Shown: positions 1 through 64,000 of the stretch, piece by piece
Position numbering within the stretch: position 1 is the first letter of the stretch
Layout: every line of letters begins with the position of its first letter
Source: Verrucomicrobiia bacterium
GTDB taxonomy: Bacteria > Verrucomicrobiota > Verrucomicrobiia > CAIQCK01
Direction of reading: 5' to 3'
Assembly: GCA_041667205.1 (NCBI GenBank)
Contig: JBAYFL010000003.1
Coordinates: 126,325 to 190,324 of the forward strand
DNA length: 64,000 nucleotides
Notes under the pieces: generated by a model
The model's database searches: none
Seen by the model: the letters and a program-made list of their open reading frames with translations, nothing else
What the model was told of the DNA's origin: nothing
Made by a program: the position numbers and the translations under genes

Positions 1-545
1 GCCCCATTGCAGCGGGCGAGGATGGTGTGCTGCACGCCTCTTGTTACGCGAACCGCAGCGCGTGGCACTTCCGCAGCAACGACGACGGCCGAACGTGGCA
101 GCCCACGGCCGTCATCGCGCCGGGGTATAACGAGACCTCGCTCCTCCGCCTCGGCGGCAAGCGCTGGCTGGCGGCCGCACGCTTGGAGAGCACGGACTTG
201 TTCCGTTCCGACGACGACGGCGCGACTTGGCAGGGGCCACAACCCGTGACCGGACGCAGTGAACTCAACGGTCACCTCGCACGCCTCAAGGACGGCCGCT
301 TGTTGCTGAGCTACGGCAATCGCGTCAAAGGCCAGTATGGCGTGATGGCGAAGCTGAGCAGCGATGAGGGCAAGTCCTGGAGCGAGCCGATCCGACTCGC
401 CCACACGCTCTCCGGCGATTGCGGTTACCCGAGCAGCGTGCAGCGGGCAGACGGAAAGATCGTGACCGCCTACTACGCAAAGAGCGCAGAGAATCATCAT
501 CGCTACCACATGGGCGTCGCGATTTGGGAGCCACCAGCGCGATGA
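1..545 (+). CDS. BNR/Asp-box repeat sialidase-like glycosidase, C-terminal fragment (5' end lies outside the window)
   Basis: Frame is open to the window start. Three Asp-box motifs (SNDDGRTW, SDDDGATW, SSDEGKSW) typical of sialidase/BNR beta-propellers. Confidence 0.6.
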   Translation, partial: PIAAGEDGVLHASCYANRSAWHFRSNDDGRTWQPTAVIAPGYNETSLLRLGGKRWLAAARLESTDLFRSDDDGATWQGPQPVTGRSELNGHLARLKDGRLLLSYGNRVKGQYGVMAKLSSDEGKSWSEPIRLAHTLSGDCGYPSSVQRADGKIVTAYYAKSAENHHRYHMGVAIWEPPAR

Positions 546-555
546 ACCGTCTGTA

Positions 556-1881
556 ATGTCCATGACACTCAAGGATTCATCCGTCATCACGCTCCTGCTT
601 CGCGCGTTTGCTCTCTTTCTCTGCACCTTCTCCAGCCTGCACGCCGCAGAGTTCCGCGCTGCCGCGGTCAAGGTGGACATCACGCCGTCCACGCCGCAGA
701 TGCTGCGCGGCTACAGTCCGCGCATGTCCACCAAGGTGCATGACCGGATTTATCACCGCATCGTCGCGCTCGACGACGGCACGACCTCGTTCGTCCTCAT
801 TTCCTCCGATCTCTGCTCGCTCTCGCCCGCCTATTGCGACCGCGTGACCGGCGATCTTGCCAGGAATCTCGGCCTGCCACCGGAAAACATCTGGTGGTCC
901 ATTACCCACACGCATTCATCGCCCTACGTCGGCCCGCCCGGCATTCCCGGCCTGCTCATGACCAACCGTTTCCAGTTTCGCATGGATGAAACCTACACGG
1001 CTCTTGTGGAGAAACGCCTTGTGAATGGCGTCCGGCAGGCCCGACAGAAGCTTGAGCCGGCCAAACTCGGCGTCGGCCGGGGTTACGCGGAGGCCAACAT
1101 CAACCGCCGCGCCCGCGACGCCGACGGTCAGGCGCGTCTCGGCATGAATCCCTCCGCGCCGGTGGATCGCCGCATCGGCCTGCTTCGCCTCGACAAGGCC
1201 GATGGCGTGCCTTTGGCCCTCATCGCCAATTACGCCATGCACGCCACCGTGTTAGGCGCCAGCAACACCGTTGTCAGTGCCGATGCGCCCGGTATCGTCG
1301 CCGAATACGTCGAGGAAAAGACCGGCGCCCCCATGCTCTATCTCAACGGCGCCGCCGGCAACATCGCTCCGATTTACAGCACACGCCCCCCAGCCGAGAT
1401 CAGGCTTCTCAATCAGTTCAAAGTCCTGCTGGGCGATCCCATCCTTGATGCCAACCGCCGCCTGCGCGCCACCTCCGCCGAGGTGAAACTGCGCGCCTCT
1501 CGCATCATTCTCGAAACCCCGAAACGCCCCGGCCTCAAGTGGTCGGACGAACTCAAGGACTACCTTCGCGTTTCCAAAGACGGCGTGGAAACCCTGCTCG
1601 TGCCGCTCCGTTTCCTGCGCGTCAACGACGACACCGTCATCTGGAGCGCGCCCATGGAGTTGTTCTGCGAAATCTCCAACGACATCCGCGACCGTTCGCC
1701 TTTTGCCAACACATTCTACGTCGGCTACACCAACGGCACCTTCGGTTACCTGCCGACCGAACAGGAGTTTCTCGCCGGTGGCTACGAACCCGCCACCTCT
1801 TTCTTCACCGCCTCCGCCGCCGGCCATCTCAGCGCGGCCGTCAACCGCCACCTGCGCGAAATCCACGCCGCCAAGGATTGA
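556..1881 (+). CDS. Neutral/alkaline ceramidase-like hydrolase (N-terminal catalytic domain), secreted
   Basis: Signal peptide. N-terminal 'AAVKVDITP..RGY..HDRIYHRIVALDDG..VLISSDL' matches the neutral ceramidase N-domain signature. Confidence 0.55.
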   Translation: MSMTLKDSSVITLLLRAFALFLCTFSSLHAAEFRAAAVKVDITPSTPQMLRGYSPRMSTKVHDRIYHRIVALDDGTTSFVLISSDLCSLSPAYCDRVTGDLARNLGLPPENIWWSITHTHSSPYVGPPGIPGLLMTNRFQFRMDETYTALVEKRLVNGVRQARQKLEPAKLGVGRGYAEANINRRARDADGQARLGMNPSAPVDRRIGLLRLDKADGVPLALIANYAMHATVLGASNTVVSADAPGIVAEYVEEKTGAPMLYLNGAAGNIAPIYSTRPPAEIRLLNQFKVLLGDPILDANRRLRATSAEVKLRASRIILETPKRPGLKWSDELKDYLRVSKDGVETLLVPLRFLRVNDDTVIWSAPMELFCEISNDIRDRSPFANTFYVGYTNGTFGYLPTEQEFLAGGYEPATSFFTASAAGHLSAAVNRHLREIHAAKD

Positions 1882-1895
1882 AGCGCCTACACCTT

Positions 1896-3770
1896 ATGCC
1901 CGCCATTACCCGCCTCCTCATGGCCAGCCTATGGCTGGCTGCGTTTTCCCTCGCCAGCGCCGAAGTCGTGCGCGTGGAGATCACCCAACGTTCCGACGTG
2001 GGCGCCACGGGTTACGAGCAGATTGTCGGCCGGCTGCACTTCGAGATTGACCCGGCGCATCCGCGCAACCGCATCATCGCCGATGCCGATCTGGCACCGA
2101 CAAACGCGGCGGGGCGCGTGGCGTTCTCCTCCGATCTCCGCATCCTGAAACCCAAGGAGGCCGGGCGCAGCAACGGCGCGGCTTGGGTGGAGATACCCAA
2201 CCGGGGCGGCAAGAGCGGCCTGAACAATTTCATCACCAAGCACGGCTTTACGGTCATGCAAGTCGGCTGGGAGTTCGACGTGCCAGCACAAGGCGACAAG
2301 ATGCGCATCAAGGTGCCCGCGGCGCGGGAAAAGGACGGCACACCGATTCGCGGCGTGGTGCGCGCCGCGTTCACGCCAGACAAACGTTTGGAGCAGGTCA
2401 CCGTGAGCGATCTGGCGGATTATCCGCCCGTGGATGCCGCCGGACCGGACAGCCGGCTGATTGTGCGGACGGCCACGGCGTTTCCCGTCGGCAAGGAACT
2501 GCCGCGCAGCCAATGGCGGCTGGAAGGCCAGCGCGTGAAGCTGGAGAGCGGTTTCGAGCCGGGCAAGACGTATGAGATTTCCTACCTCGCGGAGAACCCG
2601 CCGGTGGCGGGCATGGGCCTCGCGGCGATCCGCGATGCGGTGGCGTGGCTGAAGCACGACGCCGGCTCGCCGGCCCCGGTGCGCCACGCCTACGCGTTTG
2701 GCTCCTCGCAATGCGGCCGGCTCCTGCGCGAGTTTGTCTATCTCGGTTTCAACACCGACGAGCAGGGCCGGCAGGCGCTGGATGGCGTGATGGCGAACGT
2801 CGCCGGCGCGGGCCGGCTGGACATCAACCGCCGCTGGTCGGCGCCGCGCAAGGTTGCCGCCTACGAGACCGCATCCTATCCCTTCACTGACACCGCGCAG
2901 AAGGATCCCGTCACTGGGATCAAGGAAGGTGTGCAGGACAACCCGCGCGTGACACACAGGCCGAAGGTTTTCTACATGAACACGGCGGCGGAATACTGGG
3001 GCGCGGGCCGCGTGGCGGGCTTATCGCACACCAGCCCCGACGGCAAGCGCGACGTTTCGCTGCCGGACAACGTGCGGGCCTATTTCTTTGCCGGCACGCA
3101 GCACGGGGCGGCATCATTCCCGCCCACGGCTCCGGCGAAGGACGGTCAACTCGCGAACCCTGTCAACGCCAGCCCCGTCGTCACCGCCCTGCGCCTCGCG
3201 ATGCATCGCTGGGTCGCCGAAGGCACACTGCCGCCGCCGAGCGCCTATCCCAAGCTCAGCGACGGCACGCTGGTGCCTGTGGCGAAAGTTCGCTTCCCAG
3301 CCCTGCCGGGAATCTCATCGCCCCGGAGCGCGACGGGCGGGCCACGCCTGCGAAATCCGAATTGGCCGCCCGGCGCGGGCGCCGGCGCGATGCTGCCGCT
3401 GCTGGTGCCGCAGGTGGATGCGGATGGCAACGACCTCGCGGGCATCCAGATGCCGGATGTCAGCGTGCCTCTGGGCACCTGCACCGGCTGGGTGTTTCGT
3501 CCCGCCTCGATGGGCGCGCCGCACGAGATGATGCCGTTGCGCGGATTCTGGCTTCCGTTCGCCGCCACGCGCGAGCAACGGGAGCAGGCCGGCGACCCGC
3601 GTCCGTCGCTCAGCGAGCGTTACGCTTCCAAGGAAGCCTGGCTGGCGCGCGTGAGCGACGCCTTGCAGCAACTCATCAAACAAGGCTACCTCCAAGCCGA
3701 AGACATCGAACCCTTGCAGAAGCAGGCAGCCGTCCGCTGGGATTGGGTCACGAAACGAAAGCCCTTGTGA
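1896..3770 (+). CDS. Secreted hypothetical protein (624 aa)
   Basis: The long ORF 1539..3770 overlaps the upstream gene. The internal Met at 1896 begins a classic signal peptide, MPAITRLLMASLWLAAFSLASA. No recognisable catalytic motif. Confidence 0.5.
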   Translation: MPAITRLLMASLWLAAFSLASAEVVRVEITQRSDVGATGYEQIVGRLHFEIDPAHPRNRIIADADLAPTNAAGRVAFSSDLRILKPKEAGRSNGAAWVEIPNRGGKSGLNNFITKHGFTVMQVGWEFDVPAQGDKMRIKVPAAREKDGTPIRGVVRAAFTPDKRLEQVTVSDLADYPPVDAAGPDSRLIVRTATAFPVGKELPRSQWRLEGQRVKLESGFEPGKTYEISYLAENPPVAGMGLAAIRDAVAWLKHDAGSPAPVRHAYAFGSSQCGRLLREFVYLGFNTDEQGRQALDGVMANVAGAGRLDINRRWSAPRKVAAYETASYPFTDTAQKDPVTGIKEGVQDNPRVTHRPKVFYMNTAAEYWGAGRVAGLSHTSPDGKRDVSLPDNVRAYFFAGTQHGAASFPPTAPAKDGQLANPVNASPVVTALRLAMHRWVAEGTLPPPSAYPKLSDGTLVPVAKVRFPALPGISSPRSATGGPRLRNPNWPPGAGAGAMLPLLVPQVDADGNDLAGIQMPDVSVPLGTCTGWVFRPASMGAPHEMMPLRGFWLPFAATREQREQAGDPRPSLSERYASKEAWLARVSDALQQLIKQGYLQAEDIEPLQKQAAVRWDWVTKRKPL

Positions 3771-4071
3771 TCCGCCAGACTGCGACTTGAAGAAACAGAC
3801 AAGGCCCGCAAGGCGACGTCAGCGCCGCCGATCTCAGCTTCGCCATCGGCGGCACCAGCGCCAACAGCAACACCGTTCAACCCCTCGACGAGACCGCCGA
3901 CCAAGCCGCCATCATCGCGAAGATCAACGAATTGATTCAGGCGCTGAGGAGATGACGTCGCAACAACAGGGGTTTCGACTCGACCGTTCTCATCTAATCG
4001 GTTAAGGACTACGCGGAGCAAGTGACTAGTGCTCGTGTAGCTAACAGGAAGCTTCACCAAAGGAAGCAACA

Positions 4072-5031
4072 ATGCACCCATTTGAAAATATTCTCAGCGT
4101 CGCGGCGGAAGACATCGAGTTCGAATTGCGCGGGGGTGGGGCCGTGTCTTGGACAGATTTTCTGCTGAATCCCCGACGACTGCGGGGGAGCGATTTCTTG
4201 ATGCGGTGGTCGCAAGGGGTTTGGAGCGAAGAGCGTTTGATTCAGGCTGTGAACGAAACCGGCCGCTATGTCGCCTTCCCATATGGTCCCAGTGGGGTCG
4301 CGCCAGATAACGATGTGCGCGCGTTCGAGCTGTATTTCGAACGACTGGAGAAGGCTGGGCTTAGCAAGATCAAGCGTCCGGACATTCTGATCTTTCGCAA
4401 GAGCGATGAAGCCAGAGTGCAGCGCACGGTGAATGAACTTGGCGGGATCACAGAACTGCCCTTCACTTCTGAAGACGATCAGCGCATGAAGGAGTTGCTG
4501 TCACGCGCTGTCTTGGCGGTGGAGTGTGAGAACAGCCTTTGGCGTGCAAAGCAAATGCCCGCTTTCGGCGTGGAACTCAAGCCGCAGAAACGTTTGGGCG
4601 GCAAGCTTGGCATGACCAAGACTGCCGTTTTGCCGACGGTTATTCTGAAAGAGGAAGATCGTGCTCCTCTGCACGAATGGCAGAAAAAGTGGAAGCCGCC
4701 CATTCACATCTGGCATGTGTTCTACGACTTGGCGTTTGGATTGGCTTTTGACAAGGCCGAGGATCTCATCCGAAGCGGGCAGATCGCGCCGACCGAACAA
4801 GTGTTTCAAGCTCCGGGTGGCGTAACGACGAAGAAAGTCATCTACAAAATCTATTATCACCACGCCTACCCTCTCGGTAATTCGGAGCAGGAACCGACCT
4901 TGGTTGCCGACCACATCACGGATAAAAATGGCCACATCCTGCCCTACGTGAAGTTCCAAGGTGGCCGCTTGCGGCTCGGTCCGGCCGCGCTGACAACACT
5001 CAATGAAGCCGCGCGTGAGGCGAGGGCGTAA
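4072..5031 (+). CDS. Putative type II restriction endonuclease (partner of the downstream MTase); family not assignable
   Basis: 319-aa ORF with an AAAGGAAG RBS, 5 nt upstream of the MTase gene, in a lower-GC (about 54%) islet. No signal peptide. Function is inferred from context only. Confidence 0.4.
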   Translation: MHPFENILSVAAEDIEFELRGGGAVSWTDFLLNPRRLRGSDFLMRWSQGVWSEERLIQAVNETGRYVAFPYGPSGVAPDNDVRAFELYFERLEKAGLSKIKRPDILIFRKSDEARVQRTVNELGGITELPFTSEDDQRMKELLSRAVLAVECENSLWRAKQMPAFGVELKPQKRLGGKLGMTKTAVLPTVILKEEDRAPLHEWQKKWKPPIHIWHVFYDLAFGLAFDKAEDLIRSGQIAPTEQVFQAPGGVTTKKVIYKIYYHHAYPLGNSEQEPTLVADHITDKNGHILPYVKFQGGRLRLGPAALTTLNEAAREARA

Positions 5032-5036
5032 GAGGT

Positions 5037-6668
5037 ATGATCTTGCCGTTCAACAAACTGCCAACTGCGGGGCCGGCGCGAGAAGCACTTCGCCAGAAGG
5101 GGCAGTTTTGGACGCCGGACTGGGTTGCCCAAGGAATGGTCGCGTATGTCGTGGACGGAGACTGCGACGAGGTTTTTGATCCAGCCGTTGGGGCCGGCGC
5201 GTTTTTCCGGGCCGCGAAGCAAATCGCGAAAGAGACGGGGCGCTCGATCAGATTTCACGGAACAGAAATTGACCCGGCGGCGTTGGAGCAAGCCGTTCAC
5301 AATGAACTGTCTGCGGCCGACCTTGCCGACGTGCAGGTTCGCGATTTTGTGCTGAACCCTCCGTCCGGTCCTTTGCCAGCCATCGTCGCCAATCCGCCCT
5401 ACATCCGACACCACCGCCTTGGCTGCGAGGTCAAAGCCAAGTTGCGCACTTTCGCCGTGAAGCTTATTGGCAGGCCGCTCGACGGCCGGGCGGGCATCCA
5501 TGTTTATTTTCTGCTTCGCGCGCTGCAATTGCTGAAACGCGAGGGACGGCTCGCTTTCATTATGTCGGCCGACACGTGCGAGGGTGTCTTTGCTCCAACG
5601 CTTTGGAACTGGATCACGCGGAATTATTGCCTCGATGCGATCCTGACGTTTGCCCCGGAAGCATCGCCATTTCCTGGTGTGGATACCAACGCCATCGTAT
5701 TCATGATTCGCAACGCGAAGCCCGCGTCTCATTTTTTGTGGGCGAAGTGCAACGCCGCGCGATGCGATGGATTCAGGCAATGGGCTTTGGCGGGGTTCAA
5801 AGGCCGCTCCAGTGAAGTCCTGACCATCTACCGCCGGTCAGTGGCAGAGGGACTCGCAACAGGTTTTTCCAGGGAGCCGGGAACGATTGACGCCAACGCG
5901 CCAAGACTTGGAGACTTCGCTAAGGTGCTTCGCGGCATTGCCACGGGTTTCAATGAGTTCTTCTTCCTGACGCGAAGCCAAGCTGCATCGCTGCGTATTC
6001 CCAATGAGTTTTTGATTCCTGCTGTCGGTCGGACACGCGATGTGGCGGGAGAGGAAATCACCAGCAAGACATTGGACGCTCTTGATGCGGCGGGGCGGCC
6101 AACGCTTCTGTTTTCCCCCGATGGCCGACCGCTTGATGCGTTTCCCAAAGCTGTTCGAGAATACTTGAGACGCGGGGAAGAAATGGGGCTGCCCAAGCGG
6201 CCTCTGATCGCCTCGCGCCAGCCTTGGTATAAAATGGAAACGCGCCAGCCGCCTCCGTTCCTGTTCGCCTATTTGGGGCGGCGAAACGCGCGCTTCATCA
6301 GGAACCAAGCGGGGATACTTCCCCTGACGGGCTTCTTGTGTGTCTATCCGCGCAGCAATGAGCCAGAGCTTGTTGACAGACTCGGGGAAGCCTTGCGCCA
6401 TCCGGAAACCATCGCAAACCTACGACTGGTAGGCAAGAGCTATGGACAGGGGTGCATAAAAGTCGAGCCGCGTGCGCTGGAGCGGCTGCCTCTGGCATCG
6501 GCCGTGACAATGGAGTCGGAGATCGAAACCTTCAGCTACGCGTTGCCCTTGGAATTCGTCGGCTCGGAGACACCGGAACCTGCGCTGCTGGTTCGCGAGC
6601 GACATGGGAAGCGCTATGTCGCACGACAAGACTCTGGAGGCAGACACAAGAAGCGAGCGGCGAATTAG
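5037..6668 (+). CDS. Gamma-class N6-adenine DNA methyltransferase (M.TaqI/Eco57I-like)
   Basis: Motif order matches M.TaqI: 'QFWTPDWV' (FxTP), 'VFDPAVGAGAFF' (AdoMet motif I), 'GTEIDPAAL', 'VANPPY' (motif IV NPPY). A C-terminal approximately 290-aa target-recognition region follows. Confidence 0.8.
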   Translation: MILPFNKLPTAGPAREALRQKGQFWTPDWVAQGMVAYVVDGDCDEVFDPAVGAGAFFRAAKQIAKETGRSIRFHGTEIDPAALEQAVHNELSAADLADVQVRDFVLNPPSGPLPAIVANPPYIRHHRLGCEVKAKLRTFAVKLIGRPLDGRAGIHVYFLLRALQLLKREGRLAFIMSADTCEGVFAPTLWNWITRNYCLDAILTFAPEASPFPGVDTNAIVFMIRNAKPASHFLWAKCNAARCDGFRQWALAGFKGRSSEVLTIYRRSVAEGLATGFSREPGTIDANAPRLGDFAKVLRGIATGFNEFFFLTRSQAASLRIPNEFLIPAVGRTRDVAGEEITSKTLDALDAAGRPTLLFSPDGRPLDAFPKAVREYLRRGEEMGLPKRPLIASRQPWYKMETRQPPPFLFAYLGRRNARFIRNQAGILPLTGFLCVYPRSNEPELVDRLGEALRHPETIANLRLVGKSYGQGCIKVEPRALERLPLASAVTMESEIETFSYALPLEFVGSETPEPALLVRERHGKRYVARQDSGGRHKKRAAN

Positions 6669-6772
6669 TCGTCGGGACGGGTTCCTGATTCTTGACGGAT
6701 TTATTGCCGGCCACCGGCTGGTCACGTAGATTTTGCGGAGGTCAGTGATGTCAGCAGTTATCCTCACGCCCA

Positions 6773-6812
6773 CATCCACACGGACGCGATTGTTTATCCA
6801 TTACCACGGGCC
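6773..6812 (+). promoter_or_regulatory. Conserved upstream motif CATCCACACGGACGCGATTnTTnTCCATTnACC (copy 1), upstream of the DUF4838 gene
   Basis: Near-identical 35-40 bp element recurs at 9126..9167 in front of the next secreted hydrolase gene. A TTACCA-N18-TAGAGT promoter-like arrangement lies inside it. Confidence 0.3.
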
Positions 6813-6850
6813 TGTCGAATCTGGTAGAGTCTGCGACTCAAAGACGAGCC

Positions 6851-9094
6851 ATGAAAACATCCTTCCTTCCGTTGTTCTGTCTCCTGTTCTTGCTGGCCGA
6901 TTTGCACTCCGCCGAACTGGCGAGGGACGGCGCGACCCGCTGGAAGATCGTCCTGCCTGACGAAGCGACGATGGTCGAGAAGACGGCCGCGCGTGAATTG
7001 GCCGAGCATTTGAAGCTCGTCACCGGAGCCGAGTTCCTGACGATTGCCGAAAAGGACGCGCCCGCTGGCGGGAAGTCGTTGATCTTCGTTGGCAACACGA
7101 CGAAGGCGCCGAAGAAGAACTACAAGTTCGACGAAATCCTGATCAAAATGGACCGCGGGAACCCGATCCTGGCGGGGCATCCGAGGCGAGGCTGCCTGTA
7201 TGCGGTCTATTCGTTCCTGCAGGATGTCGTCGGCGTTCGCTGGTGGACGCCCGAAGACACGTTCATCCCGAAGAAGCCACGGCTGCTCGTCGCGGACAGT
7301 CTGCATGTTTCCTACGCGCCCCAGATGGTCTCGCGGGAGATGTATCATCGGGACGCCCAGCCGGGTGTTTTCTCCGCGCGCATGAAGGGCAACGGCGGCA
7401 TCGCCCCGGAATACGGCGGCGCGGTGCGGATCATCAACTTCGTCCACTCGTTCTACAAGTATCTGCCGCCCGAAAAGTATTTCGACGCGCATCCGGACTG
7501 GTATTCGGAGATCAACGGCAAACGCAAACACGAGCACGCGCAGCTTTGCCTGACCAACGAGGCGATGACGCGGGAGTTGATCAAGAGCGTCCTGGAGACG
7601 CTGCGGAAGAATCCCGACGCGAAGATGATTGACGTCTCGCAGAACGACTGGCACGGCTGCTGCACCTGCGCCAAGTGCAAGGCGATAGACGATGCGGAGG
7701 GAAGCCACGCAGGCACGCTCGTGTTGATGCTCAACAAAGTCGCCGAGGCGGTCGAGAAGGAGTTTCCGGACGTGCTGGTCGAATCGCTGGCGTATCAATA
7801 CACCCGCAAGCCGCCCAAGACTCTCAAGCCGCGCGACAACGTTCTGATCCGGCTTTGCACGATTGAGTGTTCCTACATCCAGCCGCTCAACGGTCCGCAG
7901 AACCGGAAGTTCGCCGCGGACATGGAAGGCTGGAGCAAGCTGGCCAAGCACCTGTTCATCTGGGATTACACGACCAACTACAACGACTACCTGGGGCCGC
8001 ATCCCAACCTGCGCGTGCTCGCCCCGAACGTCCGCTATTTCATCAAGCACGGCGCCATCGGCCTGTTTGAAGAGGGAGAAGGCGACGACTTCTGCGAACT
8101 GAAAAACTGGCTGCTCCTGCGCGTGATGTGGGAACCGCGCCTCGACGCCAACAAGCTGATCGCCGAGTTCGTGCGCGGCTACTACGGCGAAGCGGTCGCG
8201 CCGCTCATCAAGCGGTATTGGGACATCCTGATCGCGAAGGCGGAGAAGGAGAAGATTTATCTCGGCTGCTTCGGCATGAACTCGGCGAAGTGGATTGATC
8301 TGGCGACACTCAACCAGGTCACCGAAGTCATGAACAAGGCCGTCGAGACAGCGACGAGAGTTTGCGGCCCCGATTCCGCGGAACTGCGCCGGCTGCGGAA
8401 GTCCAAGATGGGCGTGGATCTCGTCTGGCTGAGCCGATACTACCCGCTCCGCTGCGAGGCGCGCGAAAAGAAGCTGCCGTTCCTCGGCCCGAAAGACCCG
8501 CTCAAGGCGGCGGAGGAGTTCGCGCAGCTCTGCAAACGGTTCAAGACGAAGGCGGCGATGATTTCGCAGGAGAAGAACCTCGGCGTGTATCTGGAAGGCC
8601 TGCGGGCGGGATTCCTCGCGCAGAGCAATCCACCCGACATGTGCAAGGGTCTGCCGGAAGACAGTTGGCTCGTCTTCGACGCCCTGTCGTTCCGCAACTT
8701 CCGCGATGCCGCGACGGTGATCAGCGATCCCCAAGCGTGGAACGGCAAGAGCGTCCGCATGGGGACGAAGGTGGACTGGAACACCAGCTACACCCCGCCG
8801 GTTCGCGGGAAGTATCGCATCCTCGCTTCCCTGCGTTGCGAGGGAACCATCAAGAAAGGCAAACTCGGTTCGTGGGGCGTCTATGACGCTCAGGGCAAGA
8901 AATCGCTCAAGACCATGGTTCTCAACGCGAAGGATTTCGCGACCGAAGACGGCTCGTTCGACAAGAAGTTCCGGTGGATTGATCTGGGCACTGTTGATTT
9001 CGTTCCCGGCGCATACTTCTGGTTCGCCCACGGACACAGCCCCGAACTGGACGCTATCTTTGTTGACCGTGTCGTGCTCATCGAAGCGAAGTGA
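6851..9094 (+). CDS. DUF4838-family secreted protein (putative glycoside hydrolase-like)
   Basis: 747 aa with a signal peptide. Architecture and composition are typical of DUF4838 proteins of Bacteroidota/PVC. The equally long antisense ORF 6794..9037 is a GC-shadow ORF. Confidence 0.55.
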   Translation: MKTSFLPLFCLLFLLADLHSAELARDGATRWKIVLPDEATMVEKTAARELAEHLKLVTGAEFLTIAEKDAPAGGKSLIFVGNTTKAPKKNYKFDEILIKMDRGNPILAGHPRRGCLYAVYSFLQDVVGVRWWTPEDTFIPKKPRLLVADSLHVSYAPQMVSREMYHRDAQPGVFSARMKGNGGIAPEYGGAVRIINFVHSFYKYLPPEKYFDAHPDWYSEINGKRKHEHAQLCLTNEAMTRELIKSVLETLRKNPDAKMIDVSQNDWHGCCTCAKCKAIDDAEGSHAGTLVLMLNKVAEAVEKEFPDVLVESLAYQYTRKPPKTLKPRDNVLIRLCTIECSYIQPLNGPQNRKFAADMEGWSKLAKHLFIWDYTTNYNDYLGPHPNLRVLAPNVRYFIKHGAIGLFEEGEGDDFCELKNWLLLRVMWEPRLDANKLIAEFVRGYYGEAVAPLIKRYWDILIAKAEKEKIYLGCFGMNSAKWIDLATLNQVTEVMNKAVETATRVCGPDSAELRRLRKSKMGVDLVWLSRYYPLRCEAREKKLPFLGPKDPLKAAEEFAQLCKRFKTKAAMISQEKNLGVYLEGLRAGFLAQSNPPDMCKGLPEDSWLVFDALSFRNFRDAATVISDPQAWNGKSVRMGTKVDWNTSYTPPVRGKYRILASLRCEGTIKKGKLGSWGVYDAQGKKSLKTMVLNAKDFATEDGSFDKKFRWIDLGTVDFVPGAYFWFAHGHSPELDAIFVDRVVLIEAK

Positions 9095-9125
9095 ACTGAC
9101 CGCCTCGCGCTCCAGCCGCTAACCG

Positions 9126-9167
9126 CATCCACACGGACGCGATTCTTGTCCATTTACCGCGAGGCGG
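9126..9167 (+). promoter_or_regulatory. Conserved upstream motif (copy 2), upstream of the GH gene
   Basis: CATCCACACGGACGCGATTCTTGTCCATTTACC; a TTTACC-N16-CATACT promoter-like arrangement lies inside it. Confidence 0.3.
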
Positions 9168-9206
9168 TCGCGTTGCATACTCGCACCAACATCAGGAGCA
9201 CCCGAT

Positions 9207-10661
9207 ATGAAACACAACACCGCATGGATGATGGCAGCGACGCTCGCACTCGCCACCGCGACTTCGGCCCAGATCATTGACACCTCCGAGACACGCGTGC
9301 AGACCACGCTCGATCCGAAGATGAAACGGATCGGCACTATCGAGCCGCGGAGCGTTGGCGAGATTGGCGGGCAGAACTGGTCCATCGGCTGCGAGACGAT
9401 CGATCGCGATTTCACCAACTGGGATTCCTACAAGGACTATCTCGTGCCACTCGGCATCAAACTGATCCGGCTGCAAGGCGGCTGGGCCAAGTGTGAGCGC
9501 GACCAGGGCAAATACGATTGGCGCTGGCTCGACCGCATCATTGACGATGCGCGCAGCCGCGGGTTGGAGATCATCCTCCAGACCAACTACGGCAACCCGA
9601 TCTATCCCGGCGGCGGCAGCCGGCATCTGTCCGGAGGTTTTCCGACTTCCGAGGAAGCGCTTGCGGCGTGGGACAAGTGGGTCGAGGCGATGGCGACGCG
9701 CTACAAAGGCAAGGTGCGCGATTGGGAGATGTGGAACGAGCCGAACAACAACAAGGCGCACACGCCCGAACTGACTGCCGACTTCGACATCCGAACGGCG
9801 GAGATCATCAAGCGCGTGATTCCCGACGCGCGCATCGCTGGCGCGGTGTTGAACTCTCCCGCGTTGGCTTACGCGGAGGGCTGGTTGAAACGCGTGGCGG
9901 AAAAGCAAAAACAGTCGCTCTTCACCTGGTTCATCTATCACGCCTACACGCGCAACCCCGACGAGAAACATTACGAGGAGGTCGAGAAACTCAAGGCGTT
10001 ACTCCAGCAGTATGCGCCAACGATCAAGCCATGGCAGGGTGAGGCCGGCACACAGTCGGAGTTCTGTCTCGGCGGTGCGTTGTGCAAGTATCCGTGGACC
10101 GAACTGACACAAGCGAAGTGGCAGGCGCGGCGGATGCTCGGCGACCTCGGCCACGACGTCGAGTCGTTGGTCTTCTCCATGGCCGACCTCGATTACAACC
10201 GTTGGGACGGCTACAGGCTCGGCGACATGGACCGTTACGGGCTGGTCAAGACCGACAAGCAATACCGGCTGCTCAAGGTGAAAATCGCTTACTACGCCGT
10301 GCAGAACCTCGTCGCGATCTTCGACGACACGCTCGTGCGCGTGCCGGATTATCCGTGCGAAGTCCAGTGCGAGAAAGCAACGGCCTTCTACGCCTACAAG
10401 AACACGCAGAGCGGCCAGCAGGTGCTCGTGTTCTGGGACAAGAGCGCCGTGCCATCCAACCAAAACGACACCGTGCCCGCGATGTTCACCATCGCCAAAG
10501 GTTCCTTCACCGAGCCAGTCTGGGTGGACCTGATCACCGGCGGCATCCACGAGATTCCGGCGGCGAAGATCGCGCGCGACGGCGAAAAGCTGATCTTCAA
10601 AGACATCCCGATCTATGACGCGCCCGCGCTCATCGCCGACAAGAGTCTGGTGATGAAATAG
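9207..10661 (+). CDS. Secreted clan GH-A glycoside hydrolase (GH39/GH5-like TIM barrel)
   Basis: Signal peptide. 'WEMWNEPN' acid/base motif, plus a later 'GEAGTQSE' region consistent with a nucleophile Glu. Confidence 0.6.
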   Translation: MKHNTAWMMAATLALATATSAQIIDTSETRVQTTLDPKMKRIGTIEPRSVGEIGGQNWSIGCETIDRDFTNWDSYKDYLVPLGIKLIRLQGGWAKCERDQGKYDWRWLDRIIDDARSRGLEIILQTNYGNPIYPGGGSRHLSGGFPTSEEALAAWDKWVEAMATRYKGKVRDWEMWNEPNNNKAHTPELTADFDIRTAEIIKRVIPDARIAGAVLNSPALAYAEGWLKRVAEKQKQSLFTWFIYHAYTRNPDEKHYEEVEKLKALLQQYAPTIKPWQGEAGTQSEFCLGGALCKYPWTELTQAKWQARRMLGDLGHDVESLVFSMADLDYNRWDGYRLGDMDRYGLVKTDKQYRLLKVKIAYYAVQNLVAIFDDTLVRVPDYPCEVQCEKATAFYAYKNTQSGQQVLVFWDKSAVPSNQNDTVPAMFTIAKGSFTEPVWVDLITGGIHEIPAAKIARDGEKLIFKDIPIYDAPALIADKSLVMK

Positions 10662-10920
10662 CGGGCCGCGCGCATCCGCGCTCGGCAACGCCGTCATCCG
10701 CATCCAGTGCGACGCCGTCTCCGGCGCGGACCATTACGTCTTCCGCGGCAAAGTCCTCACCGTGGACACCAAGTTCCGTTACCTCGGCTCCTCCAGCAAT
10801 CCCGACTACAACGCCGAAGAGATGCCGGCGGGCAAAACCGTCGAAGTCCAAGTCGTCGCCGCCAACGCCGAAGGCGCCCAAGGCCCCGCCGGCACTGCAG
10901 CCAGTGTGGTGGTGACATAG
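10657..10920 (+). pseudogene. Start-less fibronectin type III-like domain fragment in the +1 frame, directly after the GH stop
   Basis: Translation 'IRIQCDAVSGADHYVFRGKVLTVDTKFRYL..GKTVEVQVVAANAEGAQGPAG' is FN3-like. There is no start codon; the frame opens right after a TGATGA in that frame. Confidence 0.35.
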
Positions 10921-10961
10921 AGCAACTTTGCTGGTAAGAAACCCGACAGGAGGAAACAACT

Positions 10962-11621
10962 ATGATTCGTTCTTATCTTAAAGTAGCCGTAACGACGCTC
11001 ATACTCGCGACAAGCGCGATGATCTATGCGCAGGACGCGTTACCCAACGATTCAGCATGGTCGGCAGGCGTTGACCTCATGCGCTTGATTGATCCGGCGA
11101 AAGATCGATTAGAGGGCCAGTGGAGTAAACAGGAAGCAAAGTTAATTACTGCCGGAGACTCCGCGCGTTCCAAATTGCAGATTCCCTTCCATCCGCCAAA
11201 GGAATATGATTTTCGCACGGTTTTCACTCGTGCAAGCAACACCGCTTTGGTCATACAAATCTTCTCCCAGAGTGAGCATGTCGGAATGTGGCTCATGGAG
11301 AATGGTTATTTGGGTTTTGCAATGGTGAACGGCCAGTCGGCAAACAGTAATCCGACCACGGTTGCGAATCCCGGTGGTAAAGAAACTAGTGGACGCCACA
11401 CTTCAATTCTTCAGGTCCGTCGGAGGAGCATAAAGGCCTATTTGGACGGCAAGCTTGTCAATCAGATGAAAACTGATTACAGCAACCTGAGTTTACATTC
11501 CGCATGGGAAATTCCAAATCATCGCTGTCTCGGATTGGCAACCGTTGGTCCTGCCACATTTGAGAAAATTGATCTGATTGAAGTGATGGGCAAAGGATCC
11601 GCAACTACCAGACGGAAATGA
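10962..11621 (+). CDS. Secreted LamG/jellyroll-fold protein, DUF1080-like (putative 3-keto-glycoside hydrolase family)
   Basis: AGGAGG RBS and a signal peptide. 'GQWSKQEAKLITAGDS..YDFRTVFT' pattern. Gene GC is about 48%, well below the flanks. Confidence 0.45.
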   Translation: MIRSYLKVAVTTLILATSAMIYAQDALPNDSAWSAGVDLMRLIDPAKDRLEGQWSKQEAKLITAGDSARSKLQIPFHPPKEYDFRTVFTRASNTALVIQIFSQSEHVGMWLMENGYLGFAMVNGQSANSNPTTVANPGGKETSGRHTSILQVRRRSIKAYLDGKLVNQMKTDYSNLSLHSAWEIPNHRCLGLATVGPATFEKIDLIEVMGKGSATTRRK

Positions 11622-11685
11622 CGACGATAAGGACACCCTTGCTCTCAGCACCACAGCACAAAAGGTAGGGACGACGCGGCGACAA

Positions 11686-13068
11686 TTACAGCGTCCAACC
11701 TTCGCGATAGGTGCGCTTGACGTAGCTGTTGGCTTGCTTGTCGTTGGTCACTTCCATCTTCTCGCCGTCCCAGAAGAGGCGGCGGTTGGGGTAACGCACG
11801 GCGAGATTGCCCATCAGCACCATCTCGGAGAGCGGGCCGGAGAAGTCGAAGCTCGAGCACGCGGGCTTGCCGTCCTTGCAGGCGCGAATCCAATCCTTCT
11901 CGTGCCCCTCCTTGCCGCCGGGAACGCGCTCCAGCGTCTTCGCCGGGCGCTTGAACGCCTTCATCTTCGCGTCAGGAATGAGGCGCGGACTCTCGCCAAA
12001 GCAGCCGCAGATGAGTTTGCCCTTGTCGCCGATGAACAACACGCCGCCGTCGGAGTTGCCCATTTGGCGGCCCTCCTCCAACTCGACGGGCCGTGGGGGC
12101 ATCATGCCGCCGTCCCACCACGTCAGGTTCACCGCCGGCATGGAGTCGCGTTTCGGGAACGCATAGCGCACGATGGTGGAGCGCGGGAAGTTTTCGTTCT
12201 TCGGCTCGACGACTTTCCAGAGGTCGCGCCAGTAGGTAGAGATGCAGCCCTCGACGCTCGTGGGATACTTCAGTTTCATGGACCAGAAGACGCAGTCGAG
12301 GATGTGGCAGCCGAGGTCGCCGAGCGAGCCGGTGCCAAAATCGCACCACGCGCGCCAGTTGCCGGGATGGTAGGCATGATTGAACGGGCGGAACGGCGCG
12401 GGGCCGATCCATTTGTCCCAATCCATGCCCTGCGGCACAGGCTCCGCCTCGGGCCGGCCGACCTCGATGCCTTGCGGCCAGACGGGGCGGTTGGTCCAGG
12501 CGTGAATCTCGCGCACGTTGCCAATGGCGCCGGCCCAGAGCCATTCGCAAACCATCCGCGCGCCCTCGCCGGAGCGGCCCTGGTTGCCCATCTGCGTGAT
12601 GACTTTGTATTTGCGGGCGGCTTCGGTCATGGCGCGCACTTCGTTGACCGAATGCGCCAGCGGCTTCTGGACGTAAACGTGTTTGCCGGCCTTCATGCAG
12701 GCCATCGCGACAACGGCGTGGTTGTGGTCAGGCGTGGCGATGACCACCGCCTCGATGTCCTTCTGCTTCTCCAGCATCTCGTGGAAGTCCATATAGACCT
12801 TCGCGCCGGGATGCGCCTTGAAGGTTTTGGCGGCGTAGTTGGGATCAATGTCGCAGAGCGCGACAATGTTCTCCGTCTCGGAGCAACGCTTGATGTTGTT
12901 GCCGCCCATGCCGCCGACGCCGACGCCGGCGATGTTGAGCTTGCGGCTCGGCGGAGTCTGGCCGTTGAGGCCGAGCACGTAGCCCGGCAGGACGTGGAAC
13001 GCCGCCGTGGCAACGGCCGCGCGGCGGAGGAAGCTGCGACGAGAGAAAGTGGAATCAGGTTGGTTCAT
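11686..13068 (-). CDS. Gfo/Idh/MocA-family NAD(P)-dependent oxidoreductase with Tat signal (glycoside 3-dehydrogenase-like)
   Basis: Internal start MNQPD with a GGAGAA RBS. 'SRRSFLRRAAVATAAF' twin-arginine leader, then a 'NIAGVGVGGMGG' Rossmann motif. Confidence 0.8.
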   Translation of the reverse strand: MNQPDSTFSRRSFLRRAAVATAAFHVLPGYVLGLNGQTPPSRKLNIAGVGVGGMGGNNIKRCSETENIVALCDIDPNYAAKTFKAHPGAKVYMDFHEMLEKQKDIEAVVIATPDHNHAVVAMACMKAGKHVYVQKPLAHSVNEVRAMTEAARKYKVITQMGNQGRSGEGARMVCEWLWAGAIGNVREIHAWTNRPVWPQGIEVGRPEAEPVPQGMDWDKWIGPAPFRPFNHAYHPGNWRAWCDFGTGSLGDLGCHILDCVFWSMKLKYPTSVEGCISTYWRDLWKVVEPKNENFPRSTIVRYAFPKRDSMPAVNLTWWDGGMMPPRPVELEEGRQMGNSDGGVLFIGDKGKLICGCFGESPRLIPDAKMKAFKRPAKTLERVPGGKEGHEKDWIRACKDGKPACSSFDFSGPLSEMVLMGNLAVRYPNRRLFWDGEKMEVTNDKQANSYVKRTYREGWTL

Positions 13069-13310
13069 GGTTGAGTTCTCCTTTTCGATGGCGGCCAGTG
13101 TAATCTCAGCGGCAGTTGCGCAACATAACTTTTTCGAAGCCTTGACCGTAAGGGTTTCCATCAGATTGAGTATTGGCACAACGCGACATCGTTTATGCCA
13201 AAGGCGACCGCGACAGCCGTCAACAAATCGCCTGACAAGCGCCCTTGCATCCGCCTATAGTGCGCCTCGCTGATAACAACACTGGGTTTCGCCTACGAAA
13301 GGACGCCATC

Positions 13311-14207
13311 ATGAACCGACTCCTGCTCATTGCAGCGTTTTCCATCGCCGCAACCATTGTCAGCGCCGCTACGCCGATCGTCACCCATCAACAAACCCGC
13401 AAGATCGGCGCGACCAAGGCCACCCAATGCCAGTCCCTCTCCCACTTCTGCCTCAACACCGCCGGCGACATCGTTGCTTGTGACGAAGGCGACGACGTCG
13501 TGCGTGTCATCACAACCCGCGACCAGCTCAAGGCCACATGGAAGATGCCGTTTTCCCCGCACGCCATCGCTGCACGCGCGGATGGCAGTTACGTGGTGAC
13601 CAGTTCCGCCACCGTGGCACTTCTCGGCCCCGACGGCAAAATCCTCAAGACTGCGGAGCTGCCCGGCGCCGGCAAGTATTCCCGCTCGCCCGGCGCCGCC
13701 GTCATCAAGGACGACATTTTCGTCTGCTCGCGCGCCGGCACATCGTTCGCGGTCTTCCGGTTCAACAAGCAACTGGGCGACTGCAAGGAGATCGTCCGCG
13801 GCCTGCGCGGCTGTTGCGGCTGCCAGGACATCGGCACGGACGGCAAGGACCTCTACGTTGTCGAGAACGCCCGCCATCACGTGATGCGCTTCGACCGTGA
13901 CGGAAACAAGCTCGGCGAGTTCGGCAAACGCGACCCCGACTCGCTCGAAGGCTACGGCGGCTGTTGCGAGCCGAAGAACATCTGCTTTGGTCCCGCCGGC
14001 GCCATCTACACCTCCGAGTCCAACAACTTCCGCGTCAAGCGCTGGAGCGCCGACGGCAAGTGCACGCTGGTGGCGATGGTGAAGTCGCAATACGTCGGCT
14101 GCACGCAGGTGGCCATTGCCACCAACAAGGATGGCAGCGAGCTGTATTTCCTGGACAAAGTTGGCTGCGTCATCCACGTGCTGACCGGTCCGGCCTTGGG
14201 GAAATAG
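13311..14207 (+). CDS. Secreted NHL-repeat-like beta-propeller protein, rich in Cys pairs
   Basis: AAAGGA RBS and signal peptide MNRLLLIAAFSIAATIVSA. NHL-like 'DLYVVENARHHVMRFDRDG'. Unusual CC pairs 'GCCGCQD' and 'GGCCEPKN'. Confidence 0.5.
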   Translation: MNRLLLIAAFSIAATIVSAATPIVTHQQTRKIGATKATQCQSLSHFCLNTAGDIVACDEGDDVVRVITTRDQLKATWKMPFSPHAIAARADGSYVVTSSATVALLGPDGKILKTAELPGAGKYSRSPGAAVIKDDIFVCSRAGTSFAVFRFNKQLGDCKEIVRGLRGCCGCQDIGTDGKDLYVVENARHHVMRFDRDGNKLGEFGKRDPDSLEGYGGCCEPKNICFGPAGAIYTSESNNFRVKRWSADGKCTLVAMVKSQYVGCTQVAIATNKDGSELYFLDKVGCVIHVLTGPALGK

Positions 14208-14210
14208 CGC

Positions 14211-16253
14211 ATGCCTGCCGCCAAGCCTCTTTCTGGTTTTCTGAAACCGTTCGCTCTTCCGTTCGCGTTGCTCGCTCTTGCCGTCGGTTGCGGCCAACCC
14301 ACGCCACAGCCCGCCGCGCGCGAGCCGCTCCGCATGATCGTGATGGACCCGCTCTGCAAGCAACTCGCATGTGCGTGCGTAAAAGGCTTCGCCCAGCGCG
14401 ACTATCATGCGCTCGCAGCGTTCATGAGCGCAAAGCTCGGCCGCCCGGTCGAGGCGTTTGTGCAAGAGAGTTTGAAGGAGGCCGAGCGCGTCACCGATGG
14501 AAAACTCGACTTGATCATCGGCAAACAGTCGGAGGTTTGCGCGCAAGCCGCTGCCATCAACATCCCGATCTCGCCGCTGGCGATGCTGACCGACCGCGAG
14601 GGGAAGACCACGCTCACCGGCCTCTTCATCGTGCGCAGCGACGACCCCGCCAAAAGCGTCGCGGATCTGAAAGGACGGAAAGTTCTCTTCGGTCCGCCCA
14701 CTTGCGATGAGAAACATGCCGCCGCCCTCGCGCTGATGAAGTCGCTCATCCTGCCGCTCCCCGAGAAGCCGGAGACACTAGCCACGTGCAACCAAACCGG
14801 CCTGGCCGTCTTTGAGAAACAAGCCGATGCTGGCGTTATCTCCAGTTACGCAATGGCACTGCTGGAAGGCTGCGGCGCGATTGACAAAGGCGCGCTCCGC
14901 GTCATCGGCCACACCGCGCCCGTGCCATTCATCAGCGTGTTCGTCACGAAGCGAGTTTCAGCGACAGACGCGGAGGCGATCACGAAAGCGCTGCTGGCCG
15001 TCAGCGGCGATTCGCAGTTGAAAGAGAAGATGGAGACTCGCGACGGCTTCGTCCCCTGCCCCGCCCAAAAGGAAACCGCCGGCTGGACCGACTGGCGCGG
15101 CGGGCCGCGACGCGACGCCATCAGCAACGACATGCCCGCAAAGCTGCCCACTCAGGCACGTTTTCTTTGGCGCAAGAAGATGGAAAGCCCGGCGATGGCC
15201 GGCATCGCCGTGCTACCGCCGTTCCTGATCGTCGCGGACAAGACCAGCGGCACCAAAGACGACACGTGGCGCTGCCTCAACGCCGATACGGGCGCACAAC
15301 TCTGGGAACTGACCTATCCCGCGCCCGGCGAACTGGACTACACCAACACGCCCCGCGCCACGCCAGTCATCGTTGGCGGGAAGGTTTATCTGCTCGGCGC
15401 GTTCGGTCACCTGCACTGCGTCGAGTTGAAGACCGGCAAGGTTCTTTGGAAACGTGACCTCCTCGCCGACTTCGGAGGCAAGTCGTTGGCGTGGGGATTC
15501 TGCCCCAGCCCGACCATTGACGGCGACCGTCTCATCACCGGCACCGCGTCGAAGGACGCCGCCATCGTCGCACTCGACCGCCACACCGGCAAACTGCTCT
15601 GGAAGACGCCCGGCGAGCCAATGGCCCACGGCGCGATGTTGCTGGACGTGTTCGGCGGACGGCGGCAACTCGTCGGCTATGACATCGAATCCATCCGCGG
15701 CTGGGACCCGGAGACCGGCAAGTGCCTGTGGAGCATCACGCCGCCAAAACCGCGCGACTACAACGTTCCCACGCCGCTGAAGTTCGGCAAGTTCCTGCTC
15801 CTCTCCACCGACGACCACGCCACGAGGCTCCATGCGTTTAATGCCGACGGCACCATCCGCCCTCAGCCGGTCGCAAAGCACAACGACCTCAAGCCGGAAA
15901 TCTCCACGCCGGTCATTGTCAACGGCCTGCTCTTCGGCACGATCAACGACCTGCTGTTCTGCCTCGACGCCGCCAACGGACTGGCCGAGCGATGGCGTTT
16001 TGAGGACAAGGCGCTCAACGAATACGCCAGCCTCATCGGCGGCAACAACCGCGTCCTGGCCACGACCACCACCGGCGAACTGCTGCTCTTCGCCGCGGAG
16101 AGCCGAAGCTACCGCCTCATCTCGCGACTGCAAGTCTTCCAAGGAAAGAACGGTCGCTCGCCCGACCTCTGGGCGCACCCCGCGCTCGTCGGCAATCGCC
16201 TCTACCTGCGTAGCCCAGAAGAAACCGTCTGCCTACGGCTCGACGAGAACTGA
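14211..16253 (+). CDS. Lipoprotein fusion: PhnD/SsuA-type phosphonate-binding SBP domain plus PQQ-like (BamB-type) beta-propeller
   Basis: Lipobox 'LALAVGCGQ'. Residues 40-290 carry the PhnD signature 'LTGLFIVRSDDPAKSVADLKGRKVLFGPPTCDEKHAA'. The C-terminal 350 aa carry PQQ-like repeats ('GKVLWKRDL', 'GKLLWKTPGE', 'GKCLWS'). Start is 3 nt after the previous gene. Confidence 0.6.
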   Translation: MPAAKPLSGFLKPFALPFALLALAVGCGQPTPQPAAREPLRMIVMDPLCKQLACACVKGFAQRDYHALAAFMSAKLGRPVEAFVQESLKEAERVTDGKLDLIIGKQSEVCAQAAAINIPISPLAMLTDREGKTTLTGLFIVRSDDPAKSVADLKGRKVLFGPPTCDEKHAAALALMKSLILPLPEKPETLATCNQTGLAVFEKQADAGVISSYAMALLEGCGAIDKGALRVIGHTAPVPFISVFVTKRVSATDAEAITKALLAVSGDSQLKEKMETRDGFVPCPAQKETAGWTDWRGGPRRDAISNDMPAKLPTQARFLWRKKMESPAMAGIAVLPPFLIVADKTSGTKDDTWRCLNADTGAQLWELTYPAPGELDYTNTPRATPVIVGGKVYLLGAFGHLHCVELKTGKVLWKRDLLADFGGKSLAWGFCPSPTIDGDRLITGTASKDAAIVALDRHTGKLLWKTPGEPMAHGAMLLDVFGGRRQLVGYDIESIRGWDPETGKCLWSITPPKPRDYNVPTPLKFGKFLLLSTDDHATRLHAFNADGTIRPQPVAKHNDLKPEISTPVIVNGLLFGTINDLLFCLDAANGLAERWRFEDKALNEYASLIGGNNRVLATTTTGELLLFAAESRSYRLISRLQVFQGKNGRSPDLWAHPALVGNRLYLRSPEETVCLRLDEN

Positions 16254-16303
16254 ACAGGTGGATTTTTCGGCGCGCGTATGCTTCAATCCGCGCGCGACGC
16301 TGT

Positions 16304-16378
16304 GGGCGGTTAGCTCAGCGGTAGAGCACGTGCTTTACACGCACGCGGTCGCAGGTTCGAACCCTGCACCGCCCACCA
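16304..16378 (+). tRNA. tRNA-Val (anticodon TAC)
   Basis: GGGCGGT acceptor stem, GCTCAGCGGTAGAGC D-arm, anticodon loop TTTACAC, GGTTCGAAC T-arm, ACCGCCC-A-CCA 3' end. Confidence 0.85.
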
Positions 16379-16477
16379 GTTCTTCCACGAGAAACTCCCC
16401 ACAAATCGTATTCCAGCACTGCCGCGCGCTTGTGACTCCACGCGACGCAACGGCATGGCGCGCGATCAGTCCGCCGC

Positions 16478-17323
16478 TCAAGAGTTGTTGCCGATGAGTT
16501 CGATGCCCGGATTGAGAAACCTGATTCGGCGCGACTTGTAGAGCCCGCCGATCGCTTGCTTGAAGGCTTTCTTGCTGACGCCAAACTTCTCGCGGATGGA
16601 TTCGGGGGAACTGTTATCATCAAACGGGAGTCGCCCGTCATTTTGCTTGAGGGCCTCGACGATTTGCTCGGCCAGCGGTGCGACGCGTTTGTAGCCGGAA
16701 GCGTCGAGGGCAAGATCCATCTTGCCGTCGGGATGGACTGCGCGGACGAATCCTTTGAGTTGCTGCCCTACCTCGATGCTTGACAGGAGGTTGTTCGAGA
16801 AGAGAAGACCCATGTGTTCCCGCTCAACGATGGCGTTGTAGCCGAGTGGCGTCTTGTCCACGATGACAAGGTTTACCGGCTGCCCCGCCTGATACGGCGG
16901 ATGCGTCCGGAGAAGATGCCGCTTCAGCCGCGCCGTCGCAACGATCCGATCCGTCTTGGGATCAATGTAAACGTAAACCACCACACCCTGCCCCGGGCTG
17001 AGCGGAGCGGTCTGCTCGCGAAACGGAAGCAACAGATCCTTGGCAAGGCCCCAGTTGAGAAAGGCGCCAATCTGGGGATGGACACTGATGACTTTCAGGC
17101 AGGCAAAGTCACCCACGGTGGCCAGGGGCACTTCCGTCGTCGCGACCAAGCGATCTTCCGAATCGCGGTGGACAAAGACATCCAACTCGTCGCCGGGAGC
17201 CGCTCCCTCTGGCACGTAACGCCGGGGAAGAAGAATCTCCCCCAGTTCCTCTCCATCCAAATATGCCCCGGGCGTCGCGTGTCTCACGAGGCGCAGCCGG
17301 TTGATTTTGCCAATAAAAGCCAT
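16478..17323 (-). CDS. cvfB: CvfB/YitL-family S1 RNA-binding domain protein
   Basis: 281 aa with tandem S1-like domains and a C-terminal winged helix. Typical CvfB length and N-terminus. Confidence 0.7.
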   Translation of the reverse strand: MAFIGKINRLRLVRHATPGAYLDGEELGEILLPRRYVPEGAAPGDELDVFVHRDSEDRLVATTEVPLATVGDFACLKVISVHPQIGAFLNWGLAKDLLLPFREQTAPLSPGQGVVVYVYIDPKTDRIVATARLKRHLLRTHPPYQAGQPVNLVIVDKTPLGYNAIVEREHMGLLFSNNLLSSIEVGQQLKGFVRAVHPDGKMDLALDASGYKRVAPLAEQIVEALKQNDGRLPFDDNSSPESIREKFGVSKKAFKQAIGGLYKSRRIRFLNPGIELIGNNS

Positions 17324-17475
17324 GACGGATGAGAGTAACCGTCACCAAGCGGTTTCGGTAGAACAATCGCCGCCCGCTGCTCAATGTTTTCCACCGAATC
17401 GCGTCCGGACCCGGCCTTGGATGACTGCAGATGACTGCATTCAACGGGAGTCGTTGTCAGCCCTAACAGCTTGTG

Positions 17476-17496
17476 GTTGTGTTGAGTTTACACAAC
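17476..17496 (+). promoter_or_regulatory. Inverted repeat GTTGTGT-N7-ACACAAC in the leader of the IOR gene (candidate operator)
   Basis: Perfect 7-bp arms with a 7-nt spacer (TGTGT-N7-ACACA core), 85 nt upstream of the start codon. Confidence 0.25.
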
Positions 17497-17581
17497 ACGG
17501 CCTTAAGATGCGTAGCGGCAACACAACTGCTCCAACAAAAGCTGGCGAACCAACCGGTCCGCTGATAAAGTCCGGCATCGC

Positions 17582-20500
17582 ATGAAAGTTGACCCCCGCT
17601 TTTTGAGGGAGAGTGGCGACGAGGTTTTTACCGGCAACGAACTCTTGGTGAAGGGCTGCCTTGAAGTCGAGGGCGGCACACACCTGTTGACCGGTTATCC
17701 CGGTTCGCCCGTCGCCAGCTTTTTCGATGCCGCCGAGGCCGTCGGTGAACTGCTCCGCGAGCACGGCATCCGCGCCACGATCGCCAACAACGAGGCCCAC
17801 GCCGTCGCGATGATCAACGGCTCGCAGATGGCGGGCCTGCGCGCCATCGCCGCATTCAAGAGCGTCGGCGCCCACGTCGCCAGCGACGCGCTCGCGCTCG
17901 GCAATATGGCCGGCGCGCATCGCGAAGGTGGCGCGGTGGTGGTCATCGGTGACGACCCGTGGAGTGAATCCACCCAAGTGCCGACGGACTCGCGCTTCAT
18001 CTGCAAACACCTGATGACGCCGGTGCTGGAGCCAGCCACGGTGCAGGAGCAGAAGGACTGGATTGATCTGGCATTCAAGCTCTCCCGCGAGGCGGAGCTT
18101 TACGTCGCCTACATCGTCACCACCAACCAGATGGATGGCGGCGGTTCGGTGGAGACGCGGCCGAACCGCTTTCCGGAAATCAGCGCTAACAACCGCACGC
18201 AACTCGATTCCTCCAAACTGCGTGTGCAGGACATGGTCCTGCTGCCACCGCGGACGTGGAACAAGGAGAAGGACATGCCGTCCCGCGTCCAGCGCCTCCT
18301 GCAAAGCGCGCGCCGCCACGGCGTGAACCGCATCCTCTCGCCCAATCAACATCCGCGCGCCCGCTACGAGATCGGCTTTGTCAGCTCCGGCCAGGCTTAC
18401 AACTACCTCCAGCACGCGCTAGAAGACCTCGGCCTCGCCGACCAGATGCCGATTCTCAAACTCGGCCTCACGTATCCACTCGATGCCGAACTCGTCGTCG
18501 GGTTCGCCGAGCAGGTGAAGAACATTTTCGTCATCGAGGAGCGGCGCGGTTTCCTCGAAGAGCAGATCGCCTCCATCCTCAGCGGAGCGGCACAGCAGGA
18601 CAGCGCGTTTCTGCCGCCGGCGGTTTGGGGAAAGAAGTTTCCAGACGGTGATGGCCTGCCGGCCATTCGCGGGCTCAACCCCTCCATTGTTCTCGAAAAA
18701 CTCGGCCCCGTCGTGCTGGGACTGAACGACCCCGCCGTCCGCGTGGACCGCGCCAAGGTCGAGGCCGAACTCGACCTGCTGCGACGCACCGCCACGTTTG
18801 ACATCAGCATTGTCCAACGCACGCCGACGTTCTGCCCCGGCTGCCCGCACCGCGACTCAGCCAGCGTGCTGATCGAGGTGAAGAAGCAATTCCGCGATAG
18901 CGACTACATGCGCCGCACGCACGGCAGCGACCCGGTGGACCTGGTGTTCCACGGCGACACCGGCTGCTACACGATGCTGATGTTCGAGCCGACGCAAGAC
19001 CTCATGCACAACTACAGCGGCATGGGCCTCGGCGGCGCGACCGGCGCGGGCATTGACCCGTTCATCACGAACAAGCAGGTCGTCTTCATGGGCGACAGCA
19101 CGTTCTTCCACAGCGGCGTCATCGCCATCTCCAACTCGGTCAAGAACGGCCAGGACATCACCTACATCATCCTCGACAACGGGACCACCGCGATGACCGG
19201 CCACCAACCCACGCCGGGACAATCGCGCGGATTGATGGGCGAGGAAACTTTCCGCCAGAGCATTGACCGCATCGTCGAGGGCGTGCTTTCCGGCAGTGAG
19301 AACCACGCCGAAGTCACCCGCGCCAACCCGGCCTATCGCTCCCAGTGGAAGGAACTGCTGGAGGAAACCATCCTCAAGCCCGGCGTCAAAGTCCTCATCG
19401 CCGACAAGGAGTGCGGCATCACCCATCACCGGCGCGAGGCCCGCGAAGAGCGCGCCACGATCCGCAAGAAGGGTTTCCTCCCGCGCAAGACATTCATCAG
19501 CGTCACGCCCGAGGTTTGCGAGTTCTGCCTCGAATGCACCAACGCCACCGGCTGTCCTGGGCTGACGGTTGCCAACACGCCCTACGGCACCAAGGTCCAG
19601 ACCGATTTCTCCTGGTGCGTTTCCGACGGCGCTTGCGCCAAGATCAAGGCGTGCCCGTCGTTCGAGGAAGTCACGGTTCTCCGCAGCCAGAAGCCCCCGT
19701 CGCGCGTGGATCGGCTCAACCTTCAAGACATTCCCATACCAGCCTTGCCCCGCTTGGAGCGGGCTTGGCGCATCTACCTCGCAGGCGTCGGCGGCATGGG
19801 CATCGGCCTCGCCACAGCCACGCTCGTCCGCGCCGCCTACAAGCAAGGTTACGATGTGCTGTTCTGCGACAAGAAGGGCCTCGCCATCCGCAACGGCGGC
19901 GTCTATTCGCAGATCACTTTCAAGCCGCGCGGTTCCAACCACAGCTCCAATATCATCCCCTACGGCAAGGCCGACGTTATCATCGGCGTGGACATCCTGG
20001 AGGCAGTGCGCTCGCTTGATCCGAACGTGCCTCAACGCGTCGGCAGTCCCGACTACACCACCGCCATCGTCAATACCCACAAACAGCCGACCATCCAGAC
20101 GTTGCTCGGCCGCAATGACTTCGATCCGGCGCAACTGGAGGACATCATCCGCCGCTACACGCGAGGCAACGCCTACTTCAGCTTCAACGCCAGCGAGGTC
20201 AGCGAGCGATTGTTCGGCACCCAACTCTACGCCAATGTCATCATGCTTGGCATCGCTTTCCAACGCGGCCTGCTGCCATTGGCGATGGAGAACATTGATT
20301 GGGCCATCCGCGCCACCGTCGGCGGCGCCGGCGATGACAACATCAAAGCCTTCAACGTCGGCCGCAAGATCGTCGTCGCCCCTGCTGAAGTTGCTGCCGC
20401 CGCTGGCCAGTCAGCCGCCGTCGAGAAACACGCCACCTACGAGCAGGTGGTCGCCGACAAGGCTGACATCCTCACCCGCACCAAGAGCAGCGGCGCATCG

Positions 20501-21229
20501 CTCGCCACCGCCTACCGCGAACTCGTCCATCGTGCTGTTGAACACATTCGCCTCGACGTGGACTCGTTGCGAGATCTGGCACTACGCGTCTATGACCTCA
20601 TTCAGTATGATGGCATCGGCTACGCGAAGAAATTCATCGAGCAGATCAAGGCGATCCACATGCTCGACAAGGCCGAGCACGCCTTCGAAGCCACCAAGAC
20701 CGCCATCTCGAACCTGCACCGCGCGATGGTCATCAAGGATGAGATTTACGTCGCCCACCTCCTGACCAGTGAGGAAAAGCACCGCCGCGACCGCGCCCGT
20801 TACGACGTGGACCCGGCGCGCGGCGACCGCATCCGCTACAGCCACATCAATCGCCCGCACTTCGACGTGCTCGGCCTCCAGATTGAGTTCGACATGCGCG
20901 GCAAGCAGTGGCAGATGCGCGCCATGCGCCACCTTAAAGTCCTGCGCCGCATCCTGCCTCGATGGCACAAGCGCGAGAAGGATTTCCGCGACTGGTATTG
21001 CGACCTCTGCGCCAAGTTCTTCTACCACGATCCGGAGACCTACAAGACCTGGTTGGAATTACTGCGCCTGCCCTCGCAAGTCACCGGCTATCGCGATGTG
21101 CGTTACCCGAAGATGAACCAGGCCCGCAGCCGCGCCACCGAACTGCTCAAGCGGCTCGAAACAATGCAGGCCACCGCAAGCCGCGTTCCCGCTCCTGCGC
21201 CGGTCGTGGCGATCAACCAACCGCGTTAA
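17582..21229 (+). CDS. Indolepyruvate/2-oxoacid:ferredoxin oxidoreductase, fused alpha-beta form (IOR family, 1215 aa)
   Basis: N-terminus 'FTGNELLVKGCLEVEGGTHLLTGYPGSPV' (TPP/pyrimidine-binding), [4Fe-4S] Cys clusters (CPGCPHRD; CEFCLEC..CPG) and a C-terminal gamma-like domain. Confidence 0.85.
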   Translation: MKVDPRFLRESGDEVFTGNELLVKGCLEVEGGTHLLTGYPGSPVASFFDAAEAVGELLREHGIRATIANNEAHAVAMINGSQMAGLRAIAAFKSVGAHVASDALALGNMAGAHREGGAVVVIGDDPWSESTQVPTDSRFICKHLMTPVLEPATVQEQKDWIDLAFKLSREAELYVAYIVTTNQMDGGGSVETRPNRFPEISANNRTQLDSSKLRVQDMVLLPPRTWNKEKDMPSRVQRLLQSARRHGVNRILSPNQHPRARYEIGFVSSGQAYNYLQHALEDLGLADQMPILKLGLTYPLDAELVVGFAEQVKNIFVIEERRGFLEEQIASILSGAAQQDSAFLPPAVWGKKFPDGDGLPAIRGLNPSIVLEKLGPVVLGLNDPAVRVDRAKVEAELDLLRRTATFDISIVQRTPTFCPGCPHRDSASVLIEVKKQFRDSDYMRRTHGSDPVDLVFHGDTGCYTMLMFEPTQDLMHNYSGMGLGGATGAGIDPFITNKQVVFMGDSTFFHSGVIAISNSVKNGQDITYIILDNGTTAMTGHQPTPGQSRGLMGEETFRQSIDRIVEGVLSGSENHAEVTRANPAYRSQWKELLEETILKPGVKVLIADKECGITHHRREAREERATIRKKGFLPRKTFISVTPEVCEFCLECTNATGCPGLTVANTPYGTKVQTDFSWCVSDGACAKIKACPSFEEVTVLRSQKPPSRVDRLNLQDIPIPALPRLERAWRIYLAGVGGMGIGLATATLVRAAYKQGYDVLFCDKKGLAIRNGGVYSQITFKPRGSNHSSNIIPYGKADVIIGVDILEAVRSLDPNVPQRVGSPDYTTAIVNTHKQPTIQTLLGRNDFDPAQLEDIIRRYTRGNAYFSFNASEVSERLFGTQLYANVIMLGIAFQRGLLPLAMENIDWAIRATVGGAGDDNIKAFNVGRKIVVAPAEVAAAAGQSAAVEKHATYEQVVADKADILTRTKSSGASLATAYRELVHRAVEHIRLDVDSLRDLALRVYDLIQYDGIGYAKKFIEQIKAIHMLDKAEHAFEATKTAISNLHRAMVIKDEIYVAHLLTSEEKHRRDRARYDVDPARGDRIRYSHINRPHFDVLGLQIEFDMRGKQWQMRAMRHLKVLRRILPRWHKREKDFRDWYCDLCAKFFYHDPETYKTWLELLRLPSQVTGYRDVRYPKMNQARSRATELLKRLETMQATASRVPAPAPVVAINQPR

Positions 21230-21241
21230 TCCATTCACGCC

Positions 21242-22528
21242 ATGAACAACGTGCGCTGTCTGCTTCCAGTCCTCCTGGCAGCCTTCATCGCTTCATCTTT
21301 CACCGCCCGCGCCCAGCTCTCTGATTTTGCGGAACTGTCCGCGAAGGCCGCACAGGGCAATGCCGAAGCACAGTTCAAGCTCGGTGTGCGCTATCACTAC
21401 GGTGAAGGCGTGCCGCAGAACTACTCCGAGGCCCTCAAGTGGTTCCAGAAAGCCGCCGAGCAGGGCTTCGCGCCGGCACAGTCCGAACTCGGCTACATGC
21501 ACGAGCAAGGTCATGGCACTACCGTCAACTTCGACGAAGCCGTGAAGTGGTATCGCAAGGCTGCCGATCAAGGCTTGCCACTGGGCATGAACAACGTCGG
21601 TTCCATGTATGACCAAGGCCGCGGCGTTTCGCAAAACCTCGTCGAAGCTGCCAAGTGGTTTCGCCAAGCCGCGGAGCAAGGCTTGCCTGTCGCTCGGCGC
21701 AACTTCGGCAACGCTCTTGCCCAAGGACGCGGCGTCAAACAGGACTACGTCGAAGCCTACAAGTGGCTCCGGCTTGCCGTCATCCAAGGCAATGCGCAAG
21801 CACGCGATGGCATCCGGGAAATTTCACTCCGCATGACCGCCGACGAAATCGCCGAGGCCCGCCGACGCGCAGACGAGTTCCGCAAGAGTCGCGGCGAACC
21901 GACCCGCGCGTCCGGCTCTGGCTTCTTCGTTACCGAAGACGGCTTTTTCGTCACCAACTTCCACGTTGTCCGCGACGCCACGCGCATCATCATCCGCACC
22001 GACGCCGGCAACCTTCCGGCGCAATTGGTGACCGCCGACAAGGTCAACGATCTCGCGCTGCTAAAGACCGACGGGACGTTCAAGCCGCTGCCGCTCTCCT
22101 CCAGCCGCGACACCAAGCTCGGCGACACCGTTTTCACCGTCGGTTTCCCAAACATCCACATGCAAGGCACCGCGCCGAAGCTCACGGACGGCAAGATCAG
22201 CAGCATCGTCGGCTTGGAAGACGACCCGCGCTTCTTCCAAGTCAACGTTGCCATCCAACCCGGCAACTCCGGCGGCGCCCTTGTCAACGAACGCGGTAAC
22301 GTCATCGGCATCATCACCCTGCGCATGACGGAATCCATCGCTTACCAGCGCACCGGCGCGCTTCCGCAAAACGTCAACTTCGCCGTCAAGAGCGCCTACG
22401 CGCTGGCCTTGCTGGAATCGCAGCCAGCCGTCATCGTCCGACTCAAGCACCCGCAAACCTCCAAGCGCAAATTCGCCGACGCCGTCAAAGCCGCCACCGA
22501 TGCCGCCGCGCTCGTCTTCGCCGATTGA
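21242..22528 (+). CDS. Secreted Sel1-repeat (TPR-like) / trypsin-like S1C serine protease fusion
   Basis: Five Sel1 repeats (AQFKLGVRYHYGEGVPQNYSEALKWFQKAAEQG...), then a protease domain with catalytic 'GNSGGAL' and 'TNFHVV' His motifs. Confidence 0.7.
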   Translation: MNNVRCLLPVLLAAFIASSFTARAQLSDFAELSAKAAQGNAEAQFKLGVRYHYGEGVPQNYSEALKWFQKAAEQGFAPAQSELGYMHEQGHGTTVNFDEAVKWYRKAADQGLPLGMNNVGSMYDQGRGVSQNLVEAAKWFRQAAEQGLPVARRNFGNALAQGRGVKQDYVEAYKWLRLAVIQGNAQARDGIREISLRMTADEIAEARRRADEFRKSRGEPTRASGSGFFVTEDGFFVTNFHVVRDATRIIIRTDAGNLPAQLVTADKVNDLALLKTDGTFKPLPLSSSRDTKLGDTVFTVGFPNIHMQGTAPKLTDGKISSIVGLEDDPRFFQVNVAIQPGNSGGALVNERGNVIGIITLRMTESIAYQRTGALPQNVNFAVKSAYALALLESQPAVIVRLKHPQTSKRKFADAVKAATDAAALVFAD

Positions 22529-22611
22529 AACATGGTCCGCGCCTCCACTTGTATGCTGGACGCCGCTGCTGCGATTCGCTAACAGTCTTCCCGACGAAAG
22601 GAATGATCACG

Positions 22612-23139
22612 ATGGAATTCTTTGAAGTTTTGCGCGGCCGTTTCTCCGTGCGGTCGTATCAGGACAAACCGGTGGACAACACCGCGTTACAGGCCATTTT
22701 GGAAGCGGTCAACAGCGCGCCGTCGGCGTTCAACGCGCAGGCCTGCGAGGTCGTTGTGGTGCGCGACGCCGCGCGGAAGGAGCAACTGGCAAAGGCGTGC
22801 TTCAACCAGATGTTTGCGGCGCAAGCGCCGGTAATGCTGGTGTTTTTTGCCAATCCGGACCGCAACCGTGAAAAAATTGGCGAATCTGCCGCGGCAGTCT
22901 ATAGTCACGAGGACGCGACGATTGCGTGTGACTACGCGCATCTCGCCGCCGCGGCGCTCGGCTTGGGCAGTTGCTGGATCGCCGCTTACGGGCAGAAGGC
23001 GGTGAGCGAAGCGCTGGGCGCACCGGCGTCGTGGTGCCCGGTGGCGCTGTTGCCAATCGGGCATCCTGCGGAGGCGGCAAAGCCGCGCGAACGACGTGCA
23101 TTAACCGACCTGGTCCATGAAGAACAAGTGAGGAAGTGA
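22612..23139 (+). CDS. Nitroreductase-family FMN-dependent oxidoreductase
   Basis: 'RFSVRSYQDKPV' nitroreductase N-motif. Start chosen 11 nt after the AAAGGAA RBS. Confidence 0.65.
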   Translation: MEFFEVLRGRFSVRSYQDKPVDNTALQAILEAVNSAPSAFNAQACEVVVVRDAARKEQLAKACFNQMFAAQAPVMLVFFANPDRNREKIGESAAAVYSHEDATIACDYAHLAAAALGLGSCWIAAYGQKAVSEALGAPASWCPVALLPIGHPAEAAKPRERRALTDLVHEEQVRK

Positions 23140-23666
23140 CAACTATGAAGAAGAATGACATCAAGCCGTTCGATCTCTGGCGGGAAACAATGAACGTGAT
23201 GGAGCGGCACGGCCTGCTCCTTTGCACCGTGGGCAGCGATGGCAAGCCGAACGCAATGAACGTCGCCTGGCTGACCGGCGGACTGATTTGGGGCCGGCCC
23301 ATCATCACCGTGCTGGTCAAGACCAACCGCCACAGCTTCAACAACCTTGAGCAGACCAATCAATTCACCGTCAACGTCTTGCCGCCCGAATTTGCTAATG
23401 CGCTGCAATACCTCGGCACCGCCTCCGGCGCCACCGAAGACAAGTTCGCCAAATCCAAACTCACTTCCGCGCCCTCACAAGCCGTCAAAGCCCCGCTCAT
23501 CGCGGAAGGCGTCGTGCATTACGAGTGCCGCGTCGTGCATAAGAACGATGTGATCGCGGAGAACCTGACGCCAGAAATCGCCTCACTCGGCATCAATCAT
23601 CGCGTTTATTTCGGCGAAATCGTTGCCGCCAGCGCCGCGCCGGATGCGGCCAAGAGGCTTGCGTAG
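23136..23666 (+). CDS. Flavin reductase-like / PNPOx-like FMN-binding split-barrel protein
   Basis: 'NAMNVAWLTGGLIWGRPIITVLV' core typical of the flavin reductase domain. Overlaps the previous stop by 4 nt (operon). Confidence 0.6.
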   Translation: MTTMKKNDIKPFDLWRETMNVMERHGLLLCTVGSDGKPNAMNVAWLTGGLIWGRPIITVLVKTNRHSFNNLEQTNQFTVNVLPPEFANALQYLGTASGATEDKFAKSKLTSAPSQAVKAPLIAEGVVHYECRVVHKNDVIAENLTPEIASLGINHRVYFGEIVAASAAPDAAKRLA

Positions 23667-23696
23667 CCAGCCGCAGTCGAATCGCGGCACAGCAAC

Positions 23697-24677
23697 TCAC
23701 TTGTTCAATACGCCGGAAAGCACCCGGCCGTAGCCGTGTCCCATTTGTAGGATTTGCCATCCGACCCAGAACACGACGCCCATGTAGATCAGTTTCGGCA
23801 ACCATTCCGCCAGTGCGTGCAAACGCCGCCGGCTCTCGTCGAAGAAATGCCGCTCCAGATGTTCGAGCATGTCGTCGAGTTTCCCACTTTCCTGGCCCGT
23901 CGCGATCAGGCCAAGTGCGTCGGGCGGCAACACTTCAGCCATTGCCGTCACCAACGACTCGCCGCGCCTTAACTCCGGCACTGCTGCTCGCGCAGCCGCC
24001 GCGAGCTCCGCGCTGCCCGACGCCGCGCCAGCGCGCGGCATCGCCTCCAGAATGCCGATGCCGGCGTTCAACAGGGCCTTCAGCGCGGAGAACAGCCGCG
24101 TCAGCGAAAGATCCCGGTGAATCTTTCCCACCATCGGCACCGCCAGCACCAGACGGTCAGCCAAGGCCAGCTTGGAGCGGTCTCGCGAAATCTGCCGCAC
24201 GATGAACCAGACCATTGCCGCCGCCACATAGAGAAATCCCAGGGATGAAAGAATCGCCGTCCCGTAAGCGCCATAGTCGCGCGTGAACACCAACATCGGC
24301 AGCGGCCCCACAACCACTGACAGGTGCAACAACAGGAACGGATAGAGCATCTGCACCCATATCTCTTTTCGGATCGCCACCATCTGCTCCATCATCTCCG
24401 CCAACTGCCGCAACGCCCGGTCCACCGTGCCGGCCCTCTCTCCGACGTGCAACAGTTCGCGATGGAGCAGCGGAAACACCGACTCGTGTCCAGCCATCGC
24501 TTCCGTCAAATCGCTGCCAGCCCGGATGCGTTCGCAGATTGCCGCACTTATCCCGCGCAGCCGTCGGCAAGCCGCGGCCTGCTCCAGCGATTGCAACGCG
24601 CGCTCCATGGACACGCCTGCATTCAACATCGCCGCCAGTTGCCGGTAGAACGCCGCAAGATGGAGTTGTCTGACCAT
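23697..24677 (-). CDS. Type II secretion / type IV pilus platform protein F-like (two T2SSF domains, short form)
   Basis: Repeated 'LxxxLxAGV/I..xxAL' T2SSF motifs (AAFYRQLAAMLNAGVSMERAL; RLFSALKALLNAGIGILEAM) and 3 TM segments. Confidence 0.65.
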   Translation of the reverse strand: MVRQLHLAAFYRQLAAMLNAGVSMERALQSLEQAAACRRLRGISAAICERIRAGSDLTEAMAGHESVFPLLHRELLHVGERAGTVDRALRQLAEMMEQMVAIRKEIWVQMLYPFLLLHLSVVVGPLPMLVFTRDYGAYGTAILSSLGFLYVAAAMVWFIVRQISRDRSKLALADRLVLAVPMVGKIHRDLSLTRLFSALKALLNAGIGILEAMPRAGAASGSAELAAAARAAVPELRRGESLVTAMAEVLPPDALGLIATGQESGKLDDMLEHLERHFFDESRRRLHALAEWLPKLIYMGVVFWVGWQILQMGHGYGRVLSGVLNK

Positions 24678-24750
24678 GAGCCGTGCGAAATGTTTAGCTG
24701 TGACGCCTCACCAACGCAACATGGAACGCTGTCCGCGCGGTCGCCGGATA

Positions 24751-24780
24751 TTGACCTTGAGGCCGGAGCCGGTGTAGTGT
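24751..24780 (+). promoter_or_regulatory. Candidate sigma70 promoter TTGACC-N18-TAGTGT for the pseudopilin gene (would give a near-leaderless mRNA)
   Basis: Hexamers read directly from the sequence; the -10 ends 8 nt before the ATG at 24789. Confidence 0.3.
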
Positions 24781-24788
24781 GCCGCGAA

Positions 24789-25616
24789 ATGACACACACT
24801 GCCCGGAACATGAACACGTTTTCACGGTCCCGTCTCTCCGCACGGCGTGCGCCCCAGCGTCAACACACCGCGTTCACGCTCGTGGAGTTGCTGGTGGTCA
24901 TGGTCATCATCTCTGTCCTCATCGGCCTGGTGTTTCCAATGGTCACGGGCATAAAGGAAAAGGCCAACGTCGTGGTGTGCACCGGCAACCTCAAGCAGCT
25001 TTACAATGGCCTGATGTCGTTTGCCGCAGAGAACGAAGGCCGCTGCCCGCTGAACGAGAACGACAGCGCCTCCACCATGTTCGGCGTCCCGAACAAGCCA
25101 AACTGGATCGCCAACCCCGCACTGGCCGCCACCAACGGCATCCTCTCGATCACGCAGGGAAGCCTTTGGCGTTATGTGAACGACACCCGCGTCTATCGCT
25201 GTCCCTCGCGCCCCAACAAGGACTACGTCCGCAGTTATTCCATGGCCAGTTACTTCAGCGGCGCCGACGACGTCAAAACCAAGGTGCTGCCTGCCTTCGA
25301 CAAGGTCGTTCATCCGCGGGCACAAAAGTTCATCGAAGCCGAACGGCCCGCACAGACCTTGCTGCTAACGGAGGAAAACCCTCCCGGTTTTCCGCCCGAA
25401 GACGGTCGCACTTTCCTCAACGACGGCTATTTCGCGCACGACGATCCCCATCGCGAGCAACCCGGCTCTTACCATAATGCCGACCCGTTCACACTTCTAG
25501 GTGGCAAAGCCAACGTGATCTTTGTAGATGGCCACGTCCAGTTGCTGACGCCGCAACAGGCCAGCCTCGCTTTTGAGTCGTTCTTTCACGACGTTGCAAC
25601 CAAACCCAAACGCTAG
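24789..25616 (+). CDS. Prepilin-type N-terminal cleavage/methylation domain pseudopilin (DUF1559-like, PVC-type)
   Basis: 'AFTLVELLVVMVIISVLIGLV' class III signal/methylation motif and a C-terminal 'NVIFVDGHV' DGH motif. An alternative start lies at 24810. Confidence 0.7.
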   Translation: MTHTARNMNTFSRSRLSARRAPQRQHTAFTLVELLVVMVIISVLIGLVFPMVTGIKEKANVVVCTGNLKQLYNGLMSFAAENEGRCPLNENDSASTMFGVPNKPNWIANPALAATNGILSITQGSLWRYVNDTRVYRCPSRPNKDYVRSYSMASYFSGADDVKTKVLPAFDKVVHPRAQKFIEAERPAQTLLLTEENPPGFPPEDGRTFLNDGYFAHDDPHREQPGSYHNADPFTLLGGKANVIFVDGHVQLLTPQQASLAFESFFHDVATKPKR

Positions 25617-25629
25617 TTCGCGAACCGTC

Positions 25630-25950
25630 ATGGAGTCTCGTCAGCTTTTTATTCTCATGGGAATCGCCATTGTGCTTGGCGCTGTGTGGTTGATGCTCGG
25701 CGGCACTGCTTTTTTCTCAACGCCGACGACCGAGAGACTGCTGATGTGCAGCAACGCCAACTGCGGCAACGAATTCAAGGCGCAGTTGCCGGTCAAGTTT
25801 CAGGACTACCCGGTCAAGTGCCCGAAATGCAACCAACGCAGCGCCTTCGTCCTCACGCGTTGCTGGAAATGCAGCGCCCCCTACCCCCTCGACCTGAAGC
25901 ATCCGCTCGAAAAATGCCCCAAGTGCGGCTGCGAACTGCCCAAATACTGA
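25630..25950 (+). CDS. Small membrane-anchored double zinc-ribbon protein
   Basis: N-terminal TM helix, then four CxxC pairs (CSNANC, CPKC, CWKC, CPKCGC). Confidence 0.4.
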   Translation: MESRQLFILMGIAIVLGAVWLMLGGTAFFSTPTTERLLMCSNANCGNEFKAQLPVKFQDYPVKCPKCNQRSAFVLTRCWKCSAPYPLDLKHPLEKCPKCGCELPKY

Positions 25951-26004
25951 CGCGTCAACTCCCCACGCCGTTGCGCGCTTTCACCGCTGCGCCCTGACCG
26001 CCAG

Positions 26005-26033
26005 TTGACCCGCAGCAGGGTCTCGTCTATGCT
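26005..26033 (+). promoter_or_regulatory. Candidate sigma70 promoter TTGACC-N17-TATGCT for folE-miaB
   Basis: Consensus-like hexamers with 17-nt spacing, 27 nt upstream of the folE ATG. Confidence 0.4.
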
Positions 26034-26059
26034 GCCGCGCCATTAACACCGGAGCATTC

Positions 26060-26641
26060 ATGATTCGTCAGGTTGACCAGAAGAAAATTGAAAAGGCCGT
26101 GCGTCAGATCCTCGAAGCCGTTGGCGAGGATCCTGGCCGCGAGGGCCTGAAGGAGACGCCCGCCCGCGTTGCGCGGATGTATGCAGAAATCTTCGGCCAC
26201 GGCGAAGAAGACCCGCGCAAGGCGTTGAGCACCACCTTCAAGGAGGACCACCACGAAGTCGTGCTGGTGAAAGACATCCCGTTTTACTCGATGTGCGAGC
26301 ACCATTTCATGCCGTTCTTTGGCAAGGCGCACGTCGCCTACATCCCCCACGGCAAGATTGTCGGCATCTCCAAGTTGGCGCGGGTCGTCGAGGCCTACGC
26401 CCGCCGCCCGCAAGTGCAGGAGAGGATGACCAGCCAGATCGCCGACCTCATCACCGAAATGCTCCACCCCAACGGCGTCGCGGTCATCATCGAGGCCATT
26501 CACACCTGCATGACCATGCGCGGCGTCAAGAAGGCCGGCAGCTCCGTTGTCACCAGCGCCATGCGCGGCGACTTCCGCAAGCGGATCACCAGCCGCACAG
26601 AGATCATGTCGCTCATCTACGGCCGGCCGATGACGCCGTAG
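26060..26641 (+). CDS. folE: GTP cyclohydrolase I
   Basis: '[22 protein letters not shown]' and 'ERMTSQIAD' are the FolE active-site signatures. Confidence 0.9.
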
Positions 26642-26676
26642 CGTTGTCGCCTCCCGCACAGCCGTTATCGCGTTTC

Positions 26677-28035
26677 GTGAAAAAGGTCTTTATCAAAACC
26701 TATGGCTGCCAGATGAACGAGCGCGACAGCGACGCCGTTGCAGCCATGCTTTGTGACCGCGGTTACACTCTCGCCACATCCGAGCGCGATGCCGATGTCA
26801 TCCTTCTTAACACCTGCTCGGTCCGCGATCTCGCTGAACAGAAGGCGCTCGGCAAGATGGGACTCCTGACGCGCATGAAGCACCGCCGCAGCGATCTCGT
26901 CCTCGGCTTCATGGGTTGCATGGCGCAACGGCTCGGCCCCCAGTTGTTTGACCGCCTGCCCAAAGTGGATCTCGTCATCGGAACGCAAAAGCTCCACCGC
27001 ATTCCCGACCACCTCGACCGCTTTCTCAACAACGGACACCAGCCCATCAGCGACATCGCCGAGGAGGCCGGCAGCGAAAGCGCCATCCGCGACCACGCCA
27101 CTCCCACCGCGCGGCCCACGGCGTTTGTCTCCATCATGCAAGGCTGCGACATGCAGTGCAGCTTTTGTATTGTCCCCGCCACGCGTGGCACCGAGCGCAG
27201 CCGTTCCATCGAAGACATTCTCGCCGAGGTGCGCGCACTCGTCGCCAACGGCGTCAAGGAAGTCACCCTGCTCGGCCAGATCGTCACCAGCTACGGCCGC
27301 AGCCTGATTCCGATCAGCGACGGCAAATCGCCGTTCGTCCAATTGCTCGAAGCGGTCAACGCCGTGCCGGGCCTTGAGCGCATCCGCATCTTCTCGCCGC
27401 ATCCGCAAGGTTTCCGCGACGACCTGATCCGTTGCTATGGCCGGCTGGAGAAGCTTTGCGAGTATGTTCATTTGCCCGTCCAAAGCGGCAGCGACCGTAT
27501 CCTGAAAGCCATGTGCCGCACCTACAGCGTGGACAAATACCGGCGCATCATCGAGAAGCTCCGCGCCCGTGTGCCCGACATCGCGCTCTCCACCGACATC
27601 ATCGTCGGCTTCCCCGGCGAGACCGACGCCGACTTCGCCGCGTCCGTGCAACTCTGCGAGGAGATGGAATACGACAACGTCTTTCTCTTCAAATACTCCA
27701 ACCGCTCCGGCACGCCCGCCGCAGCAATGCCATGCCAGATTCCGCAAGAGGAAATCGTCCGCCGTCACCATCATCTTTGGAAGCTGACCGAAACACATGC
27801 AGCCCGCCGCAACGCCCGACTCGTCGGTCGCGTCGCACCAGTGCTTATCGAGGGCGAACCGAAAAGCAAGAAGGTTGAAGACCGCCTCTTCGGCCGCACG
27901 CGCTGCAACCGCTTGGTCTATTTCCCGGGCGCCGGCTGCCGTCGCGGCCAGTTGCTCGACGTTCGCATCACCCGTTCGAAATCCCACACCCTCTACGGCG
28001 ACCCTGTCCTCCAATCAATGTCCACTGCCCACTAA
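26677..28035 (+). CDS. miaB: tRNA-i6A37 methylthiotransferase MiaB (radical SAM)
   Basis: GTG start giving MKKVFIKTYGCQMNE (MTTase N-domain), radical-SAM 'CDMQCSFC', and a C-terminal TRAM domain. The longer ORF from 26293 is out of context. Confidence 0.85.
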   Translation: MKKVFIKTYGCQMNERDSDAVAAMLCDRGYTLATSERDADVILLNTCSVRDLAEQKALGKMGLLTRMKHRRSDLVLGFMGCMAQRLGPQLFDRLPKVDLVIGTQKLHRIPDHLDRFLNNGHQPISDIAEEAGSESAIRDHATPTARPTAFVSIMQGCDMQCSFCIVPATRGTERSRSIEDILAEVRALVANGVKEVTLLGQIVTSYGRSLIPISDGKSPFVQLLEAVNAVPGLERIRIFSPHPQGFRDDLIRCYGRLEKLCEYVHLPVQSGSDRILKAMCRTYSVDKYRRIIEKLRARVPDIALSTDIIVGFPGETDADFAASVQLCEEMEYDNVFLFKYSNRSGTPAAAMPCQIPQEEIVRRHHHLWKLTETHAARRNARLVGRVAPVLIEGEPKSKKVEDRLFGRTRCNRLVYFPGAGCRRGQLLDVRITRSKSHTLYGDPVLQSMSTAH

Positions 28036-28043
28036 CTACCGCC

Positions 28044-28595
28044 ATGTATCACTACATCCCGCTCAAAGCCGTCGCCATCGCTGTCGGTGCCGCCATCGTC
28101 GCCACGCGTTTGCCCGGTGTGCTGAAACCGCAGGCTTACCGCGACTGGTTGCGCAAGTTCCCGCGCGCCGTCGTGCCCGGCATCGTTTTCCTGAGCATCG
28201 CGCTCGTCTGGTGCCTGTTCATCGTCAACGGTGCCCGCGAGGACGGCATGGCCGTGCCCAAGAACGTCGTCTATCTGTTTCTCATCGGCGTCTACGTCGG
28301 TCTCATCGCACTGAAGTTCGATTTCCTCGCTGTGCGCGGTCTTTCGATCCTGCTGCTGATGATCGCAAAGGTCGTTGTGGATTCTGCCAACCAACTTGAA
28401 ACTCCCTGGCGGCTCGTGATGACCGTCATTGCCTATGTCTGGGCCATCATGGGCATCTGGTTCACCGTCTCGCCCTATCGGATGCGAGACTTAATCGAAT
28501 GGGCCACCGTCACCGATGGACGCCTGCGCACGCTCTCCGCCATCGGCTGCGTGTTCGGCCTGTTCCTCATCGGTCTCGGCTTGTTCGTGTATTGA
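28044..28595 (+). CDS. Hypothetical integral membrane protein (5-6 TM)
   Basis: Hydrophobic segments throughout; no recognisable motif. Confidence 0.45.
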   Translation: MYHYIPLKAVAIAVGAAIVATRLPGVLKPQAYRDWLRKFPRAVVPGIVFLSIALVWCLFIVNGAREDGMAVPKNVVYLFLIGVYVGLIALKFDFLAVRGLSILLLMIAKVVVDSANQLETPWRLVMTVIAYVWAIMGIWFTVSPYRMRDLIEWATVTDGRLRTLSAIGCVFGLFLIGLGLFVY

Positions 28596-28601
28596 TAGCG
28601 A

Positions 28602-29570
28602 ATGTTCTCGCTTCCCGACAATCCCCGCATTCTGGTGATTCGCGGCGGCGCGATTGGCGATTTCATCCTCACCCTCCCGGCCATCGGCGCGCTCCGCCAA
28701 CGCTGGCCGTCCGCGCGGCTGGAAATCCTCGGCTACCCGCGCATCGCCGCGCTCGCCGACGGGCGCTACTACGCCGACGCCGTCCGCTCGATTGACGCCG
28801 CAGCCATGGCACGCTTCTTCGTGCCGGAAGCCGAACTCGATCCGTCGCTCTGCGACTACTTCGCCAGCTTCGACCTCGTCCTCTCCTATCTCTACGACCC
28901 CGACGACATCTTCAGCGCCAACCTCGCCCGCGCCGGCGTTCCCCATCTTCTCCGCGCCTCGGCCAAGCCCGACCGCGAACACGCCGCCGCACACTTCGCC
29001 CGCCCGCTAGCCTCACTGGGCCTCCGCGCCGACCCGCCGCATCCGCGTCTCTACCCCAACGCCGCCGACCGCGCCTTCGCCGAATCCTTCTTCACTCTTC
29101 ACTCTTCACTCTTCACTCTTCACTCTCCCCGTCCCATCGCCCTCCATCCCGGCAGCGGCGGCGAACACAAAGTCTGGCCCGCCGACCGCTGGGCAGCCGT
29201 CATCCGCTGGCTGCGCGAACAACACGGCTGCGACATCCTACTCATCGGCGGCGAAGCTGACGACGCCGCGCGCCGCGCGCTCGCGCCATTCAACCTTCCC
29301 GTTGCGTGGAACCTGCCCCTGCCCCAACTCGCCGCCATCCTCGGACGCTGCGCGCTCTTCGCCGGCCACGACAGCGGCATCACCCATCTGGCCGCCGCCG
29401 TCGGCGTCCCGACGCTCGCGCTTTTCGGACCCACCTCGCCCAACATCTGGGCGCCGCTCGGCCCGCGTGTCCGCGTCGTCACCGCGAACGGCACGATGGA
29501 CACGCTCGCCGTGGAGATGGTGCTTGCGGTATTGCAGGAGGTGTTGCCCAACGTCGGAAAGTCTCGTTGA
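28602..29570 (+). CDS. Glycosyltransferase family 9 (LPS heptosyltransferase-like)
   Basis: 'ILVIRGGAIGDFILTLPAI' N-motif, and C-terminal 'GHDSGITHLAAAVGVPTLALFGPT' typical of RfaF/WaaC-type GT-B enzymes. Confidence 0.7.
   Translation: MFSLPDNPRILVIRGGAIGDFILTLPAIGALRQRWPSARLEILGYPRIAALADGRYYADAVRSIDAAAMARFFVPEAELDPSLCDYFASFDLVLSYLYDPDDIFSANLARAGVPHLLRASAKPDREHAAAHFARPLASLGLRADPPHPRLYPNAADRAFAESFFTLHSSLFTLHSPRPIALHPGSGGEHKVWPADRWAAVIRWLREQHGCDILLIGGEADDAARRALAPFNLPVAWNLPLPQLAAILGRCALFAGHDSGITHLAAAVGVPTLALFGPTSPNIWAPLGPRVRVVTANGTMDTLAVEMVLAVLQEVLPNVGKSR
29088..29127. repeat. Heptanucleotide tandem repeat (TTCACTC)x5.5 inside the GT9 coding sequence
   Basis: Five perfect units at 29091-29125 with partial flanking units. 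Encodes 'SFFTLHSSLFTLHS'. Confidence 0.85.
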
Positions 29571-29685
29571 GGATTCGGTAGAATGGATGTCCACATCCGT
29601 TCGTCGTAGTTGCAGACGTTCGCCACCGTCTACCAACGGGCTTGGAAGCCCGTTCTACGCTACGAACAAAAGCTCTCCGCCGCCG

Positions 29686-30972
29686 TTACTTCGTCCAGCC
29701 GAGTTTGTTGTTCAGCCGCGCTTTGTGGTAGGCGACGCGCTCCGCGTTGCTCATGCGACCGAAGTCGGGCGAGCCGTCGGGGAACATCGGCCATGAGGTG
29801 ACGGCCGCAGCCGGTGCATACACACTCGCCTTGGCCGTGTCGCGCTGTAGCGGCGGTCTCTGACCGCCGGTTGTCCCAAGTTTCTTTGAGACGGTGACGG
29901 TGGTCGGGCCAGCGTAACTCATCGAGGTGTCGGTGAGCTGCATGTCCTCGTCCAACGGCCGCTGCGGCTTGATGCCAAGCCCTTGCAGAACGCCATGGTA
30001 GGCGCGCACGGCTTCCTCCGGTTGCACCTGGCCGTCCACGATCCGCCGCAGCATCTCGATGAACGCAAGCTGGTGCTCGGCGTTGTTGATCTTCCTGCCG
30101 AAGAGCGCAACGCGCGCGCCGTATTTCTGCGCCTCGGCAATGAGCTTGAAGGCGTCATAGGTGGTGCCTGCGCCACCGCCGAGGATTCCCACCGGCAGGC
30201 TCGGATCGTAGGCGGCAAGTTCCTCGGTGAGCTTCGGACCGTGATAGACCATCTTCAAAAACACCGGCCGGCCACGCTCCGTGACGCCCGCCAGCGAACG
30301 AACAATGCTGTCGTTGACGAACGCGCCAAGCTTCTCCGGCGCGAGGCCGCTGTCCACGTTCGGGTCGAAGATTTCGAGGAAGTAACGGAAGCCCTTCCGC
30401 TCCGCCTCCTCACGGAACTCCTTGAACTCGCGCAGCGACTGCATGTCGCGATGGATGCAGTTGACGAAGGTGACCGAATAGAGGCCGAGGTTCGCGCCAA
30501 GGACGCGTTCCTTCGGCTCGCACTCGACCTTGCCGCACTGGATATGGTCAATCGTCGCGCTGCGGAACGGCCGCGAGGCCTCGCCCACGTAACGGCCACC
30601 GCGCACGACCCAGATGTCGGTGGTATCGTTGGCTCGCGCCGCGGGCGTGATGTGGCTGTTGTCGAAAAGGCGCTCCTTGATGGTGAGCCGCTCGTTGGTC
30701 GAGGCGGACATCAACATGATGTCAATCAGCCCCTGTCGCGTCACCTCGCGGATCAACTCGCAGAAATCCTCCACCGTTCGATACTTCGCCTCGTCGGGGC
30801 GGAACGCCTCCGGCGACTTCAACGCGCGCATGCGGGGGTCGCTCGGACTGAGGCGGCCGAACGATTCGACGCCACGCGCCATGTCGGGATCCTTGGCGTC
30901 GGCAATAATGAACGTCCGCGTCTGCGGGTTGCTGCGGATTTCCGCCAGCTTGGTATCGAGTGATTTTTGCAT
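29686..30972 (-). CDS. Class I aldolase superfamily (LacD/FbaB/LsrF-like) TIM-barrel protein; last gene of the BMC operon
   Basis: 'FIIADAKD' beta1-Asp motif, 'PVFLKMVY' candidate Schiff-base Lys strand and 'GARVALFGRKI' C-motif parallel those of LsrF/YihT. Start chosen at MQKSLD. Confidence 0.45.
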   Translation of the reverse strand: MQKSLDTKLAEIRSNPQTRTFIIADAKDPDMARGVESFGRLSPSDPRMRALKSPEAFRPDEAKYRTVEDFCELIREVTRQGLIDIMLMSASTNERLTIKERLFDNSHITPAARANDTTDIWVVRGGRYVGEASRPFRSATIDHIQCGKVECEPKERVLGANLGLYSVTFVNCIHRDMQSLREFKEFREEAERKGFRYFLEIFDPNVDSGLAPEKLGAFVNDSIVRSLAGVTERGRPVFLKMVYHGPKLTEELAAYDPSLPVGILGGGAGTTYDAFKLIAEAQKYGARVALFGRKINNAEHQLAFIEMLRRIVDGQVQPEEAVRAYHGVLQGLGIKPQRPLDEDMQLTDTSMSYAGPTTVTVSKKLGTTGGQRPPLQRDTAKASVYAPAAAVTSWPMFPDGSPDFGRMSNAERVAYHKARLNNKLGWTK

Positions 30973-31070
30973 TTGGGAACCGTGGCTCGCGATTCGCAAT
31001 TTGCAATCCGTGGCCCTGACAACCGCCACCGCTCGAATCACAAATCACGTATCGCGAGCCACAATCATCC

Positions 31071-32129
31071 TTACTTGTTCAGCGCCTTCATGACTTCTTC
31101 GGTCACAATCTTCACGATCGAATCCAAATCCGGCGACTGCGCCGATCCTTCGCCGGGATTTGCGCAAACCACGCCGGGCCGGAACTCGCACGCGCAGTAG
31201 TCCGCTTCCTTCAAACCAGTGCGTTCGTCAGGCAGACCGAGGCCCTGTTTGATCTTCAGCAGGTCGCCGATCTTGCTGCTCGGAATCTGCGTAAACGCCG
31301 AGCCGAGGTGCGACGCGATGACGACCGTGCGGCAATACGCGTCCACGATCTCCATGAACCAGTAGGCCTTCTCCAACTCCTCGTTCCACGTAAGGACGCC
31401 GTGGTTCTGCAGCAGGATGCAGTTGTGGTCCTTGCAATACGGCAGGACCGTCTCCGCGAATGCCTTCGTGCCCGGCGTCTCGTATTGCGCCTTCGCGACC
31501 GTGCCGACAAGCACTTCCATCTCCGGAATCATGCAGCGCGGCACCTCCGCGCCCGTGATGGCAAATGCCGTCGCGTGCGGTGGGTGCGCGTGGACGCAGG
31601 CGCGGGCCTTTGGCTGCGCCTTCATCGCTTCGAGGTGCAGGTAAATCTCGCTGGTGCGCTTGGCTGTGCCGGCGAGCTGGTTGCCGTCGAGATCCACCAT
31701 GCAGATGTCCTCGACGCGCATGATTCCTTTGCTCACCAGCGTCGGCGTGCAAAGCACTTCGTTTGGGCCGATGCGGACGCTGACGTTGCCGCCGTTGCCG
31801 TCCACGTATTCGCGCTTCCAGAGCCGGTGCGAAACGCTAACGATGTGCTCCTTGATACGCTGAGCCTCCGGCGAGTTGAACAGCTTCACGTGCTCCGGCT
31901 TCCACTTCGGTGTGGCCGCCGCGGGCGCGGGCGCACCATAGGGATCGCCGCCGTTCGAGCCGGCACTGCTCGCAGAAGCAGAAACCCCGTCGAACTGGAT
32001 CGTGACGCCGATGCTGCGCAGAAAATCCTTCGCCGAAGGCGTAACAATGGCGTCGGCCGGCGCGGCGAACGTCTTCGCTCCGCTGGCTTTCAGGTGGGTG
32101 ACATCTTTGAGTGCGATGACTTGTTTCAT
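31071..32129 (-). CDS. Class II aldolase (fuculose/rhamnulose-1-phosphate aldolase-like) with extra N-terminal domain and C-terminal encapsulation peptide
   Basis: 'GNGGNVSVRI', 'HAHPPHATAFA', 'LQNHGVLTW' class II aldolase/adducin motifs; a C-terminal amphipathic 'DLDSIVKIVTEEVMKALNK'. Confidence 0.8.
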   Translation of the reverse strand: MKQVIALKDVTHLKASGAKTFAAPADAIVTPSAKDFLRSIGVTIQFDGVSASASSAGSNGGDPYGAPAPAAATPKWKPEHVKLFNSPEAQRIKEHIVSVSHRLWKREYVDGNGGNVSVRIGPNEVLCTPTLVSKGIMRVEDICMVDLDGNQLAGTAKRTSEIYLHLEAMKAQPKARACVHAHPPHATAFAITGAEVPRCMIPEMEVLVGTVAKAQYETPGTKAFAETVLPYCKDHNCILLQNHGVLTWNEELEKAYWFMEIVDAYCRTVVIASHLGSAFTQIPSSKIGDLLKIKQGLGLPDERTGLKEADYCACEFRPGVVCANPGEGSAQSPDLDSIVKIVTEEVMKALNK

Positions 32130-32419
32130 GATTTCTTTGGCGGCATGTAATTGATTGTGTCCACGATAAGCGCGTTGTAAGCGTCAATCGGGCTTTCTTG
32201 TTCAAATGGCTGCGCGGCCTCGCGGCCCTCGACGTAACCGATGATGTTGCCGGTGCCCGCGCCGAGATTGTCGTAGCACACCAGCGACGGTTCCGTTGGC
32301 TGACCCTTGCCAGCGAGCGCCTCGCGGTTCAACGGCTGCACGACAAGCCAGCGGCCGCCGGTGAACGAATCCACCTGCCGTGACAACGTCACTTTGCCGA
32401 TGACCTTGCCGAGTTTCAT
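32126..32419 (-). CDS. BMC vertex protein (BMC-P, EutN/CcmL/PduN family)
   Basis: 'MKLGKVIGKVTLSR...' EutN-type N-terminus; approximately 97 aa. Confidence 0.8.
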   Translation of the reverse strand: MKLGKVIGKVTLSRQVDSFTGGRWLVVQPLNREALAGKGQPTEPSLVCYDNLGAGTGNIIGYVEGREAAQPFEQESPIDAYNALIVDTINYMPPKKS

Positions 32420-32673
32420 GTGTCTATGATCCCGATGACGCTGTTCCGAATCGGCGTCTTGCGGCAGTTCAACAACTCCGTCGCGTGTTTGCCGTCGGTC
32501 GTCACCATGACGCGCGAGTGAAGCCCCGAGCCGAGCGGGTCAATCGCTATCGTCGGCGAACCGATTTCCACGCCGTCCGCCGTGATAGGCTGGCAAATCA
32601 CGAACCGCCATCCGTGTGCACTCTTGTGCTTTACGGTGGCCGTCACATTGCCATCTACGCGACAGAGCATCAT
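32416..32673 (-). CDS. BMC vertex protein (BMC-P) paralog
   Basis: 85 aa, 'MMLCRVDGNVTATVKHKS' EutN-like. Confidence 0.7.
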   Translation of the reverse strand: MMLCRVDGNVTATVKHKSAHGWRFVICQPITADGVEIGSPTIAIDPLGSGLHSRVMVTTDGKHATELLNCRKTPIRNSVIGIIDT

Positions 32674-32676
32674 GGT

Positions 32677-34146
32677 TTAGTAAATCCTCAACGAACCGGA
32701 CATCGTCAATCGGCGGAACCGAGTGTAAGTGAGCGGCGTCGTAATGCCCTCGCCGGTCGGCGTCGCGATGGAGTAGCTCAGGTAGCCTTCGCCACCGCCG
32801 CCGAGACCGGCGGTGCAAGGGCCGTTCGCGACAAAGATCGTCGTGTTCATCACCCGCGCCATCTCGGTGATCGTGTCGAGATTGCGGGAGTGAATGATCG
32901 CCGTGTGCCGGTAGTTGTGCTCGGCATGCTTCGACCGCTCAATGCCCTCGGCCGCGTCGCGCACGCGCACGACCGGCACGAACGGCATCATCTGCTCTTC
33001 CTCGACGAACGCGTGGTCCGCGTCCGTCTCGCCGAAGAGCAGCTCGCAACCGGACGGCACGTTCGCGCCGGCGGACTGCGCCAGCACGCTCACGTCCTTG
33101 CCGACGAGCTTCTTGTTCAACACCGGATGCGGACAGCCTGCGCCCTGGCCTTTTTCAAAAGTGAAAGCGTCTTTTGTCAGCGCCTCGATTTGCTGCGCAT
33201 TCAACTCGAACGCGCCGGCTTTCTTGAACGCCGCAATGAACCCGTTCCAAGCCTTGGCGGTGACAAAGATTTCCTTCTCACCGATGCAGAGCAGATTGTT
33301 GTCGTAACCGCCGCCGGCGATGATGCCCTTCGCGGCGTTATCGAAATCAGCTGTCTCATCCACCACGACGGGCGGATTGCCAGGGCCAGCGCAGATCGCG
33401 CGCTTGCCGGACGCCATCGCGGCCTTCACGACTGCCGGGCCGCCGGTCACGCACAGCAACGCGATATTCTGGTTGCTGCAAATCGCCTTGAAGCTCTCCA
33501 TCGTCGGCGGTTCAGCCGTGCAAAGCAGGTTCTCGATGCCGAGCGCGCCATGAATCGCCTCGTTGAACGCGCGCACCGCCATCGCCGCGCACTTGCTGGC
33601 AGCGGGGTGCGTGTTGAACACGACGGCGTTACCGGCGGAGACCATGTTGATCGCGTTGCAGCCGAGCGTAGGGATCGAGTGAGTCGAGGGCGTAATCGCG
33701 CCGATGACGCCGAACGGCGCGCACTCGTCAATCGTCGCACCGTTGTCGCCGGTCATCGCGACCCGGCGCAGAAAGTCCACGCCGGGAACTTTCTTCAGCA
33801 CCTTCAGCTTCTCGATCTTATGGTCAAGTCGACCAATTTTCGTCTCTTCCAACTCGATCCGGCCCCACGACTCCGCGTTCTTTTCGCAGAGCGTCTTGAC
33901 AATTTCCTCGACCTTGCGGCGGCCTTCAACTCCAGCCTTCGCAAGCTGCTTCTGCGCATGCGCAGCGGCTTCGCAGGCTTCGTTCGCGTCCGCGAAGATG
34001 CCGAAGCGGTTCGGCGCTCCAGCCTTCCGCGCAGACGGGCCGTGCGACGCCGGAGCAGGCGCTGCGGACATCGGCTGCTTCAGGCGGGCGATGACGTCCT
34101 GAACCAGATCGCGTATCTGTTGTTCGTTAATCGCAGGTGCGCTCAT
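32677..34146 (-). CDS. CoA-acylating aldehyde dehydrogenase (PduP/EutE family) with N-terminal encapsulation peptide
   Basis: N-terminal amphipathic 'INEQQIRDLVQDVIARL' plus an Ala/Pro linker, and catalytic Cys region 'LLCIGEKE'. Length and family fit PduP-like enzymes. Confidence 0.85.
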   Translation of the reverse strand: MSAPAINEQQIRDLVQDVIARLKQPMSAAPAPASHGPSARKAGAPNRFGIFADANEACEAAAHAQKQLAKAGVEGRRKVEEIVKTLCEKNAESWGRIELEETKIGRLDHKIEKLKVLKKVPGVDFLRRVAMTGDNGATIDECAPFGVIGAITPSTHSIPTLGCNAINMVSAGNAVVFNTHPAASKCAAMAVRAFNEAIHGALGIENLLCTAEPPTMESFKAICSNQNIALLCVTGGPAVVKAAMASGKRAICAGPGNPPVVVDETADFDNAAKGIIAGGGYDNNLLCIGEKEIFVTAKAWNGFIAAFKKAGAFELNAQQIEALTKDAFTFEKGQGAGCPHPVLNKKLVGKDVSVLAQSAGANVPSGCELLFGETDADHAFVEEEQMMPFVPVVRVRDAAEGIERSKHAEHNYRHTAIIHSRNLDTITEMARVMNTTIFVANGPCTAGLGGGGEGYLSYSIATPTGEGITTPLTYTRFRRLTMSGSLRIY

Positions 34147-34156
34147 GTTGTTTCAA

Positions 34157-34468
34157 TCACTTGCCGGTTTTGAAGATGATCTTGCCACCAACGTCCACGG
34201 CATCCACGATGCCGACAACGACCGCGTCCACCGGCGCGTCCTTCAGGCCATTAGCAAGCCGGGCGGAACTGCCCTGGCAAAACATCACCATCTCGTCCTC
34301 GCCTGCGCCGACGCTGTCCACCGCCACAATGGTGTTCACGCCGGGTTTGAGCTTCGTGTGGTCCTTGTCGTCCACGAGCATGGGCCGAAGGATGAGCAGC
34401 TTGCGGCCGAGCATCTTCGGGTCCTTCTTCGTGGCAACAACCGAGCCTTCAACTTTAGCCAAAAACAT
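34157..34468 (-). CDS. BMC vertex protein (BMC-P) paralog
   Basis: 'MFLAKVEGSVVATKK' EutN/CcmL N-terminus. Confidence 0.75.
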   Translation of the reverse strand: MFLAKVEGSVVATKKDPKMLGRKLLILRPMLVDDKDHTKLKPGVNTIVAVDSVGAGEDEMVMFCQGSSARLANGLKDAPVDAVVVGIVDAVDVGGKIIFKTGK

Positions 34469-34541
34469 AAGGCCTCCGGGTTAATACGTAATGCGCAATA
34501 CGTAAGTTCTGCCTTACGCATTACTCGTTACGTATCACGCT

Positions 34542-34832
34542 TTACTTCTTCGATGATGCCGCGATCTTCGGCAGCACCACGCTGGTTTCCTCGTGCGGAC
34601 GAGCGATGACGTGGACGCTGACGACCTGGCCAATGGCCTTGGCCGCTTGAGCGCCCGCGTCGGTCGCCGCTTTGACAGCGGCAACATCGCCAACCACAAC
34701 GGCGGTCACGAGGCCGCTGCCGACCTTTTCCATGCCGACGAGTTTGACGTTGGCGGCCTTGAGCATTGCGTCCGTCGCCTCGACGAGCGCCACCAAGCCC
34801 TTTGTTTCAATCATTCCAATTGCATCTGCCAT
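34542..34832 (-). CDS. BMC-H hexameric shell protein (PduA/EutM family)
   Basis: '[25 protein letters not shown]...GDVAAVKAA' canonical BMC domain. Confidence 0.85.
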
Positions 34833-34861
34833 GTTCGTTCTCCTGTTCTATCTTTCTTTGG

Positions 34862-35983
34862 CTACTTCCTGCTTTCCAAAAGTTTTTTCACTTCGCGCGC
34901 CACGACAATTTCCTCGTTCGTCGGCACAACCATGATCTTCGCGCGCGAATCGGTCGTGCTGATGACTGTTTCCTGTCCTCGCTGATGAGCCGCGTTCTTT
35001 GCCGGATCGAGCCGGATGCCAAACCAATCGAGGTTGGCGCAAACCATTTCGCGCAACTGCGCCTGATTTTCGCCAATGCCGGCCGTGAACACGATGGCAT
35101 CGGCGCCGTTGAGCTGAACGAGGTAAGCCCCGATCCAGTGCCGGATGCTGTGCGCAAACACTTCCATCGCTAACTTCGCCCGCGCGTTACCTTGCTCGGC
35201 GGCGGTCGCGATATCGCGCACGTCGTTCGAGACGCCGCTGATGCCGAGCAGACCGCCTTCCTTGTTCATCGAACGGACAATCTGGTCAATCGTCAGCCCG
35301 TGCGTCTTCATCAGGAACGGAATCGCAAACGCGTCCAACTCGCCCACCCGGTTGTTGTGCGGCAGACCGGACTGCGGGCTCATGCCGAGCGAGTTGCCGA
35401 CGCCGCGGTTGCCGTGCGTCGCGCCGATGCTGTTGCTGCCGCCAAGGTGACACGAGATCACGCGGAGGTCGCTGCCACCGAGCAGTTTTGCAACGCGCTC
35501 GGCGATGTAGCGATGACTCGCGCCGTGAAACCCATAGGGCCGCACGCCCCAATCGGTCCATTGCTGCGGCACGGCATAACGCTTCGCCGCCTCTGGAGCA
35601 TTGACCCACCACGCCGTCTCAAACAACCCAACCATCGGCGTTCGCGGCAGCTTCTCACGGAACTTGCGGATACCGGCGATGTAAGGCGGGTTATGCGACG
35701 GCGCCACCTCGTTCATCTCCTCCATCGCCTTTAGCACGTCCTCGGTCAGCTCTGCGCAACCGAGAACGCCCTTGGCCAGCACGGTCTTGAAACCAACTGC
35801 CGTCAACTCCTGCAAGCGCGGGAGCACGCCGCTGGCTTTCATTTCCGCGAGCGACTTCTCGATCGCGTCGCCGTAATCGGTAACGCGCTCGAAGCCGCCC
35901 TTGGCCAGCGTCGCCTCCGTCGTCATGTCGAGCAGACGATACTTGAAGGAGGTCGAGCCGATGTTGGCGATAAGGATTTTCAT
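34862..35983 (-). CDS. ackA: Acetate/propionate kinase
   Basis: Start MKILIANIGSTSFKYRL with an AGGAG RBS (the longer ORF from 36052 is an extension). 'GFHGASHRY' motif. Confidence 0.85.
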   Translation of the reverse strand: MKILIANIGSTSFKYRLLDMTTEATLAKGGFERVTDYGDAIEKSLAEMKASGVLPRLQELTAVGFKTVLAKGVLGCAELTEDVLKAMEEMNEVAPSHNPPYIAGIRKFREKLPRTPMVGLFETAWWVNAPEAAKRYAVPQQWTDWGVRPYGFHGASHRYIAERVAKLLGGSDLRVISCHLGGSNSIGATHGNRGVGNSLGMSPQSGLPHNNRVGELDAFAIPFLMKTHGLTIDQIVRSMNKEGGLLGISGVSNDVRDIATAAEQGNARAKLAMEVFAHSIRHWIGAYLVQLNGADAIVFTAGIGENQAQLREMVCANLDWFGIRLDPAKNAAHQRGQETVISTTDSRAKIMVVPTNEEIVVAREVKKLLESRK

Positions 35984-36055
35984 TGCTCCTGAACGCGAAA
36001 GACGCCTGGCACCGTGACCTTCACAGCGCCGCGCTTCCTCTAACGTCAACAAGCC

Positions 36056-36337
36056 TTACGCTGAAATCCACTTGCCGAGACCGGGCAATTCCTCGTGCGG
36101 GCGCGGAATGACGTGCACGCTGACGACCTCGCCCACCTGGGCTGCCGCAGCCGCGCCGGCGTCCACAGCGGCCTTCACCGCCGCCACGTCGCCCTTGAAG
36201 AATGCCGCGACCAGACCCGAACCGACTTTTTCCCAGCCGGTGAGTTGGACGTTGGCGGCCTTCAACGCTGCGTCGCATCCTTCGAGCAACGCCGTGAGAC
36301 CCTTCGTTTCGATCATACCAATTGCTTGCAGTGCCAT
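36056..36337 (-). CDS. BMC-H shell protein
   Basis: Start [13 protein letters not shown] with an AAGGAGA RBS; canonical BMC domain. Confidence 0.85.
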
Positions 36338-36347
36338 GTGCGTCTCC

Positions 36348-36617
36348 TTATCCAATGAATGACTTCAACAGTTCCGGGCTGGGGCGCGGAATGACGTGGC
36401 TGGCGACCAGTTCGCCCACCTTGCCCGCCGCCGCCGAACCCGCGTCCACCGCGGCCTTCACGCTGCCGACATCGCCCTTCAACAGGACGGTGACGTAGCC
36501 GCCGCCGATCTGGATGGTCTTGATCAACGACACGTTGGCGGCTTTCACCGCTGCGTCGCTGGCCTCAACCGCGCCGACGTAACCTTTCGTTTCTATGATG
36601 CCAATACCTTCGTTCAT
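36348..36617 (-). CDS. BMC-H shell protein
   Basis: Start [12 protein letters not shown] with an AGGAGA RBS; canonical BMC domain. Confidence 0.85.
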
Positions 36618-36658
36618 TTTTCTCCTATCGTTTTTCCGGGCGGCCAACAGGGCCGTCC

Positions 36659-37330
36659 TTACTTCAACAACTCTACTCTGCTGTCCGGCCGCAAGCCACA
36701 GGCGTTCCCCTCGTCGGTGTCTATGTGCACCTCGAGCTTGAACGACTTGTCCACGCGGACAACCAAATCCTCAAATACCGCGCCGCATTCGCCGCCGACG
36801 CGCAGTTTCATCTTATCGCCATGCTTGACGCCGTAAAATGCCGCGTCCTCAAGGTTCATGTGCACGTGCCGCAACGCGCGAATCACGCCCTCCTCCACCT
36901 CAAAAAATCCCTTCGGCCCCATCAACATGCACCCCGGCGTGCCCTTGATGTTGCCGCTCATCCGCACCGGCACGTCAAAACCAAGCATAATGGAATCCGT
37001 GAACGCCAACTCCACCTGGTTCAACGTGCGGCAGGGACCAAGAATGCGCAGGTTTGATATGACGCGGCTCCGCGGCCCGATCAGCGTCACCATCTGCTCG
37101 GCAGCATACTGGCCGTCCTGATAGAGCATTTTCATCGGCTTGAGTTGCGCCCCCTTGCCGAACAACGCCTCCACCGCCTCTTGCGTCAGATGACAATGCC
37201 GCGCGCTGACGTTGACGACCAGCGGATTCGGCGGCGCTTTCGGCACCGGCGCCGTGGGACGGAACCGCGCGTAAACCGCTTCCCGCACGATTTGCTCGAC
37301 CGTGGACCGCTGGATTTGAGGCACGCTCAT
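36659..37330 (-). CDS. pduL: PduL-type phosphotransacylase with N-terminal encapsulation peptide
   Basis: Start MSVPQIQRSTVEQIVREAV (amphipathic EP). Two PduL repeats with 'SARHCHL' / 'LRHVHMN' metal-site His motifs. The 5' part of the annotated ORF (37331-37525) is promoter DNA. Confidence 0.8.
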   Translation of the reverse strand: MSVPQIQRSTVEQIVREAVYARFRPTAPVPKAPPNPLVVNVSARHCHLTQEAVEALFGKGAQLKPMKMLYQDGQYAAEQMVTLIGPRSRVISNLRILGPCRTLNQVELAFTDSIMLGFDVPVRMSGNIKGTPGCMLMGPKGFFEVEEGVIRALRHVHMNLEDAAFYGVKHGDKMKLRVGGECGAVFEDLVVRVDKSFKLEVHIDTDEGNACGLRPDSRVELLK

Positions 37331-37373
37331 GGCTGTTCCAGATTCAATCAATATCTTCCAAAACCGAGCAAGA

Positions 37374-37402
37374 TAAATAACGGATTTACCAATATCTGTC
37401 AA
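37374..37402 (-). promoter_or_regulatory. Candidate sigma70 promoter (minus strand) TTGACA-N17-TATTTA for the BMC operon
   Basis: Read on the minus strand. Lies in the AT-rich divergent region between pduL and the DeoR gene, which also carries an 8-bp direct repeat CAATATCT at 37349 and 37390. Confidence 0.35.
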
Positions 37403-37444
37403 CAACTTCTTGCATATTTTTTCCGCCGGTGCCAAATTCCGGCC

Positions 37445-38203
37445 GTGAAAGCGCCCGAACGATTCCGCCGAATTCAGGACTTGCTCGGCCAGCACGAGTT
37501 CCTCGACCTCGCCACGCTGGCTCACGACCTGAAGGCGTCAGAATCTACCATCCGCCGCGACCTCGACCAACTCGCCGCCAAAGGCGCCCTCAAGCGCACC
37601 CACGGCGGGGCAATGGCCGTCGAGCACAAGACAGACGAGTTGAATTTCGTGGTCCGCGACACCCGCCAAGCGGATGAGAAAGACCTGATCGGGCGCGCCA
37701 CGGCCGCGCTCGTGGAGAACGGCATGTCGGTTATCATTGACGGCGGCACCACCACCTACCACGTCGCCAAGCATCTTGGCGGCAAGCGCATCCAAGTCAT
37801 CACTAATTCGCTCCCCGTCGCCAACCAGTTCAGCAATTCCAGCATGGTGGAGACGATCATGTGCGGCGGGTTCATCTTCCCCCGCATTGGCGTGCTGCTG
37901 GGGCCGCTCGCAGAAGAATCTTTCTCAAAACTCCACGCCGATGTCGCGATCATGAGCGCTGGCGGCATCACCAGCGAAGGCATCACCAACTCGAACAACC
38001 TGATCGTGGCGGTGCAACAGAAGATGATGGCCGCCGCCAGTCGCGTCATCCTGTGTCTGGATCACACCAAGTTCGGGCGGCACGCACTCTCTTTTGCCGC
38101 ACCGCTGGAGAAGATTCACACCGTCATTACCGACAAGGACACCCCGCGCGACCAGATTGCCATGCTGCAAAAGCAGCGCATCGAAGTCATCGTCGCCCGC
38201 TAG
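37445..38203 (+). CDS. DeoR/GlpR-family transcriptional regulator, divergent from the BMC operon
   Basis: GTG start giving MKAPERFRRIQDLL. HTH 'STIRRDLDQLAAKGALKRTHGGA' and a C-terminal DeoR sugar-phosphate-binding domain. Confidence 0.75.
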   Translation: MKAPERFRRIQDLLGQHEFLDLATLAHDLKASESTIRRDLDQLAAKGALKRTHGGAMAVEHKTDELNFVVRDTRQADEKDLIGRATAALVENGMSVIIDGGTTTYHVAKHLGGKRIQVITNSLPVANQFSNSSMVETIMCGGFIFPRIGVLLGPLAEESFSKLHADVAIMSAGGITSEGITNSNNLIVAVQQKMMAAASRVILCLDHTKFGRHALSFAAPLEKIHTVITDKDTPRDQIAMLQKQRIEVIVAR

Positions 38204-38805
38204 CTTTGCTCTTCCTTTTCGTCCTCTTCCTGGACAGCGCGCAGCTTGTCGTCGGCTTCATCACTCCCGTCCCACTCGGCGGGCGACCACGAAAGAATCT
38301 CGTTGATCTCGTCGTAGCAGTGGAGGCTGCTGCCATTGAAATAGCGGTCATTGAGTTTCGCCACCAACTCCTCTTCCAACTCCAGATCATCCACGGCGTG
38401 CGCGTAATGATGCGTCTTGTTCAGAAGCTTCACCCGCAACTCGATGAGGTTGTCCACCAACTCACGATAACTGCTCTGCTCATCGTCCACGAACAACGGC
38501 AGCGCGAACAGCTTGCCTCCGGGGTCTTCGCCCGGCTGTAGCGCGATCTTCAGCCGCAACCGGCCTTCATCCATCTCTGACTCCGCGGTAAACAAGGCAA
38601 ACGCCTTCGCAAACGTCGCCCGCTGGAACCCGATGGCATAATACTCCCCCAGCCGTTCCGCGATGTCGCGGAACTGGCGCGGGTCGAGCACGCTCAATCC
38701 CTCGCGTGGCCAGTAAATCTCATCGCTGGTCTTTTCCACCCACCAGTTCATGTCGTTGCCGAGGCGCACAACGATCCATTGCGGCAATATTATTTCCTTT
38801 TCCAC
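38200..38805 (-). CDS. Hypothetical protein with acidic C-terminus
   Basis: 201-aa ORF convergent with the DeoR gene; no motifs recognised. Confidence 0.4.
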   Translation of the reverse strand: MEKEIILPQWIVVRLGNDMNWWVEKTSDEIYWPREGLSVLDPRQFRDIAERLGEYYAIGFQRATFAKAFALFTAESEMDEGRLRLKIALQPGEDPGGKLFALPLFVDDEQSSYRELVDNLIELRVKLLNKTHHYAHAVDDLELEEELVAKLNDRYFNGSSLHCYDEINEILSWSPAEWDGSDEADDKLRAVQEEDEKEEQS

Positions 38806-38993
38806 GTGCTCATATTAGTCACAGCGCACCGCGACGCAATGGATGATTTTGCCAGAACTTCCGGATTCTGACTGGTAATCATTAAGAACGGAGCCGTTGG
38901 AGGCCAGCGGCGGAAGATGCGAACCGGTTAAAGCCACTTGCACATTGTCCAAAACAGGCGGGCTGCCGACTAGGTTCATTCAAAACGTTCGCA

Positions 38994-41864
38994 TCACTGC
39001 GGGCGAATCTTCGCGGCAAGGTCGGTCTTGAGTTCGCCGGGCAGGAGGGTGAGTTTGCCGGCGTGGGCGGTCGCTTTCTCGGTGCGCACGGGCTTGCCCT
39101 TCCACGTTTCCCACCATTCCACCGCGTAGGTGCCGTCCGCGAAGCCGTCGAGGGTAATCCGCGAGGGTGGCACGGGCGGCACGGCGGATTTCTGGTGGTT
39201 GAACCAATCGCTCTCCTGGTTCTGCATCCAGACGATGCGGGGGCCGCCGACGGCCCGCAACGCCGCGACAAGCAGATTCGGCCGGTCGAGGACTTTGCAG
39301 CCGGTGAAGGCGTAGCGGGTGATGCGCATCCAGTCGCCGCCGAGGTTGTCCACGCGGATGCGATGTTTGCCGGCGGGCACGTCCACGGCCACGTCTTCGT
39401 CATAGACGGATTCCCACAGCTTCCACTTCGGCTGGTAGATCCACTGCTTGCCGATCTTCTCGCCGCAGGGGAACTCGCGGTTGAGTTTCTGTTCGCCGTC
39501 CACCCAGACGCGCAGGAGGCCGCTACGGGAGACGCGCCCGACGGTGATGATGAATTTGCCCGCGCGCGGGAACTCCACGACGAAGGTGGGCGGGTTGATG
39601 AGGTCGTGGTGCCCCATGCCGTGGAGTAGTTCGCGAATCTCCGCCGGGTCGTTGACGGTGCCGTCGCGTTGTATCCTGAACTCGCTGGCCGCGGGCTTGC
39701 CCCATTTGCTGACGGGCGAGAGGACGATGTCGCGCGTGATGGGCGATGCGGGCGGGTCCACATACTCGGTGGCGGCCACGCTGACTTGTTCCCATCGCGT
39801 GGTGCCGAAGGGAAGGCCTTTGGCGAAGTTGGCGATGGCGGTGAAGTGGAAGTAGAGGTTCAACGGCTCGATGTAGTTCTCGTGCCACCACGGCATCGGG
39901 ATGCCGCAGCAGCCACTGCAAAGCGCGGCCCAGTTGGCGTTGTGCAGGCCCCAGCCCTTCGGGTCCTTGTCGGCGGTGGAGGAATGGCTGCGGATGCCGA
40001 ACTCGCCGAAGATGTGCGGCTTCGCGAAGTTCGTCCACTGTTCGAGGCAGTAGCGGCGCACCTGCTCGGCGACGTTGCCGTCGTTGTTCGTGTAGCAATG
40101 GGTCTGCACAATGTCCATCCTCGGAATCCGCCAGCACGCCTCCGGGCCGGTCTTGCCCCACCAGCTCGTCGTGATGAGATGCCGATACGGGTCGAGCGCG
40201 GCGAGATAGTCGGACATCTCGCGATGCCACGCGTTCTTCGTCTCCTCGGTCGTGTCGGCCCATCCCTCAAATTCGTTGCCGAACTCCCAGCAGAGGATCT
40301 GCGGCGAGTAACCCCATCGCGCGACGGTGTAGCGCAGCCGTTTCTTATAGAGCGAGCGCGACGGCTCGCCGGTGAACCACTCGCTGACTTTCTCGCAGGG
40401 GCCACCGTTGGCTTTGTTGAACGGATTCGCCCGCCAGCCGCCCTCGCGGAAATCCTGATGCGTGTCCATGCAGAGCATGTAGTAGAAGTCCAGTTCCGCG
40501 GCGAGGTTGAGCAGGCTGTCGAGCCGTGCCGCCTGCGCCTGACGATACCAGCCGAGCCGATCTTCCCATTCGATGCCGAGGCTGGAGCTGGACATCCACC
40601 AACGGTTGTAGTTCTCGCCCTTCGCCGCCATCTTGCGGATCGCGTCGGGGCCGGTCTGCCCAGCGGTGTGATATCCGGGGAGGTTGTGACCGATCGGCAC
40701 GAACGACACGCCGGAATCGAACTGCAGATAATGCGGGTCCACGCGGCTCTGGCGCAGGAACCCCTTCCCCGCCGACGCCTTCACGGCAAACTCGCCCGCG
40801 TCCTTGCTCACGCTGCCGCTGCGGTCCTTCGCCGTGAGCTTCACGCGCAACGGCCCCGGCTCGACGCAAGCAACGCGCACGCACCAGCGGCCCTCGCCGA
40901 CCGGCGACATCACCTCCACGCCGTCCCGCACCTCGCGCCGGTAGTCCACCATAAAGAACCCCGGCTGCGTGAACTGTCGCCCCGACGCCGTCGTCACCGT
41001 CGCATCGAGCGCAACTTGGTCGGGATCGAACGGGTTCTCCCACGTGCCGCGCAGATCCACGCTCAATTCCAGCTTGCCGAAGCGCGGCACCGTCGCGCTT
41101 GTTGCACTGACCTTCCCAATAGCGAGCGGCTCGCGATGCGGCTCGATGTCGCCCGCGAACTTCTCCGGCAGCGTGTCAAAACCGATCTTGAGCAACGTGA
41201 CCACCTTCTTGCCAACGGGAAAATCCCCGGGGCGCAAGTTCATCTCGAAGCCCTGCGTCGTTTCGTTCACGCGACAGCGCAGCTCGCGAAATCCCTCGCC
41301 CGCGAACGCGACTGCGCGTCCATCGCCCAACTCCACCAGCAACGCCTCGCAATCACCGGAAACGTTGCCGCCCACCTTGCCGTGCGCGACCGGCCGCGCA
41401 AATAGCCGCCGCCCTGCAAACGCCTTCCGGTCGAATGAAATCGTCGCCCACAGCCCGGCCGTGAGCGACAGTGGCGCAGTCTTCTCCGTCTCCAAGTGCA
41501 GCACCGCGCCCTTCGCCGTCGGCTCCAATGCCAGCGTGTAGCGCATCGGCGCGGCACCCTCGCGAATCACCCACGTCCCGCTCTGCCGCAACCATCCTTT
41601 GCGATCCACCTCCGGCCCGCTTTCGATCTTGCCTGCGTCGAGCCGTTCGTGAATCCAAGCGTCGTGCCAAAGTGTGATGCTCAACCTCACCTCCGGCCCG
41701 CCCGCCCGCCTCACCGCCACCGTGCCTGGCGCGCGATAAACGATTTCATTCCCTGCGACGGCCAAAATAAACTCTTTGCCCCTGCTCTCCCAGCGTTGGG
41801 CAGACACAGGCGAGACGAGCGACAGAAACACGAACAATGTGGCGGCGTAAGAGAGGTTCTTCAT
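38994..41864 (-). CDS. Large secreted glycoside hydrolase-like protein (GH5-like TIM barrel with accessory beta-domains)
   Basis: Start MKNLSYAATLFVFLSLVSPVSA (signal peptide). 'ILCWEFGNEFEGW' NEP-type acid/base motif. Confidence 0.55.
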   Translation of the reverse strand: MKNLSYAATLFVFLSLVSPVSAQRWESRGKEFILAVAGNEIVYRAPGTVAVRRAGGPEVRLSITLWHDAWIHERLDAGKIESGPEVDRKGWLRQSGTWVIREGAAPMRYTLALEPTAKGAVLHLETEKTAPLSLTAGLWATISFDRKAFAGRRLFARPVAHGKVGGNVSGDCEALLVELGDGRAVAFAGEGFRELRCRVNETTQGFEMNLRPGDFPVGKKVVTLLKIGFDTLPEKFAGDIEPHREPLAIGKVSATSATVPRFGKLELSVDLRGTWENPFDPDQVALDATVTTASGRQFTQPGFFMVDYRREVRDGVEVMSPVGEGRWCVRVACVEPGPLRVKLTAKDRSGSVSKDAGEFAVKASAGKGFLRQSRVDPHYLQFDSGVSFVPIGHNLPGYHTAGQTGPDAIRKMAAKGENYNRWWMSSSSLGIEWEDRLGWYRQAQAARLDSLLNLAAELDFYYMLCMDTHQDFREGGWRANPFNKANGGPCEKVSEWFTGEPSRSLYKKRLRYTVARWGYSPQILCWEFGNEFEGWADTTEETKNAWHREMSDYLAALDPYRHLITTSWWGKTGPEACWRIPRMDIVQTHCYTNNDGNVAEQVRRYCLEQWTNFAKPHIFGEFGIRSHSSTADKDPKGWGLHNANWAALCSGCCGIPMPWWHENYIEPLNLYFHFTAIANFAKGLPFGTTRWEQVSVAATEYVDPPASPITRDIVLSPVSKWGKPAASEFRIQRDGTVNDPAEIRELLHGMGHHDLINPPTFVVEFPRAGKFIITVGRVSRSGLLRVWVDGEQKLNREFPCGEKIGKQWIYQPKWKLWESVYDEDVAVDVPAGKHRIRVDNLGGDWMRITRYAFTGCKVLDRPNLLVAALRAVGGPRIVWMQNQESDWFNHQKSAVPPVPPSRITLDGFADGTYAVEWWETWKGKPVRTEKATAHAGKLTLLPGELKTDLAAKIRPQ

Positions 41865-41945
41865 GGCAACAGCCAAGGAACCTACCCGTTGCCCGCAGCG
41901 ACTCAAAGGCAAAAACACAGAACAGGCAAGACGCCCGTCCTACGA

Positions 41946-43481
41946 TTACTTCTTCGGCGCAGTCAGCATTGGGAAGTCGTCGGTGCGGAATGGCGACGCG
42001 GGCAGGCCCACCTTGTTCCAGAGGTTGACGACGGGGAAGTTGGCCCAGCCGTAACGCACGGCGACCGGTTTGGCAACCTTGTCGCTGCACACGACGATCT
42101 TGTCGCCCTGAATCTCAGCCTGCGCGTTGACGAACTTCTTGTCCGCGCCGGCGATGGCGAAGCCTTTGAGCGCGCCGTCCTTGGCGGCGAGGCCGCCGCC
42201 AAGATGGGTGAAGCTGAGGATGGCTTTGTTGCCCTGCACCTTCATGCTGGCATAGGCCGGACCGGAGAACTCGATCTTCTCGCCATAAGCGATCGCCCGC
42301 GCGGCGAGTGCGAGACGCGCGCCAACCGGGTCCTTCTGTTTCGGATGCACGTCGTTCTCATCGCCAACGTCGGTGATAACGGCTTGCGCGGTCTTGGGCA
42401 AATTCAGCGCAGTCAACAGTTGCGCCTCGCGTAGTTCCGCCCAACCGCTTTCCTTCGGCTCGGCTTCAATCTTCATGAACGGCGCGAGTTGGACGAACAG
42501 GAATGGGAAAGCATAGCCCCAATCCTTGCGCCAGTTCTGGATCATTGCGGGGAAGAGCTTGCGATACTGAAAGGCGCGGCCGGCGTTGGACTCGCCCTGA
42601 TACCAGATGGCGCCAGCGACGGCATAAGGCTCCAGCGGGACGATCATGGCGTTGTAGAGGCCGCACGGGCGCTGCATGCTGGTGGTCGGATTCTGCGGCA
42701 GGCGCGGCACCTGTTTCTTCGCAGCCTTGGCCTTGGCGAGAATCTCCTTGTTGCGCACCTCGACTTTCGGCCAGTTCTTGATCGCTTCGGCGTGGTTGGC
42801 GAAGATTTCGGGAAACTCCTTTTCCAATACGCCCCGCTTCGTCCACGCCTCGGCGGGCGTGCCGCCGACGTTGGAACTGATGAGGCCCACCGGCACCTTC
42901 AGCGCCGCGCGCAAGTGCTTGCCGAAGAAGTAACCGACGGCGCTGAACGCCGGCAGCGTTTCCGGGCTGCACTCCTGCCACGCGACGGGCGGCTGGCCGG
43001 GCGACGCGGCGGGCAGCTCGGTCTGGGCTTCGTCCTTGGAAACGCGCGGGATGGTGATGAGCCGCAGCATCGGGTCTTTGCACTCCGCGATCACCTTCTC
43101 CGCGTCGGTGCTGCCCTTGACGTTCCACTGCATGTTCGACTGGCCGCTGCAAATCCAGACCTCGCCGACAAGGACGTTCTTTAGTTCGACGCTGTTCTTG
43201 CCGCAGATGGTCATCTTGAACGGCCCGCCCGCCTTCAGCGGCTTCAACCAGACCTTCCACTTGCCGCCCTTGGCGACCGTGGAGACCCCCTGACCGCAGA
43301 ACTTCACCGTCACCTTCTCGCCGTCGTCGGCCGTGCCCCAAATCGGCACCTTCTGACCTTGCTGTAGCACCGCGTTGTCCGTGAAAAGCCCGTGCGGTTT
43401 GACCACGGCAAACGCCGCCGTCGCCAGCATCAGCGCGAAAGTGGAAACTGCGATCAGACAAACTCGATTGAACCGCTGCAT
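41946..43481 (-). CDS. Sialate O-acetylesterase-like SGNH/DUF303 carbohydrate esterase, secreted
   Basis: Start MQRFNRVCLIAVSTFALMLATAAFA, with an AAGGAG RBS 6 nt upstream. 'VWICSGQSNMQ' GDSL-like motif. Tandem DUF303 domains. Confidence 0.7.
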   Translation of the reverse strand: MQRFNRVCLIAVSTFALMLATAAFAVVKPHGLFTDNAVLQQGQKVPIWGTADDGEKVTVKFCGQGVSTVAKGGKWKVWLKPLKAGGPFKMTICGKNSVELKNVLVGEVWICSGQSNMQWNVKGSTDAEKVIAECKDPMLRLITIPRVSKDEAQTELPAASPGQPPVAWQECSPETLPAFSAVGYFFGKHLRAALKVPVGLISSNVGGTPAEAWTKRGVLEKEFPEIFANHAEAIKNWPKVEVRNKEILAKAKAAKKQVPRLPQNPTTSMQRPCGLYNAMIVPLEPYAVAGAIWYQGESNAGRAFQYRKLFPAMIQNWRKDWGYAFPFLFVQLAPFMKIEAEPKESGWAELREAQLLTALNLPKTAQAVITDVGDENDVHPKQKDPVGARLALAARAIAYGEKIEFSGPAYASMKVQGNKAILSFTHLGGGLAAKDGALKGFAIAGADKKFVNAQAEIQGDKIVVCSDKVAKPVAVRYGWANFPVVNLWNKVGLPASPFRTDDFPMLTAPKK

Positions 43482-43614
43482 TATCATCTCCTTGGTTGAA
43501 TTCTCAGTCAGCGAACGGACGATGGTTTTATCGGCTCCCACGCGGATAGCAAGCCGGATTTCAGCGTTTCGCGGCTTGGAACGGCGGCACACGCGGTGTA
43601 AAGTCAGGCACTCC

Positions 43615-45270
43615 ATGAACCGAACACGTTCTTCCATCGGGATCGGCCAGTATCTGATCGAGCAACTCCACGGGCGCGGCGTGCGCCACGTTTTCGGTGT
43701 GCCGGGCGATTACGTGCTGGGCTTCTACGACATGATCCAGCACAGCCAACTGCGCATCGTCAACACCTGCGACGAGCAGGGCGCGGGCTTTGCCGCCGAC
43801 GCCTACGCGCGCCTGAACGGCCTTGGCGTGGTGTGCGTCACCTATTGCGTCGGCGGGCTGAAGGTGGCCAACTCAACAGCAGAGGCGTTTGCAGAGAAGT
43901 CGCCCGTAGTCGTTATCAGCGGCGCGCCCGGCATCGGCGAGCGCAGGAAGAATCCCCTGCTCCACCACAAGGTGCGTGAGTTCGACACGCAGAAGAAGGT
44001 GTTCGAGCAGATCACCGTCGCATCCACCGTGCTGAGCGATCCGCAGACGGCGTTGCAGGAAATTGACCGCGTGCTCTACGCCGCCGAGCGCTACAAGCGG
44101 CCGGTTTATATCGAGCTTCCCCGCGACATGGTGAGCGTGCCGGGCATTCCGCATCATACGCCACTCGAACTCCACGAGCCGAGCGACGCGCATTCGCTCA
44201 AGGCCTCGATGGAAGAGGCCGTCGCCATGATCAACGCCGCCAAGAAGCCGGTGATCCTCGCAGACGTGGAGGTGCATCGGTTCGGTCTGCAAGCGGAAGT
44301 GGTCCGCCTTGCCAAGAAGACGAACATCCCCGTCGCCGCCACTATCCTTGGCAAGTCGGTCATCGGAGAGAACCACCCGTTCTACCTCGGCGTCTATGAG
44401 GGCGCGATGGGCCGGGACGACGTGCGCGCTTACGTCGAGTCCAGCGACTGCGTCATCATGCTTGGCGCGTTCATGACCGACGTGAACCTCGGCATCTTCA
44501 CTGCGCGGCTGGACCAGGGCCGTTCCATCTACGCCACCAGCGAGAAGATCGCGGTGCGCTACCACAACTACGAGAACGTGCGGTTCGAGGACTTCCTGAG
44601 CGGCCTCACGCGCGCCAAACTGCGCCGCCGCACGCTCGGCAGGATTCCAAACCCACAACCGCCCGCCGCCTTCGTGCCGACGAAAGGGAAACTCACCGTC
44701 AAGCGCCTCTTCCAGCGGATCAACGCGCACCTCACGGAGAACACCATCGTCATCGCGGACGCCGGCGACGCGTTATTCGGCGCGGCCGACCTTTACATCC
44801 ATCACAGCACCGAATTCATCGGCTCGGCCTACTACGCCTCGCTGGGTTTCGCGGTGCCAGCGGCCATCGGCGCGCAACTGGCCAACCGCAAACTGCGCCC
44901 GCTGGTGCTTGTCGGCGACGGCGCGTTCCAGATGACCGGCATGGAACTGGCGACCGCCGCCCGTTTCGGCCTCAATCCCATCGTCGTCGTCCTAAACAAC
45001 TTCGGCTACGGCACCGAGCGCCCCATGCAAGACGGCCCCTACAACGACGTGTTGCCGTGGAACTACAGCCGCCTGCCCGAGTTCCTCGGCGCGGGCCGCG
45101 GTTTCCTTGTTCACACCGAAGAGGAACTCGACCGCGCCCTCACCGCTGCCGACCAGCACACCGACAGCTTCAGCATCATCGAGGCGCGGCTCGATCCCGC
45201 CGACTGCTCCCCTGCCCTGCGCCGCCTCACGGAGCGGCTGGCCAAGAGGGTCAAGGGCCAGGCAGCATAA
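43615..45270 (+). CDS. Thiamine-diphosphate-dependent 2-keto-acid (indolepyruvate/pyruvate/phenylpyruvate) decarboxylase
   Basis: 'VFGVPGDY', 'VCVTYCVGGL', and the TPP-binding 'GDGAFQMT...NN' motif. Start at MNRTRSSIGIGQYL. Confidence 0.8.
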   Translation: MNRTRSSIGIGQYLIEQLHGRGVRHVFGVPGDYVLGFYDMIQHSQLRIVNTCDEQGAGFAADAYARLNGLGVVCVTYCVGGLKVANSTAEAFAEKSPVVVISGAPGIGERRKNPLLHHKVREFDTQKKVFEQITVASTVLSDPQTALQEIDRVLYAAERYKRPVYIELPRDMVSVPGIPHHTPLELHEPSDAHSLKASMEEAVAMINAAKKPVILADVEVHRFGLQAEVVRLAKKTNIPVAATILGKSVIGENHPFYLGVYEGAMGRDDVRAYVESSDCVIMLGAFMTDVNLGIFTARLDQGRSIYATSEKIAVRYHNYENVRFEDFLSGLTRAKLRRRTLGRIPNPQPPAAFVPTKGKLTVKRLFQRINAHLTENTIVIADAGDALFGAADLYIHHSTEFIGSAYYASLGFAVPAAIGAQLANRKLRPLVLVGDGAFQMTGMELATAARFGLNPIVVVLNNFGYGTERPMQDGPYNDVLPWNYSRLPEFLGAGRGFLVHTEEELDRALTAADQHTDSFSIIEARLDPADCSPALRRLTERLAKRVKGQAA

Positions 45271-45361
45271 GAACCCCCTGCCAACCGAACCTCCTGCTCG
45301 CAGATTAGTTTCCGGTTGAAACCCTCCGCGCCCCGCGCAATAGTCCCGCACCAGGAAAACC

Positions 45362-46165
45362 ATGCGCATCATCGAACCCCACATTCACTGCTACTCACGC
45401 ACCACCGACGACTACGAGAAGATGACCCTCGCCGGCATCGAAGCCGTCATCGAGCCGGCGTTCTGGCTCGGCGGGCCGCGCACCACCGTCGGCACCTTCA
45501 CGGACTACTTCGAGCACCTCCTCGGCTTCGAGCGCCAACGCGCCGCCGGCTACGGCATCGCCCACTTCTCCACCCTCTCCGTGAACCCCAAGGAGGCCAA
45601 CACCCGCCCCGTCGCCGACCAGGTCGTCGAGCTGCTCCCGGCCTACCTCCAGCGCGAGGGTTGCGTCGGCCTTGGCGAAGTCGGCTTTGACCGCATCACC
45701 TCCGACGAGGAGGAAATTCTCCGCCGCCAGCTCCGCATCGCCCGCCAGCTCAACTGCCCCGTCATCGTCCACAGCCCGCACCAACACAAGAAGATCGGCA
45801 CCGAGCGCATCCTCGCCATCATTGACGAGGAGAAACTCGACCACAACCTCGTGAACCTCGACCATTGCACCGAGGAAACCCTGCCGCTGTTCGGGCGGCA
45901 CACCCGCATGTGGCGCGGCCTCACCGTCTATCCCATCACCAAACTCTCCGTCGAGCGCGCCGCCAACATCGTCCAGCAATACGGCGTGGACCGCCTCCTC
46001 ATCAACTCCTCCGCCGACTGGGGCGTCTCCGACCCCCTCAGCGTCCCCCGCGTCGTCCGCGAACTCGAGCGCCGCTCCGTCCCCCGCGACCAGATCGAGC
46101 AACTCGTCTTCCTCAACCCCCTCCAGTTCTACGGCCAGTCGCCAAGATTCACGTTCAAGAAGTGA
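45362..46165 (+). CDS. TatD-family metal-dependent hydrolase
   Basis: 'MRIIEPHIHCYSR' (HxH), 'GLGEVGFD', 'VIVHSPH' TatD signatures. Confidence 0.75.
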   Translation: MRIIEPHIHCYSRTTDDYEKMTLAGIEAVIEPAFWLGGPRTTVGTFTDYFEHLLGFERQRAAGYGIAHFSTLSVNPKEANTRPVADQVVELLPAYLQREGCVGLGEVGFDRITSDEEEILRRQLRIARQLNCPVIVHSPHQHKKIGTERILAIIDEEKLDHNLVNLDHCTEETLPLFGRHTRMWRGLTVYPITKLSVERAANIVQQYGVDRLLINSSADWGVSDPLSVPRVVRELERRSVPRDQIEQLVFLNPLQFYGQSPRFTFKK

Positions 46166-46182
46166 GGAGCGCAACTACGCGC

Positions 46183-46632
46183 ATGGGCCAAATCATCCAT
46201 CCTTCTCCAGTCAGATATAGAGACATCGATTTATCGTGGATGGTCGGACGCGCTTTTACCGAAGTGTCATTCCATGAGCCTTCGCCTTGGTATTTCATCT
46301 TCGGCCCGGATGCACACATCGGCGTCGAGTGTCTTTGGCGTATCGTTGGGCATGACGGGGTTATTCTGACCAACGAAGACCACGGTCAGAAGTTTGGTTT
46401 ATCCGCACCCTTGGACGCCGTTGCCAAAGGCAATCAACTTCTTGCTGGTCGTATCATTGCCGCAGTGCAGTTGCGAGAGGCCACAGCAGACGTTCTGATT
46501 GAGTTCACTGAGGACTTGCGGTTGGAGATTATCCCGACCTCGTCAGGCTACGAGAGTTGGCAACTGCGCGACCCGTCTGGCATGTCTTATGTCGCGCAAG
46601 GCGGAGGACAGATTTGTAAATGGAAACAGTGA
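46183..46632 (+). CDS. Hypothetical protein in a lower-GC (about 50%) gene
   Basis: GAGGAG RBS and a 149-aa ORF. Composition departs strongly from the flanks. No motif recognised. Confidence 0.4.
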   Translation: MGQIIHPSPVRYRDIDLSWMVGRAFTEVSFHEPSPWYFIFGPDAHIGVECLWRIVGHDGVILTNEDHGQKFGLSAPLDAVAKGNQLLAGRIIAAVQLREATADVLIEFTEDLRLEIIPTSSGYESWQLRDPSGMSYVAQGGGQICKWKQ

Positions 46633-46652
46633 TGGCTGGCCCTCACGGTAGC

Positions 46653-46683
46653 CCATCTCCCATCTCCCAACTCCCATCTTCCG
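46653..46683. repeat. Heptanucleotide tandem repeat CCCATCT-CCCATCT-CCCAACT-CCCATCT
   Basis: Intergenic. The same unit set recurs, inverted, inside the CDS at 56275..56306. Confidence 0.8.
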
Positions 46684-46710
46684 CCTCCTCCGCTGCCCGC
46701 CCGCCGCCTC
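46678..46710. repeat. Direct repeat TTCCGCCTCCTCCGC(CG)CTGCCCGCCCGCCG, copy 1
   Basis: Second copy at 47461..47495; together they flank an approximately 750-bp segment. Confidence 0.75.
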
Positions 46711-46961
46711 TCCGTCACATGCCAAGTGTCATGCAACCTGGATGCTTCCAATGCAGCGACGCAAAACCTTTCAGATTGATGGCGGTCGCATCCAACTGCT
46801 ACTCTTTCCCCGGTTCCAACCAGCGCTGAAAGCTTGGAAACACGGAGACAAGGATCATGAAGAGTTCAACATCCGCCTTCTGGCTGACGGGACTCGTTTT
46901 GCTTTGGGGCTTTGGCACACCTGTGGTTGAAGGCGGCTGAGGCCCTCCCTCAAGCGCCGCG

Positions 46962-47402
46962 GTGGTGGCCCGCGTCATCCCGAACACCAAACCCGTCGTG
47001 GTGACTCGCGTGATTCCGCATGGCCCCTTCCTGAGCGGCGTGGTGGTCAGTTTGACCCCCCGATGGCGCACCCTCAGTGTCAGACCTAACGATGCGGCCG
47101 TTGCCCGCATGCTCAACCCCGCTGTCTTTTTCATCGGCGCGGATGCGATGCTCGACCGAAACGGAAAGGCTTGTGAACTGGGGGACATCCAACCCGGCGA
47201 TCCGATTCGCGTGGCGTTCAGGATAGAACCGGGTCCAACGACACATGTGACCGGACTCGAAGCCGGCGATCCCGGCCTCGCCAACGCCGGTCTCGCATTG
47301 CCAGTGACTTCGTCCCAGTTGATTGTGGGTGGCATTGGTTTGGCGATTCTGTTTGTCTTCATGCTCGCGCTGAGGGGCGTGTGGAGGAGCTTCTCCAGCT
47401 AG
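46962..47402 (+). CDS. Hypothetical protein with C-terminal TM anchor (weak call)
   Basis: 146-aa ORF between the direct repeats with a hydrophobic C-terminus. High-GC frame; could be spurious. Confidence 0.25.
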   Translation: MVARVIPNTKPVVVTRVIPHGPFLSGVVVSLTPRWRTLSVRPNDAAVARMLNPAVFFIGADAMLDRNGKACELGDIQPGDPIRVAFRIEPGPTTHVTGLEAGDPGLANAGLALPVTSSQLIVGGIGLAILFVFMLALRGVWRSFSS

Positions 47403-47460
47403 ACGGCCGCCGCGCGAGTTCATCGCGCACGCAAAGCGTCTGACGCCTTTCCTTCTTTCC

Positions 47461-47495
47461 TTCCGCCTCCTCCGCCGCTGCCCGCCCGCCGGCTC
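47461..47495. repeat. Direct repeat, copy 2
   Basis: 31/33 identical to copy 1. Confidence 0.75.
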
Positions 47496-47834
47496 ATCTT
47501 CTGGCTTCACCGTTTGCAAACAAGTCCCGTCGGGCGGAACGACCGATACGACAAGACGTTCGGGCGAGACGCCCGACACTACAACGCTCTCATCGCCTCA
47601 GATGTTCCGCTTCAGGCCGCGGATGAGGCGTCCGGCTTCGGGACCGTTCTCCGCCTGCGGCTACATCATGTAAAGACGAAGAGTGATGAGTGAAATGTTT
47701 CCTCGGCGTTTGTAGCGTCGGCCGTCTCGGCCGAGCCGCAGCAGCGTTAGAATCACACCGCCATCCGCGCCAATCCGTGTTTCATCCGCGGCCAGCAACA
47801 CTGACCTCATACGAGGGATGCGGCCGTCCCGCCC

Positions 47835-48806
47835 CTACTTCCTTCGCGCAGTCTTCTTCTGCCCCGGCTTCTTGCCGCGCTTGGCGCGGGGGGCGGAGGC
47901 TTTGCGCGGGCGGGCGCGCTGGCGCGACTTCAGGAGGGAGATGAGCGTCTCGCCGATGATGGCGGGCGTTTCGGCCACGGCGATGCCGGCGGCCCGCAAC
48001 GCCTCGATCTTCGCGGCGGCGGTGCCTTTGCCACCACTGATGACCGCTCCAGCGTGGCCCATGCGGCGGCCGGGGGGCGCGGTCATGCCGGCGATGTAGG
48101 CGACGACCGGCTTTTTGCAATGTTTGCCGATCCAAGCCGCCGCTTCTTCCTCAGCGCTGCCGCCGATTTCGCCGATGAGGACGATGGAGTCCGTGCCGGG
48201 GTCGTCGTTGAAAAGCTTCACCGCGTCGAGGTGCGAGGTGCCGTTGACCGGGTCGCCGCCGATGCCGATACAGGTGCTCTGGCCGACGCCGCGGGTAGTG
48301 AGCTGCCAGACGGCTTCGTAGGTTAGCGTGCCGCTGCGGCTGATGACGCCGACGCGGCCGGGCTTGTGAATGTAACCGGGCATGATGCCGATCTTGCACT
48401 GGCCGGGCGTGATGATGCCGGGACAGTTCGGGCCGATGAGCCGCACGCCCTTGTGCCCGGCGAGAACGCGCTTCACCTTGACCATGTCGGCGACGGGGAT
48501 GCCCTCGGTAATACAGACGATGAGCCGGATGCCCGCGTCGGCCGCTTCGAGGATGGCGTCGCCCGCGAACGCCGCCGGCACAAAGATGCACGTGGCGTTG
48601 GCGCCGGCCTGCTTCACCGCTTCGGCGCAGGTATCAAAGACGGGCATTTTGACGCCGTCGAGGTCCACTTCGCCCGCGCGACCGGGCGTGACGCCGCCGA
48701 CGACGTTGCCAGCATACTTGTGGCAATGGGTGGCGTGGAACTTGCCGGCGGAGCCAGTAATGCCTTGGAAGATGACGCGGGTGTTTTTGTCAACGAGGAT
48801 GCTCAT
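47835..48806 (-). CDS. sucD: Succinyl-CoA synthetase alpha subunit with unusual Lys/Arg-rich C-terminal tail
   Basis: Canonical SucD through '...ETLISLLK', then a 30-aa tail '[30 protein letters not shown]'. Confidence 0.9.
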
Positions 48807-48810
48807 CGTA

Positions 48811-48845
48811 GTGAAGAGTTATGAGTGAAGAGTGAAGAATTATGA
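48811..48845. repeat. GTGAAGA-type short repeat cluster (AGTGAAGAGTTATGAGTGAAGAGTGAAGAATTATGA) in the sucD-sucC spacer
   Basis: Reverse complement of the TCTTCAC/TTCACTC heptamer seen at 29088. A related GAGAGTGAAGAATTA lies at 52975..52995. Confidence 0.6.
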
Positions 48846-50033
48846 TTGCTGGGCAGCGCGCACAACTTTTTCCGCTGCGTCGCCCATGCCGGTGGCGGTG
48901 ATGATCGGCAGGCCGCTGTCCTTCAGCATCTTCCTGCCCTGCTCGACGTTCGTGCCTTCGAGCCGCACGACGAGCGGCACGGGGATGTGAACGGCCTTCG
49001 CAGCGCCGACGATGCCCGCCGCCAGCACGTCGCACTTCATGATGCCGCCAAAGATGTTCACGAGCAGCGCCTTTACGTTCTTGTCGCCGCACAAAAGCTT
49101 AAACGCCGCCGTCACCTGCTCAACGCTCGCGCCGCCTCCAACGTCGAGGAAGTTTGCCGGACTGCCGCCGTAGTGCTTGATGATGTCCATCGTCGCCATC
49201 GCCAGTCCCGCGCCGTTGACCATGCAGCCGATGGTGCCGTCGAGGCCGATGTAGTTCAGGTCGTTCTTGCTCGCCTCAACCTCGCGAGGGTCTTCCTCGT
49301 TCGTGTCGCGCATCGCCGCGATGTCCTTGTGACGGTAGAGCGCGTTGTCGTCGAAGTTGATCTTCGCGTCCATCGCCAGCACGCACGGTTTGCCGTCCGG
49401 CCCGGTCGTGACGACGAGCGGGTTGATCTCCACCAACGAGCAGTCGGACTCCCAGAAGAGCCGATAGACGCTCAGCATCAGCTTCGCGCCGGCGGCGGCC
49501 AGTTCGCCAGTAAGACCGAGCGCGCGGCAGAGTTTGCGCGCCTGGAACGGCATCATGCCGAGCGCGGGGTCCACGACCTCCTTCAAAATCTTCTCCGGCG
49601 TTTTCGCCGCAACGCTTTCGATATCCATGCCACCTTCGGTGCTGGCGATGACCACCGGCCGCGACAACACACGATCCAGCAGCACGGCCAGATACAACTC
49701 GCGCTGCGGCGTAACGGCGTTGACCACGAGCACGCTGCGCACGAGCCGGCCCTGCGCGCCGGTCTGCGGCGTCACCAGCGTCATGCCGATCAGCTTGCGC
49801 GCCGCGGCGACGCATTCCTCACGCGTCCGGGCGAACTTGATGCCGCCACCCTTGCCGCGACCGCCGGCGTGGATTTGCGCCTTGATGACAATCTCCGCAC
49901 CCGATCCGAACGCGGCGACGATCTCGTCGTAACGCGCGCCCGCCTCCTCCGGCGTGCGCGCCACGCCGCCAGACTGGACCATGACGCCAAATTGCCGGAA
50001 CAGTTCCTTCGCTTGATATTCGTGGATATTCAT
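48840..50033 (-). CDS. sucC: Succinyl-CoA synthetase beta subunit (ADP-forming)
   Basis: '[17 protein letters not shown]' ATP-grasp N-terminus and full-length SucC. Confidence 0.9.
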
Positions 50034-50119
50034 CGGTTACCTAAGCACCGCAACGGTCACGCCATTGCACAAAGTTCGCGGAATCTAACACACCTCCACC
50101 ATTCCGCAACCGAAGGTTG

Positions 50120-50160
50120 AAAAAAAGCCCGCGCATTGTGGTGCGCGGGCCTTTTCGTTT
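50120..50160 (-). terminator. Bidirectional Rho-independent terminator (GCCCGCGCA-N6-TGCGCGGGC flanked by A7 / T-rich)
   Basis: 9-bp GC stem. On the minus strand it is followed by TTTTTTT, directly downstream of the lsrF-like/dhaKL operon. Confidence 0.7.
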
Positions 50161-50188
50161 GCGAACTGTTCGCGTGCGACAACCGGGA

Positions 50189-51070
50189 TTACTTCTTCTT
50201 GTTCTTGATCGTCTGATAGAGGTCGAACGCTGCCTTCGGTTTCAGGTTGTCATGCACAACGCCGCGCACGGCCTGGATCATCGCGACGGGATGCTCGGCC
50301 TGGAACACGTTGCGGCCCATGTCCATGCCCGCGGCACCCTGGTCAATCGCCTCGTAGGCCATCTGGAGCGCTTCGAGTTCCGGTAGTTTCTTGCCGCCGG
50401 CGACGACGATCGGCACCGGGCAGGCTGCGGCGACCTTCTCGAAGCCGGGCTTGCAGTAGTAGGTCTTCACGACGTGCGCGCCATTCTCCGCGATCACCCG
50501 CGTCGCAAGTCCGAGGTAACGCGCGTCGCGCACCAGTTCCTTGCCAACGGCGTTCACGCCGAGCGTGGGGATGCCGACGCGGTTGCCGGCGTCAATCAGT
50601 TGCGTGAGGTTGCGGATCGTCAGCGCCTCGAACTTGCCGCCGATGGCCACCATCGCAGCCATCAAACAGGCGTTCAGCCGGATGGACTCCTCGATGTCCA
50701 TGACACACTCGTCGTTCAGGTCGGTCAGGATGGTCGAGCCGGCTGAAACGCGCAAAGCGACGGGTTTGTTCGAGGTGGGCGGCACGATCTGCCGCAACGC
50801 GCCGCGCGTGCACATGATGCAGTCGGCGTAGGGAATCAGCGGCGTGATCGTCAAGTCCATGCGCTCCAAGCCAGAGGTCGGGCCCATGATGTAGCCGTGG
50901 TCGAACGCCAGCATGACGGTGCGGCCACTCTTGGGGTTGAAGACGCGCGAGAGGCGGTCTTTCATGCCCCACTCAACGTGTCCGAGGCCCTTAAGGAAAA
51001 ATCCTTCGGTCTTCTGCGGAACGCCAATTCCGTAATCCTTGGCTTCTTGGTTTCCTGCTGCTTCTGCCAT
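50189..51070 (-). CDS. Class I aldolase of the LsrF/DhnA (FbaB) family
   Basis: Near-colinear with LsrF: 'TVMLAFDHGY', 'IVPPTSNKP', 'VKTYYCKPGFEKVAAACPVPIVVAGGKK', 'GAAGMDMGRNVFQ'. Confidence 0.75.
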   Translation of the reverse strand: MAEAAGNQEAKDYGIGVPQKTEGFFLKGLGHVEWGMKDRLSRVFNPKSGRTVMLAFDHGYIMGPTSGLERMDLTITPLIPYADCIMCTRGALRQIVPPTSNKPVALRVSAGSTILTDLNDECVMDIEESIRLNACLMAAMVAIGGKFEALTIRNLTQLIDAGNRVGIPTLGVNAVGKELVRDARYLGLATRVIAENGAHVVKTYYCKPGFEKVAAACPVPIVVAGGKKLPELEALQMAYEAIDQGAAGMDMGRNVFQAEHPVAMIQAVRGVVHDNLKPKAAFDLYQTIKNKKK

Positions 51071-51165
51071 GTTCGTTACTCCTGTTTGTGTCTATTTGAT
51101 TTGTAACGCGGACACTCTTGTCCGCGCCGTTCCGATGAAGCGGACAAGAGTGTCCGCGTTACGCT

Positions 51166-51816
51166 CTACTGCACTGCTTCTGCGAAACCCGCAAAAATGT
51201 AAGAGATCGAAGTCGCGCCGGGATCGGCGTGGCCGAGCGTGCGGTCGCCGAGGTTGCGGGCGCGACCGAACTTCGCCGTCATGTCTTTCGTGGCCTGCAC
51301 GCCACGCGACGCGGCCTCCGCGGCCTGGCGAAACGCTACGGAGACATCCGCGCCGCTGCCAGCGGCAGCGCGCAACGCGTCCACCGACGGCACGAGCGCG
51401 TCAATCATCGTCTTGTCGCCGGGCTGCGCTTTCGTCTGCTGGCGCAATCCCGCCACGCCGGCCTCGAACATCGTCGCGACCGCCGCCACATCCAGTTCCG
51501 CCGCGCTGCCCGCGCCTTCGCTCAAGCCAATGAAGAAAGAGCCGAGCAACGGGCTGGTCGAGCCGCCGTCCACGCTCATCACGTCCCAACCGACCTTGTT
51601 GAGCAACTCGGCGATCTTGCCGCTGGTGTCGCCTTTCGCGGCAGCTTCGGCAGCGTCCATCACGCGGCAGATGGTCATTCCATGGTCGCCGTCACCGGTG
51701 GCGGAATCGAGTGCCGAGAGTTCTTTCTCCGCGGCGCGAATTTTTCCCGCGGCGACTTCGATCATGCGGACGATGACATTTGAACCGATGGTTTGCATAT
51801 CTTGGTAACCCGCCAC
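51166..51816 (-). CDS. dhaL: Dihydroxyacetone kinase ADP-binding subunit
   Basis: 'DSATGDGDHGMT', 'AQPGDKTMIDALVPS', 'GHADPGATS' DhaL motifs. Confidence 0.8.
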   Translation of the reverse strand: MAGYQDMQTIGSNVIVRMIEVAAGKIRAAEKELSALDSATGDGDHGMTICRVMDAAEAAAKGDTSGKIAELLNKVGWDVMSVDGGSTSPLLGSFFIGLSEGAGSAAELDVAAVATMFEAGVAGLRQQTKAQPGDKTMIDALVPSVDALRAAAGSGADVSVAFRQAAEAASRGVQATKDMTAKFGRARNLGDRTLGHADPGATSISYIFAGFAEAVQ

Positions 51817-51857
51817 TCCGTGGCGGTTCGCCCGCGACGGAGTCGCGGGTTACTGAG

Positions 51858-52859
51858 TTATCTCACCGTCATATACGGCGCGTCGCAGGGCGCGTCCCAA
51901 TACTTCAGCATCTCGTCATCCATCTTCGCGACGAACATCTGGAAGCCGCCCATCTCCTGCACTGTCAGGTATTCGCCGACGCGGGCGCGCGCCAGCACGA
52001 CGCCTTTCTGCGCGAGCACCTGCCCGACACGGCGCATGACAATGAACTGCTCCATCAGCGTCGTCGAGCCGGCGCCGTTGATGATCACCAGCACCTTGTC
52101 GCCCGCCTTGGCTTTGACGGCTTCGATCAACTGCGTCACCATGATCTCCGCCGTCTCGTTGGCGCTCTTCATCTTCGAGCGTCCCGTGCCGGCCTCGCCG
52201 TGCTGGCCCATGCCTATCTCCATCTCGTCGTCGGCCAGCGCGAAGATGGACTGGCCGCTCGCCGGATGCGTCGCCGTCGTCAACGCCACCGCGAGCGTGG
52301 CCATGTTGTTGTTGAACCGCTCCGCCAGCGCGAGCACCTCGTCGAGGCTCTTGCCAGCCTCCGCGGCGGCGCCGGCGATCTTGTAAAGCGGGATGCAGCC
52401 AACGAGACCGCGGCGGTTCTCGGCGGGAGCGTTCGCGCCGGGAGCGATGTCCTCGTGCGTGAGGATGCTCTTGACGTTGAGGCCCGCTTTCTTGGCCATC
52501 TGCATGGCGATGTTCGAACTCATCACGTCGCCCGCGTGGTTGAGCACCACCAGCAATGTCCCCGCCGGGCGGTTGACCTGCTTGAGCGCGTCGAACACCT
52601 TCGGCGCGGCGGGCGCGGCAAAGATGTCGCCCACGACGCTGATATCGAGCATGCCCTCACCGACGAACCCGCTGAGCGCCGGCTCGTGGCCCGCGCCGCC
52701 GAGCGTGACCAGCGCCACCTTCGACGGGTCCTTCGCACGCGCGCGGCAGACGAGTTTCTCGTTCTTCAACGCCACCTTGTCGCTGTAAGCGAGGGCAAAG
52801 CCCTCCAGCAACTCCGGCGTGAGGTTCTTCGGGTCGTTGATAAATTTCTTCATAGCCAT
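51858..52859 (-). CDS. dhaK: Dihydroxyacetone kinase dihydroxyacetone-binding subunit
   Basis: 'MKKFINDP', 'KVALVTLGGAGHEP', 'MGQHGEAG' (active-site His) colinear with E. coli DhaK. GGAGAA RBS. Confidence 0.85.
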   Translation of the reverse strand: MAMKKFINDPKNLTPELLEGFALAYSDKVALKNEKLVCRARAKDPSKVALVTLGGAGHEPALSGFVGEGMLDISVVGDIFAAPAAPKVFDALKQVNRPAGTLLVVLNHAGDVMSSNIAMQMAKKAGLNVKSILTHEDIAPGANAPAENRRGLVGCIPLYKIAGAAAEAGKSLDEVLALAERFNNNMATLAVALTTATHPASGQSIFALADDEMEIGMGQHGEAGTGRSKMKSANETAEIMVTQLIEAVKAKAGDKVLVIINGAGSTTLMEQFIVMRRVGQVLAQKGVVLARARVGEYLTVQEMGGFQMFVAKMDDEMLKYWDAPCDAPYMTVR

Positions 52860-53059
52860 GGCTGTTGTTCTCCTCTGCTAGTCGTGTTCCGCGTCAGGAA
52901 AAGCGCCCGTGTTCTTACAAGGTTCCACCGCCGATGCCAAGCGCAGTTTCAACAGGAAAATTAAGAGTTCAGAATTGAGAGTGAAGAATTACAGACACGA
53001 AAAGAGCGCAAAGATCCCGGAACTCTTAACTTCTCATTCTTAATTCTCCGTCGCCCTAC

Positions 53060-54007
53060 CTACCTCTCTCCCGCCATCGCCTTGCCGCTGGCGTCCAGCT
53101 TCTGCACGGCCATCATCGTGCCGGCGAGCTTCGGGTCGGACAGGTGCCAGACGAGTTTCTTGTCGCGCGTGATCTCCAACAAGCCGGAGCCAATGGTGGC
53201 GCAAGCTTCCTGCTTGCGGTCATTGGGATTCGCAAGCTGGAAGCTTGCGCCACTCTTTTCGTAAGCGCGATAGCAACCGGTGACGATGTTGCCGTTGGGC
53301 AACAGGTGCAGAGCGGTCATGTTGGTGATCTTCACGCCGGGGATGTCGGTGTTGGCGAACTCCCAAACCACCTTGCCGGCGGCGTCGAACTCCAGCAGCC
53401 TGGCCAGCGACGAGACAAGCGTGGTTCCCTTCCCCGTGCGGACGGCGGCGAAGGCGATGGCGGGCGTCTTAAGTTCGAGGACGACGTCGCCCTTGGGCGT
53501 GTATTCCTTCACCACGTGCGCGCCGGAATGGCAGACAAGATAATTGCCGTTCTTGAGCTTGCGAGCCATGCGCATGTTGTGATGCGCGCCGACCGTAGCC
53601 GGCTGGGTCTGCAACTCGAACACCACCTTGCCGGCCGCATCCGCCTCCAGCACCTTGCCGGTGGAGTTCTCGCCGACGAGCGTGTTGCCGTTGTCGAGCC
53701 GCTGGCAGGAAAAGGTGCCGCCGCCTTTTTGCTCGGGCGATTTGTATTGGAAGACGACCTTGTGGTCGGGTGTCACCTCCGTCACCGTCGCGCCGTCGGC
53801 AAAAAGGACGTTGCCGTTCGACAGCATCCATGCGTCGTGAGTGAGCGCCGTCGGATGCTCCCACTCCACCGCGCCGGCCGCCGACAGAATCATAACCCTT
53901 CGGTCGCCCGCGGCGAGCAACTGCCCGCCGACCTCACCCGTAATGCCCACCCCGCAGCACACCGCCGCCGTCCACAACCACGCCATCACCTGTTTCATCA
54001 TCCCCAA
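53060..54007 (-). CDS. Secreted beta-propeller hypothetical protein
   Basis: Signal peptide, then repeated 'GK.VFEL/WEF' blade-like repeats; no catalytic motif. Confidence 0.45.
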   Translation of the reverse strand: MGMMKQVMAWLWTAAVCCGVGITGEVGGQLLAAGDRRVMILSAAGAVEWEHPTALTHDAWMLSNGNVLFADGATVTEVTPDHKVVFQYKSPEQKGGGTFSCQRLDNGNTLVGENSTGKVLEADAAGKVVFELQTQPATVGAHHNMRMARKLKNGNYLVCHSGAHVVKEYTPKGDVVLELKTPAIAFAAVRTGKGTTLVSSLARLLEFDAAGKVVWEFANTDIPGVKITNMTALHLLPNGNIVTGCYRAYEKSGASFQLANPNDRKQEACATIGSGLLEITRDKKLVWHLSDPKLAGTMMAVQKLDASGKAMAGER

Positions 54008-54102
54008 CCGTTATCGGATTTCGCGAAAGAAGTCAGGCACAGCTTTCACCACCATCCGTGCTGGCTTCGACTAATACGCATTCTCCATCAGATAATGTCA
54101 TT

Positions 54103-54954
54103 CTACTGTCCATGTTTCTTGCGGAATGGAAAATCTAAAGGACCGCTGGGCGTAAATAATCGTATGGCAAGATTGTATTCAGTATCTGATGGAACATTTT
54201 TATCATTTGCCCCGAAACGAGCGAATATTTTGACCCACGCTCCGGGTAACAACTGATATGCTGACTCAGCAAGATGTAGTTTGTGATCAGGTGGCACTGA
54301 GAAAGCCTGGGTAGAAATATATTCGTCCCCAAAAAGCCTAGGACTCAACCTGTGCAAATACCAACCGGCAGGGGCTACTATGCCAAACTGGAAATCTTGA
54401 ATTTGGATAGTTCGTTCTTCCGAATTCTTGATAGAAACGTCGAATCCAGACCAGTGTGGCTGTTCTTGTGTGCTTTCAACCAGAGGATTCGCAACTATTC
54501 GAGTTCCGTTAACAAAACACTCTAATGTTGGATTAAAGAACCGTTTAGCCTCCTTTGGATTCTCCACAAACCATTTAACGCGTTTGAAAAGCTCAGACTT
54601 CAAATCGGTGATGCGATTATCGTGGACGATGTGAGGATAATGTTTGAGATCAAACGGGATATCATCAGCTTTTGCAGTTAGAAGAATAACGCGCTTCCCC
54701 AGAGCGTGCGCATACCCAACCTCATAGAACACGTTCGGATTACGACCTGTCATTTCCGCAATAATTAAGTCTGCCTTTGCAATCTGGTTGTAAACTCTTT
54801 GCAGGATGCTCTCCTCAAAAATCTGCTCGTCAACACGTTCGCAATGGGCGTCAGCATCACCGCAAGCCGCCTTGATGCCGAGTTCATAAAGGTCGTCGAA
54901 GAATTTCTCAAACGGCATCAGTGTGAAAACGAATGGTTTTGGCTGAGTTTCCAT
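54103..54954 (-). CDS. Nucleoside 2-deoxyribosyltransferase-like (NDT/TIR flavodoxin-fold) domain protein with unknown C-terminal domain; candidate defence effector
   Basis: Residues 1-120: 'FVFTLMPF..' and 'ADLIIAEMTGRNPNVFYEVGYAHALGKRVILL' (NDT core with conserved Glu). Gene GC is about 45% against about 64% flanks. Confidence 0.5.
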   Translation of the reverse strand: METQPKPFVFTLMPFEKFFDDLYELGIKAACGDADAHCERVDEQIFEESILQRVYNQIAKADLIIAEMTGRNPNVFYEVGYAHALGKRVILLTAKADDIPFDLKHYPHIVHDNRITDLKSELFKRVKWFVENPKEAKRFFNPTLECFVNGTRIVANPLVESTQEQPHWSGFDVSIKNSEERTIQIQDFQFGIVAPAGWYLHRLSPRLFGDEYISTQAFSVPPDHKLHLAESAYQLLPGAWVKIFARFGANDKNVPSDTEYNLAIRLFTPSGPLDFPFRKKHGQ

Positions 54955-55381
54955 AATTCGGAGCGATTAATAGTTTGCCGTGCTTAGGGCGACGGTGAAG
55001 CTGCTGTTGGTGGTGATGCCGGCTTGCCGCCAGTGGGCGTCGTTCGTGGGGCCGGCGTCTATGACCTCGCCGTTATGGAGTTGGCTTGGATCGAAGATTG
55101 GCATGTCTCGGCCCTTTCCTCATGGGCGGTTTCTACCGCAGCAGGCGAAGAAATGGAAACAAATTCTCCGCCCCGAAAAATGCGAAAGGACGCGAAAGGG
55201 GGGAAGCTGTCAGTTGTCGGCTGTCAGCTTTCAGCTTTGGGCAAGCGACGGTCGGAGACCGCCGGCGTAGGCCGGGTCCCCGACCCGGCGTAACCGTCAT
55301 CGCCACGTGTGGGCACGTGGCCTACAACGAGATCGGCGGTCATAGACCGCCGCTACAGGATCGGCTGACGGCTGATTCTCG

Positions 55382-58300
55382 TCACTCCTCGATAATGACG
55401 CGGAAGCCGACGTTGTAGGGGCGCTGCCAGTTGGGGACGGCGAGACGGAAGGCGGAGCGCGCGAACTTGGGGCGCTCATACCAGGAACCGCCGCGGACGA
55501 CTTTGTTGCCGGGGAGGTTGGCGTCGTTGGCACCGGCCCCGTCGCTGTAGGGATAGGGGCGGAAGTTGGTGAGGGTCCACTCGCGGGCGTTGCCGTGCAT
55601 GTTCTTGAGGCCCCAACGATTGGCGGCGAAGGCGTCCACGTCAGCCAGCATCAGGACGCCGTCGTTGAACCGCTCTTCCTTGGGGATGAAGTCCCAGAAC
55701 TTGTCGGGGTTCTTGATCGGCTTCGGGTCCACGCCGCTGACGGCCATGAGGCTGAGGGATTTGTCGCCGAGGTTTTCGAGCACGGAGAAGTCGGTGTCGA
55801 GGGTGCCGTAGTTCATGGCGGTGTCGGTGCCGGCGCGGCAGGCCCATTCCCATTGCGCCTCGGTCGGCAGGGTGACGCGCTTGCCGGTCTTCTGGGCGAG
55901 CCACTGGCAGAACTTCATCGCGCCATCCCACGAGATGCGGATGACGGGCAGCTTCGGGTCGTCCATCGAGTAGCCGGGGTTGACCTGGTCCTTGTAGTGG
56001 CGGTCGTAGTAGCCGTTCTTGTGCGCGGGGTTGAACGCCTGATATTGCGCGAGGGAAACTTCGGTGACGGCCATCCAGAACGGTTTGGCGACGCGCACGG
56101 CGGCGGTGGGCGATTCGTCGGGGAAACCGTTCACGTCGCCCATGACGAACTCGCCGGCGGGGATGCGCTTGAACTTCATCGTCAGGCCGCCGCCGATATC
56201 GAGGGTCATCTCGGTGTTGCCGAGCGCGGCCTGTATCTGCGCGGCTTTGGCGGCGTCGAACGGCCAGTTCTTGGCAGATGGGAGATGGGAGTTGGGAGAT
56301 GGAGTCTTGGCGGGTTCCGGCGCGGGCGGGACGAACGCGAGGCGCTGGGTGTAGTTGACCGGGATCGTTTCGATGTCCTCGTCCACGTTGGCGTAGAGTT
56401 TCTTCATCTCGTAGCGGCGCTTCTCGAAGTTCTTCGGGATCTCGCGCGCCTCGTGCCACGTGCCGTAGCAGGGAACGTTGAGGTCAATCCACGTGATGAT
56501 GCGGTCCCAGGCTTCGGCGTCGAGCTTGACGTTATGGTGGCCCTTCTGGAGCATCTGCACCAGTTCGCTGGTGTTGGCGTGAAACTCAAGCGGCGCGAGG
56601 AGGCTGTAGTCGCCTTCGGGGCCGTTGCGGCGCACGAACGGGTGCAGCGCCAGATACGAAGCGGGCAGCGGCGAGCCAGTGGTGGTGCGGACGATGTTGG
56701 TATCGGCGAAGTTCGGCTGCGTGGCGATCTTGCCGTCGTGGCAGCCGACGCAATACTTGTCGAGCACGGGCTGCACCTCGCGCACGAACGCGAAGCCGCG
56801 CTTCGGGCCGCGCCACGGAGCGGGGACGGATGGCGCGCTGCGCGTGGCATCGCTGGGGTTGAGAGTGAGCGAGTAGTTCTGCTGCTCATGGCAGCCGGTG
56901 CACGAGATGTTTTCGCCTGGCATGCCGACAAACCAGCTACGCATCTGCTGCAGCGCCTTGCCCTCAGCGTCGAGCGGCTGGATGGCGATCGGGATGTTCG
57001 CGGGAATCTCGAAGAACGCCGAACCGTCGGGATGAACCGGCACGGTGCCGATGATCCGCCGCACGTCCCACGGGCCTTCCATGCCGACGAAGTAGTGGCC
57101 GCCCATGTTCCGGTAGGAATACTCATACTGAAAGAGGCGCAGCGACTTGACCGTGCCCGGCGGAACGCCCGCCAACCCGCGGCCCGCGGTGATGTCCTGA
57201 ATGGAAACCGTGGCGGTCTTCTTGTCGAGGTCCACCTTGTCGGGGATGACTGGCGGCGGCGTGGTCTTGCGCAGCGGGATCGGCTCGAACATCGCCTGGC
57301 CCGGCTGCTCTTTCAGCAAGATCATGTTGTCGAAGATGTCCACGAGATAAACGCCCCAATTCGCGCGCGGGTCGGGCTTGCAGGAAACGAGGAACTGTTT
57401 GTCACTCAGCGGGAACGGATGCAGAAACTTCGGCCACGAGTCGTTCACGAGACCATCCTTGATCACCGCCTCGACCGGTTTGCCGTAGCCGGGAATTTTC
57501 TGGACCGCGCCGGCGCCTTCCTGCCGGCCCTTGGAGGCATCGAAGATAACCAGTTCGCCAGCGCGCGCCACGCCGTGATGGCCGGAGATGACCGCGCTGA
57601 ACATCGAGGGCTTGCCCGGCAGCGGCTTGGCGTAGAACATCGAGTTCGGCCAGTAGCTGTTGCTGCCGTAGAACTCCTGCTGGCGCGTGCCGTCCGGGTT
57701 CATGTGCATCATCACACGGCTGAAGTAGTGCGCCGAATCGGTGTATTCCCAGCGCAGATACATGACGCGGCCGTCCTCCATCATGGTGGGATACCAGTCG
57801 TTGTCTTGGTCGAACGTGAGCCGGCGGATGTTGCTGCCGTCGGCGTTCATGATGTGGAGGTTGGCGACGTAATCGCTGCCGCCGACGCACGGCACGCCTT
57901 GGAACGTGGAGCTTGAATCGAAGATGATGCGCCCGTCGGGCAGATACATGCCGTCGTAGTTGTCTATGTCGTCGTATTCGCCGCGCGACACCTGACGGAG
58001 GCCGCTGCCGTCGAGCTTCATTTCGAAAATCTGCCAGCGGTCATTGGAACCGATGGATGAGAACAGGATGCGCTCCCCGTCGAAATGGAGCCGCATGTCG
58101 CCTACGAACACATCTTTCTTCGGTTTGTAGATGCGCTGCAACAAGGGGTTCTTCTCACGGATAGACATCGCAGCAACTTCGTTGACGGTAGCAGGGTTGA
58201 CACTGGAATTGCCCTGCCAGTTTGCGGGCAAGCCGAGCCGGCTGCCGTCGCGCTTGACGAGCAGGATTTTGTCGAAATCAATCACCGGATTATTGATGAT

Positions 58301-59383
58301 CAACGCCTCGCGTTGCAGGCTGTCGCAGCGCGCGCCGAACTCCACGATGGCCTTGTCGTCGCCGTCCGTCAGCGCCTTCTGGATGGCGGGCATCTCCTTC
58401 TCGATGGCGTCGAGCTGTGCGAGGTAAGTCGCGGCGTTCTTGTATTTGTCGGGATAGGTTTTGGCCAAATCCTCGATGGCGAGCCGCATGGCTTTTGTGT
58501 TGAGCGACTTCAACAACACCGTGGAATCTTCGAGTGCCTTCGCCTTGCGCGCGACCGTGAGGAACAGGTCGAGCCAAGCAGAATCGGAAGAAGCGGTCTT
58601 GTTCTTGACCAACTCGTCAAGCCGCGCACTCTCCGCAGTCGCACCGGTCTTGAGCTTCCGCACCATCGAACCAATCACGCCGCGCTCCTGCCCTGCATTC
58701 GCGTCGTCCATGAACCACCGTTGATAACCGGAGAAATACGTCGTGAAGAGCTGGTTCTCATTGCCAAACGTCCCCTCAAGCTTCGCCAGTTCCGTTGAGA
58801 CGACGGGGCCGCTGGAATAGAAGAAGCTGCTGTTCTCATTCGAGCAGTTGATCCTGACCAGCAAATCGTTCTTTCCCTTGGCGAGGTCGAGAGTGATCTT
58901 TGTGCGCGAGTTGTCCGGCTTCTCCTTCGCAAGAACCTGCTTCTGGTTCAGCCAAACCGTGAAGCTGTCCGGACTGCCCAGTTCCACAACAAGCTTCGCC
59001 GGCTCCTTCGAGATGAGGGTGCGGTATGCGTAGGTGGCGTTGTTGGCCGCGCCTTTCACCCACACTGGCTGACCGTCGGTCCAGTTCACCGAGTTCCAGA
59101 GCGACTTCTTGCCACCGGCCAGCTTTGCCTTCAGGTCAACGCATTGTTCCGGCTCGATGTTGACATTGCGGCTCTTCTTCATTGGCCGCAGCGGCTCGGT
59201 GGAAAACCAGTTAAGCTCCTCAACGCCCTTGCGCACGTCCATGACCTGCTGGCGAAGGTTGTGGATGGATTTATTCCATCCAGCCGACACCGGCTCGGCA
59301 GCGTGACCCAACGATGCGAACGCACTCCAACCCATCGCAGCCATCGCCACCAGTGTTGCACCAACACGAACGAATATCTTCAT
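55382..59383 (-). CDS. 1333-aa secreted multidomain protein: N-terminal beta-sandwich, TolB/HzsA-like beta-propeller, two CxxCH haem-c motifs, C-terminal FGE-sulfatase (SUMF1/EgtB/PvdO) domain
   Basis: Signal peptide. Propeller region 'ILFSSIGSNDRWQIFEMKLDGSGLRQVS...RIIFDSS'. 'CTGCHEQ' and 'CVGCHDG'. C-terminus 'RVVRGGSWYERPKFARSAFRLAVPNWQRPYNVGFRV' is the FGE signature. Confidence 0.7.
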   Translation of the reverse strand: MKIFVRVGATLVAMAAMGWSAFASLGHAAEPVSAGWNKSIHNLRQQVMDVRKGVEELNWFSTEPLRPMKKSRNVNIEPEQCVDLKAKLAGGKKSLWNSVNWTDGQPVWVKGAANNATYAYRTLISKEPAKLVVELGSPDSFTVWLNQKQVLAKEKPDNSRTKITLDLAKGKNDLLVRINCSNENSSFFYSSGPVVSTELAKLEGTFGNENQLFTTYFSGYQRWFMDDANAGQERGVIGSMVRKLKTGATAESARLDELVKNKTASSDSAWLDLFLTVARKAKALEDSTVLLKSLNTKAMRLAIEDLAKTYPDKYKNAATYLAQLDAIEKEMPAIQKALTDGDDKAIVEFGARCDSLQREALIINNPVIDFDKILLVKRDGSRLGLPANWQGNSSVNPATVNEVAAMSIREKNPLLQRIYKPKKDVFVGDMRLHFDGERILFSSIGSNDRWQIFEMKLDGSGLRQVSRGEYDDIDNYDGMYLPDGRIIFDSSSTFQGVPCVGGSDYVANLHIMNADGSNIRRLTFDQDNDWYPTMMEDGRVMYLRWEYTDSAHYFSRVMMHMNPDGTRQQEFYGSNSYWPNSMFYAKPLPGKPSMFSAVISGHHGVARAGELVIFDASKGRQEGAGAVQKIPGYGKPVEAVIKDGLVNDSWPKFLHPFPLSDKQFLVSCKPDPRANWGVYLVDIFDNMILLKEQPGQAMFEPIPLRKTTPPPVIPDKVDLDKKTATVSIQDITAGRGLAGVPPGTVKSLRLFQYEYSYRNMGGHYFVGMEGPWDVRRIIGTVPVHPDGSAFFEIPANIPIAIQPLDAEGKALQQMRSWFVGMPGENISCTGCHEQQNYSLTLNPSDATRSAPSVPAPWRGPKRGFAFVREVQPVLDKYCVGCHDGKIATQPNFADTNIVRTTTGSPLPASYLALHPFVRRNGPEGDYSLLAPLEFHANTSELVQMLQKGHHNVKLDAEAWDRIITWIDLNVPCYGTWHEAREIPKNFEKRRYEMKKLYANVDEDIETIPVNYTQRLAFVPPAPEPAKTPSPNSHLPSAKNWPFDAAKAAQIQAALGNTEMTLDIGGGLTMKFKRIPAGEFVMGDVNGFPDESPTAAVRVAKPFWMAVTEVSLAQYQAFNPAHKNGYYDRHYKDQVNPGYSMDDPKLPVIRISWDGAMKFCQWLAQKTGKRVTLPTEAQWEWACRAGTDTAMNYGTLDTDFSVLENLGDKSLSLMAVSGVDPKPIKNPDKFWDFIPKEERFNDGVLMLADVDAFAANRWGLKNMHGNAREWTLTNFRPYPYSDGAGANDANLPGNKVVRGGSWYERPKFARSAFRLAVPNWQRPYNVGFRVIIEE

Positions 59384-59561
59384 AGCTCTGTTCCTGTGCT
59401 CAGAAAAAATCGCGGCATCATTTCCAATAAACCGCCCTCAAGGCGAGCGAAAACCACTGCGACCTTGGTAGGAATCAATAACGACGGGAAGAAATAGCGG
59501 ATGACCTATTCCCAAGGCTGTAGGGCAACCTTGGCGATCCATTAACGCCGCGCTACTTCAA

Positions 59562-61847
59562 CTACGGGTTCAGCTTGTGGGAGTTTTCCCCCACTTGTTT
59601 GCGCCCGGTGATTTCGCGGGCCACGTGAACACTCCCGGTAAGTTTCCCTTCCGAGTCGTGGAGTGGCGTAGTGCTCACGATGAAGTCTCCACCGAGCCGT
59701 TCTTCATGAACCTCTGCAGTGTGTCCAAGCCCATCCGCAAGCAATTGCTTGTGCGGGCAAAAGTCTGGTGGCTGGTCCGTGCCGTGGACAACGCGATAGC
59801 ATCTTTGCCCAACACACTGGGCAGGCGTGACGCCCAATCTGGCCGCCATGGCTTTGTTCGCGCGAACGACTCGATGCTCGCTGTCAATGATGGCAATAAG
59901 GTCGGGCACGGCGTCAAATGTTCGTTCCCAATCCTCCTTGGCGCGACGAACCGTTTCCTGCGCTTCCTTGAGTTCCGTGATATCGCACAGCATGCCTTCT
60001 GTGGTCACCAATTGCCCGGACTCATAAACCGGTATCCAGCGGTCCTCGATGCACTTCAACGTTCCGTCTTTGCAGAGCCACCATTCCTCGTCGCGCACCC
60101 CGACCACTTCCATCGGTTGCGTCTGTAATCGCATCAGGCGGCTCTTTTGCGCCTCAAAATCCCCCTTCTTGATCACCCGCGTCAGAAAGGCCACACGTCC
60201 ACCCTCGTTGTGAATGTCCTCATGTGTGTAGCCAAGCATCTTCTCAAGAGCCGGGCTTAGATAACGGAACTCTCGTGTCCGCATGTCCACGCTGTAGAGC
60301 ACTTCCGGGATGTTGGCGGCGATGCGGCGAAATTTCTCCTCACTCTGACGCAACGCTCCCTCAGCCAGTTTGCGATCGGCAACCTCCCGTTCCAAGTCGG
60401 CGGTGCGTTGCCGCACTCGCAATTCCAACTCGTCCCGCGATCGGCGTAACGCCTCCTCCGCCTTCCTGCGTTGAGTAATATCGCGGGCAGTGGCGAACAC
60501 GCCGCGAACATTGCCGGCCGTGTCTTTACAAAGGGTTGCGTTGTAGAACACGTCCATCAGACAGCCCGACCTGTGTCGGATGGAGAGCAGGCAGTCGGCA
60601 ACCGATCCCTGCGCAAACACCTGCTGATGCACAGTCCGGACTTTATCAGGCTCCGTGAAGTAATTGGAAAACTCCTTCCCAATGAGTTCCTCGCGCGAAA
60701 CTCCGGTTGCCATTTCCGTGGCGCGATTCGCGTCGCTAATCCTGCCGTCGGCGGCGATGGTCACCATCGGGTCCAAGCTGGCCTCAATGAAGCTGCGCGC
60801 ATAGACCACCGTATTGGCCACCTTCTCCTCTGCCTGCTTCCGGCCAGTAATGTCCCGATTGACGCCCACCATGCGCAGCGGGTTCCCTGCGGCATCGAAA
60901 TGAACTTCGGCCCTCATCTGGATCCAGCGGACGCTGTTGTCCGGCCAGATGATTCGAAACTCCGTGTCGAACTGTCCGTTCTTCCGGGCTTGCTCAAATA
61001 CCTCATTTACCGCCTTTCGGTCTCCAGGGTGAATCCGCTGCATCCAATTCTCCCATGTTCCACCCAAGCCGAGTTTGGACACACCGTAGAGCGCCTCCAG
61101 CAGTTCGGAGCAAACCAGTGTGTTCGTTGGGTAAAAGTATTCAAAGTGCCCGATGCGTCCGGCCTTTTGCGAAAGCTCCAACCGTTCGTAACTTCTTGCC
61201 AGCTCTTCCCCTACCCGTTTGCGATCAGCAAGATGCTGGAGGGTCGTGTAGCTGACCCAAGTGAGAAGGACAAGCATCACCATGTTCAGCGCCGTGGTCA
61301 TCAGCGTTGCGAAATGGGCGCTGGTCTTGGATCGCTCCTCGCGCTGATCTAACAACTGCTGCTCTTCATCTTCCATGGCGGTCGTCACCACGCGGATGAG
61401 ATCCATCAACCGCTGGCCTTCTTCAAGTCCATTAAGTCGTGACGCAACTTCGATGCCCTCTTTCTTCAGCGTGCTGATGCAGGTCTGCACGACTTTGATC
61501 TTCGCCAAGATAAGCGGCTCCAGTTTGTCCAGCCGGCGTTGCTGATTTGGCTCGGCTGCGGTCAAGGCGCGCAATACCTTGAGATGTTCGGGCACCCTCG
61601 GCAGCGCAACCTGATATGGCTCAAGAAATACTTCGTTGGTGCTGATGACAAAACCACGCACGCTGGTCTCGATGTTCATCAAGTCGGTCAGCAGACTTCC
61701 TGCGTTTTTCAGCACCTGATGACTGTGGTTGACCGCATCTGTCGTTTTGATGAACTCCGTCGTGCTGCGATAGGAAATGAACCCAATGGCTATCAGCGCA
61801 AGCGCGGCCACCAAAAAACTTCCTATGATTCTCGCTTTGAACATCAT
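59562..61847 (-). CDS. CHASE3-domain sensor with four PAS/PAC domains and no output domain
   Basis: N-terminal TM, CHASE3 ('VRGFVISTNEVFLEPYQ') and a second TM, then four PAS repeats each followed by 'DITxRKQAEE'-type PAC ends. The ORF terminates without HisKA/HATPase/GGDEF. An alternative GTG start lies at 61865. Confidence 0.65.
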   Translation of the reverse strand: MMFKARIIGSFLVAALALIAIGFISYRSTTEFIKTTDAVNHSHQVLKNAGSLLTDLMNIETSVRGFVISTNEVFLEPYQVALPRVPEHLKVLRALTAAEPNQQRRLDKLEPLILAKIKVVQTCISTLKKEGIEVASRLNGLEEGQRLMDLIRVVTTAMEDEEQQLLDQREERSKTSAHFATLMTTALNMVMLVLLTWVSYTTLQHLADRKRVGEELARSYERLELSQKAGRIGHFEYFYPTNTLVCSELLEALYGVSKLGLGGTWENWMQRIHPGDRKAVNEVFEQARKNGQFDTEFRIIWPDNSVRWIQMRAEVHFDAAGNPLRMVGVNRDITGRKQAEEKVANTVVYARSFIEASLDPMVTIAADGRISDANRATEMATGVSREELIGKEFSNYFTEPDKVRTVHQQVFAQGSVADCLLSIRHRSGCLMDVFYNATLCKDTAGNVRGVFATARDITQRRKAEEALRRSRDELELRVRQRTADLEREVADRKLAEGALRQSEEKFRRIAANIPEVLYSVDMRTREFRYLSPALEKMLGYTHEDIHNEGGRVAFLTRVIKKGDFEAQKSRLMRLQTQPMEVVGVRDEEWWLCKDGTLKCIEDRWIPVYESGQLVTTEGMLCDITELKEAQETVRRAKEDWERTFDAVPDLIAIIDSEHRVVRANKAMAARLGVTPAQCVGQRCYRVVHGTDQPPDFCPHKQLLADGLGHTAEVHEERLGGDFIVSTTPLHDSEGKLTGSVHVAREITGRKQVGENSHKLNP

Positions 61848-61917
61848 CTTGTCTGACTCAGACACATACCAAAAATCCCTCGATGCCGCCAGTTATCTCG
61901 CACTGGCCGGCCGTTCT

Positions 61918-62940
61918 CTATTCCAGCGGCTGCGCGCCAACTTTGGCAATCCATTGGCGGGCAAACTCGGCACCGGGAACGCCCACGTCGAGCACTGTGT
62001 TGGCTAGGAAGATCATCTCGTGAATGCGCCCGGCCTTGAGCCACTTCAGACCCAGCTCGCACTGGTGCTGCATCAACTCCTGCGGCACCGGCCGGGCGTT
62101 GTGGTAGTCCCAGATATACAGCCCCAGCGCAATGCGCGCCTTCTTCGGCGCTATCTTCTCCAACGCCGCCATGTTCTCCTCCAGCGCCACCAGCTCGTCG
62201 GAGTTCCACGTCCAGAGCGTAAGCACGTCGAACAGGTCGAGATACTCCGCCAGTGGCGGCTCGCAGCCGCGAAACACCGGCGACGTCGTCTTGCGCGGCG
62301 GCGTGATCTCGTGTGTATAGAGCGTGATCCAGACATCCATCGGCCGGCCGACGGATTTCAACCGCTCGCGGGCCTGCTTTAACTCCGCTGGTTGCAGCGC
62401 GGGGCGGCCGGCGATGCGGCCATCGGGCTGCTTCTTGGCATCTATGATGAAGTCGTCGAGATAGATGCCGCAGATGTTCGGAAACTTCTTGGCGAGTTGG
62501 ATGACGGGCTGCAACTCGCCCAAACCGCCCTTGCCGCCGCTGCCGACGACGGACCAGACGACGCGGTCGAGCGGCTGGAACGACGTGGCGTATTGCTCGA
62601 ACGAACTCTTCGCGCGCCACTGCTGGCTGCCGGGCAGCGCGGGCTGGTCGTGGCTGCGGATGAGCAGCAGGTTCGGCACGTTCAGCCAGAACGCCCCTTC
62701 CGCCGGTGTCATGCGCGAGCCGCCACGGACATTGGCCCGTTCAAGGTAATCGTTGTCGCCGCCGGCGTAGACCGTGAAAATCCAAAACCGATCCCGCACG
62801 GTGTTGCGTTTTGATTTCCCATGCGAAGCCGCCTCCGGTTCCGCCGCACCCGCGCTGCCGGCCATTGCCGTTAATCCCGCCGCCGCCGCGCCGAGTAAAG
62901 TGCGACGGGAGATTGCTGTTTGAGGCTGGTTCTGGAGCAT
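61918..62940 (-). CDS. Tat-signal hypothetical protein (possible TIM-barrel glycosidase-like)
   Basis: 'SRRTLLGAAAAGLTAMAGSAGAA' twin-arginine leader; no motif recognised. Confidence 0.45.
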   Translation of the reverse strand: MLQNQPQTAISRRTLLGAAAAGLTAMAGSAGAAEPEAASHGKSKRNTVRDRFWIFTVYAGGDNDYLERANVRGGSRMTPAEGAFWLNVPNLLLIRSHDQPALPGSQQWRAKSSFEQYATSFQPLDRVVWSVVGSGGKGGLGELQPVIQLAKKFPNICGIYLDDFIIDAKKQPDGRIAGRPALQPAELKQARERLKSVGRPMDVWITLYTHEITPPRKTTSPVFRGCEPPLAEYLDLFDVLTLWTWNSDELVALEENMAALEKIAPKKARIALGLYIWDYHNARPVPQELMQHQCELGLKWLKAGRIHEMIFLANTVLDVGVPGAEFARQWIAKVGAQPLE

Positions 62941-63051
62941 GATCGTCCTCCTTTAATGGCATTCGTTGCTACCGATGATTCGGCGGCAGCGTAGCGCGTC
63001 GCCTGCTTGGCGCAAGCGCAAATGCTGAGGTGTGGAAGAACTCCGTGCGGA

Positions 63052-64000
63052 CTACTTCGCCTTTGCCGGCGTCGTCGGCGCGGGGACGGGTTCCGCCTTG
63101 GCGGGCGCGGCCACGGCGGCAAGGGCAAGGAATCCTTTGGCAACCAACTCGGCGGCTTTGGCGTCGCGGACCTTGCGGTCGGTGCTGCCGAGGACGACGA
63201 TGATGACCCGCTGGCCTTTGCGTTGGGCGGTGACTGCAATGGAGTAGCCCGCCTCTCTGATGTAACCGGTCTTCAGCCCGTCGCAACCTTCAACGGAGCC
63301 GAGCAAATGGTTGTGGGTGCGCATCATGACCATGTGCTTGGGGTCGTTGGGCCGGAACGGACGCTCACGGGCAGCGGTGTAGCGGAGCGTGTCCTTGTGC
63401 TTGAGCAGTTCGCGACAGACGAGGGCGAAGTCGCGCGCCGTGGTGACGTCGTGTTGCTGGCCCGCGCCCGGCGGCAACCCGTGGACAGAGTTGAAGACGG
63501 TGCTGGTCATACCGAGTGCCTGCGCGCGCTGGTTCATCAGCTCGACGAACGCGCCGGTGCTGCCTGCGATTTTTTCCGCGAGCGCAGCGGCGACGTCGTT
63601 GGCCGACTGGATCATGAGGGCGTAGAGCATCTCGTCCATGGCGAACGATTCCTTTTCCGCCAGCCAGACGCGCGAACCGCCGATGTGGGATGCCTTGGCG
63701 CTGACGGGAACCTGATCCTGCATGGTGAACTCCTTCCGCTCGATCTTCTCCAAGATGATGAGCAAGTCCATCAGCTTGAGCATGCTGGCGGGGTAGCCTC
63801 TGGCATCGGCCTTGTCTTCGAAGATGACCTTGCCGGTGGCGGCGTCCACGACAATCGCGCCGAGGTAGGGGTTCTGTGCGATAGAGCGTTTCTTCGTGGC
63901 CGGCGCGGTGGCCGGTCTCTTGCTGGACGGCCTGGAGGCGGCCAACGCGTCCGGTTGCGCCACAGCGATCAATCCTGCAAGTCCGATGAGTAAACAAGTC
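63052..64000 (-). CDS. D-alanyl-D-alanine carboxypeptidase (PBP5/6, peptidase S11), 5' end outside the window
   Basis: 'SMLK' (SxxK), 'SAND' (SxN), 'KTGY' (KTG) triad in the correct order. The frame stays open past 64000, and the signal peptide is partly visible. Confidence 0.8.
   Translation of the reverse strand, partial: TCLLIGLAGLIAVAQPDALAASRPSSKRPATAPATKKRSIAQNPYLGAIVVDAATGKVIFEDKADARGYPASMLKLMDLLIILEKIERKEFTMQDQVPVSAKASHIGGSRVWLAEKESFAMDEMLYALMIQSANDVAAALAEKIAGSTGAFVELMNQRAQALGMTSTVFNSVHGLPPGAGQQHDVTTARDFALVCRELLKHKDTLRYTAARERPFRPNDPKHMVMMRTHNHLLGSVEGCDGLKTGYIREAGYSIAVTAQRKGQRVIIVVLGSTDRKVRDAKAAELVAKGFLALAAVAAPAKAEPVPAPTTPAKAK

Follow-up and report, generated by a model that had tools for sequence, protein, structure and literature searches.

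The segment 4072-6668 of the window, which is the whole 64,000-nucleotide stretch of DNA that was analysed, is best explained as an intact, maintained type II restriction-modification (R-M) operon of foreign origin whose recognition site is most likely RTCGAY; a probability of about 0.8 is attached to this explanation as a whole. That the segment is an ordinary type II R-M system of known type is well supported. A 543-aa gamma-class N6-adenine methyltransferase (MTase, gene 2) would mark the host DNA, and a 319-aa AccI-family PD-(D/E)XK restriction endonuclease (REase, gene 1) would presumably cut unmarked incoming DNA. The cassette has no mobility gene and lies in a variable intergenic spot between two secreted-hydrolase genes, where imperfect repeats that duplicate the spacer flank it. 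It has probably been in the lineage since before the genomes of the window and of the related loci L001, L008 and L009 split, and sister genomes would later have lost or replaced it or given its MTase a new partner, a direction of insertion and deletion that we infer.

Cassette layout and identity of the two genes

The features of the locus, from the left to the right flanking gene, are as follows:

1869-3770, + strand: left flanking gene, outside the cassette, for a secreted Abhydrolase_10-family protein (abh; Pfam PF20091, E 5.8e-35)
3777-3793, unstranded: left copy of the imperfect direct repeat, AGACTGCGACTTGAAGA, duplicating the empty-site spacer (repeat search)
3791-3952, + strand: small-ORF relic ending in ...AKINELIQALRR and a stop, without a start codon and with no R-M role (frame comparison)
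3888-4071, + strand: leader of 184 nt preceding the REase gene, confined to cassette-bearing relatives, presumed promoter region
4072-5031, + strand: REase gene, 319 aa, AccI-family (PF09545) type II restriction endonuclease
5037-6668, + strand: MTase gene, 543 aa, gamma-class N6-adenine DNA methyltransferase with an M.Eco57I_C-like C-terminal target-recognition domain
6669-6734, + strand: 3' flank travelling with the MTase gene
6735-6827, unstranded: right non-coding segment upstream of DUF4838, common to L008 and absent from the empty-site L009
6828-6844, unstranded: right copy of the imperfect direct repeat, AGTCTGCGACTCAAAGA (repeat search)
6851-9094, + strand: right flanking gene, outside the cassette, for a secreted DUF4838 protein (Pfam PF16126, E 1.4e-98)

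The earlier note described two genes between non-coding junctions and secreted-hydrolase neighbours, and this layout holds: the ORFs 4072-5031 and 5037-6668 are genuine, lie 5 nt apart and are both on the + strand; the junctions 3771-4071 (301 nt) and 6669-6850 (182 nt) are non-coding; and the neighbouring Abhydrolase_10 and DUF4838 proteins both have signal-peptide-like N-termini. The insert (3795-6830) contains only the two R-M genes and a small-ORF relic, is shorter than 20 kb and carries no other mobile element. The start-less frame that had been noticed at the left junction does exist, at 3791-3952, but it is a relic, with an internal stop in L001, L002, L003 and L010. In L009, related small ORFs are intact at 1101-1265(-) and 1319-1603(-); L008 13233-13305 shares 81% identity with window 3815-3887, and a Pfam search with the left-junction peptide gave no match. 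The 184-nt leader is present in L001 and L002 and absent from L008, L009 and L168. A scan of the + strand upstream of gene 1 found no sigma-70-like promoter consensus, the matches of a terminator scan were not clearly above shuffle expectation, and an Rfam search of 3500-7100 gave no match at E ≤1. No ORF for an HTH controller is found within 3771-6850, so the system is not of the C-protein-controlled kind.

Gene 2 had been read as a gamma N6-adenine MTase, and its motifs agree with that reading: FWTP (aa 24-27), VFDPAVGAGAFF (aa 46-57) and VANPPY (aa 117-122) follow one another in that order, giving the gamma-class arrangement of xxTP (motif X), the SAM-binding loop FDPAVGAGAFF (motif I, aa 47-57), NPPY (motif IV, aa 119-122) and a C-terminal recognition domain. 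The Pfam models N6_Mtase (9.3e-13) and Eco57I (9.8e-9) are both matched past their cut-offs, and PADLOC MTase_II is matched over the full length (2e-45); an M_Eco57I_C-like region (PF22837, aa 291-498) falls below the cut-off here, although every close homolog is annotated with that domain. Homologs of gene 2 number more than 2,584, one of them in Nitrospira sp. Kam-Ns4a. The best matches among PDB sequences, in the catalytic domain, are M.TaqI (E 1e-6) and M.BseCI (E 1e-4), and the NPPY of gene 2 is in register with the M.TaqI alignment. From these motifs, gene 2 is predicted to make N6-methyladenine in DNA. M.TaqI (TCGm6A) and M.BseCI (ATCGAT) share with gene 2 the motif order and a C-terminal recognition domain, and the TCGA core of RTCGAY also lies within their sites; however, only the N-terminal ~170 aa of gene 2 align with them, M.TaqI has 421 aa compared to 543 aa, and gene 2 has an M.Eco57I_C-like recognition domain and, unlike both enzymes, a degenerate hexamer as its predicted site. 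If it acts as M.TaqI does, gene 2 would presumably modify the adenine in the TCGA core, giving RTCGm6AY.

Gene 1 had been taken for the cognate REase, with its family left unplaced, and it can now be assigned to the AccI family (PF09545), with a predicted PD-(D/E)XK fold. It scores 44.7 bits against the RE_AccI model (gathering threshold 22; E 1.2e-11), above the curated cut-off, and, as in the AccI family, it forms a type II system together with an MTase that has its own gene; its close homologs are labelled 'AccI family restriction endonuclease' at NCBI. The match is partial and does not amount to whole-domain similarity, since aa 39-113 of the 319-aa protein cover profile positions 35-109 of 366 (75 positions). 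An NCBIfam search returned no family for gene 1, and PDB sequences gave no match even at E 10. When the structural model was searched with Foldseek, the E-values were weak (best 3.9e-3) and the best neighbours were D212 and Hjc, which is consistent with a nuclease fold for the predicted structure. E53, D104 and E151xE153 are invariant across the family, are all kept here and are placed on the predicted alpha1, beta2 and beta3 elements, respectively; in the model, E53, D104, E151 and E153 (and K193) are the candidate catalytic residues. This candidate active site carries ExE in place of the canonical (D/E)xK, with a glutamate where most members of the superfamily have lysine, as in the BamHI-type site (E...D...ExE), to which we take it to be akin; however, gene 1 shows no detectable sequence similarity to BamHI and no top-ranked structural similarity.

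The two genes are also linked far beyond this locus. The REase gene is followed by an adjacent, co-oriented MTase gene in 73 of the 74 metagenomic loci with room downstream, in hosts with a GC content of 32-67%, and the pair also occurs in unrelated contexts such as an hsp70/hsp20 locus and an L31/RF-1 locus; adjacent, co-occurring R and M genes, here 5 nt apart, are what is expected of a type II (IIP-like) system. An orphan MTase beside a gene 1 from a non-nuclease family, the outcome that the earlier note had set against its own reading, is not what was found. Compared with L001, dN/dS is 0.105 for the REase and 0.076 for the MTase, and the cassette is under purifying selection. Locus L153 has an REase without a gamma MTase beside it; the 289-aa ORF next to that REase was considered as a counterpart of the 289-aa REase of L168 and was rejected as unrelated (blastp E 0.5).

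Predicted recognition site from word avoidance

When a host genome is poor in a palindromic word, the established interpretation is that restriction has selected against it, an effect that methylation by itself would not be expected to have. The observed/expected ratio of RTCGAY was calculated from an order-2 Markov model for 68 non-redundant cassette loci (469 kb, GC 32-67%) and 75 control loci (1.17 Mb); the ratio was 78/430 = 0.18 in the former and 1830/1942 = 0.94 in the latter. It was 0.20 in the flanks of the cassette loci alone, and 0.17 and 0.20 in two classes of MTase identity. RTCGAY was entirely missing from 19 of 52 cassette loci compared to 0 of 74 controls. All three component words are at 0.13-0.21 in carriers, the other NTCGAN words show no difference between cassette loci and controls, and ATCGAC/GTCGAT, which is not a palindrome, is enriched in controls (1.32) and depleted in carriers (0.19). 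In the window, RTCGAY stands at 4/88 = 0.05, and ATCGAC/GTCGAT is the most depleted of 1,702 hexamers, with 0 observed and 44 expected.

The AccI-only words (GTAGAC, GTCTAC and GTATAC) are present at 130/137 = 0.95 in the cassette loci, which is not the avoidance pattern of an AccI isoschizomer. Since RTCGAY is depleted in carriers and the AccI-only words are not, RTCGAY (ATCGAT, ATCGAC/GTCGAT and GTCGAC), and not GTMKAC, is most likely the recognition site, as judged from site avoidance. Carriers avoid this palindrome five-fold, a measure that bears on the recognition word and not on the point of cleavage or on which base is methylated. Unlike AccI (GT^MKAC), the enzyme belongs with carriers that avoid RTCGAY (0.18) and not the AccI-only words, and the group of gene 1 looks like a distinct, very large AccI-family subfamily with a different specificity.

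An analysis of the window alone did not discriminate, since the same picture is given by sister genomes in which the cassette is missing from this locus, and this analysis was replaced by the comparison of pooled carriers with controls. L008 and L009, which have no cassette at the locus, avoid RTCGAY equally (2/29 and 2/27, respectively), so avoidance within the clade does not track presence at the locus; in L009, it is explained by a 96%-identical MTase elsewhere in the genome (L168). The avoidance in L008, unlike that in L009, has no such explanation. In addition, GTAC, CTCGAG and CAGCTG are strongly avoided in the window, whose word usage is therefore shaped by further systems as well.

It has been reported that RTCGAY is an established R-M specificity of Bifidobacterium breve (RTm5CGAY, M.Bbr28III; PMC5829577; PMC12592239; bioRxiv 10.1101/2024.07.15.603628), and the recognition word is identical to the one predicted here. 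However, the B. breve enzymes methylate cytosine-5, whereas gene 2, with its gamma architecture and the NPPY motif of N6-adenine enzymes, would mark adenine, not cytosine. The only RTCGAY systems found in the literature were m5C systems from Bifidobacterium.

Three other readings of the gene pair and its site were weighed. That the cassette is an AccI isoschizomer recognising GTMKAC would follow the Pfam and NCBI family assignments, and GTMKAC is indeed scarce in the window (4 observed, about 32-35 expected), but this deficit comes mainly from GTCGAC (1 observed, 17-24 expected), while GTAGAC/GTCTAC, with 3 observed and 9-14 expected, ranks only 291 of 1,702 hexamers; as the carriers leave the AccI-only words at 0.95 and hold the non-AccI words ATCGAT and ATCGAC at about 0.2, and as only 75 residues resemble the AccI model, this is extremely improbable. 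It is also very unlikely that the R-M system does not work, with gene 1 inactive or decayed and gene 2 an orphan or regulatory methyltransferase: the ExE motif is non-canonical, no promoter was detected upstream and the REase of L153 lacks an adjacent gamma MTase, but the family-invariant residues are all kept, dN/dS of the REase is 0.105, linkage is 73/74, the fold is predicted to be PD-(D/E)XK, and the five-fold avoidance of a palindrome is the expected mark of restriction. A somewhat more serious doubt, which is still improbable, is that the avoidance of RTCGAY is real and has a cause other than the cassette, or that the true recognition word is narrower or broader than RTCGAY, such as a longer word that includes it. 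The avoidance is correlative, L008 and L009 show it without a cassette at the locus, GTCGAC and ATCGAT are somewhat depleted in controls too (0.48 and 0.65), and about 78 RTCGAY sites are left in the pooled cassette loci. Against this, the cassette is the sole common feature of 68 pooled loci that span 32-67% GC, ATCGAC/GTCGAT moves from 1.32 in controls to 0.19 in carriers, every component word falls to 0.13-0.21 with no other NTCGAN word departing from the controls, and the MTase elsewhere in the genome accounts for the L009 exception. A working type II operon with RTCGAY as its most likely site is the reading preferred here.

Locus polymorphism and origin of the cassette

The abh gene, with orthologs in L001, L008 and L009 at 91-92% aa identity, served as the left anchor for locus comparisons. 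In the close relative L009, the site is empty, with the start of DUF4838 29 nt after the abh stop codon; in L008, HicA and GH10 genes stand at the same spot instead of the cassette. Window 3500-3794 aligns to L009 11590-11884 and window 6831-7098 to L009 11870-12137, so L009 11870-11884 matches both junctions. The empty-site spacer aligns to the left junction with a score of 24, reached by 0 of 2000 shuffles, and to the right junction with a score reached by 2 of 2000. The junction repeat is 17 nt long without gaps (14/17); when a gap is allowed, as in the alignments to the 29-nt spacer, it extends to about 20-23 nt. As 147 of 4,256 60-nt windows of the sequence equal the left-junction score, the 17-nt repeat is weak alone and was rejected as stand-alone evidence. 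On the right side, window 6681-7099 is 89% identical to L008 14848-15266, and 6681-6734 is retained in L008, which has no MTase at the locus.

It has been reported that R-M units lacking mobility genes can enter a genome by an insertion that duplicates the target or by substitution of an allele, and that a long target duplication is one of >30 bp (Furuta, Abe and Kobayashi 2010, PMC2853133). The present locus is similar in that a 3-kb insert carries R and M genes, no integrase or transposase and a GC content below that of the genome, in that its flanking direct repeats align to one copy in the empty-site genome, and in that another genome has different cargo at the locus, i.e., a substitution. 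It differs in that the repeat, whether ungapped or gapped, is <30 bp and its copies have diverged.

The L009 genome also shows what may happen to the MTase apart from its partner. Window 5055-6734 is 93% identical to L168, where the MTase is paired with a different 289-aa REase (29% identical), together with an HTH_3 regulator gene; the divergent REase has no Pfam match, and L168 keeps a 26-aa relic of the C-terminus of an AccI-type REase.

The earlier note gave a GC content of about 54% over 4072-6668; the measured value is 57.7% (REase 55.7%, MTase 58.8%), compared to a window mean of 61.3% and a standard deviation of 2.2% among windows of the same size. The cassette is at the 9th percentile and several other parts of the window have lower GC, so overall GC lies within the normal spread and was rejected as evidence of foreignness, and GC3 was used instead. 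The GC3 values of the two cassette genes (0.655 and 0.650) are the two lowest, and the other ORFs with GC3 > GC1 have 0.71-0.91. The horizontal acquisition proposed in the earlier note is thus upheld on other grounds, namely low GC3, homologous cassettes in many phyla and unrelated contexts, and an empty site and alternative cargo in sister genomes. No relatives of gene 1 were found in viral contigs (IMG/VR patterns) or GenBank phages, and the plasmid search gave a single distant match (23% identity) on a haloarchaeal megaplasmid; no transfer vector emerged among plasmids, viral contigs and GenBank phages. Two observations show that the cassette did not arrive recently: it and its flanks have diverged to a similar degree (dS about 0.2), and avoidance of the predicted site already extends to all of the clade.

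Whether the empty site of L009 is original is evenly balanced: the cassette may equally have stood at abh|DUF4838 already in the ancestor of the window, L001, L008 and L009 genomes; L009 would then have lost it later, by deletion or a move elsewhere, and L008 would have taken up other genes in its place. Such a secondary deletion agrees with the synonymous divergence of the MTase gene, its copies in the window and L168 showing a dS of 0.21 and the flanking genes of those genomes an equal one (0.20-0.26), with the 54-nt segment 6681-6734, which lies directly 3' of the MTase in the window and L168 and survives in L008 beside DUF4838 without an MTase, with the avoidance of RTCGAY in all four genomes, and with the REase relic in L168. 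On the other side, the L009 spacer looks intact and the flanking repeats fit insertion with target duplication; the adjacency of abh and DUF4838 occurs in no outgroup (L011-L013 have other genes there), so polarity cannot be rooted.

Significance for the AccI family and the Verrucomicrobia clade

RTCGAY provides a testable specificity for a widespread, mostly uncultured subfamily that is labelled only 'AccI family', a name that would mislead the prediction of its recognition site. The avoidance test on pooled carriers worked on short metagenomic contigs and can be reused where no methylome exists. At one intergenic spot of a single Verrucomicrobia clade, an empty site, the cassette or a HicA/GH10 substitution can be seen, and this represents R-M turnover. 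A more far-reaching proposal, which is possible and still doubtful, is that a large subfamily of at least 2,400 members in many phyla implements RTCGAY through RTCGm6AY and an AccI-like nuclease, possibly a new prototype REase, and that the REase module was replaced in a sister genome under constant methylation specificity. If this were true, the combination of RTCGm6AY and an AccI-like nuclease would differ from the m5C systems of Bifidobacterium, and the re-partnered MTase would be a natural case of REase module replacement while the methylation specificity stayed constant.

Composition and identity of the cassette

The cassette consists of two co-directional ORFs separated by 5 nt, with 301 nt of non-coding DNA on one flank and 182 nt on the other, and it is bordered by two genes for secreted proteins:

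1869–3770: secreted Abhydrolase_10 gene (abh), left flank
4072–5031, plus strand: gene 1 (REase), ORF of 319 aa
5037–6668, plus strand: gene 2 (MTase), ORF of 543 aa
6851–9094: secreted DUF4838 gene, right flank

The earlier note read gene 2 as a gamma-class N6-adenine MTase, and this is borne out, the quoted motifs being present in gamma-class order with NPPY aligned to M.TaqI. The protein exceeds the Pfam cut-offs of N6_Mtase and Eco57I, has an M.Eco57I_C-like C-terminal region, and is covered over its full length by a PADLOC model for type II MTases (2e-45). Of the proteins with solved structures, M.TaqI and M.BseCI match it best, and NPPY stays in register. Gene 1, which had been taken for the cognate REase with its family left unplaced, scores above the Pfam RE_AccI cut-off (44.7 bits vs. 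22) in a match limited to aa 39–113. More than 2390 homologs at 65–95% identity, labelled 'AccI family restriction endonuclease' by NCBI, are found in Chloroflexi, Acidobacteria, Clostridia, Nitrospira, Deltaproteobacteria, Sumerlaeota, and other groups. Neither IMG/VR viral contigs nor GenBank phages yielded a relative of gene 1, and a plasmid search gave a single distant match only.

Among 80 metagenomic loci sampled via conserved REase peptides, 74 reach far enough past the REase gene to show what lies behind it, and in 73 of these an MTase homolog follows directly on the same strand; elsewhere, the pair is also tightly placed between housekeeping genes, as at an hsp70/hsp20 locus and in a DUF1385–prfA interval. 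Relative to the sister-genome cassette L001 (95–97% identical), the REase has a dN/dS of 0.105 and the MTase one of 0.076. Judged from sequence, linkage, and these ratios, the two genes are an intact R-M pair under selection and not an orphan MTase beside an unrelated gene. The sole locus where the gamma MTase does not come after the AccI-family REase is L153 (4995–7809), where a 289-aa DUF6996/DUF6997 protein stands instead, together with a beta-class N6_N4 MTase; this contig is still poor in RTCGAY (2 observed vs. 9.8 expected).

The GC content of the cassette is lower than that of the window, but the drop is smaller than the claimed fall to about 54%: 57.7% was measured (gene 1, 55.7%; gene 2, 58.8%) vs. 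61.3% for the window, at the 9th percentile among same-sized windows of the 64-kb stretch. The cassette is a true compositional anomaly at third codon positions, its two genes having the lowest GC3 (0.655 and 0.650) among the real-gene-like ORFs of the window (0.71–0.91 in the others). A better compositional outlier lies at 10962–11800, where GC falls more sharply, to 0.47–0.51 in 400-nt windows, over a 219-aa ORF (10962–11621) with a signal-peptide-like start. ORF and feature inspection found no integrase, transposase, tRNA, or C-protein within the insert, and scans of the cassette region gave no Rfam family and no convincing promoter consensus.

Predicted recognition site

ATCGAC/GTCGAT is the most depleted of 1702 hexamers in the window (0 observed, 44 expected), and GTCGAC (1 vs. 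24) and ATCGAT (3 vs. 20) are also rare. Sister genomes show similar depletion; therefore, a pool of 68 non-redundant loci with the cassette, drawn from varied hosts (469 kb, GC 32–67%), was compared with 75 control loci without it (1.17 Mb). Carriers have an observed/expected ratio of 78/430 = 0.18 for RTCGAY, controls one of 1830/1942 = 0.94; for ATCGAC/GTCGAT the ratios are 0.19 and 1.32, respectively, and the remaining NTCGAN words show no difference. RTCGAY is entirely absent from 19/52 carriers vs. 0/74 controls; its ratio is 0.20 in carrier flanks alone, and 0.17 and 0.20 in two MTase identity classes. Because carriers avoid RTCGAY, controls do not, and the AccI-only words GTAGAC, GTCTAC, and GTATAC are undepleted in carriers (0.95), which makes AccI specificity very unlikely, RTCGAY is probably the recognition site, as predicted from site avoidance.

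It has been reported that RTCGAY is an R-M specificity in Bifidobacterium breve (PMC5829577, PMC12592239, bioRxiv 10.1101/2024.07.15.603628). There the mark is RTm5CGAY, made by cytosine-5 MTases, whereas gene 2 encodes an NPPY gamma-class enzyme, which implies adenine methylation; the methylated base would presumably be the TCGA adenine, as in M.TaqI.

Other words are avoided as well. The 64-kb window contains no GTAC (about 93 expected), and neither do the related loci L008 and L009 (about 33 expected in each). The word occurs 7–14 times in the more distant L011–L013 and has normal counts in L017/L018. CTCGAG (3 vs. 19–38 expected) and CAGCTG (1 vs. 15–17) are strongly depleted in the window. 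This avoidance implies that further R-M systems, with RsaI-, XhoI-, and PvuII-like specificities, would act on this genome.

The locus in related genomes

Related genomes were gathered with abh as the anchor. The cassette recurs between the same junctions in L001/L010 and L002/L003, at 92.7% nt identity across 3.6 kb. In L009 it is absent and the abh–DUF4838 spacer is 29 nt. In L008, the same place holds a HicA toxin gene (11909–12202, minus strand, Pfam E 1.8e-17) and then a GH10 gene; within L008 11632–12650, the HicA gene is bracketed by a directly duplicated 185-bp piece of the abh 3' end, a classic case of 'insertion with long target duplication' with a toxin gene instead of an R-M system. 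Compared with L009, the inserted DNA spans window 3795–6830. L009 11870–11884 aligns to both junctions, matching an imperfect 17-nt direct repeat at 3777–3793 and 6828–6844; the junction alignment scores are reached by 0/2000 and 2/2000 shuffles, and the repeat alone is non-significant (147/4256 windows score equally well). The locus resembles the R-M insertions that duplicate their target but lack mobility genes, and the allelic substitutions, that Furuta et al. (PMC2853133) described, but its own repeat is below their 30-bp criterion.

The start-less frame noticed earlier at the left junction exists (3791–3952); it is the remnant of a small ORF whose family ends in KLNELIxAxRR, and sister cassettes carry a stop codon in it. 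The family has no Pfam match, and its members share the C-terminal motif ...(K/A)(L/I)(N/D)ELIxAxRR*:

window 3791–3952: relic frame
L009 1101–1265 and 1319–1603, minus strand: a tandem pair of intact ORFs of 54 and 94 aa
L008 12612–12713 and 13221–13391: further members

At the right junction, about 30 non-coding nt present in the window (6757–6790) and L008 are missing from L001 (about 4890), which points to decay or variability of this junction. Upstream of DUF4838, at 6749–6817, lies a short non-coding element without an Rfam match. It recurs intergenically in related genomes (80–87% identity over 39–66 nt) and may serve them as a common promoter or regulatory motif; its 3' part (6799–6824) occurs once in the window. 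Its copies are:

L009 5882–5946
L008 17290–17337
L011 15844–15883
L012 13892–13931
L013 15924–15961

History of the system

The assembly with the empty site (GCA_026397915.1) carries the MTase on another contig, at 96% aa and 93% nt identity:

L168 (JAPLTX010000017.1) 6603–9697: apparently re-partnered MTase locus

Homology to the window begins 18 nt inside the MTase ORF and stops 66 nt past the stop codon. Upstream and divergent lie a controller-like gene of the HTH_3 type and an ORF of 289 aa that is distantly homologous to gene 1 (29% identity across 196 aa at E 1e-13; PD, ExE, and KEED positions aligned), and beyond these a 26-aa relic of an AccI-type REase C-terminus; the REase module has apparently been replaced with the MTase unchanged.

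For the window against L168, the MTase has a dS of 0.21, as do the flanking genes of the same genomes (0.20–0.26); window 6681–6734 sits 3' of the MTase in both and survives in L008 without it, and RTCGAY is avoided in L008 (2/29) and L009 (2/27). These observations indicate that the R-M system is older than the split of the window, L001, L008, and L009 genomes, which rules out recent acquisition. The foreign origin proposed in the earlier note stands on a deeper time scale, because of GC3, phyletic spread, and unrelated contexts elsewhere. In L009 the empty site may have arisen by secondary loss, and in L008 the cargo may be a replacement of the cassette.

The overall R-M interpretation is thus supported and sharpened: by its sequence, the cassette is best read as an intact type II system of an AccI-family REase and a gamma N6-adenine MTase at an intergenic position that varies between genomes. 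As an element it is of an ordinary kind, but it comes with a useful, testable specificity prediction, and its locus neatly illustrates how R-M systems turn over and REases are apparently swapped within one clade.

Follow-up and report, generated by a model that had tools for sequence, protein, structure and literature searches.

A conserved NHL propeller and PhnD-fold fusion gene pair in Verrucomicrobia and relatives: a candidate thiol-based periplasmic module

Architecture of the locus

Within the window (the whole 64-kb stretch of DNA that was analysed), two closely spaced genes encode a secreted, cysteine-bearing NHL β-propeller (gene 1) and a fusion of a PhnD-fold binding domain with a BamB-like propeller (gene 2; Table 1). 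The 3-nt gap between them, as read earlier from the sequence alone, is confirmed: the TAG of gene 1 ends at 14207 and is followed by ‘cgc’ and then the ATG of gene 2 at 14211. A GAAAGGA stands 5′ of the gene 1 ATG and, further upstream, both hexamers of a σ70-like promoter are kept in the window and in seven related Verrucomicrobia loci, where the flanking sequence diverges. The 3-nt gap and this single conserved promoter, shared by eight relatives in all, support the reading of the pair as one operon. No operator-like palindrome was found at the promoter, which appears to be constitutive. Glycan-degradation genes surround the module in the window.

Table 1. Coordinates, within the window, of the gene pair and its features.
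Feature	Position	Strand	Basis
σ70-like promoter for two-gene operon, CTGACA-18 nt-TATAGT	13232..13261	+	Consensus scan, 10/12 matches
Gene 1: secreted six-bladed NHL β-propeller, 298 aa, conserved Cys set	13311..14207	+	
Gene 1 Sec-type signal peptide, MNRLLLIAAFSIAATIVSA, without twin-arginine motif	13311..13367	+	Translation
Gene 1 C47, predicted blade 1	13449-13451	+	66/67 relatives
Gene 1 C57, predicted blade 1	13479-13481	+	57/67 relatives
Gene 1 vicinal Cys motif 1, RGCCGCQD, residues 166-173	13806..13829	+	Translation and alignment of relatives
Gene 1 vicinal Cys motif 2, GGCCEPKN, residues 216-223, predicted loop entering innermost strand of blade 5	13956..13979	+	
Gene 1 Cys264, predicted loop entering blade 6	14100..14102	+	67/67 relatives
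Gene 2: PhnD-fold binding domain and 8-bladed BamB-like propeller fusion, 680 aa	14211..16253	+	ORF, Pfam, AlphaFold
Gene 2 signal peptide with lipobox (LAVG-C27)	14211..14291	+	Translation
Gene 2 binding domain, residues 39-283, type II periplasmic binding-protein fold, PF12974	14325..15059	+	Pfam and PDB relatives
Gene 2 family motif DPL-x5-A-C-x-C-V-x-G-x-A-Q-R-x-Y, residues 46-65, lobe-1 first loop	14346..14405	+	
Gene 2 residues 164-169 (TCDEKH), in place of PhnD/PtxB S-T-S anion-binding motif	14700..14717	+	HMMER alignments to 5JVB
Gene 2 Cys193, at Te_PtxB ligand-binding His160 position	14787..14789	+	Both 5JVB alignments agree
Gene 2 PQQ_2/BamB-like 8-bladed β-propeller, residues 290-680, starting with W-x-D-W-R-G strand	15078..16250	+	

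Conserved cysteine pairs in the NHL propeller

Gene 1 has both the six-bladed NHL fold and a match to the NHL repeat, and its orthologues share a hydrophobic N-terminus. The sequence-only reading had described a secreted NHL-like protein with the motifs ‘GCCGCQD’ and ‘GGCCEPKN’; the signal peptide and both motifs are there, and the two Cys pairs prove to be conserved in orthologues. Around the first pair R166, G167, C168, C169 and G170 occur in 67/67 relatives and D173 in 66/67, the third Cys of ‘GCCGC’ (C171) being the exception, with Gln in its place in 53 of the 67. Around the second, C218, C219 and P221 are found in all 67, and E220 and K222 in 63. By DSSP assignment on the model, RGCCGCQD would lie in the loop that leads into blade 4's innermost strand and, with C264 and C47/C57, the Cys set is predicted to spread over four consecutive blades; homology mapping and the repeat register suggest that these cysteines lie close in space. 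Polar residues around the motifs (R166, D173, H189, E220, K222 and K243) are also highly conserved.

Distribution and genomic context of the module

The gene 2 fusion has 609 homologues, the full-length ones 45-50% identical across phyla, and a scan of 185,579 species genomes gave 471 genomic loci with relatives of the module, which belong to Verrucomicrobiota, Planctomycetota, Kiritimatiellota and Armatimonadota. Of the 83 loci examined, 71 have an NHL gene as the immediate upstream neighbour in the same orientation; the gene pair recurs across several phyla, and the pairing is therefore not due to chance. Where the fusion is split the gene order is kept, as NHL, binding protein and a propeller with its own lipobox signal (L085) or as NHL and binding protein only (L086 and L093), and the NHL genes of these split loci also carry both CC motifs. 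The split forms constitute ‘Rosetta-stone’ evidence for the module, whose constant core is the NHL protein plus the binding protein. A variant in Sedimentisphaerales (L044, L053) adds a lectin-like 3-keto-disaccharide-hydrolase domain and has no adjacent NHL gene.

Across the related loci there is no other conserved neighbour, be it a histidine kinase or response regulator, an electron-transfer partner, a cytochrome or a cofactor-biosynthesis gene. As had been claimed, transporter genes are lacking: gene 2 has no gene for an ABC permease or ATPase close to it in the window, and 82 related loci share no such neighbour, although five of them have a generic ABC ATPase at variable positions. Likewise, there are no phn or ssu genes close to the pair in the window, and phn, ptx, htx and ssu genes are missing from every one of the 82 loci, such that the orthologues do not sit in canonical phn/ssu ABC operons and the earlier description of an extracytoplasmic module, as opposed to a transporter component, holds. 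We found no published description of it: the gene pair is a conserved, uncharacterised periplasmic module of Verrucomicrobia, Planctomycetes and relatives.

A rebuilt pocket in the PhnD-fold domain

The lipobox noted earlier in gene 2 is present (LAVGC, Cys27); a similar motif occurs in only 21/77 family members, and lipid tethering to the membrane is therefore not a family-wide trait. The AlphaFold model has a pLDDT of 89.9. PF12974 matches residues 62-282 (E 1.1e-29; 103.9 bits against a cut-off of 27). Among solved structures Te_PtxB (5JVB; profile E 8e-13) comes closest, and the domain fits PhnD/PtxB better than generic PBP2 amino-acid binders.

The family motif of the lobe-1 loop is strongly kept, with D46, P47, C54, C56, R63 and Y65 in 77/77 members. 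The motif occurs in all 82 related loci, a count that is not independent, as the scan that found them used it as one of two patterns; some family members (P0278, P0360, P0342) have lost the CxC, and the stretch is the lowest-confidence part of the binding domain model (pLDDT 77). In PtxB the equivalent loop latches over the ligand pocket (PMC5700983), where Te_PtxB uses Y55, Y100, S130, T131, S132, H160 and a cap tyrosine, Y208 (PMC5700983). These residues map, respectively, to L88, L135, two variable positions (165 and 166), E167 (77/77), C193 (72/77) and I/V241, with two independent HMMER alignments to 5JVB agreeing that the S-T-S falls on residues 165, 166 and 167; K168 is kept in 72/77. 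The PhnD signature seen in the first reading stands only at the level of the Pfam family: the domain shares its fold and its export with PtxB/PhnD but has none of the ligand-contact set of Tyr, Tyr, S-T-S, His and cap Tyr. The proposal of a small anionic ligand fails because all seven PtxB contacts are replaced, with an invariant carboxylate, Glu167, in the anion site and the near-invariant Cys193.

It could still be argued that this is an orphan PhnD-type protein capturing phosphonate, phosphite or sulfonate, perhaps on behalf of an ABC transporter or a sensor whose genes lie elsewhere, as the Pfam match (E 1e-29) and the nearest solved structures, the phosphite and phosphonate binders PtxB and PhnD, would suggest; orphan binding proteins serving distant transporters or sensors are known (PMC8050422). 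We regard this as very improbable, and indeed as already largely refuted by sequence comparison: beyond the seven of seven replaced contacts, the equivalog models score far below their cut-offs (TIGR03431 for PhnD, 34.2 bits against 261.1; TIGR01098, 3A0109s03R, 43.2 against 112.05), none of the 82 loci has the uptake genes, and whereas PtxB and PhnD have ABC partners (ptxAC, phnCE), the constant partner here is an NHL propeller rather than a permease, the domain being fused to or encoded beside propellers.

C54, C56 and C193 align with pocket or latch positions of the PtxB fold and, on this homology mapping, would lie close together; we also presume that they are kept reduced. C221 is invariant even in the five sequences without C193, and an obligatory C193-C221 disulfide is therefore unlikely.

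The PhnD fold has been turned to As(III) before, outside transport, in AioX/ArxX: in AioX, which has this fold, a cysteine thiol binds arsenite (PMC5908839; PDB 6EU7), in a pocket of Tyr88, Cys106, Tyr131, Ser161, Ser163, His192 and Asp210 (PMC5908839). However, AioX keeps the Tyr/Ser-x-Ser/His set and adds one Cys (C106) at a different position, whereas the window's domain has three Cys and a Glu, with x-x-E and C at the equivalents of the Ser-x-Ser and His. AioX also signals to the AioS/AioR two-component system, while the module has no kinase gene nearby. The AioX/ArxX/ArrX group is typified by genes for a two-component system (aioSR/arxSR) and an arsenite oxidase alongside; near the module neither a histidine kinase nor a response regulator is conserved. 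PDB sequence searches returned no AioX chain (E limit of 1 for the single domain and 0.01 for the family profile).

Relatives in arsenic and heavy-metal gene clusters

The closest non-orthologous relatives of the binding domain are stand-alone, likewise exported binding proteins (P0383, P0369, P0393 and P0391; 32-36% identity; P0383 and P0369 match at E about 1e-31 to 1e-35), which make up a sister clade of four 90%-identity clusters in three independent contexts (loci L090, L094 and L097 for P0383, P0369 and P0393). One is arsR-arsC-arsM-binding protein-acr3, with arsM (313 bits) and acr3 (381 bits) both scoring above cut-off; in another the gene lies directly downstream of a heavy-metal P1B ATPase; and in the third it stands between arsR/smtB and a gene for a DsbD_TM/ArsG-like membrane protein, which fits with thiols that are kept reduced. 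The clade retains D46, C54, C56, Y65, K105, S107, E167, K168, C193, S211 and Y213, and exactly three Cys (C54, C56 and C193) are common to it and the gene 2 family. Its location in ArsR-regulated arsenic and heavy-metal clusters points towards a sulfur-loving cation or metalloid more than an oxyanion. These proteins, themselves unstudied, differ from the module in their ArsR/SmtB regulation and in lacking an NHL partner, a propeller and C221; the clade is also small and only 32-36% identical, and the ligand of the main family therefore need not be the same.

In the main family an ArsM-family methyltransferase gene lies directly upstream on the same strand in one locus (L054), and a P1B ATPase two genes away in another (L003), one such ATPase in 82 loci being about the chance expectation. 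The other 80 of the 82 loci have no ars, mer, cop, czc or P1B genes nearby, and there are none in the whole of the window.

The BamB-like propeller and what it might do

The propeller of gene 2 (PQQ_2, E 4e-22 in Pfam) had been counted as 7-bladed; the model instead has eight strand groups, that is eight blades, in agreement with the BamB match. Foldseek places it nearest to BamB chains (E about 1e-18, target TM-score 0.71-0.77), ahead of tetrathionate hydrolase (0.58-0.66) and PQQ alcohol dehydrogenases (0.41-0.51). Like BamB, the gene 2 product is a lipoprotein with an 8-bladed PQQ_2-type propeller; identity between the two is 15%, and only gene 2 has the N-terminal binding domain. The BamB equivalog models fall far short of their cut-offs (TIGR03300, 48.4 bits against 285.2; NF008351, 39.4 against 423). 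The stated lack of a PQQ-dehydrogenase signature is borne out by models far below cut-off (TIGR03075, 42.2 bits against 480; TIGR03074, 24.1 against 833) and the propeller is about 390 aa long, against about 570-600 aa in PQQ-dependent dehydrogenases, whose large propellers have PQQ and Ca/Ln ligands. It contains many invariant D, R, N, H and W residues.

This fold relationship leads to the idea of a structural or scaffold complex acting in envelope biogenesis or polymer processing, in which the Cys form stabilising disulfides, the propellers are protein or glycan platforms (as in BamB, TolB and PknD sensor domains) and the binding domain either recognises a small molecule independently of thiols or acts as an MltF-like allosteric lid. 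The seemingly constitutive promoter, the absence of metal genes close by, the glycan-degradation surroundings in the window and the lectin-like domain of the Sedimentisphaerales variant, with no NHL gene beside it, would all suit such a role. We nonetheless consider it rather doubtful: the BamB score is a fraction of its cut-off, the module is not universal in its phyla (471 matches among the species genomes searched), which would be odd for core envelope machinery, C221 remains when C193 is absent, and both the Cys and Glu placed exactly at ligand-contact positions and the ArsR-controlled clusters of the nearest relatives are left unexplained.

A second idea is that of a periplasmic enzyme complex, with the NHL protein as catalytic subunit, whose top face would carry a Cys site that is redox-active or holds a metal, and the binding domain delivering a substrate. 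This could be an organoarsenical or a sulfur species, polythionate or polysulfide, with the propeller working in the manner of tetrathionate hydrolase. That enzyme ranks among the best fold matches and is also hit by the family profile in sequence searches (E 2e-5), tetrathionate is sensed through a PF12974 domain in TtrS, an ArsM-like gene adjoins the module in L054, and polar conservation around the gene 1 Cys and in the gene 2 propeller exceeds what a scaffold usually needs. The tetrathionate hydrolase of A. ferrooxidans has a catalytic Asp325 and a dimeric, arm-swapped architecture. We think an enzyme unlikely here, as the fold is closer to BamB than to tetrathionate hydrolase, no catalytic residue of other known propeller enzymes could be matched, no redox partner or cofactor-biosynthesis gene is conserved close by, and Sec export rules out pre-assembled cofactors.

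A proposed model for a thiol-based module

Synthesising these observations, we tentatively favour, as a possibility rather than a probability, a periplasmic thiol module for a sulfur-loving ligand, of which arsenite/antimonite or a soft metal ion is the likeliest; in this reading it is neither a transporter component nor a phosphonate binder. In such a model, the PhnD-fold domain would have exchanged its ancestral oxyanion pocket for E167 and three Cys, two in the latch loop of lobe 1 (C54 and C56) and one in lobe 2 (C193), and as the lobes close the ligand would be caught by the three thiolates. The NHL propeller might offer a second thiol site around its central channel, made up of the two vicinal Cys pairs, C264 and C47, which would take the ligand from the binding domain or share it, while the BamB-like propeller could serve as a docking platform and membrane-proximal scaffold. 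Overall, the ligand would be captured, buffered or handed over within the periplasm and not imported. Observed are the architecture and its conservation, the lost oxyanion residues, the kept Cys and Glu positions and the arsenic/metal surroundings of the sister clade; which ligand is bound, what either propeller does, whether the NHL protein touches the fusion and which way a ligand would pass are inferred. Conserved cysteines in the periplasm are often structural disulfides, which counts against this model, as does the fact that simple binding does not explain a need for two propellers. The seemingly constitutive promoter, the lack of metal genes around 80 of the 82 loci, the small and distant sister clade and the members without the CxC also weigh against it. 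As to the NHL Cys pairs, for which either a metal site or vicinal disulfides had been suggested, the evidence favours the metal site.

Vicinal Cys pairs and C-x-C motifs form three-thiolate As(III) or two-thiolate Hg(II) sites in ArsR, ArsD and MerT/MerA, and such sites pass the ion between proteins. These proteins have unrelated folds and are mostly cytoplasmic or membrane-bound, such that any analogy with the module would be at the level of the motif only. A bolder and doubtful extension is a new periplasmic thiol relay, in which the Cys3-Glu site of the PhnD-fold domain passes arsenite, antimonite or a soft metal to a six-Cys ring in the NHL channel; this ring may hold a multinuclear metal-thiolate cluster or be a catalytic centre. 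If true, the relay would occur widely across Planctomycetes, Verrucomicrobia, Kiritimatiellia and Armatimonadetes and would resemble no ars, mer, cop or cus component described so far.

Should the thiol pocket itself be borne out, the family and its sister clade would join AioX as a second and independent case of a PhnD fold adapted to metalloid binding, and would add a hitherto unrecognised layer of periplasmic arsenic/soft-metal handling in phyla that are abundant in the environment. The module, which comprises two or three genes without further partners, is compact enough to be experimentally tractable. Databases name the family ‘PhnD/SsuA/transferrin family substrate-binding protein’ or ‘PQQ-binding-like beta-propeller repeat protein’, and the functions that these names imply, phosphonate uptake and quinoprotein dehydrogenase, are contradicted by the sequence; metagenomic counts that take PF12974 hits as phosphonate/phosphite uptake potential would therefore be too high where these phyla abound.

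The binding pocket and propeller of the fusion protein

Gene 2, the downstream member of the pair, joins a PF12974 binding domain (residues 62-282, E 1e-29) to a PQQ_2 propeller (E 4e-22), and the closest solved relative of the former is the phosphite binder Te_PtxB (PDB 5JVB; E 8e-13 by profile, 6e-8 by single sequence). In Te_PtxB the ligand is contacted by Y55, Y100, S130, T131, S132 and H160, and capped by Y208 (PMC5700983). The corresponding positions in gene 2 come out the same in two independent HMMER alignments: Y55 maps to L88 (Leu in 67/77 family sequences), Y100 to L135 (Leu or Gln in the family), S130 and T131 to the variable residues 165 and 166, S132 to E167 (77/77), H160 to C193 (72/77) and the cap, Y208, to I241 (Ile or Val). 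With all hydrogen-bond donors gone and an invariant carboxylate placed where the anion would bind, the pocket speaks against a phosphonate, phosphite or sulfonate ligand; PhnD-type NCBIfam models, too, score far below their cut-offs on gene 2. Capture of just such anions had been proposed by the sequence-only reading; given these replacements, we now regard it as very improbable.

In the gene 2 family, the opening loop of lobe 1 carries the motif DPL-x5-A-C-x-C-V-x-G-x-A-Q-R-x-Y, with C54 and C56 present in 77/77 sequences. The PtxB counterpart of this loop closes over the pocket as a latch (PMC5700983); the lowest model confidence of the binding domain falls on the CxC loop, as would be expected of a mobile latch. 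In the reading that we favour, the oxyanion pocket of the PhnD fold has been turned into a putative Cys3-Glu site.

The gene 2 model, built from the 77 sequences, has a pLDDT of 89.9 and a pTM of 0.65, the latter meaning that how the two domains sit relative to each other is less certain. Its strand groups give eight propeller blades, correcting the seven first proposed, and the best fold matches of the propeller (by target TM-score) are BamB (0.71-0.77), tetrathionate hydrolase (0.58-0.66), YxaL and PQQ alcohol dehydrogenases (0.41-0.51). Membership of the BamB or PQQ dehydrogenase families was considered and rejected, as HMM scores lie far below the cut-offs of both, in keeping with the earlier remark that no PQQ-dehydrogenase catalytic signature is present; in the favoured reading the BamB-like propeller would be a scaffold. 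The lipobox noted from sequence (LAVG-C27) is real in the window protein and is carried by only 21/77 relatives.

A cysteine-rich NHL partner

Gene 1 has only weak NHL/SGL matches in Pfam; its Sec-type N-terminal signal peptide and its AlphaFold model (67-sequence alignment, pLDDT 91.3, six blades, 24 strands) agree with its first description as a secreted NHL-like propeller. Among its 14 cysteines, C168, C169, C218, C219 and C264 are found in 67/67 relatives, C47 in 66/67 and C57 in 57/67. Both of the vicinal pairs picked out in the sequence-only reading are thus invariant, but the third Cys of its GCCGC motif is not, being replaced by Gln in most relatives.

In the model, the CC pairs and C264 are predicted to lie in loops that enter blades 4, 5 and 6 at the innermost strand, with C47 and C57 in two inner strands of blade 1, such that six or seven thiols would gather over four consecutive blades at one mouth of the central channel, judging from the strand pattern. 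This set would adjoin the invariant R166, D173, H189, E220, K222 and K243. As obligatory partner, the NHL protein would offer a second, larger thiol site. Alternatively, the Cys face of the NHL protein might be the active centre of a periplasmic enzyme, a proposal that draws on polar residues being very highly conserved and on the likeness to tetrathionate hydrolase, and which we consider unlikely.

Conservation and split forms of the module

For the fusion, 609 homologues could be detected, full-length and at 45-50% identity across phyla, and scanning a single genome for each species gave 471 loci encoding a relative. The best 80 of these 471 come from MAGs labelled, on their own records, as Verrucomicrobiota, Planctomycetota (Pirellulaceae, Planctomycetaceae, Thermoguttaceae, Phycisphaerae, Sedimentisphaerales and Ca. 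Kuenenia), Kiritimatiellota and Armatimonadota. At 71/83 loci the relative is immediately preceded by a same-strand homologue of gene 1, and four of the remaining 12 have too little upstream sequence to judge; the pair is a conserved module rather than a chance pairing. In some Planctomycetes two tandem NHL paralogues, each with CC motifs, precede the fusion (loci L019:2955-4996 and L025:293-2481).

All-against-all ORF clustering over 82 loci left gene 1 as the sole conserved neighbour, which upholds the earlier statement that transporter genes are absent. Other recurrent clusters were generic (Gfo/Idh/MocA, sulfatase, FGE-sulfatase domain, Ser/Thr kinase, SMC, ABC ATPase) or reflected synteny among close relatives; Gfo/Idh/MocA genes, near the module at 11/82 loci, occur at roughly the frequency expected by chance.

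With the binding domain alone as query, a search of 1.84 billion representatives gave 147 clusters at E <= 1e-30; genuine stand-alone proteins, ending 10-20 residues past the domain, account for many of these. At the split loci (see table) every upstream NHL protein bears both CC motifs, and these arrangements indicate that the three modules belong together, with the NHL and binding proteins as the constant core. At a further locus, L084, a run of N (X in translation) at 6480-6760 coincides with the start of the propeller gene, and the split there may be an assembly (scaffold) gap rather than a true gene boundary. CxC loss and lack of the NHL gene showed no link: CxC is kept at all 12 loci where an upstream NHL gene went undetected, although this retention is biased by a locus scan that favoured the motif.

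Two Sedimentisphaerales loci (L044:6200-8920 and L053:5074-7830) encode a triple fusion of binding domain, 8-bladed propeller and C-terminal 3-keto-disaccharide-hydrolase (DUF1080), with no adjacent NHL gene; P0278, a protein of this type, has lost CxC and C221. The hydrolase-bearing variant, together with the binding character of BamB-like and NHL folds, speaks for a disulfide-stabilised scaffold serving envelope or glycan work, a reading that we hold to be rather unlikely.

Metal contexts and the nature of the ligand

A small sister clade of exported, stand-alone PF12974 proteins (clusters P0383, P0369, P0393 and P0391; 32-36% identity to the window binding domain) carries a C-S-C motif and keeps D46, C54, C56, Y65, K105, S107, E167, K168, C193, S211 and Y213. 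It lacks C221, so that the two clades have exactly three cysteines, C54, C56 and C193, in common. The gene neighbourhoods retrieved for the sister clade are of three independent kinds (see table), all metal or metalloid related: in the first, arsM scores 313 bits (cut-off 263) and acr3 381 bits (cut-off 283), and in the third the best named match of the membrane protein is the arsenical permease ArsG, with DsbD second. Metagenome scans yielded no additional contexts, and the homologue search gave only these four clusters. We suggest these apparently undescribed proteins, which differ from AioX, as candidates for binding arsenite or metals in the periplasm.

For the main family, tblastn with ArsR, ArsC, ArsM, Acr3, P1B ATPase and DsbD_TM seeds over the window and all loci found such genes near the module at L054 and L003 only, and none within the 64 kb of the window. 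At L054 (7507-8688; a Limisphaerales MAG) an ArsM-family methyltransferase gene immediately precedes the NHL gene in the same orientation, its best match being the arsinothricin-type ArsM model at 331 bits, under the cut-off of 500; at L003 a P1B ATPase gene is two genes from the module.

Three-thiolate sites are the classical ligands of As(III) and Sb(III) and fit Cd, Pb, Hg, Zn and Cu(I) as well, and vicinal Cys pairs are found in ArsD and MerT/MerA. Synthesising these findings, the best-supported reading, which we favour tentatively, is that the pair may form a periplasmic thiol-based binding module. Arsenite as its specific ligand we rate below that broader proposal, and we see a lower but real chance that the module is a novel relay for metals or metalloids in the periplasm. 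Conserved periplasmic cysteines are frequently disulfides, which counsels caution over the thiol-based reading, as do the position of the main family outside resistance operons, the constitutive look of the gene 1 promoter and the unexplained role of two propellers.

At the fold level the module belongs to PF12974, PQQ_2 and NHL. Gene 2 differs from PhnD/PtxB in ligand contacts, HMM scores and the want of ABC partners, and from AioX, whose PhnD fold binds arsenite via a Cys (PMC5908839), in both its pocket and the lack of a two-component partner. We would class it as an orphan binding-protein fusion with a putatively rebuilt pocket, and otherwise of known kinds. Literature searches, including by NCBI product name, found no published description of the family; a paper on a hydrazine-synthase propeller proved unrelated to the module. 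The public databases give these proteins generic names ('PhnD/SsuA/transferrin family substrate-binding protein', 'PQQ-binding-like beta-propeller repeat protein', 'hypothetical protein').

Operon and surroundings

Coordinates of features in the window and at related loci (L handles)
Feature	Position	Strand	Remarks
Gfo/Idh/MocA oxidoreductase gene	11686-13179	divergent to gene 1	131-nt spacer to gene 1
Sigma-70-like promoter	13232-13261	+	CTGACA-18-TATAGT, inside the spacer
Gene 1	13311-14207	+	298 aa; ATG preceded by GAAAGGA; TAG ends at 14207
Gene 2	14211-16253	+	680-aa ORF; ATG at 14211, 3 bases (cgc) after gene 1 stop
tRNA-Val(TAC) gene	16304-16378		50 nt 3' of gene 2
Sister clade, L090/L091/L092	L090:5914-10600		arsR/smtB regulator, thioredoxin-type arsC, arsM, binding protein, P1B-ATPase C-terminus remnant, acr3
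Sister clade, L094/L095	L094:1-1332		heavy-metal P1B ATPase, binding protein 25 nt later
Sister clade, L097	L097:808-3077		arsR/smtB regulator, binding protein, DsbD_TM-family membrane protein
Split locus L085			NHL, binding protein, propeller with own lipobox signal; stop/start of last two genes overlap
Split locus L089			NHL-like protein, binding protein, propeller
Split loci L086, L093			NHL and binding protein; no adjacent propeller

A longer, TTG-started ORF for gene 1 was rejected, the alignment giving it no support and relatives all beginning MNR/MK; an identical protein is recorded from a Verrucomicrobiia MAG. Both promoter hexamers are kept in seven related Verrucomicrobia loci despite a different upstream gene there, which makes this a self-contained bicistronic operon, and in an alignment of the upstream regions of 8 relatives they were the only conservation, with no clue to an operator or regulator. 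An Rfam scan of 11000-17600 found the tRNA-Val only, and the + strand from gene 2 to that tRNA showed no intrinsic terminator.

Upstream, 6851-13179 holds a run of likely glycan-degradation genes typical of PVC bacteria (a DUF4838 protein, a GH42-like hydrolase, a 219-aa secreted protein without Pfam match, and the Gfo/Idh/MocA oxidoreductase, which has an N-terminal hydrophobic signal-like segment). Further out, 4072-6668 (G+C 0.57 versus about 0.62) carries genes for an AccI-like restriction endonuclease and an N6-adenine/Eco57I-type methylase, and is probably an acquired restriction-modification island. Downstream lie a CvfB-like S1 RNA-binding protein (16478-17323, - strand) and a 1215-aa single-chain 2-oxoacid:ferredoxin oxidoreductase (17582-21229; TPP_enzyme_C, POR, DUF6537), of indolepyruvate type by architecture, and at 54001-56000 G+C falls to 0.54 and the GC skew reverses.

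Follow-up and report, generated by a model that had tools for sequence, protein, structure and literature searches.

A heptanucleotide array in a GT9 glycosyltransferase gene

The window, the whole 64 kb stretch of DNA analysed here, carries at 28602..29570 (+) an open reading frame (ORF) of 322 amino acids encoding a GT9 glycosyltransferase with a GT-B fold, as indicated by Pfam, PDB and NCBIfam matches and by a structure model. The match to Pfam PF01075 (Glyco_transf_9; E 2.6e-28, 99.5 bits against a gathering cutoff of 22) makes the protein a member of GT9, and the PDB match is to WaaF (1psw, E 2e-14). For the equivalogs of LPS heptosyltransferases I, II and III, the ORF stays below every curated cutoff, with 78.1 bits against 185.3 for TIGR02193, 64 against 134.6 for TIGR02195 and 69.9 against 170.2 for TIGR02201. 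The AlphaFold model (pLDDT 88.6) consists of two Rossmann-like halves: the N-domain reaches to about residue 166 and ends in helix 154–166, a loop spans residues 167–178, and the C-domain begins with strand 179–181. A loop of comparable length occupies the equivalent place in E. coli WaaF (1psw).

Within this gene, at 29089..29126 (+), lies a perfect heptanucleotide array, (TTCACTC)x5.4, which Tandem Repeats Finder reports with period 7, 5.4 copies, 100 % matches and a score of 76, and which reads base by base as TTC (TTCACTC)x5 T. The first-pass annotation had correctly placed a perfect five-copy tract inside a GT9 gene but had drawn its span, 29088–29127, one base too wide at each end. The coding strand of the array is free of G and encodes F163–S175 (FFTLHSSLFTLHS); in the structure model, this stretch is predicted to cover the final part of the last helix of the N-domain and the adjoining loop, which runs into the first C-terminal Rossmann strand, with a pLDDT of ~80–92.

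The array and its tail, TCCCCGTCCCATCGCCCTC, together make up a hypervariable linker-coding segment of 61 nt (29084..29144, +), flanked by conserved ...TTCGCCGA and CATCCCGGCAGCGG..., the latter carrying the HPGSGG motif. Only at this linker does identity along the gene dip, to a mean pairwise value of 0.605 against 0.837 elsewhere, with a range of 0.47–0.66 against 0.84 for the rest of the gene. Judged from these alignments, the interdomain loop appears to be permissive and would tolerate nearly any sequence.

TTCACTC reads open in all three frames. In simulated alleles, 2, 5 and 8 units are in frame (the class n = 2 mod 3), and 5 and 8 are the in-frame states that we observe. Four units give an out-of-frame product of 395 aa, six units a truncated product of 221 aa and three units a product of 214 aa; gain or loss of one unit thus shifts the frame of the C-terminal half, as the first-pass annotation had proposed. 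An internal translation start 3′ of the array is ruled out by the absence of any in-frame ATG, GTG or TTG between the array and the HPGSGG motif in the window sequence. Perfect, uninterrupted tracts are the most slippage-prone state of such repeats, and interrupted arrays slip poorly. The tract is probably the dominant null-mutation hot spot of the gene, and low-rate reversible frameshifts could occur there.

A class of heptamer arrays in the genome

The TTCACTC tract is the sole perfect tandem repeat with at least three copies and a period of 5–12 in the 64 kb. When arrays of at least four units with 85 % self-match are counted, the window holds period-7 arrays only (n = 3) apart from one GCCC run, whereas block shuffles of the same 64 kb yield 0.0–0.1 such arrays. 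In 240 kb, 25 arrays have period 7, compared with 0–8 for other periods among 5–11, and the TTCACTC dimer TTCACTCTTCACTC, allowing two mismatches at most, has 7 matches against 0.33 expected. These counts bear out the local slippage-prone heptamer class that had been suggested from the window's letters. Period-7 arrays are a trait of the present Verrucomicrobia clade; the units at related loci include TTACTGA, CAATCAC, GTCCACA, CCCATCT and TCCACWG.

An imperfect TTCACTC array occupies the sucC–sucD intercistronic spacer (48810..48838, −) and ends 2 nt before the ATG of sucD, and a two-unit TTCACTC-like site (TTCACTCATCACTC) is found at 47681..47694 (−). A degenerate period-7/14 array at 52959..52991 (−) lies ~80 nt upstream of a Dak1-domain ORF (51858..52877, −). 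The first-pass annotation had reported that the heptamer recurs between genes as GTGAAGA; this largely holds, the reverse-complement array in the sucC–sucD spacer being among the 7 dimer matches, but the array upstream of the Dak1-domain ORF has only a single GTGAAGA (plus strand). Further intergenic arrays are (CCCATCT)x4 at 46652..46679 (+; 90 % matches) and the period-7 array (AGCTGTC)x4.6 at 55205..55236 (80 % matches). A second in-ORF array, CTCCCAT x4.4 on the coding strand (56272..56302, −), encodes TPSPNSHLPSA within the linker that precedes the C-terminal FGE-sulfatase domain in a 1333-aa ORF (55382..59383, −). The distance to a start codon is at most 14 nt for seven of the eight intergenic arrays examined and at most 5 nt for six of these, and an Rfam search gave no RNA family overlapping any array.

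The array across orthologs

Orthologs down to 68 % protein identity carry a five-unit array at the identical site; the distant orthologs at 39–47 % identity (L007–L011) have no heptamer array. All alleles have common boundaries and a common register, …GA NNNN TTC + 35 nt + RTCGCCMTY, within which the unit differs by lineage: TTCACTC, TTAACTC, TCCACTG, CAATCAC, TTCACGC or CATCAAC. The window has TTCACTC x5, L019 and L014 mix TTCACTC with TTAACTC, and L001-3 are also mixed; L004 carries TCCACTG x3, L005 CAATCAC, L025 TTCACGC and L042 CATCAAC x3, and most lineages carry interrupted arrays. The central three units are 0.905 identical to one another within arrays, compared with 0.437 between lineages at the same position, and a non-independent, unit-to-unit mode of change is required under any topology. 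A sister pairing of the window with L019, considered as a means to polarise the perfect array as derived, receives 0 % bootstrap support in the NJ tree.

Array length is not entirely fixed. L021 carries 8 units against 5 in L025, a three-unit step between populations with 95.2 % DNA identity, and in two very close lineages, L015 and L038, unrelated palindromic or hairpin inserts replace the array, both linkers measuring 103 nt. The linker of P0027 is exactly 21 nt shorter, and we regard it as a doubtful ‘2-unit’ state: its 14 nt show no repeat and may equally represent a pre-array state. In a spacer upstream of a neighbouring 183-aa gene, where there is no frame constraint, a heptamer array varies from ~3 to ~10 units across these loci. 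The single change from 5 to 8 units and the two hairpin-insert replacements, together with the unit patterns, suggest fast array turnover by concerted evolution.

The first-pass annotation allowed for an assembly artefact, in which mis-assembly made the tract or its copy number. No second assembly of the exact same population spans the tract: an independent assembly of that population (L037, 99.86 %) begins 90 nt 3′ of the tract and is silent on copy number, and P0359 is the identical protein, on a contig (L039) that is the window's own (100 % over 20,969 nt) and gives no independent count. The 38-nt tract is, however, far shorter than k = 141 and than a read, and the ORF is unbroken. Orthologs put together independently, by other assemblers too, show five units at this position as well. 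On these grounds an artefact is scarcely credible.

The orthologs bear equally on whether the FTLHS… peptide itself is selected as a protein feature, with the DNA periodicity incidental. In favour of such a reading, translation of the region is in frame throughout, and the model covers it with the fair confidence noted above. The encoded peptides nevertheless differ (FFTLHSSLFTLHS, FLTLNSSLSTLHS, FFTVHCPLSTAHS, FLAPITNHELPIT, FFSEHASRFTLHAS and FHQPSTINHSPS), and the 7-nt period, which is kept, extends over 12 residues with no rationale at the protein level. It is the DNA periodicity that is conserved at the linker and not the peptide; the ortholog alignment contradicts selection on the peptide, which we consider very improbable. 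The first-pass annotation had set a conserved in-frame FTLHS-encoding sequence against its own proposal of phase variation, and the orthologs present half of that picture: they carry an array in frame at this position, yet the peptide that it encodes is not conserved.

Another reading takes the linker as an insertion hot spot, a favoured landing or conversion site that would have received the array or hairpin of each lineage separately, from repeats elsewhere in the same genome, in place of inheritance and homogenisation. Three observations favour it: in L004 and L005 the unit family of the GT9 array is shared with an intergenic array ~1.1 kb upstream; the arrays of L015 and L038 gave way to inserts unrelated in sequence; and CAATCAC and TTCACTC differ at 4/7 positions within a shallow clade. 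Uniform boundaries and register, with five units almost everywhere, are hard to obtain through independent insertions, and the mixed TTCACTC/TTAACTC patterns common to several lineages point to descent. We consider independent insertion distinctly unlikely as a separate account; it also overlaps with the explanation that we prefer below, in which ectopic conversion is already allowed.

Search for out-of-frame alleles

The first-pass annotation interpreted the tract as a possible site of slipped-strand phase variation. In a contingency locus, slippage would turn GT9 ON at 5 or 8 units and OFF at 4, 6 or 7, reversibly and at a raised frequency, and the resulting heterogeneity in surface glycans would be selected, for example by phages or grazers. 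Several of its elements stand: the tract, the frameshift of the C-domain by a one-unit change, the slippage-prone repeat class, 5.4 uninterrupted units where screens for heptanucleotide simple sequence repeats (SSRs) require at least 3 (PMC2651432), and unit turnover over evolution. The need for n = 2 mod 3 to stay in frame parallels neuO, where n must be divisible by 3, and the gene affected encodes a glycosyltransferase.

OFF alleles, by contrast, were not found. All seven loci retrieved without requiring an intact frame are ON, an outcome with a probability of ~6e-4 at the OFF rate of neuO (65.6 %). All of the 16 DNA alleles and ~30 protein alleles from assemblies are likewise in frame, and the populations with 4 or 6 units that the first-pass annotation envisaged are absent from them; the DNA alleles have 5 units except for one with 8, one with perhaps 2 and two with the hairpin insert. 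Within clusters at ≥90 % no length variants occur, the members of every cluster being equally long. Protein searches with the N-terminal and C-terminal halves returned, in the close clade, only contig-end fragments (P0121, P0240 and P0029), although the power for one-unit-short alleles (~395 aa) in the clustered protein database is limited, as the proteins listed seem to be at most ~1.75x the query length and 395-aa alleles could escape. A metagenome scan with the GT9 protein gave 6 loci, 3 of them close, and no population series. Consensus assemblies do not display OFF cells that are in the minority.

Seven truncated N-terminal ORFs in relatives at 55–62 % (P0131, P0133, P0137, P0162, P0174, P0201 and P0221) lie on long contigs and break near the linker, with tails that correspond to the +2 frame of HPGSGSEKKNWP. 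These are not counted as OFF because they come without a baseline, and may be long-read frameshift errors; in addition, other, distant orthologs sampled at 39–47 % identity (L007–L011) lack a heptamer array.

One observation is suggestive of variation within samples. In a sister population with perfect TTCACTC units (array ...TTCATTC(TTCACTC)3TTC), three JGI assemblies (3300022553, 3300013092 and 3300025307) stop at one identical point inside the array, and a fourth assembly (ENA ERZ27245777) stops a few bases farther on. Such contig ends at the array in four samples fit within-sample heterogeneity at the linker and are the only hint of this kind. Moreover, transient OFF alleles must arise, since unit gain and loss is demonstrated by the concerted evolution of the arrays and by the change from 5 to 8 units.

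The wider record nonetheless argues against a maintained switch. Five units are fixed across ~30 % protein divergence, whereas the unconstrained neighbouring array ranges from 3 to 10; the interrupted arrays of most lineages slip poorly; and 5 units are far fewer than the 13–53 of proven heptanucleotide switches. The repeat class also adjoins housekeeping genes such as sucD and occupies the linker of another protein, so that the tract need not be selected for switching. The gene, taken by the first-pass annotation for a classic target of surface-glycan switching, is a single-copy GT9 gene that is syntenic and conserved across the clade, not an accessory outer-glycan gene. Taken together, we regard a contingency locus as unlikely, and adaptive phase variation at the tract as possible but unsupported.

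A slippage-prone repeat, probably kept in frame by selection

We consider it probable that this translated repeat is prone to slippage, that the interdomain loop around it is permissive, and that purifying selection preserves its reading frame. It would belong, as the copy within an ORF, to the short heptanucleotide arrays found throughout the lineage. In a clade whose protein identities extend down to at least 68 %, a five-unit array would have been present at exactly this linker position from the ancestor onwards. The changes in the DNA of the array, we infer, come from slipped-strand mispairing or unequal exchange and from unit-to-unit or ectopic conversion; the units would thereby be homogenised differently in each lineage, and the window's copy would have been made perfect recently. 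Purifying selection for an intact enzyme would then act as the filter that passes frame-preserving states only, namely 5 units, once 8 and possibly 2.

Throughout the clade, the interdomain loop of an enzyme has retained a repeat whose unit is not a multiple of three, with a conserved position and unit number but a unit sequence that is replaced from one lineage to the next, a pattern in which repeat dynamics and frame selection would jointly shape a linker. In metagenome assemblies, heptamer tracts of this kind are likely to coincide with microdiversity and with broken contigs.

More speculatively, and with only a slim chance of being correct, the clade may have an active, lineage-wide heptamer-array system that provides Shine–Dalgarno-independent leaders beside start codons and is copied or converted between loci, the GT9 copy serving as a switch or tuning knob. 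Copying or conversion between loci would explain both the unit families shared with neighbouring arrays and the units swapped between close relatives. The GT9 copy would then be kept because it allows reversible frameshifts at a low rate, or as a ‘tuning knob’ that sets linker length in 7-aa steps, in either case for a cell-envelope glycosyltransferase of free-living freshwater and groundwater bacteria. To our knowledge, contingency loci are known almost only in host-adapted pathogens and are essentially undescribed in free-living freshwater and groundwater bacteria. A working contingency locus in uncultured environmental Verrucomicrobia, which is not established here, would extend this strategy to free-living bacteria.

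Comparison with known heptanucleotide repeats

A literature search returned nothing on heptanucleotide repeats in Verrucomicrobia or on cyanobacterial heptanucleotide STRRs; STRR heptamers of cyanobacteria were reportedly described by Mazel et al. in 1990. The closest counterpart of a translated heptamer repeat is neuO, the O-acetyltransferase gene of the CUS-3 prophage in E. coli K1, whose 5′-AAGACTC-3′ heptanucleotide VNTR has 3–53 copies, commonly ~20, and is OFF in 65.6 % of 64 genomes (PMC13001214). As in neuO, the heptamer repeat of the GT9 gene lies in the coding sequence, is translated in all three phases and gives a full-length product for one n-mod-3 class, and a three-unit step changes the protein by 7 aa. 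Unlike in neuO, where the tract is 5′-terminal, long and variable between genomes, the array here lies in an interdomain linker and has 5 units (8 once), with n = 2 mod 3 in place of 0; a wide range of copy numbers and many OFF genomes were not encountered. In Haemophilus influenzae, heptanucleotide SSRs occur in the hmw1A and hmw2A promoters and, in strain PittAA, as an in-ORF (AATTTTG)14 for which a frameshift was observed, and such repeats are regarded as mediators of phase variation and screened from 3 units upwards (PMC2651432). The GT9 tract is likewise an in-ORF heptanucleotide SSR that exceeds this threshold, but the H. influenzae tracts have 13–38 units and vary between strains, whereas here the 5 units are invariant among relatives.

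At the level of the genome, the arrays resemble the heptamer direct repeats with the unit TAACTGA that MacGregor (2015, PMC4679880) described in marine Beggiatoaceae, in Cyanobacteria and in some Bacteroidetes. Those repeats are dispersed arrays of 2–6 units, most of them a few nucleotides upstream of start codons without a Shine–Dalgarno sequence and a minority inside ORFs, peripheral to domains (PMC4679880). Common to both are short heptamer arrays at many loci beyond chance expectation, a position close to start codons (7/8 here) and in-ORF copies in linkers. The unit of the GT9 array is TTCACTC and not TAACTGA, although TTACTGA at related loci is one base from the latter; read forward, TAACTGA runs into stop codons in every frame, and TTCACTC in none. 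One unit dominates in TAACTGA genomes and related heptamers are rare (PMC4679880), whereas the Verrucomicrobia clade has many units that differ even between close relatives. The GT9 array is itself the in-ORF exception, with no start codon downstream. Verrucomicrobia are absent from the phyla reported for TAACTGA repeats, and with the present arrays these unexplained start-codon-adjacent heptamers now include a further phylum and a wide variety of units. In the survey of SSRs with 5–11-nt units (LSSR) by Mrazek et al. (2007), as summarised in PMC4679880, heptamers are the commonest long-unit class in SSR-rich genomes, polymerase slippage is proposed as the cause, and in-ORF repeats are mostly multiples of three; against this last trend, the GT9 linker retains its seven-nucleotide unit within an ORF clade-wide.

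A translated heptamer tract in a GT9 gene

Viewed directly in the bases, ...GCCGAATCC TTC is followed by five copies of TTCACTC and then by TCCCCGT..., and Tandem Repeats Finder delimits this array at 29089..29126 (period 7, 5.4 copies, 100% matches, score 76). Its host is a plus-strand open reading frame at 28602..29570, encoding a 322-aa protein that matches Pfam Glyco_transf_9 (E 2.6e-28). The heptamer tract that the first-pass annotation described in a GT9 gene is thus real, although the span it gave, 29088-29127, overshot by one base on both sides. The protein scores under the curated cutoffs for all the heptosyltransferase I, II and III equivalogs and is therefore described here simply as a GT9 enzyme. 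Within the 64 kb, the array is the sole perfect tandem of period 5-12 with at least three copies. A looser definition (at least four units, at least 85% self-match) yields three period-7 arrays and otherwise one GCCC run only, with 0.0-0.1 expected from block shuffles.

The array encodes FFTLHSSLFTLHS, residues 163-175 of the protein. An AlphaFold model with 35 orthologs as input (mean pLDDT 88.6) predicts a helix at residues 154-166, then a loop, and then a strand at 179-181 (IAL of IALHPGSGG) that would begin the C-terminal Rossmann domain; at the aligned site, E. coli WaaF (1psw, E 2e-14) also has a comparably long loop. In simulated arrays, four units give an out-of-frame 395-aa product, six a truncated 221-aa product and three a 214-aa product, and the frame is kept with two units (315 aa) or eight (329 aa). 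The four- and six-unit cases bear out the earlier statement that gain or loss of one unit frameshifts the C-terminal half.

Directly downstream, the minus strand carries a bacterial microcompartment locus (~29686..38700; genes as called on L039, which is the same contig) with a class II aldolase, three EutN/CcmL genes, an aldehyde dehydrogenase, BMC shell proteins, acetate kinase, PTAC phosphotransacylase and a DeoR regulator, which we take to resemble the Planctomycetes-Verrucomicrobia type of sugar-degradation microcompartment. L037, assembled independently from the same population and 99.86% identical to the window, lacks 8 nt (GCCGGCGA; window 31668..31675 against L037 2446-2460) flanked by GCTG microhomology, a loss that splits the 352-aa class II aldolase gene into 184-aa and 153-aa ORFs. 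This difference lies outside any tandem repeat and reflects an indel polymorphism or else an error of assembly.

Conserved array, variable peptide

The top matches to the protein are glycosyltransferase family 9 proteins from uncultured Verrucomicrobia/Verrucomicrobiia MAGs, and the array-bearing linker is the sole hypervariable stretch of the protein alignment. Linker DNA, bounded by the conserved ...TTCGCCGA and CATCCCGGCAGCGG..., was compared for 16 distinct alleles. The window allele is TTC (TTCACTC)x5 with a 19-nt tail; the same tail is found in locus L019 (91% amino acid identity to the window), with the units TTCACTC TTAACTC TTCACTT TTAACTC TTAATTC. At 87% identity, L014 has TTCACTC TTAACTC TTCATTC TTAACTC TTAACTC and L001 has TTAACTC TTCACTC TTCACTC TCAACTC TTCACTC; at 85%, L002 and L003 have mixed units like those of L001, L004 has TTCACTG (TCCACTG)x3 CTCACTC and L005 has CTAGCGC CAATCAC CAATCAC GAATTAC CAATCAC (55 nt in all six). 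Arrays are also found in L025 (protein P0017; TTCTCCG AACTCGC TTCACGC TTCACGC ACCGCGC, 61 nt), in L021 (P0011; eight units of the L025 type, 82 nt, +21 nt) and in L032 and L040 (P0010 and P0020; five degenerate units, 61 nt in L032). At 68% identity, L042 has (CATCAAC)x3 CACTCCC CATCCCC (52 nt) and L045 has 14 nt without recognisable repeat (21 nt shorter). In L015 (1385-1487) and L038 (765-867), both with 103-nt linkers, the array is swapped for unrelated palindromic inserts. These inserts are hairpin or REP/MITE-like and translated in frame, and P0028 holds a similar one (SRRREEADAATDKANRLLTSAA). In orthologs of 39-47% identity (L007-L011), the linkers are ordinary and lack any 7-nt period.

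Because of this distribution and the array-free linkers of the distant orthologs, the five-heptamer array appears ancestral to the clade spanning down to at least 68% identity. Its position, register and unit number are conserved; the unit sequence, and therefore the encoded peptide, is not. The possibility that the tract simply encodes a conserved FTLHS protein feature agrees with the in-frame array at the same site in orthologs but not with their differing peptides, and is very unlikely. No independent assembly spans the tract in the window's own population (L037 begins at 29216), yet the assembly artefact entertained by the first-pass annotation is likewise very unlikely as its source.

Turnover of the array

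Across 11 orthologs, mean pairwise DNA identity is 0.605 in the linker versus 0.837 in the remaining gene, and a sliding-window trough (0.47-0.66) occurs at the linker only. Where homogenisation has gone furthest, in four arrays, the three central units share 0.905 identity within an array versus 0.437 between lineages at the same position, a pattern that suggests concerted evolution. In a gene tree built without the linker, the window groups with L019, L014, L005 and L015 in a cluster that is shallow and unresolved, and L038, with its hairpin insert, is sister to L001/L003. The window's cluster alone includes a perfect TTCACTC array, two that are mixed, one of CAATCAC units and a hairpin insert, so replacement and homogenisation of the array act on short time scales. 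TTAACTC is common to L019 and L014 at units 2, 4 and 5, and the window has TTCACTC in every unit; these differences need non-independent, unit-to-unit change under any topology, and either state may be the derived one. Shared unit families between the GT9 array and an intergenic array ~1.1 kb upstream (TCCACTG versus TCCACAG in L004, CAATCAC in both arrays of L005) point to ectopic conversion. Concerted evolution alone is no proof of OFF (frameshifted) intermediates, because length-neutral conversion within the array could homogenise units without passing through such states.

Copy number also changes. Over 4.4 kb, L021 (eight units) and L025 (five) share 95.2% identity, so their net difference of exactly three units is recent. 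A heptamer array with no frame to keep, in the spacer 5' of the adjacent 183-aa gene, served as comparator; it has ~3 units in L001-3, 5 in L004, 6-7 in L019, 9 in both L005 and L015, and 8-10 in L025, L021 and L040, and is almost missing from the window. Because this spacer array ranges so widely, the copy number of the repeat class is labile on this time scale, but within GT9 the only surviving copy numbers are n = 2 mod 3. Slippage and conversion would thus alter the GT9 array under purifying selection for an intact enzyme.

A heptamer class across the lineage

A census of 240.5 kb (15 related loci in addition to the window; at least four units, at least 76% self-match) found 25 arrays of period 7, compared with five of period 5, eight of period 6, one of period 8 and none of periods 9-11. 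In the window, TTCACTC dimers have 7 matches against 0.33 expected. The heptamer had been reported at two further intergenic sites: it is present in reverse complement at 48810..48838, in the sucC-sucD spacer, but at 52959..52991 only in degenerate form. It also occurs in reverse complement at 47681..47694. A CCCATCT array is intergenic (46652..46679), and the unit returns in reverse complement at 56272..56302 (CTCCCAT x4.4 as read on the minus strand) inside a 1333-aa ORF (55382..59383, minus). There it encodes TPSPNSHLPSA, in a linker that separates an HZS_alpha-like middle domain region from a C-terminal FGE-sulfatase domain, and so is a second in-ORF, in-linker heptamer copy in the window.

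Intergenic arrays end no more than 14 nt before the downstream start codon in seven of the eight examined, and no more than 5 nt in six; no Shine-Dalgarno motif is visible. In the sucC-sucD spacer, the array stops 2 nt short of the sucD start codon (...TTCTTCACTCTTCACTCATAACTCTTCACTACG ATG), and others abut start codons in L019 (9403-9447, 8042-8071), L004 (5397-5437), L005 (5277-5347), L015 (189-257) and L025 (4311-4345).

Phase variation

The GT9 array passes the usual phase-variation screen of at least three uninterrupted heptamer units (PMC2651432), and phase-variable status hinges on copy-number variation that includes OFF alleles. Seven loci were recovered by tblastn with no intact frame required: L001-L005 from species-representative genomes and L014 and L015 from metagenomes. 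None was OFF, all being intact over residues 1-315 or more; at the OFF rate of neuO, the switch gene of the E. coli K1 prophage CUS-3, 7/7 ON has a probability of ~6e-4. Lengths are uniform within 90% clusters (318 aa x5, 316 x2, 317 x3, 332 x2, 319 x2), and a search for truncated products with the N-terminal half gave one fragment in the close clade, P0121. At the consensus level, these results exclude a free-running switch of high frequency; low-rate switching or minority OFF sub-populations may occur. P0359 (NCBI MFA6561038.1, 322 aa), apparently identical to the window protein, was missing from the first homolog search as a non-representative member of a cluster headed by the 117-aa fragment P0240.

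P0121, from a sister population (88% amino acid identity), is represented by four ~2-kb contigs from four samples with 3' ends in or just after (TTCACTC)n. Three (L033, L034 and L036; JGI 3300022553, 3300013092 and 3300025307) stop at the identical base, ...TTCATTC (TTCACTC)3 TTC, and L035 (ENA ERZ27245777) continues to ...TTCACTC TGTAAAGT, where it diverges; no assembly of this lineage spans the linker. The repeat at these ends is only ~31 nt, which argues against a very long tract; assembly-graph branching at the linker is more likely. Such branching could come from copy-number variants or alternative linker contents, which the data do not separate, and the ends are the single positive hint of array heterogeneity. 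Among relatives of 55-62% identity, N-terminal-half ORFs break at or near the linker (P0131, P0133, P0137, P0162, P0174, P0201 and P0221), with tails in the +2 frame of HPGSGSEKKNWP and some on contigs of 73-474 kb; they could be real frameshifts or long-read errors.

The proposed phase variation therefore stands as to repeat type and frameshift but finds no OFF alleles among the relatives compared, and a genuine adaptive contingency locus is unlikely. The array is probably a slippage-prone translated tract of a clade-wide heptamer class, situated in a tolerant interdomain loop and kept at five units by selection that favours an intact GT9.

Relation to known heptamer systems

Among long-unit SSRs, heptanucleotides are the commonest and have been attributed to slippage; repeats inside ORFs mostly come in multiples of three (Mrazek et al. 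2007, as summarised in PMC4679880). The closest system in its working is neuO, a proven heptanucleotide switch (64 genomes, 3-53 units, 65.6% OFF; PMC13001214), in which the repeat (5'-AAGACTC-3') is translated and a modulo-3 rule sets the in-frame state, as in the GT9 array; the GT9 array, however, lacks its population signature. TAACTGA repeats of Beggiatoaceae, Cyanobacteria and Bacteroidetes occur in 2-6 copies immediately 5' of start codons and seldom inside ORFs, there at the edges of domains (MacGregor 2015, PMC4679880). The Verrucomicrobia arrays follow the same pattern, start-codon-proximal with in-ORF copies in linkers, and a TTACTGA unit at related loci is one base off the TAACTGA of Beggiatoaceae and Cyanobacteria. 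As a genomic element, the GT9 array is closest to these TAACTGA-type arrays.
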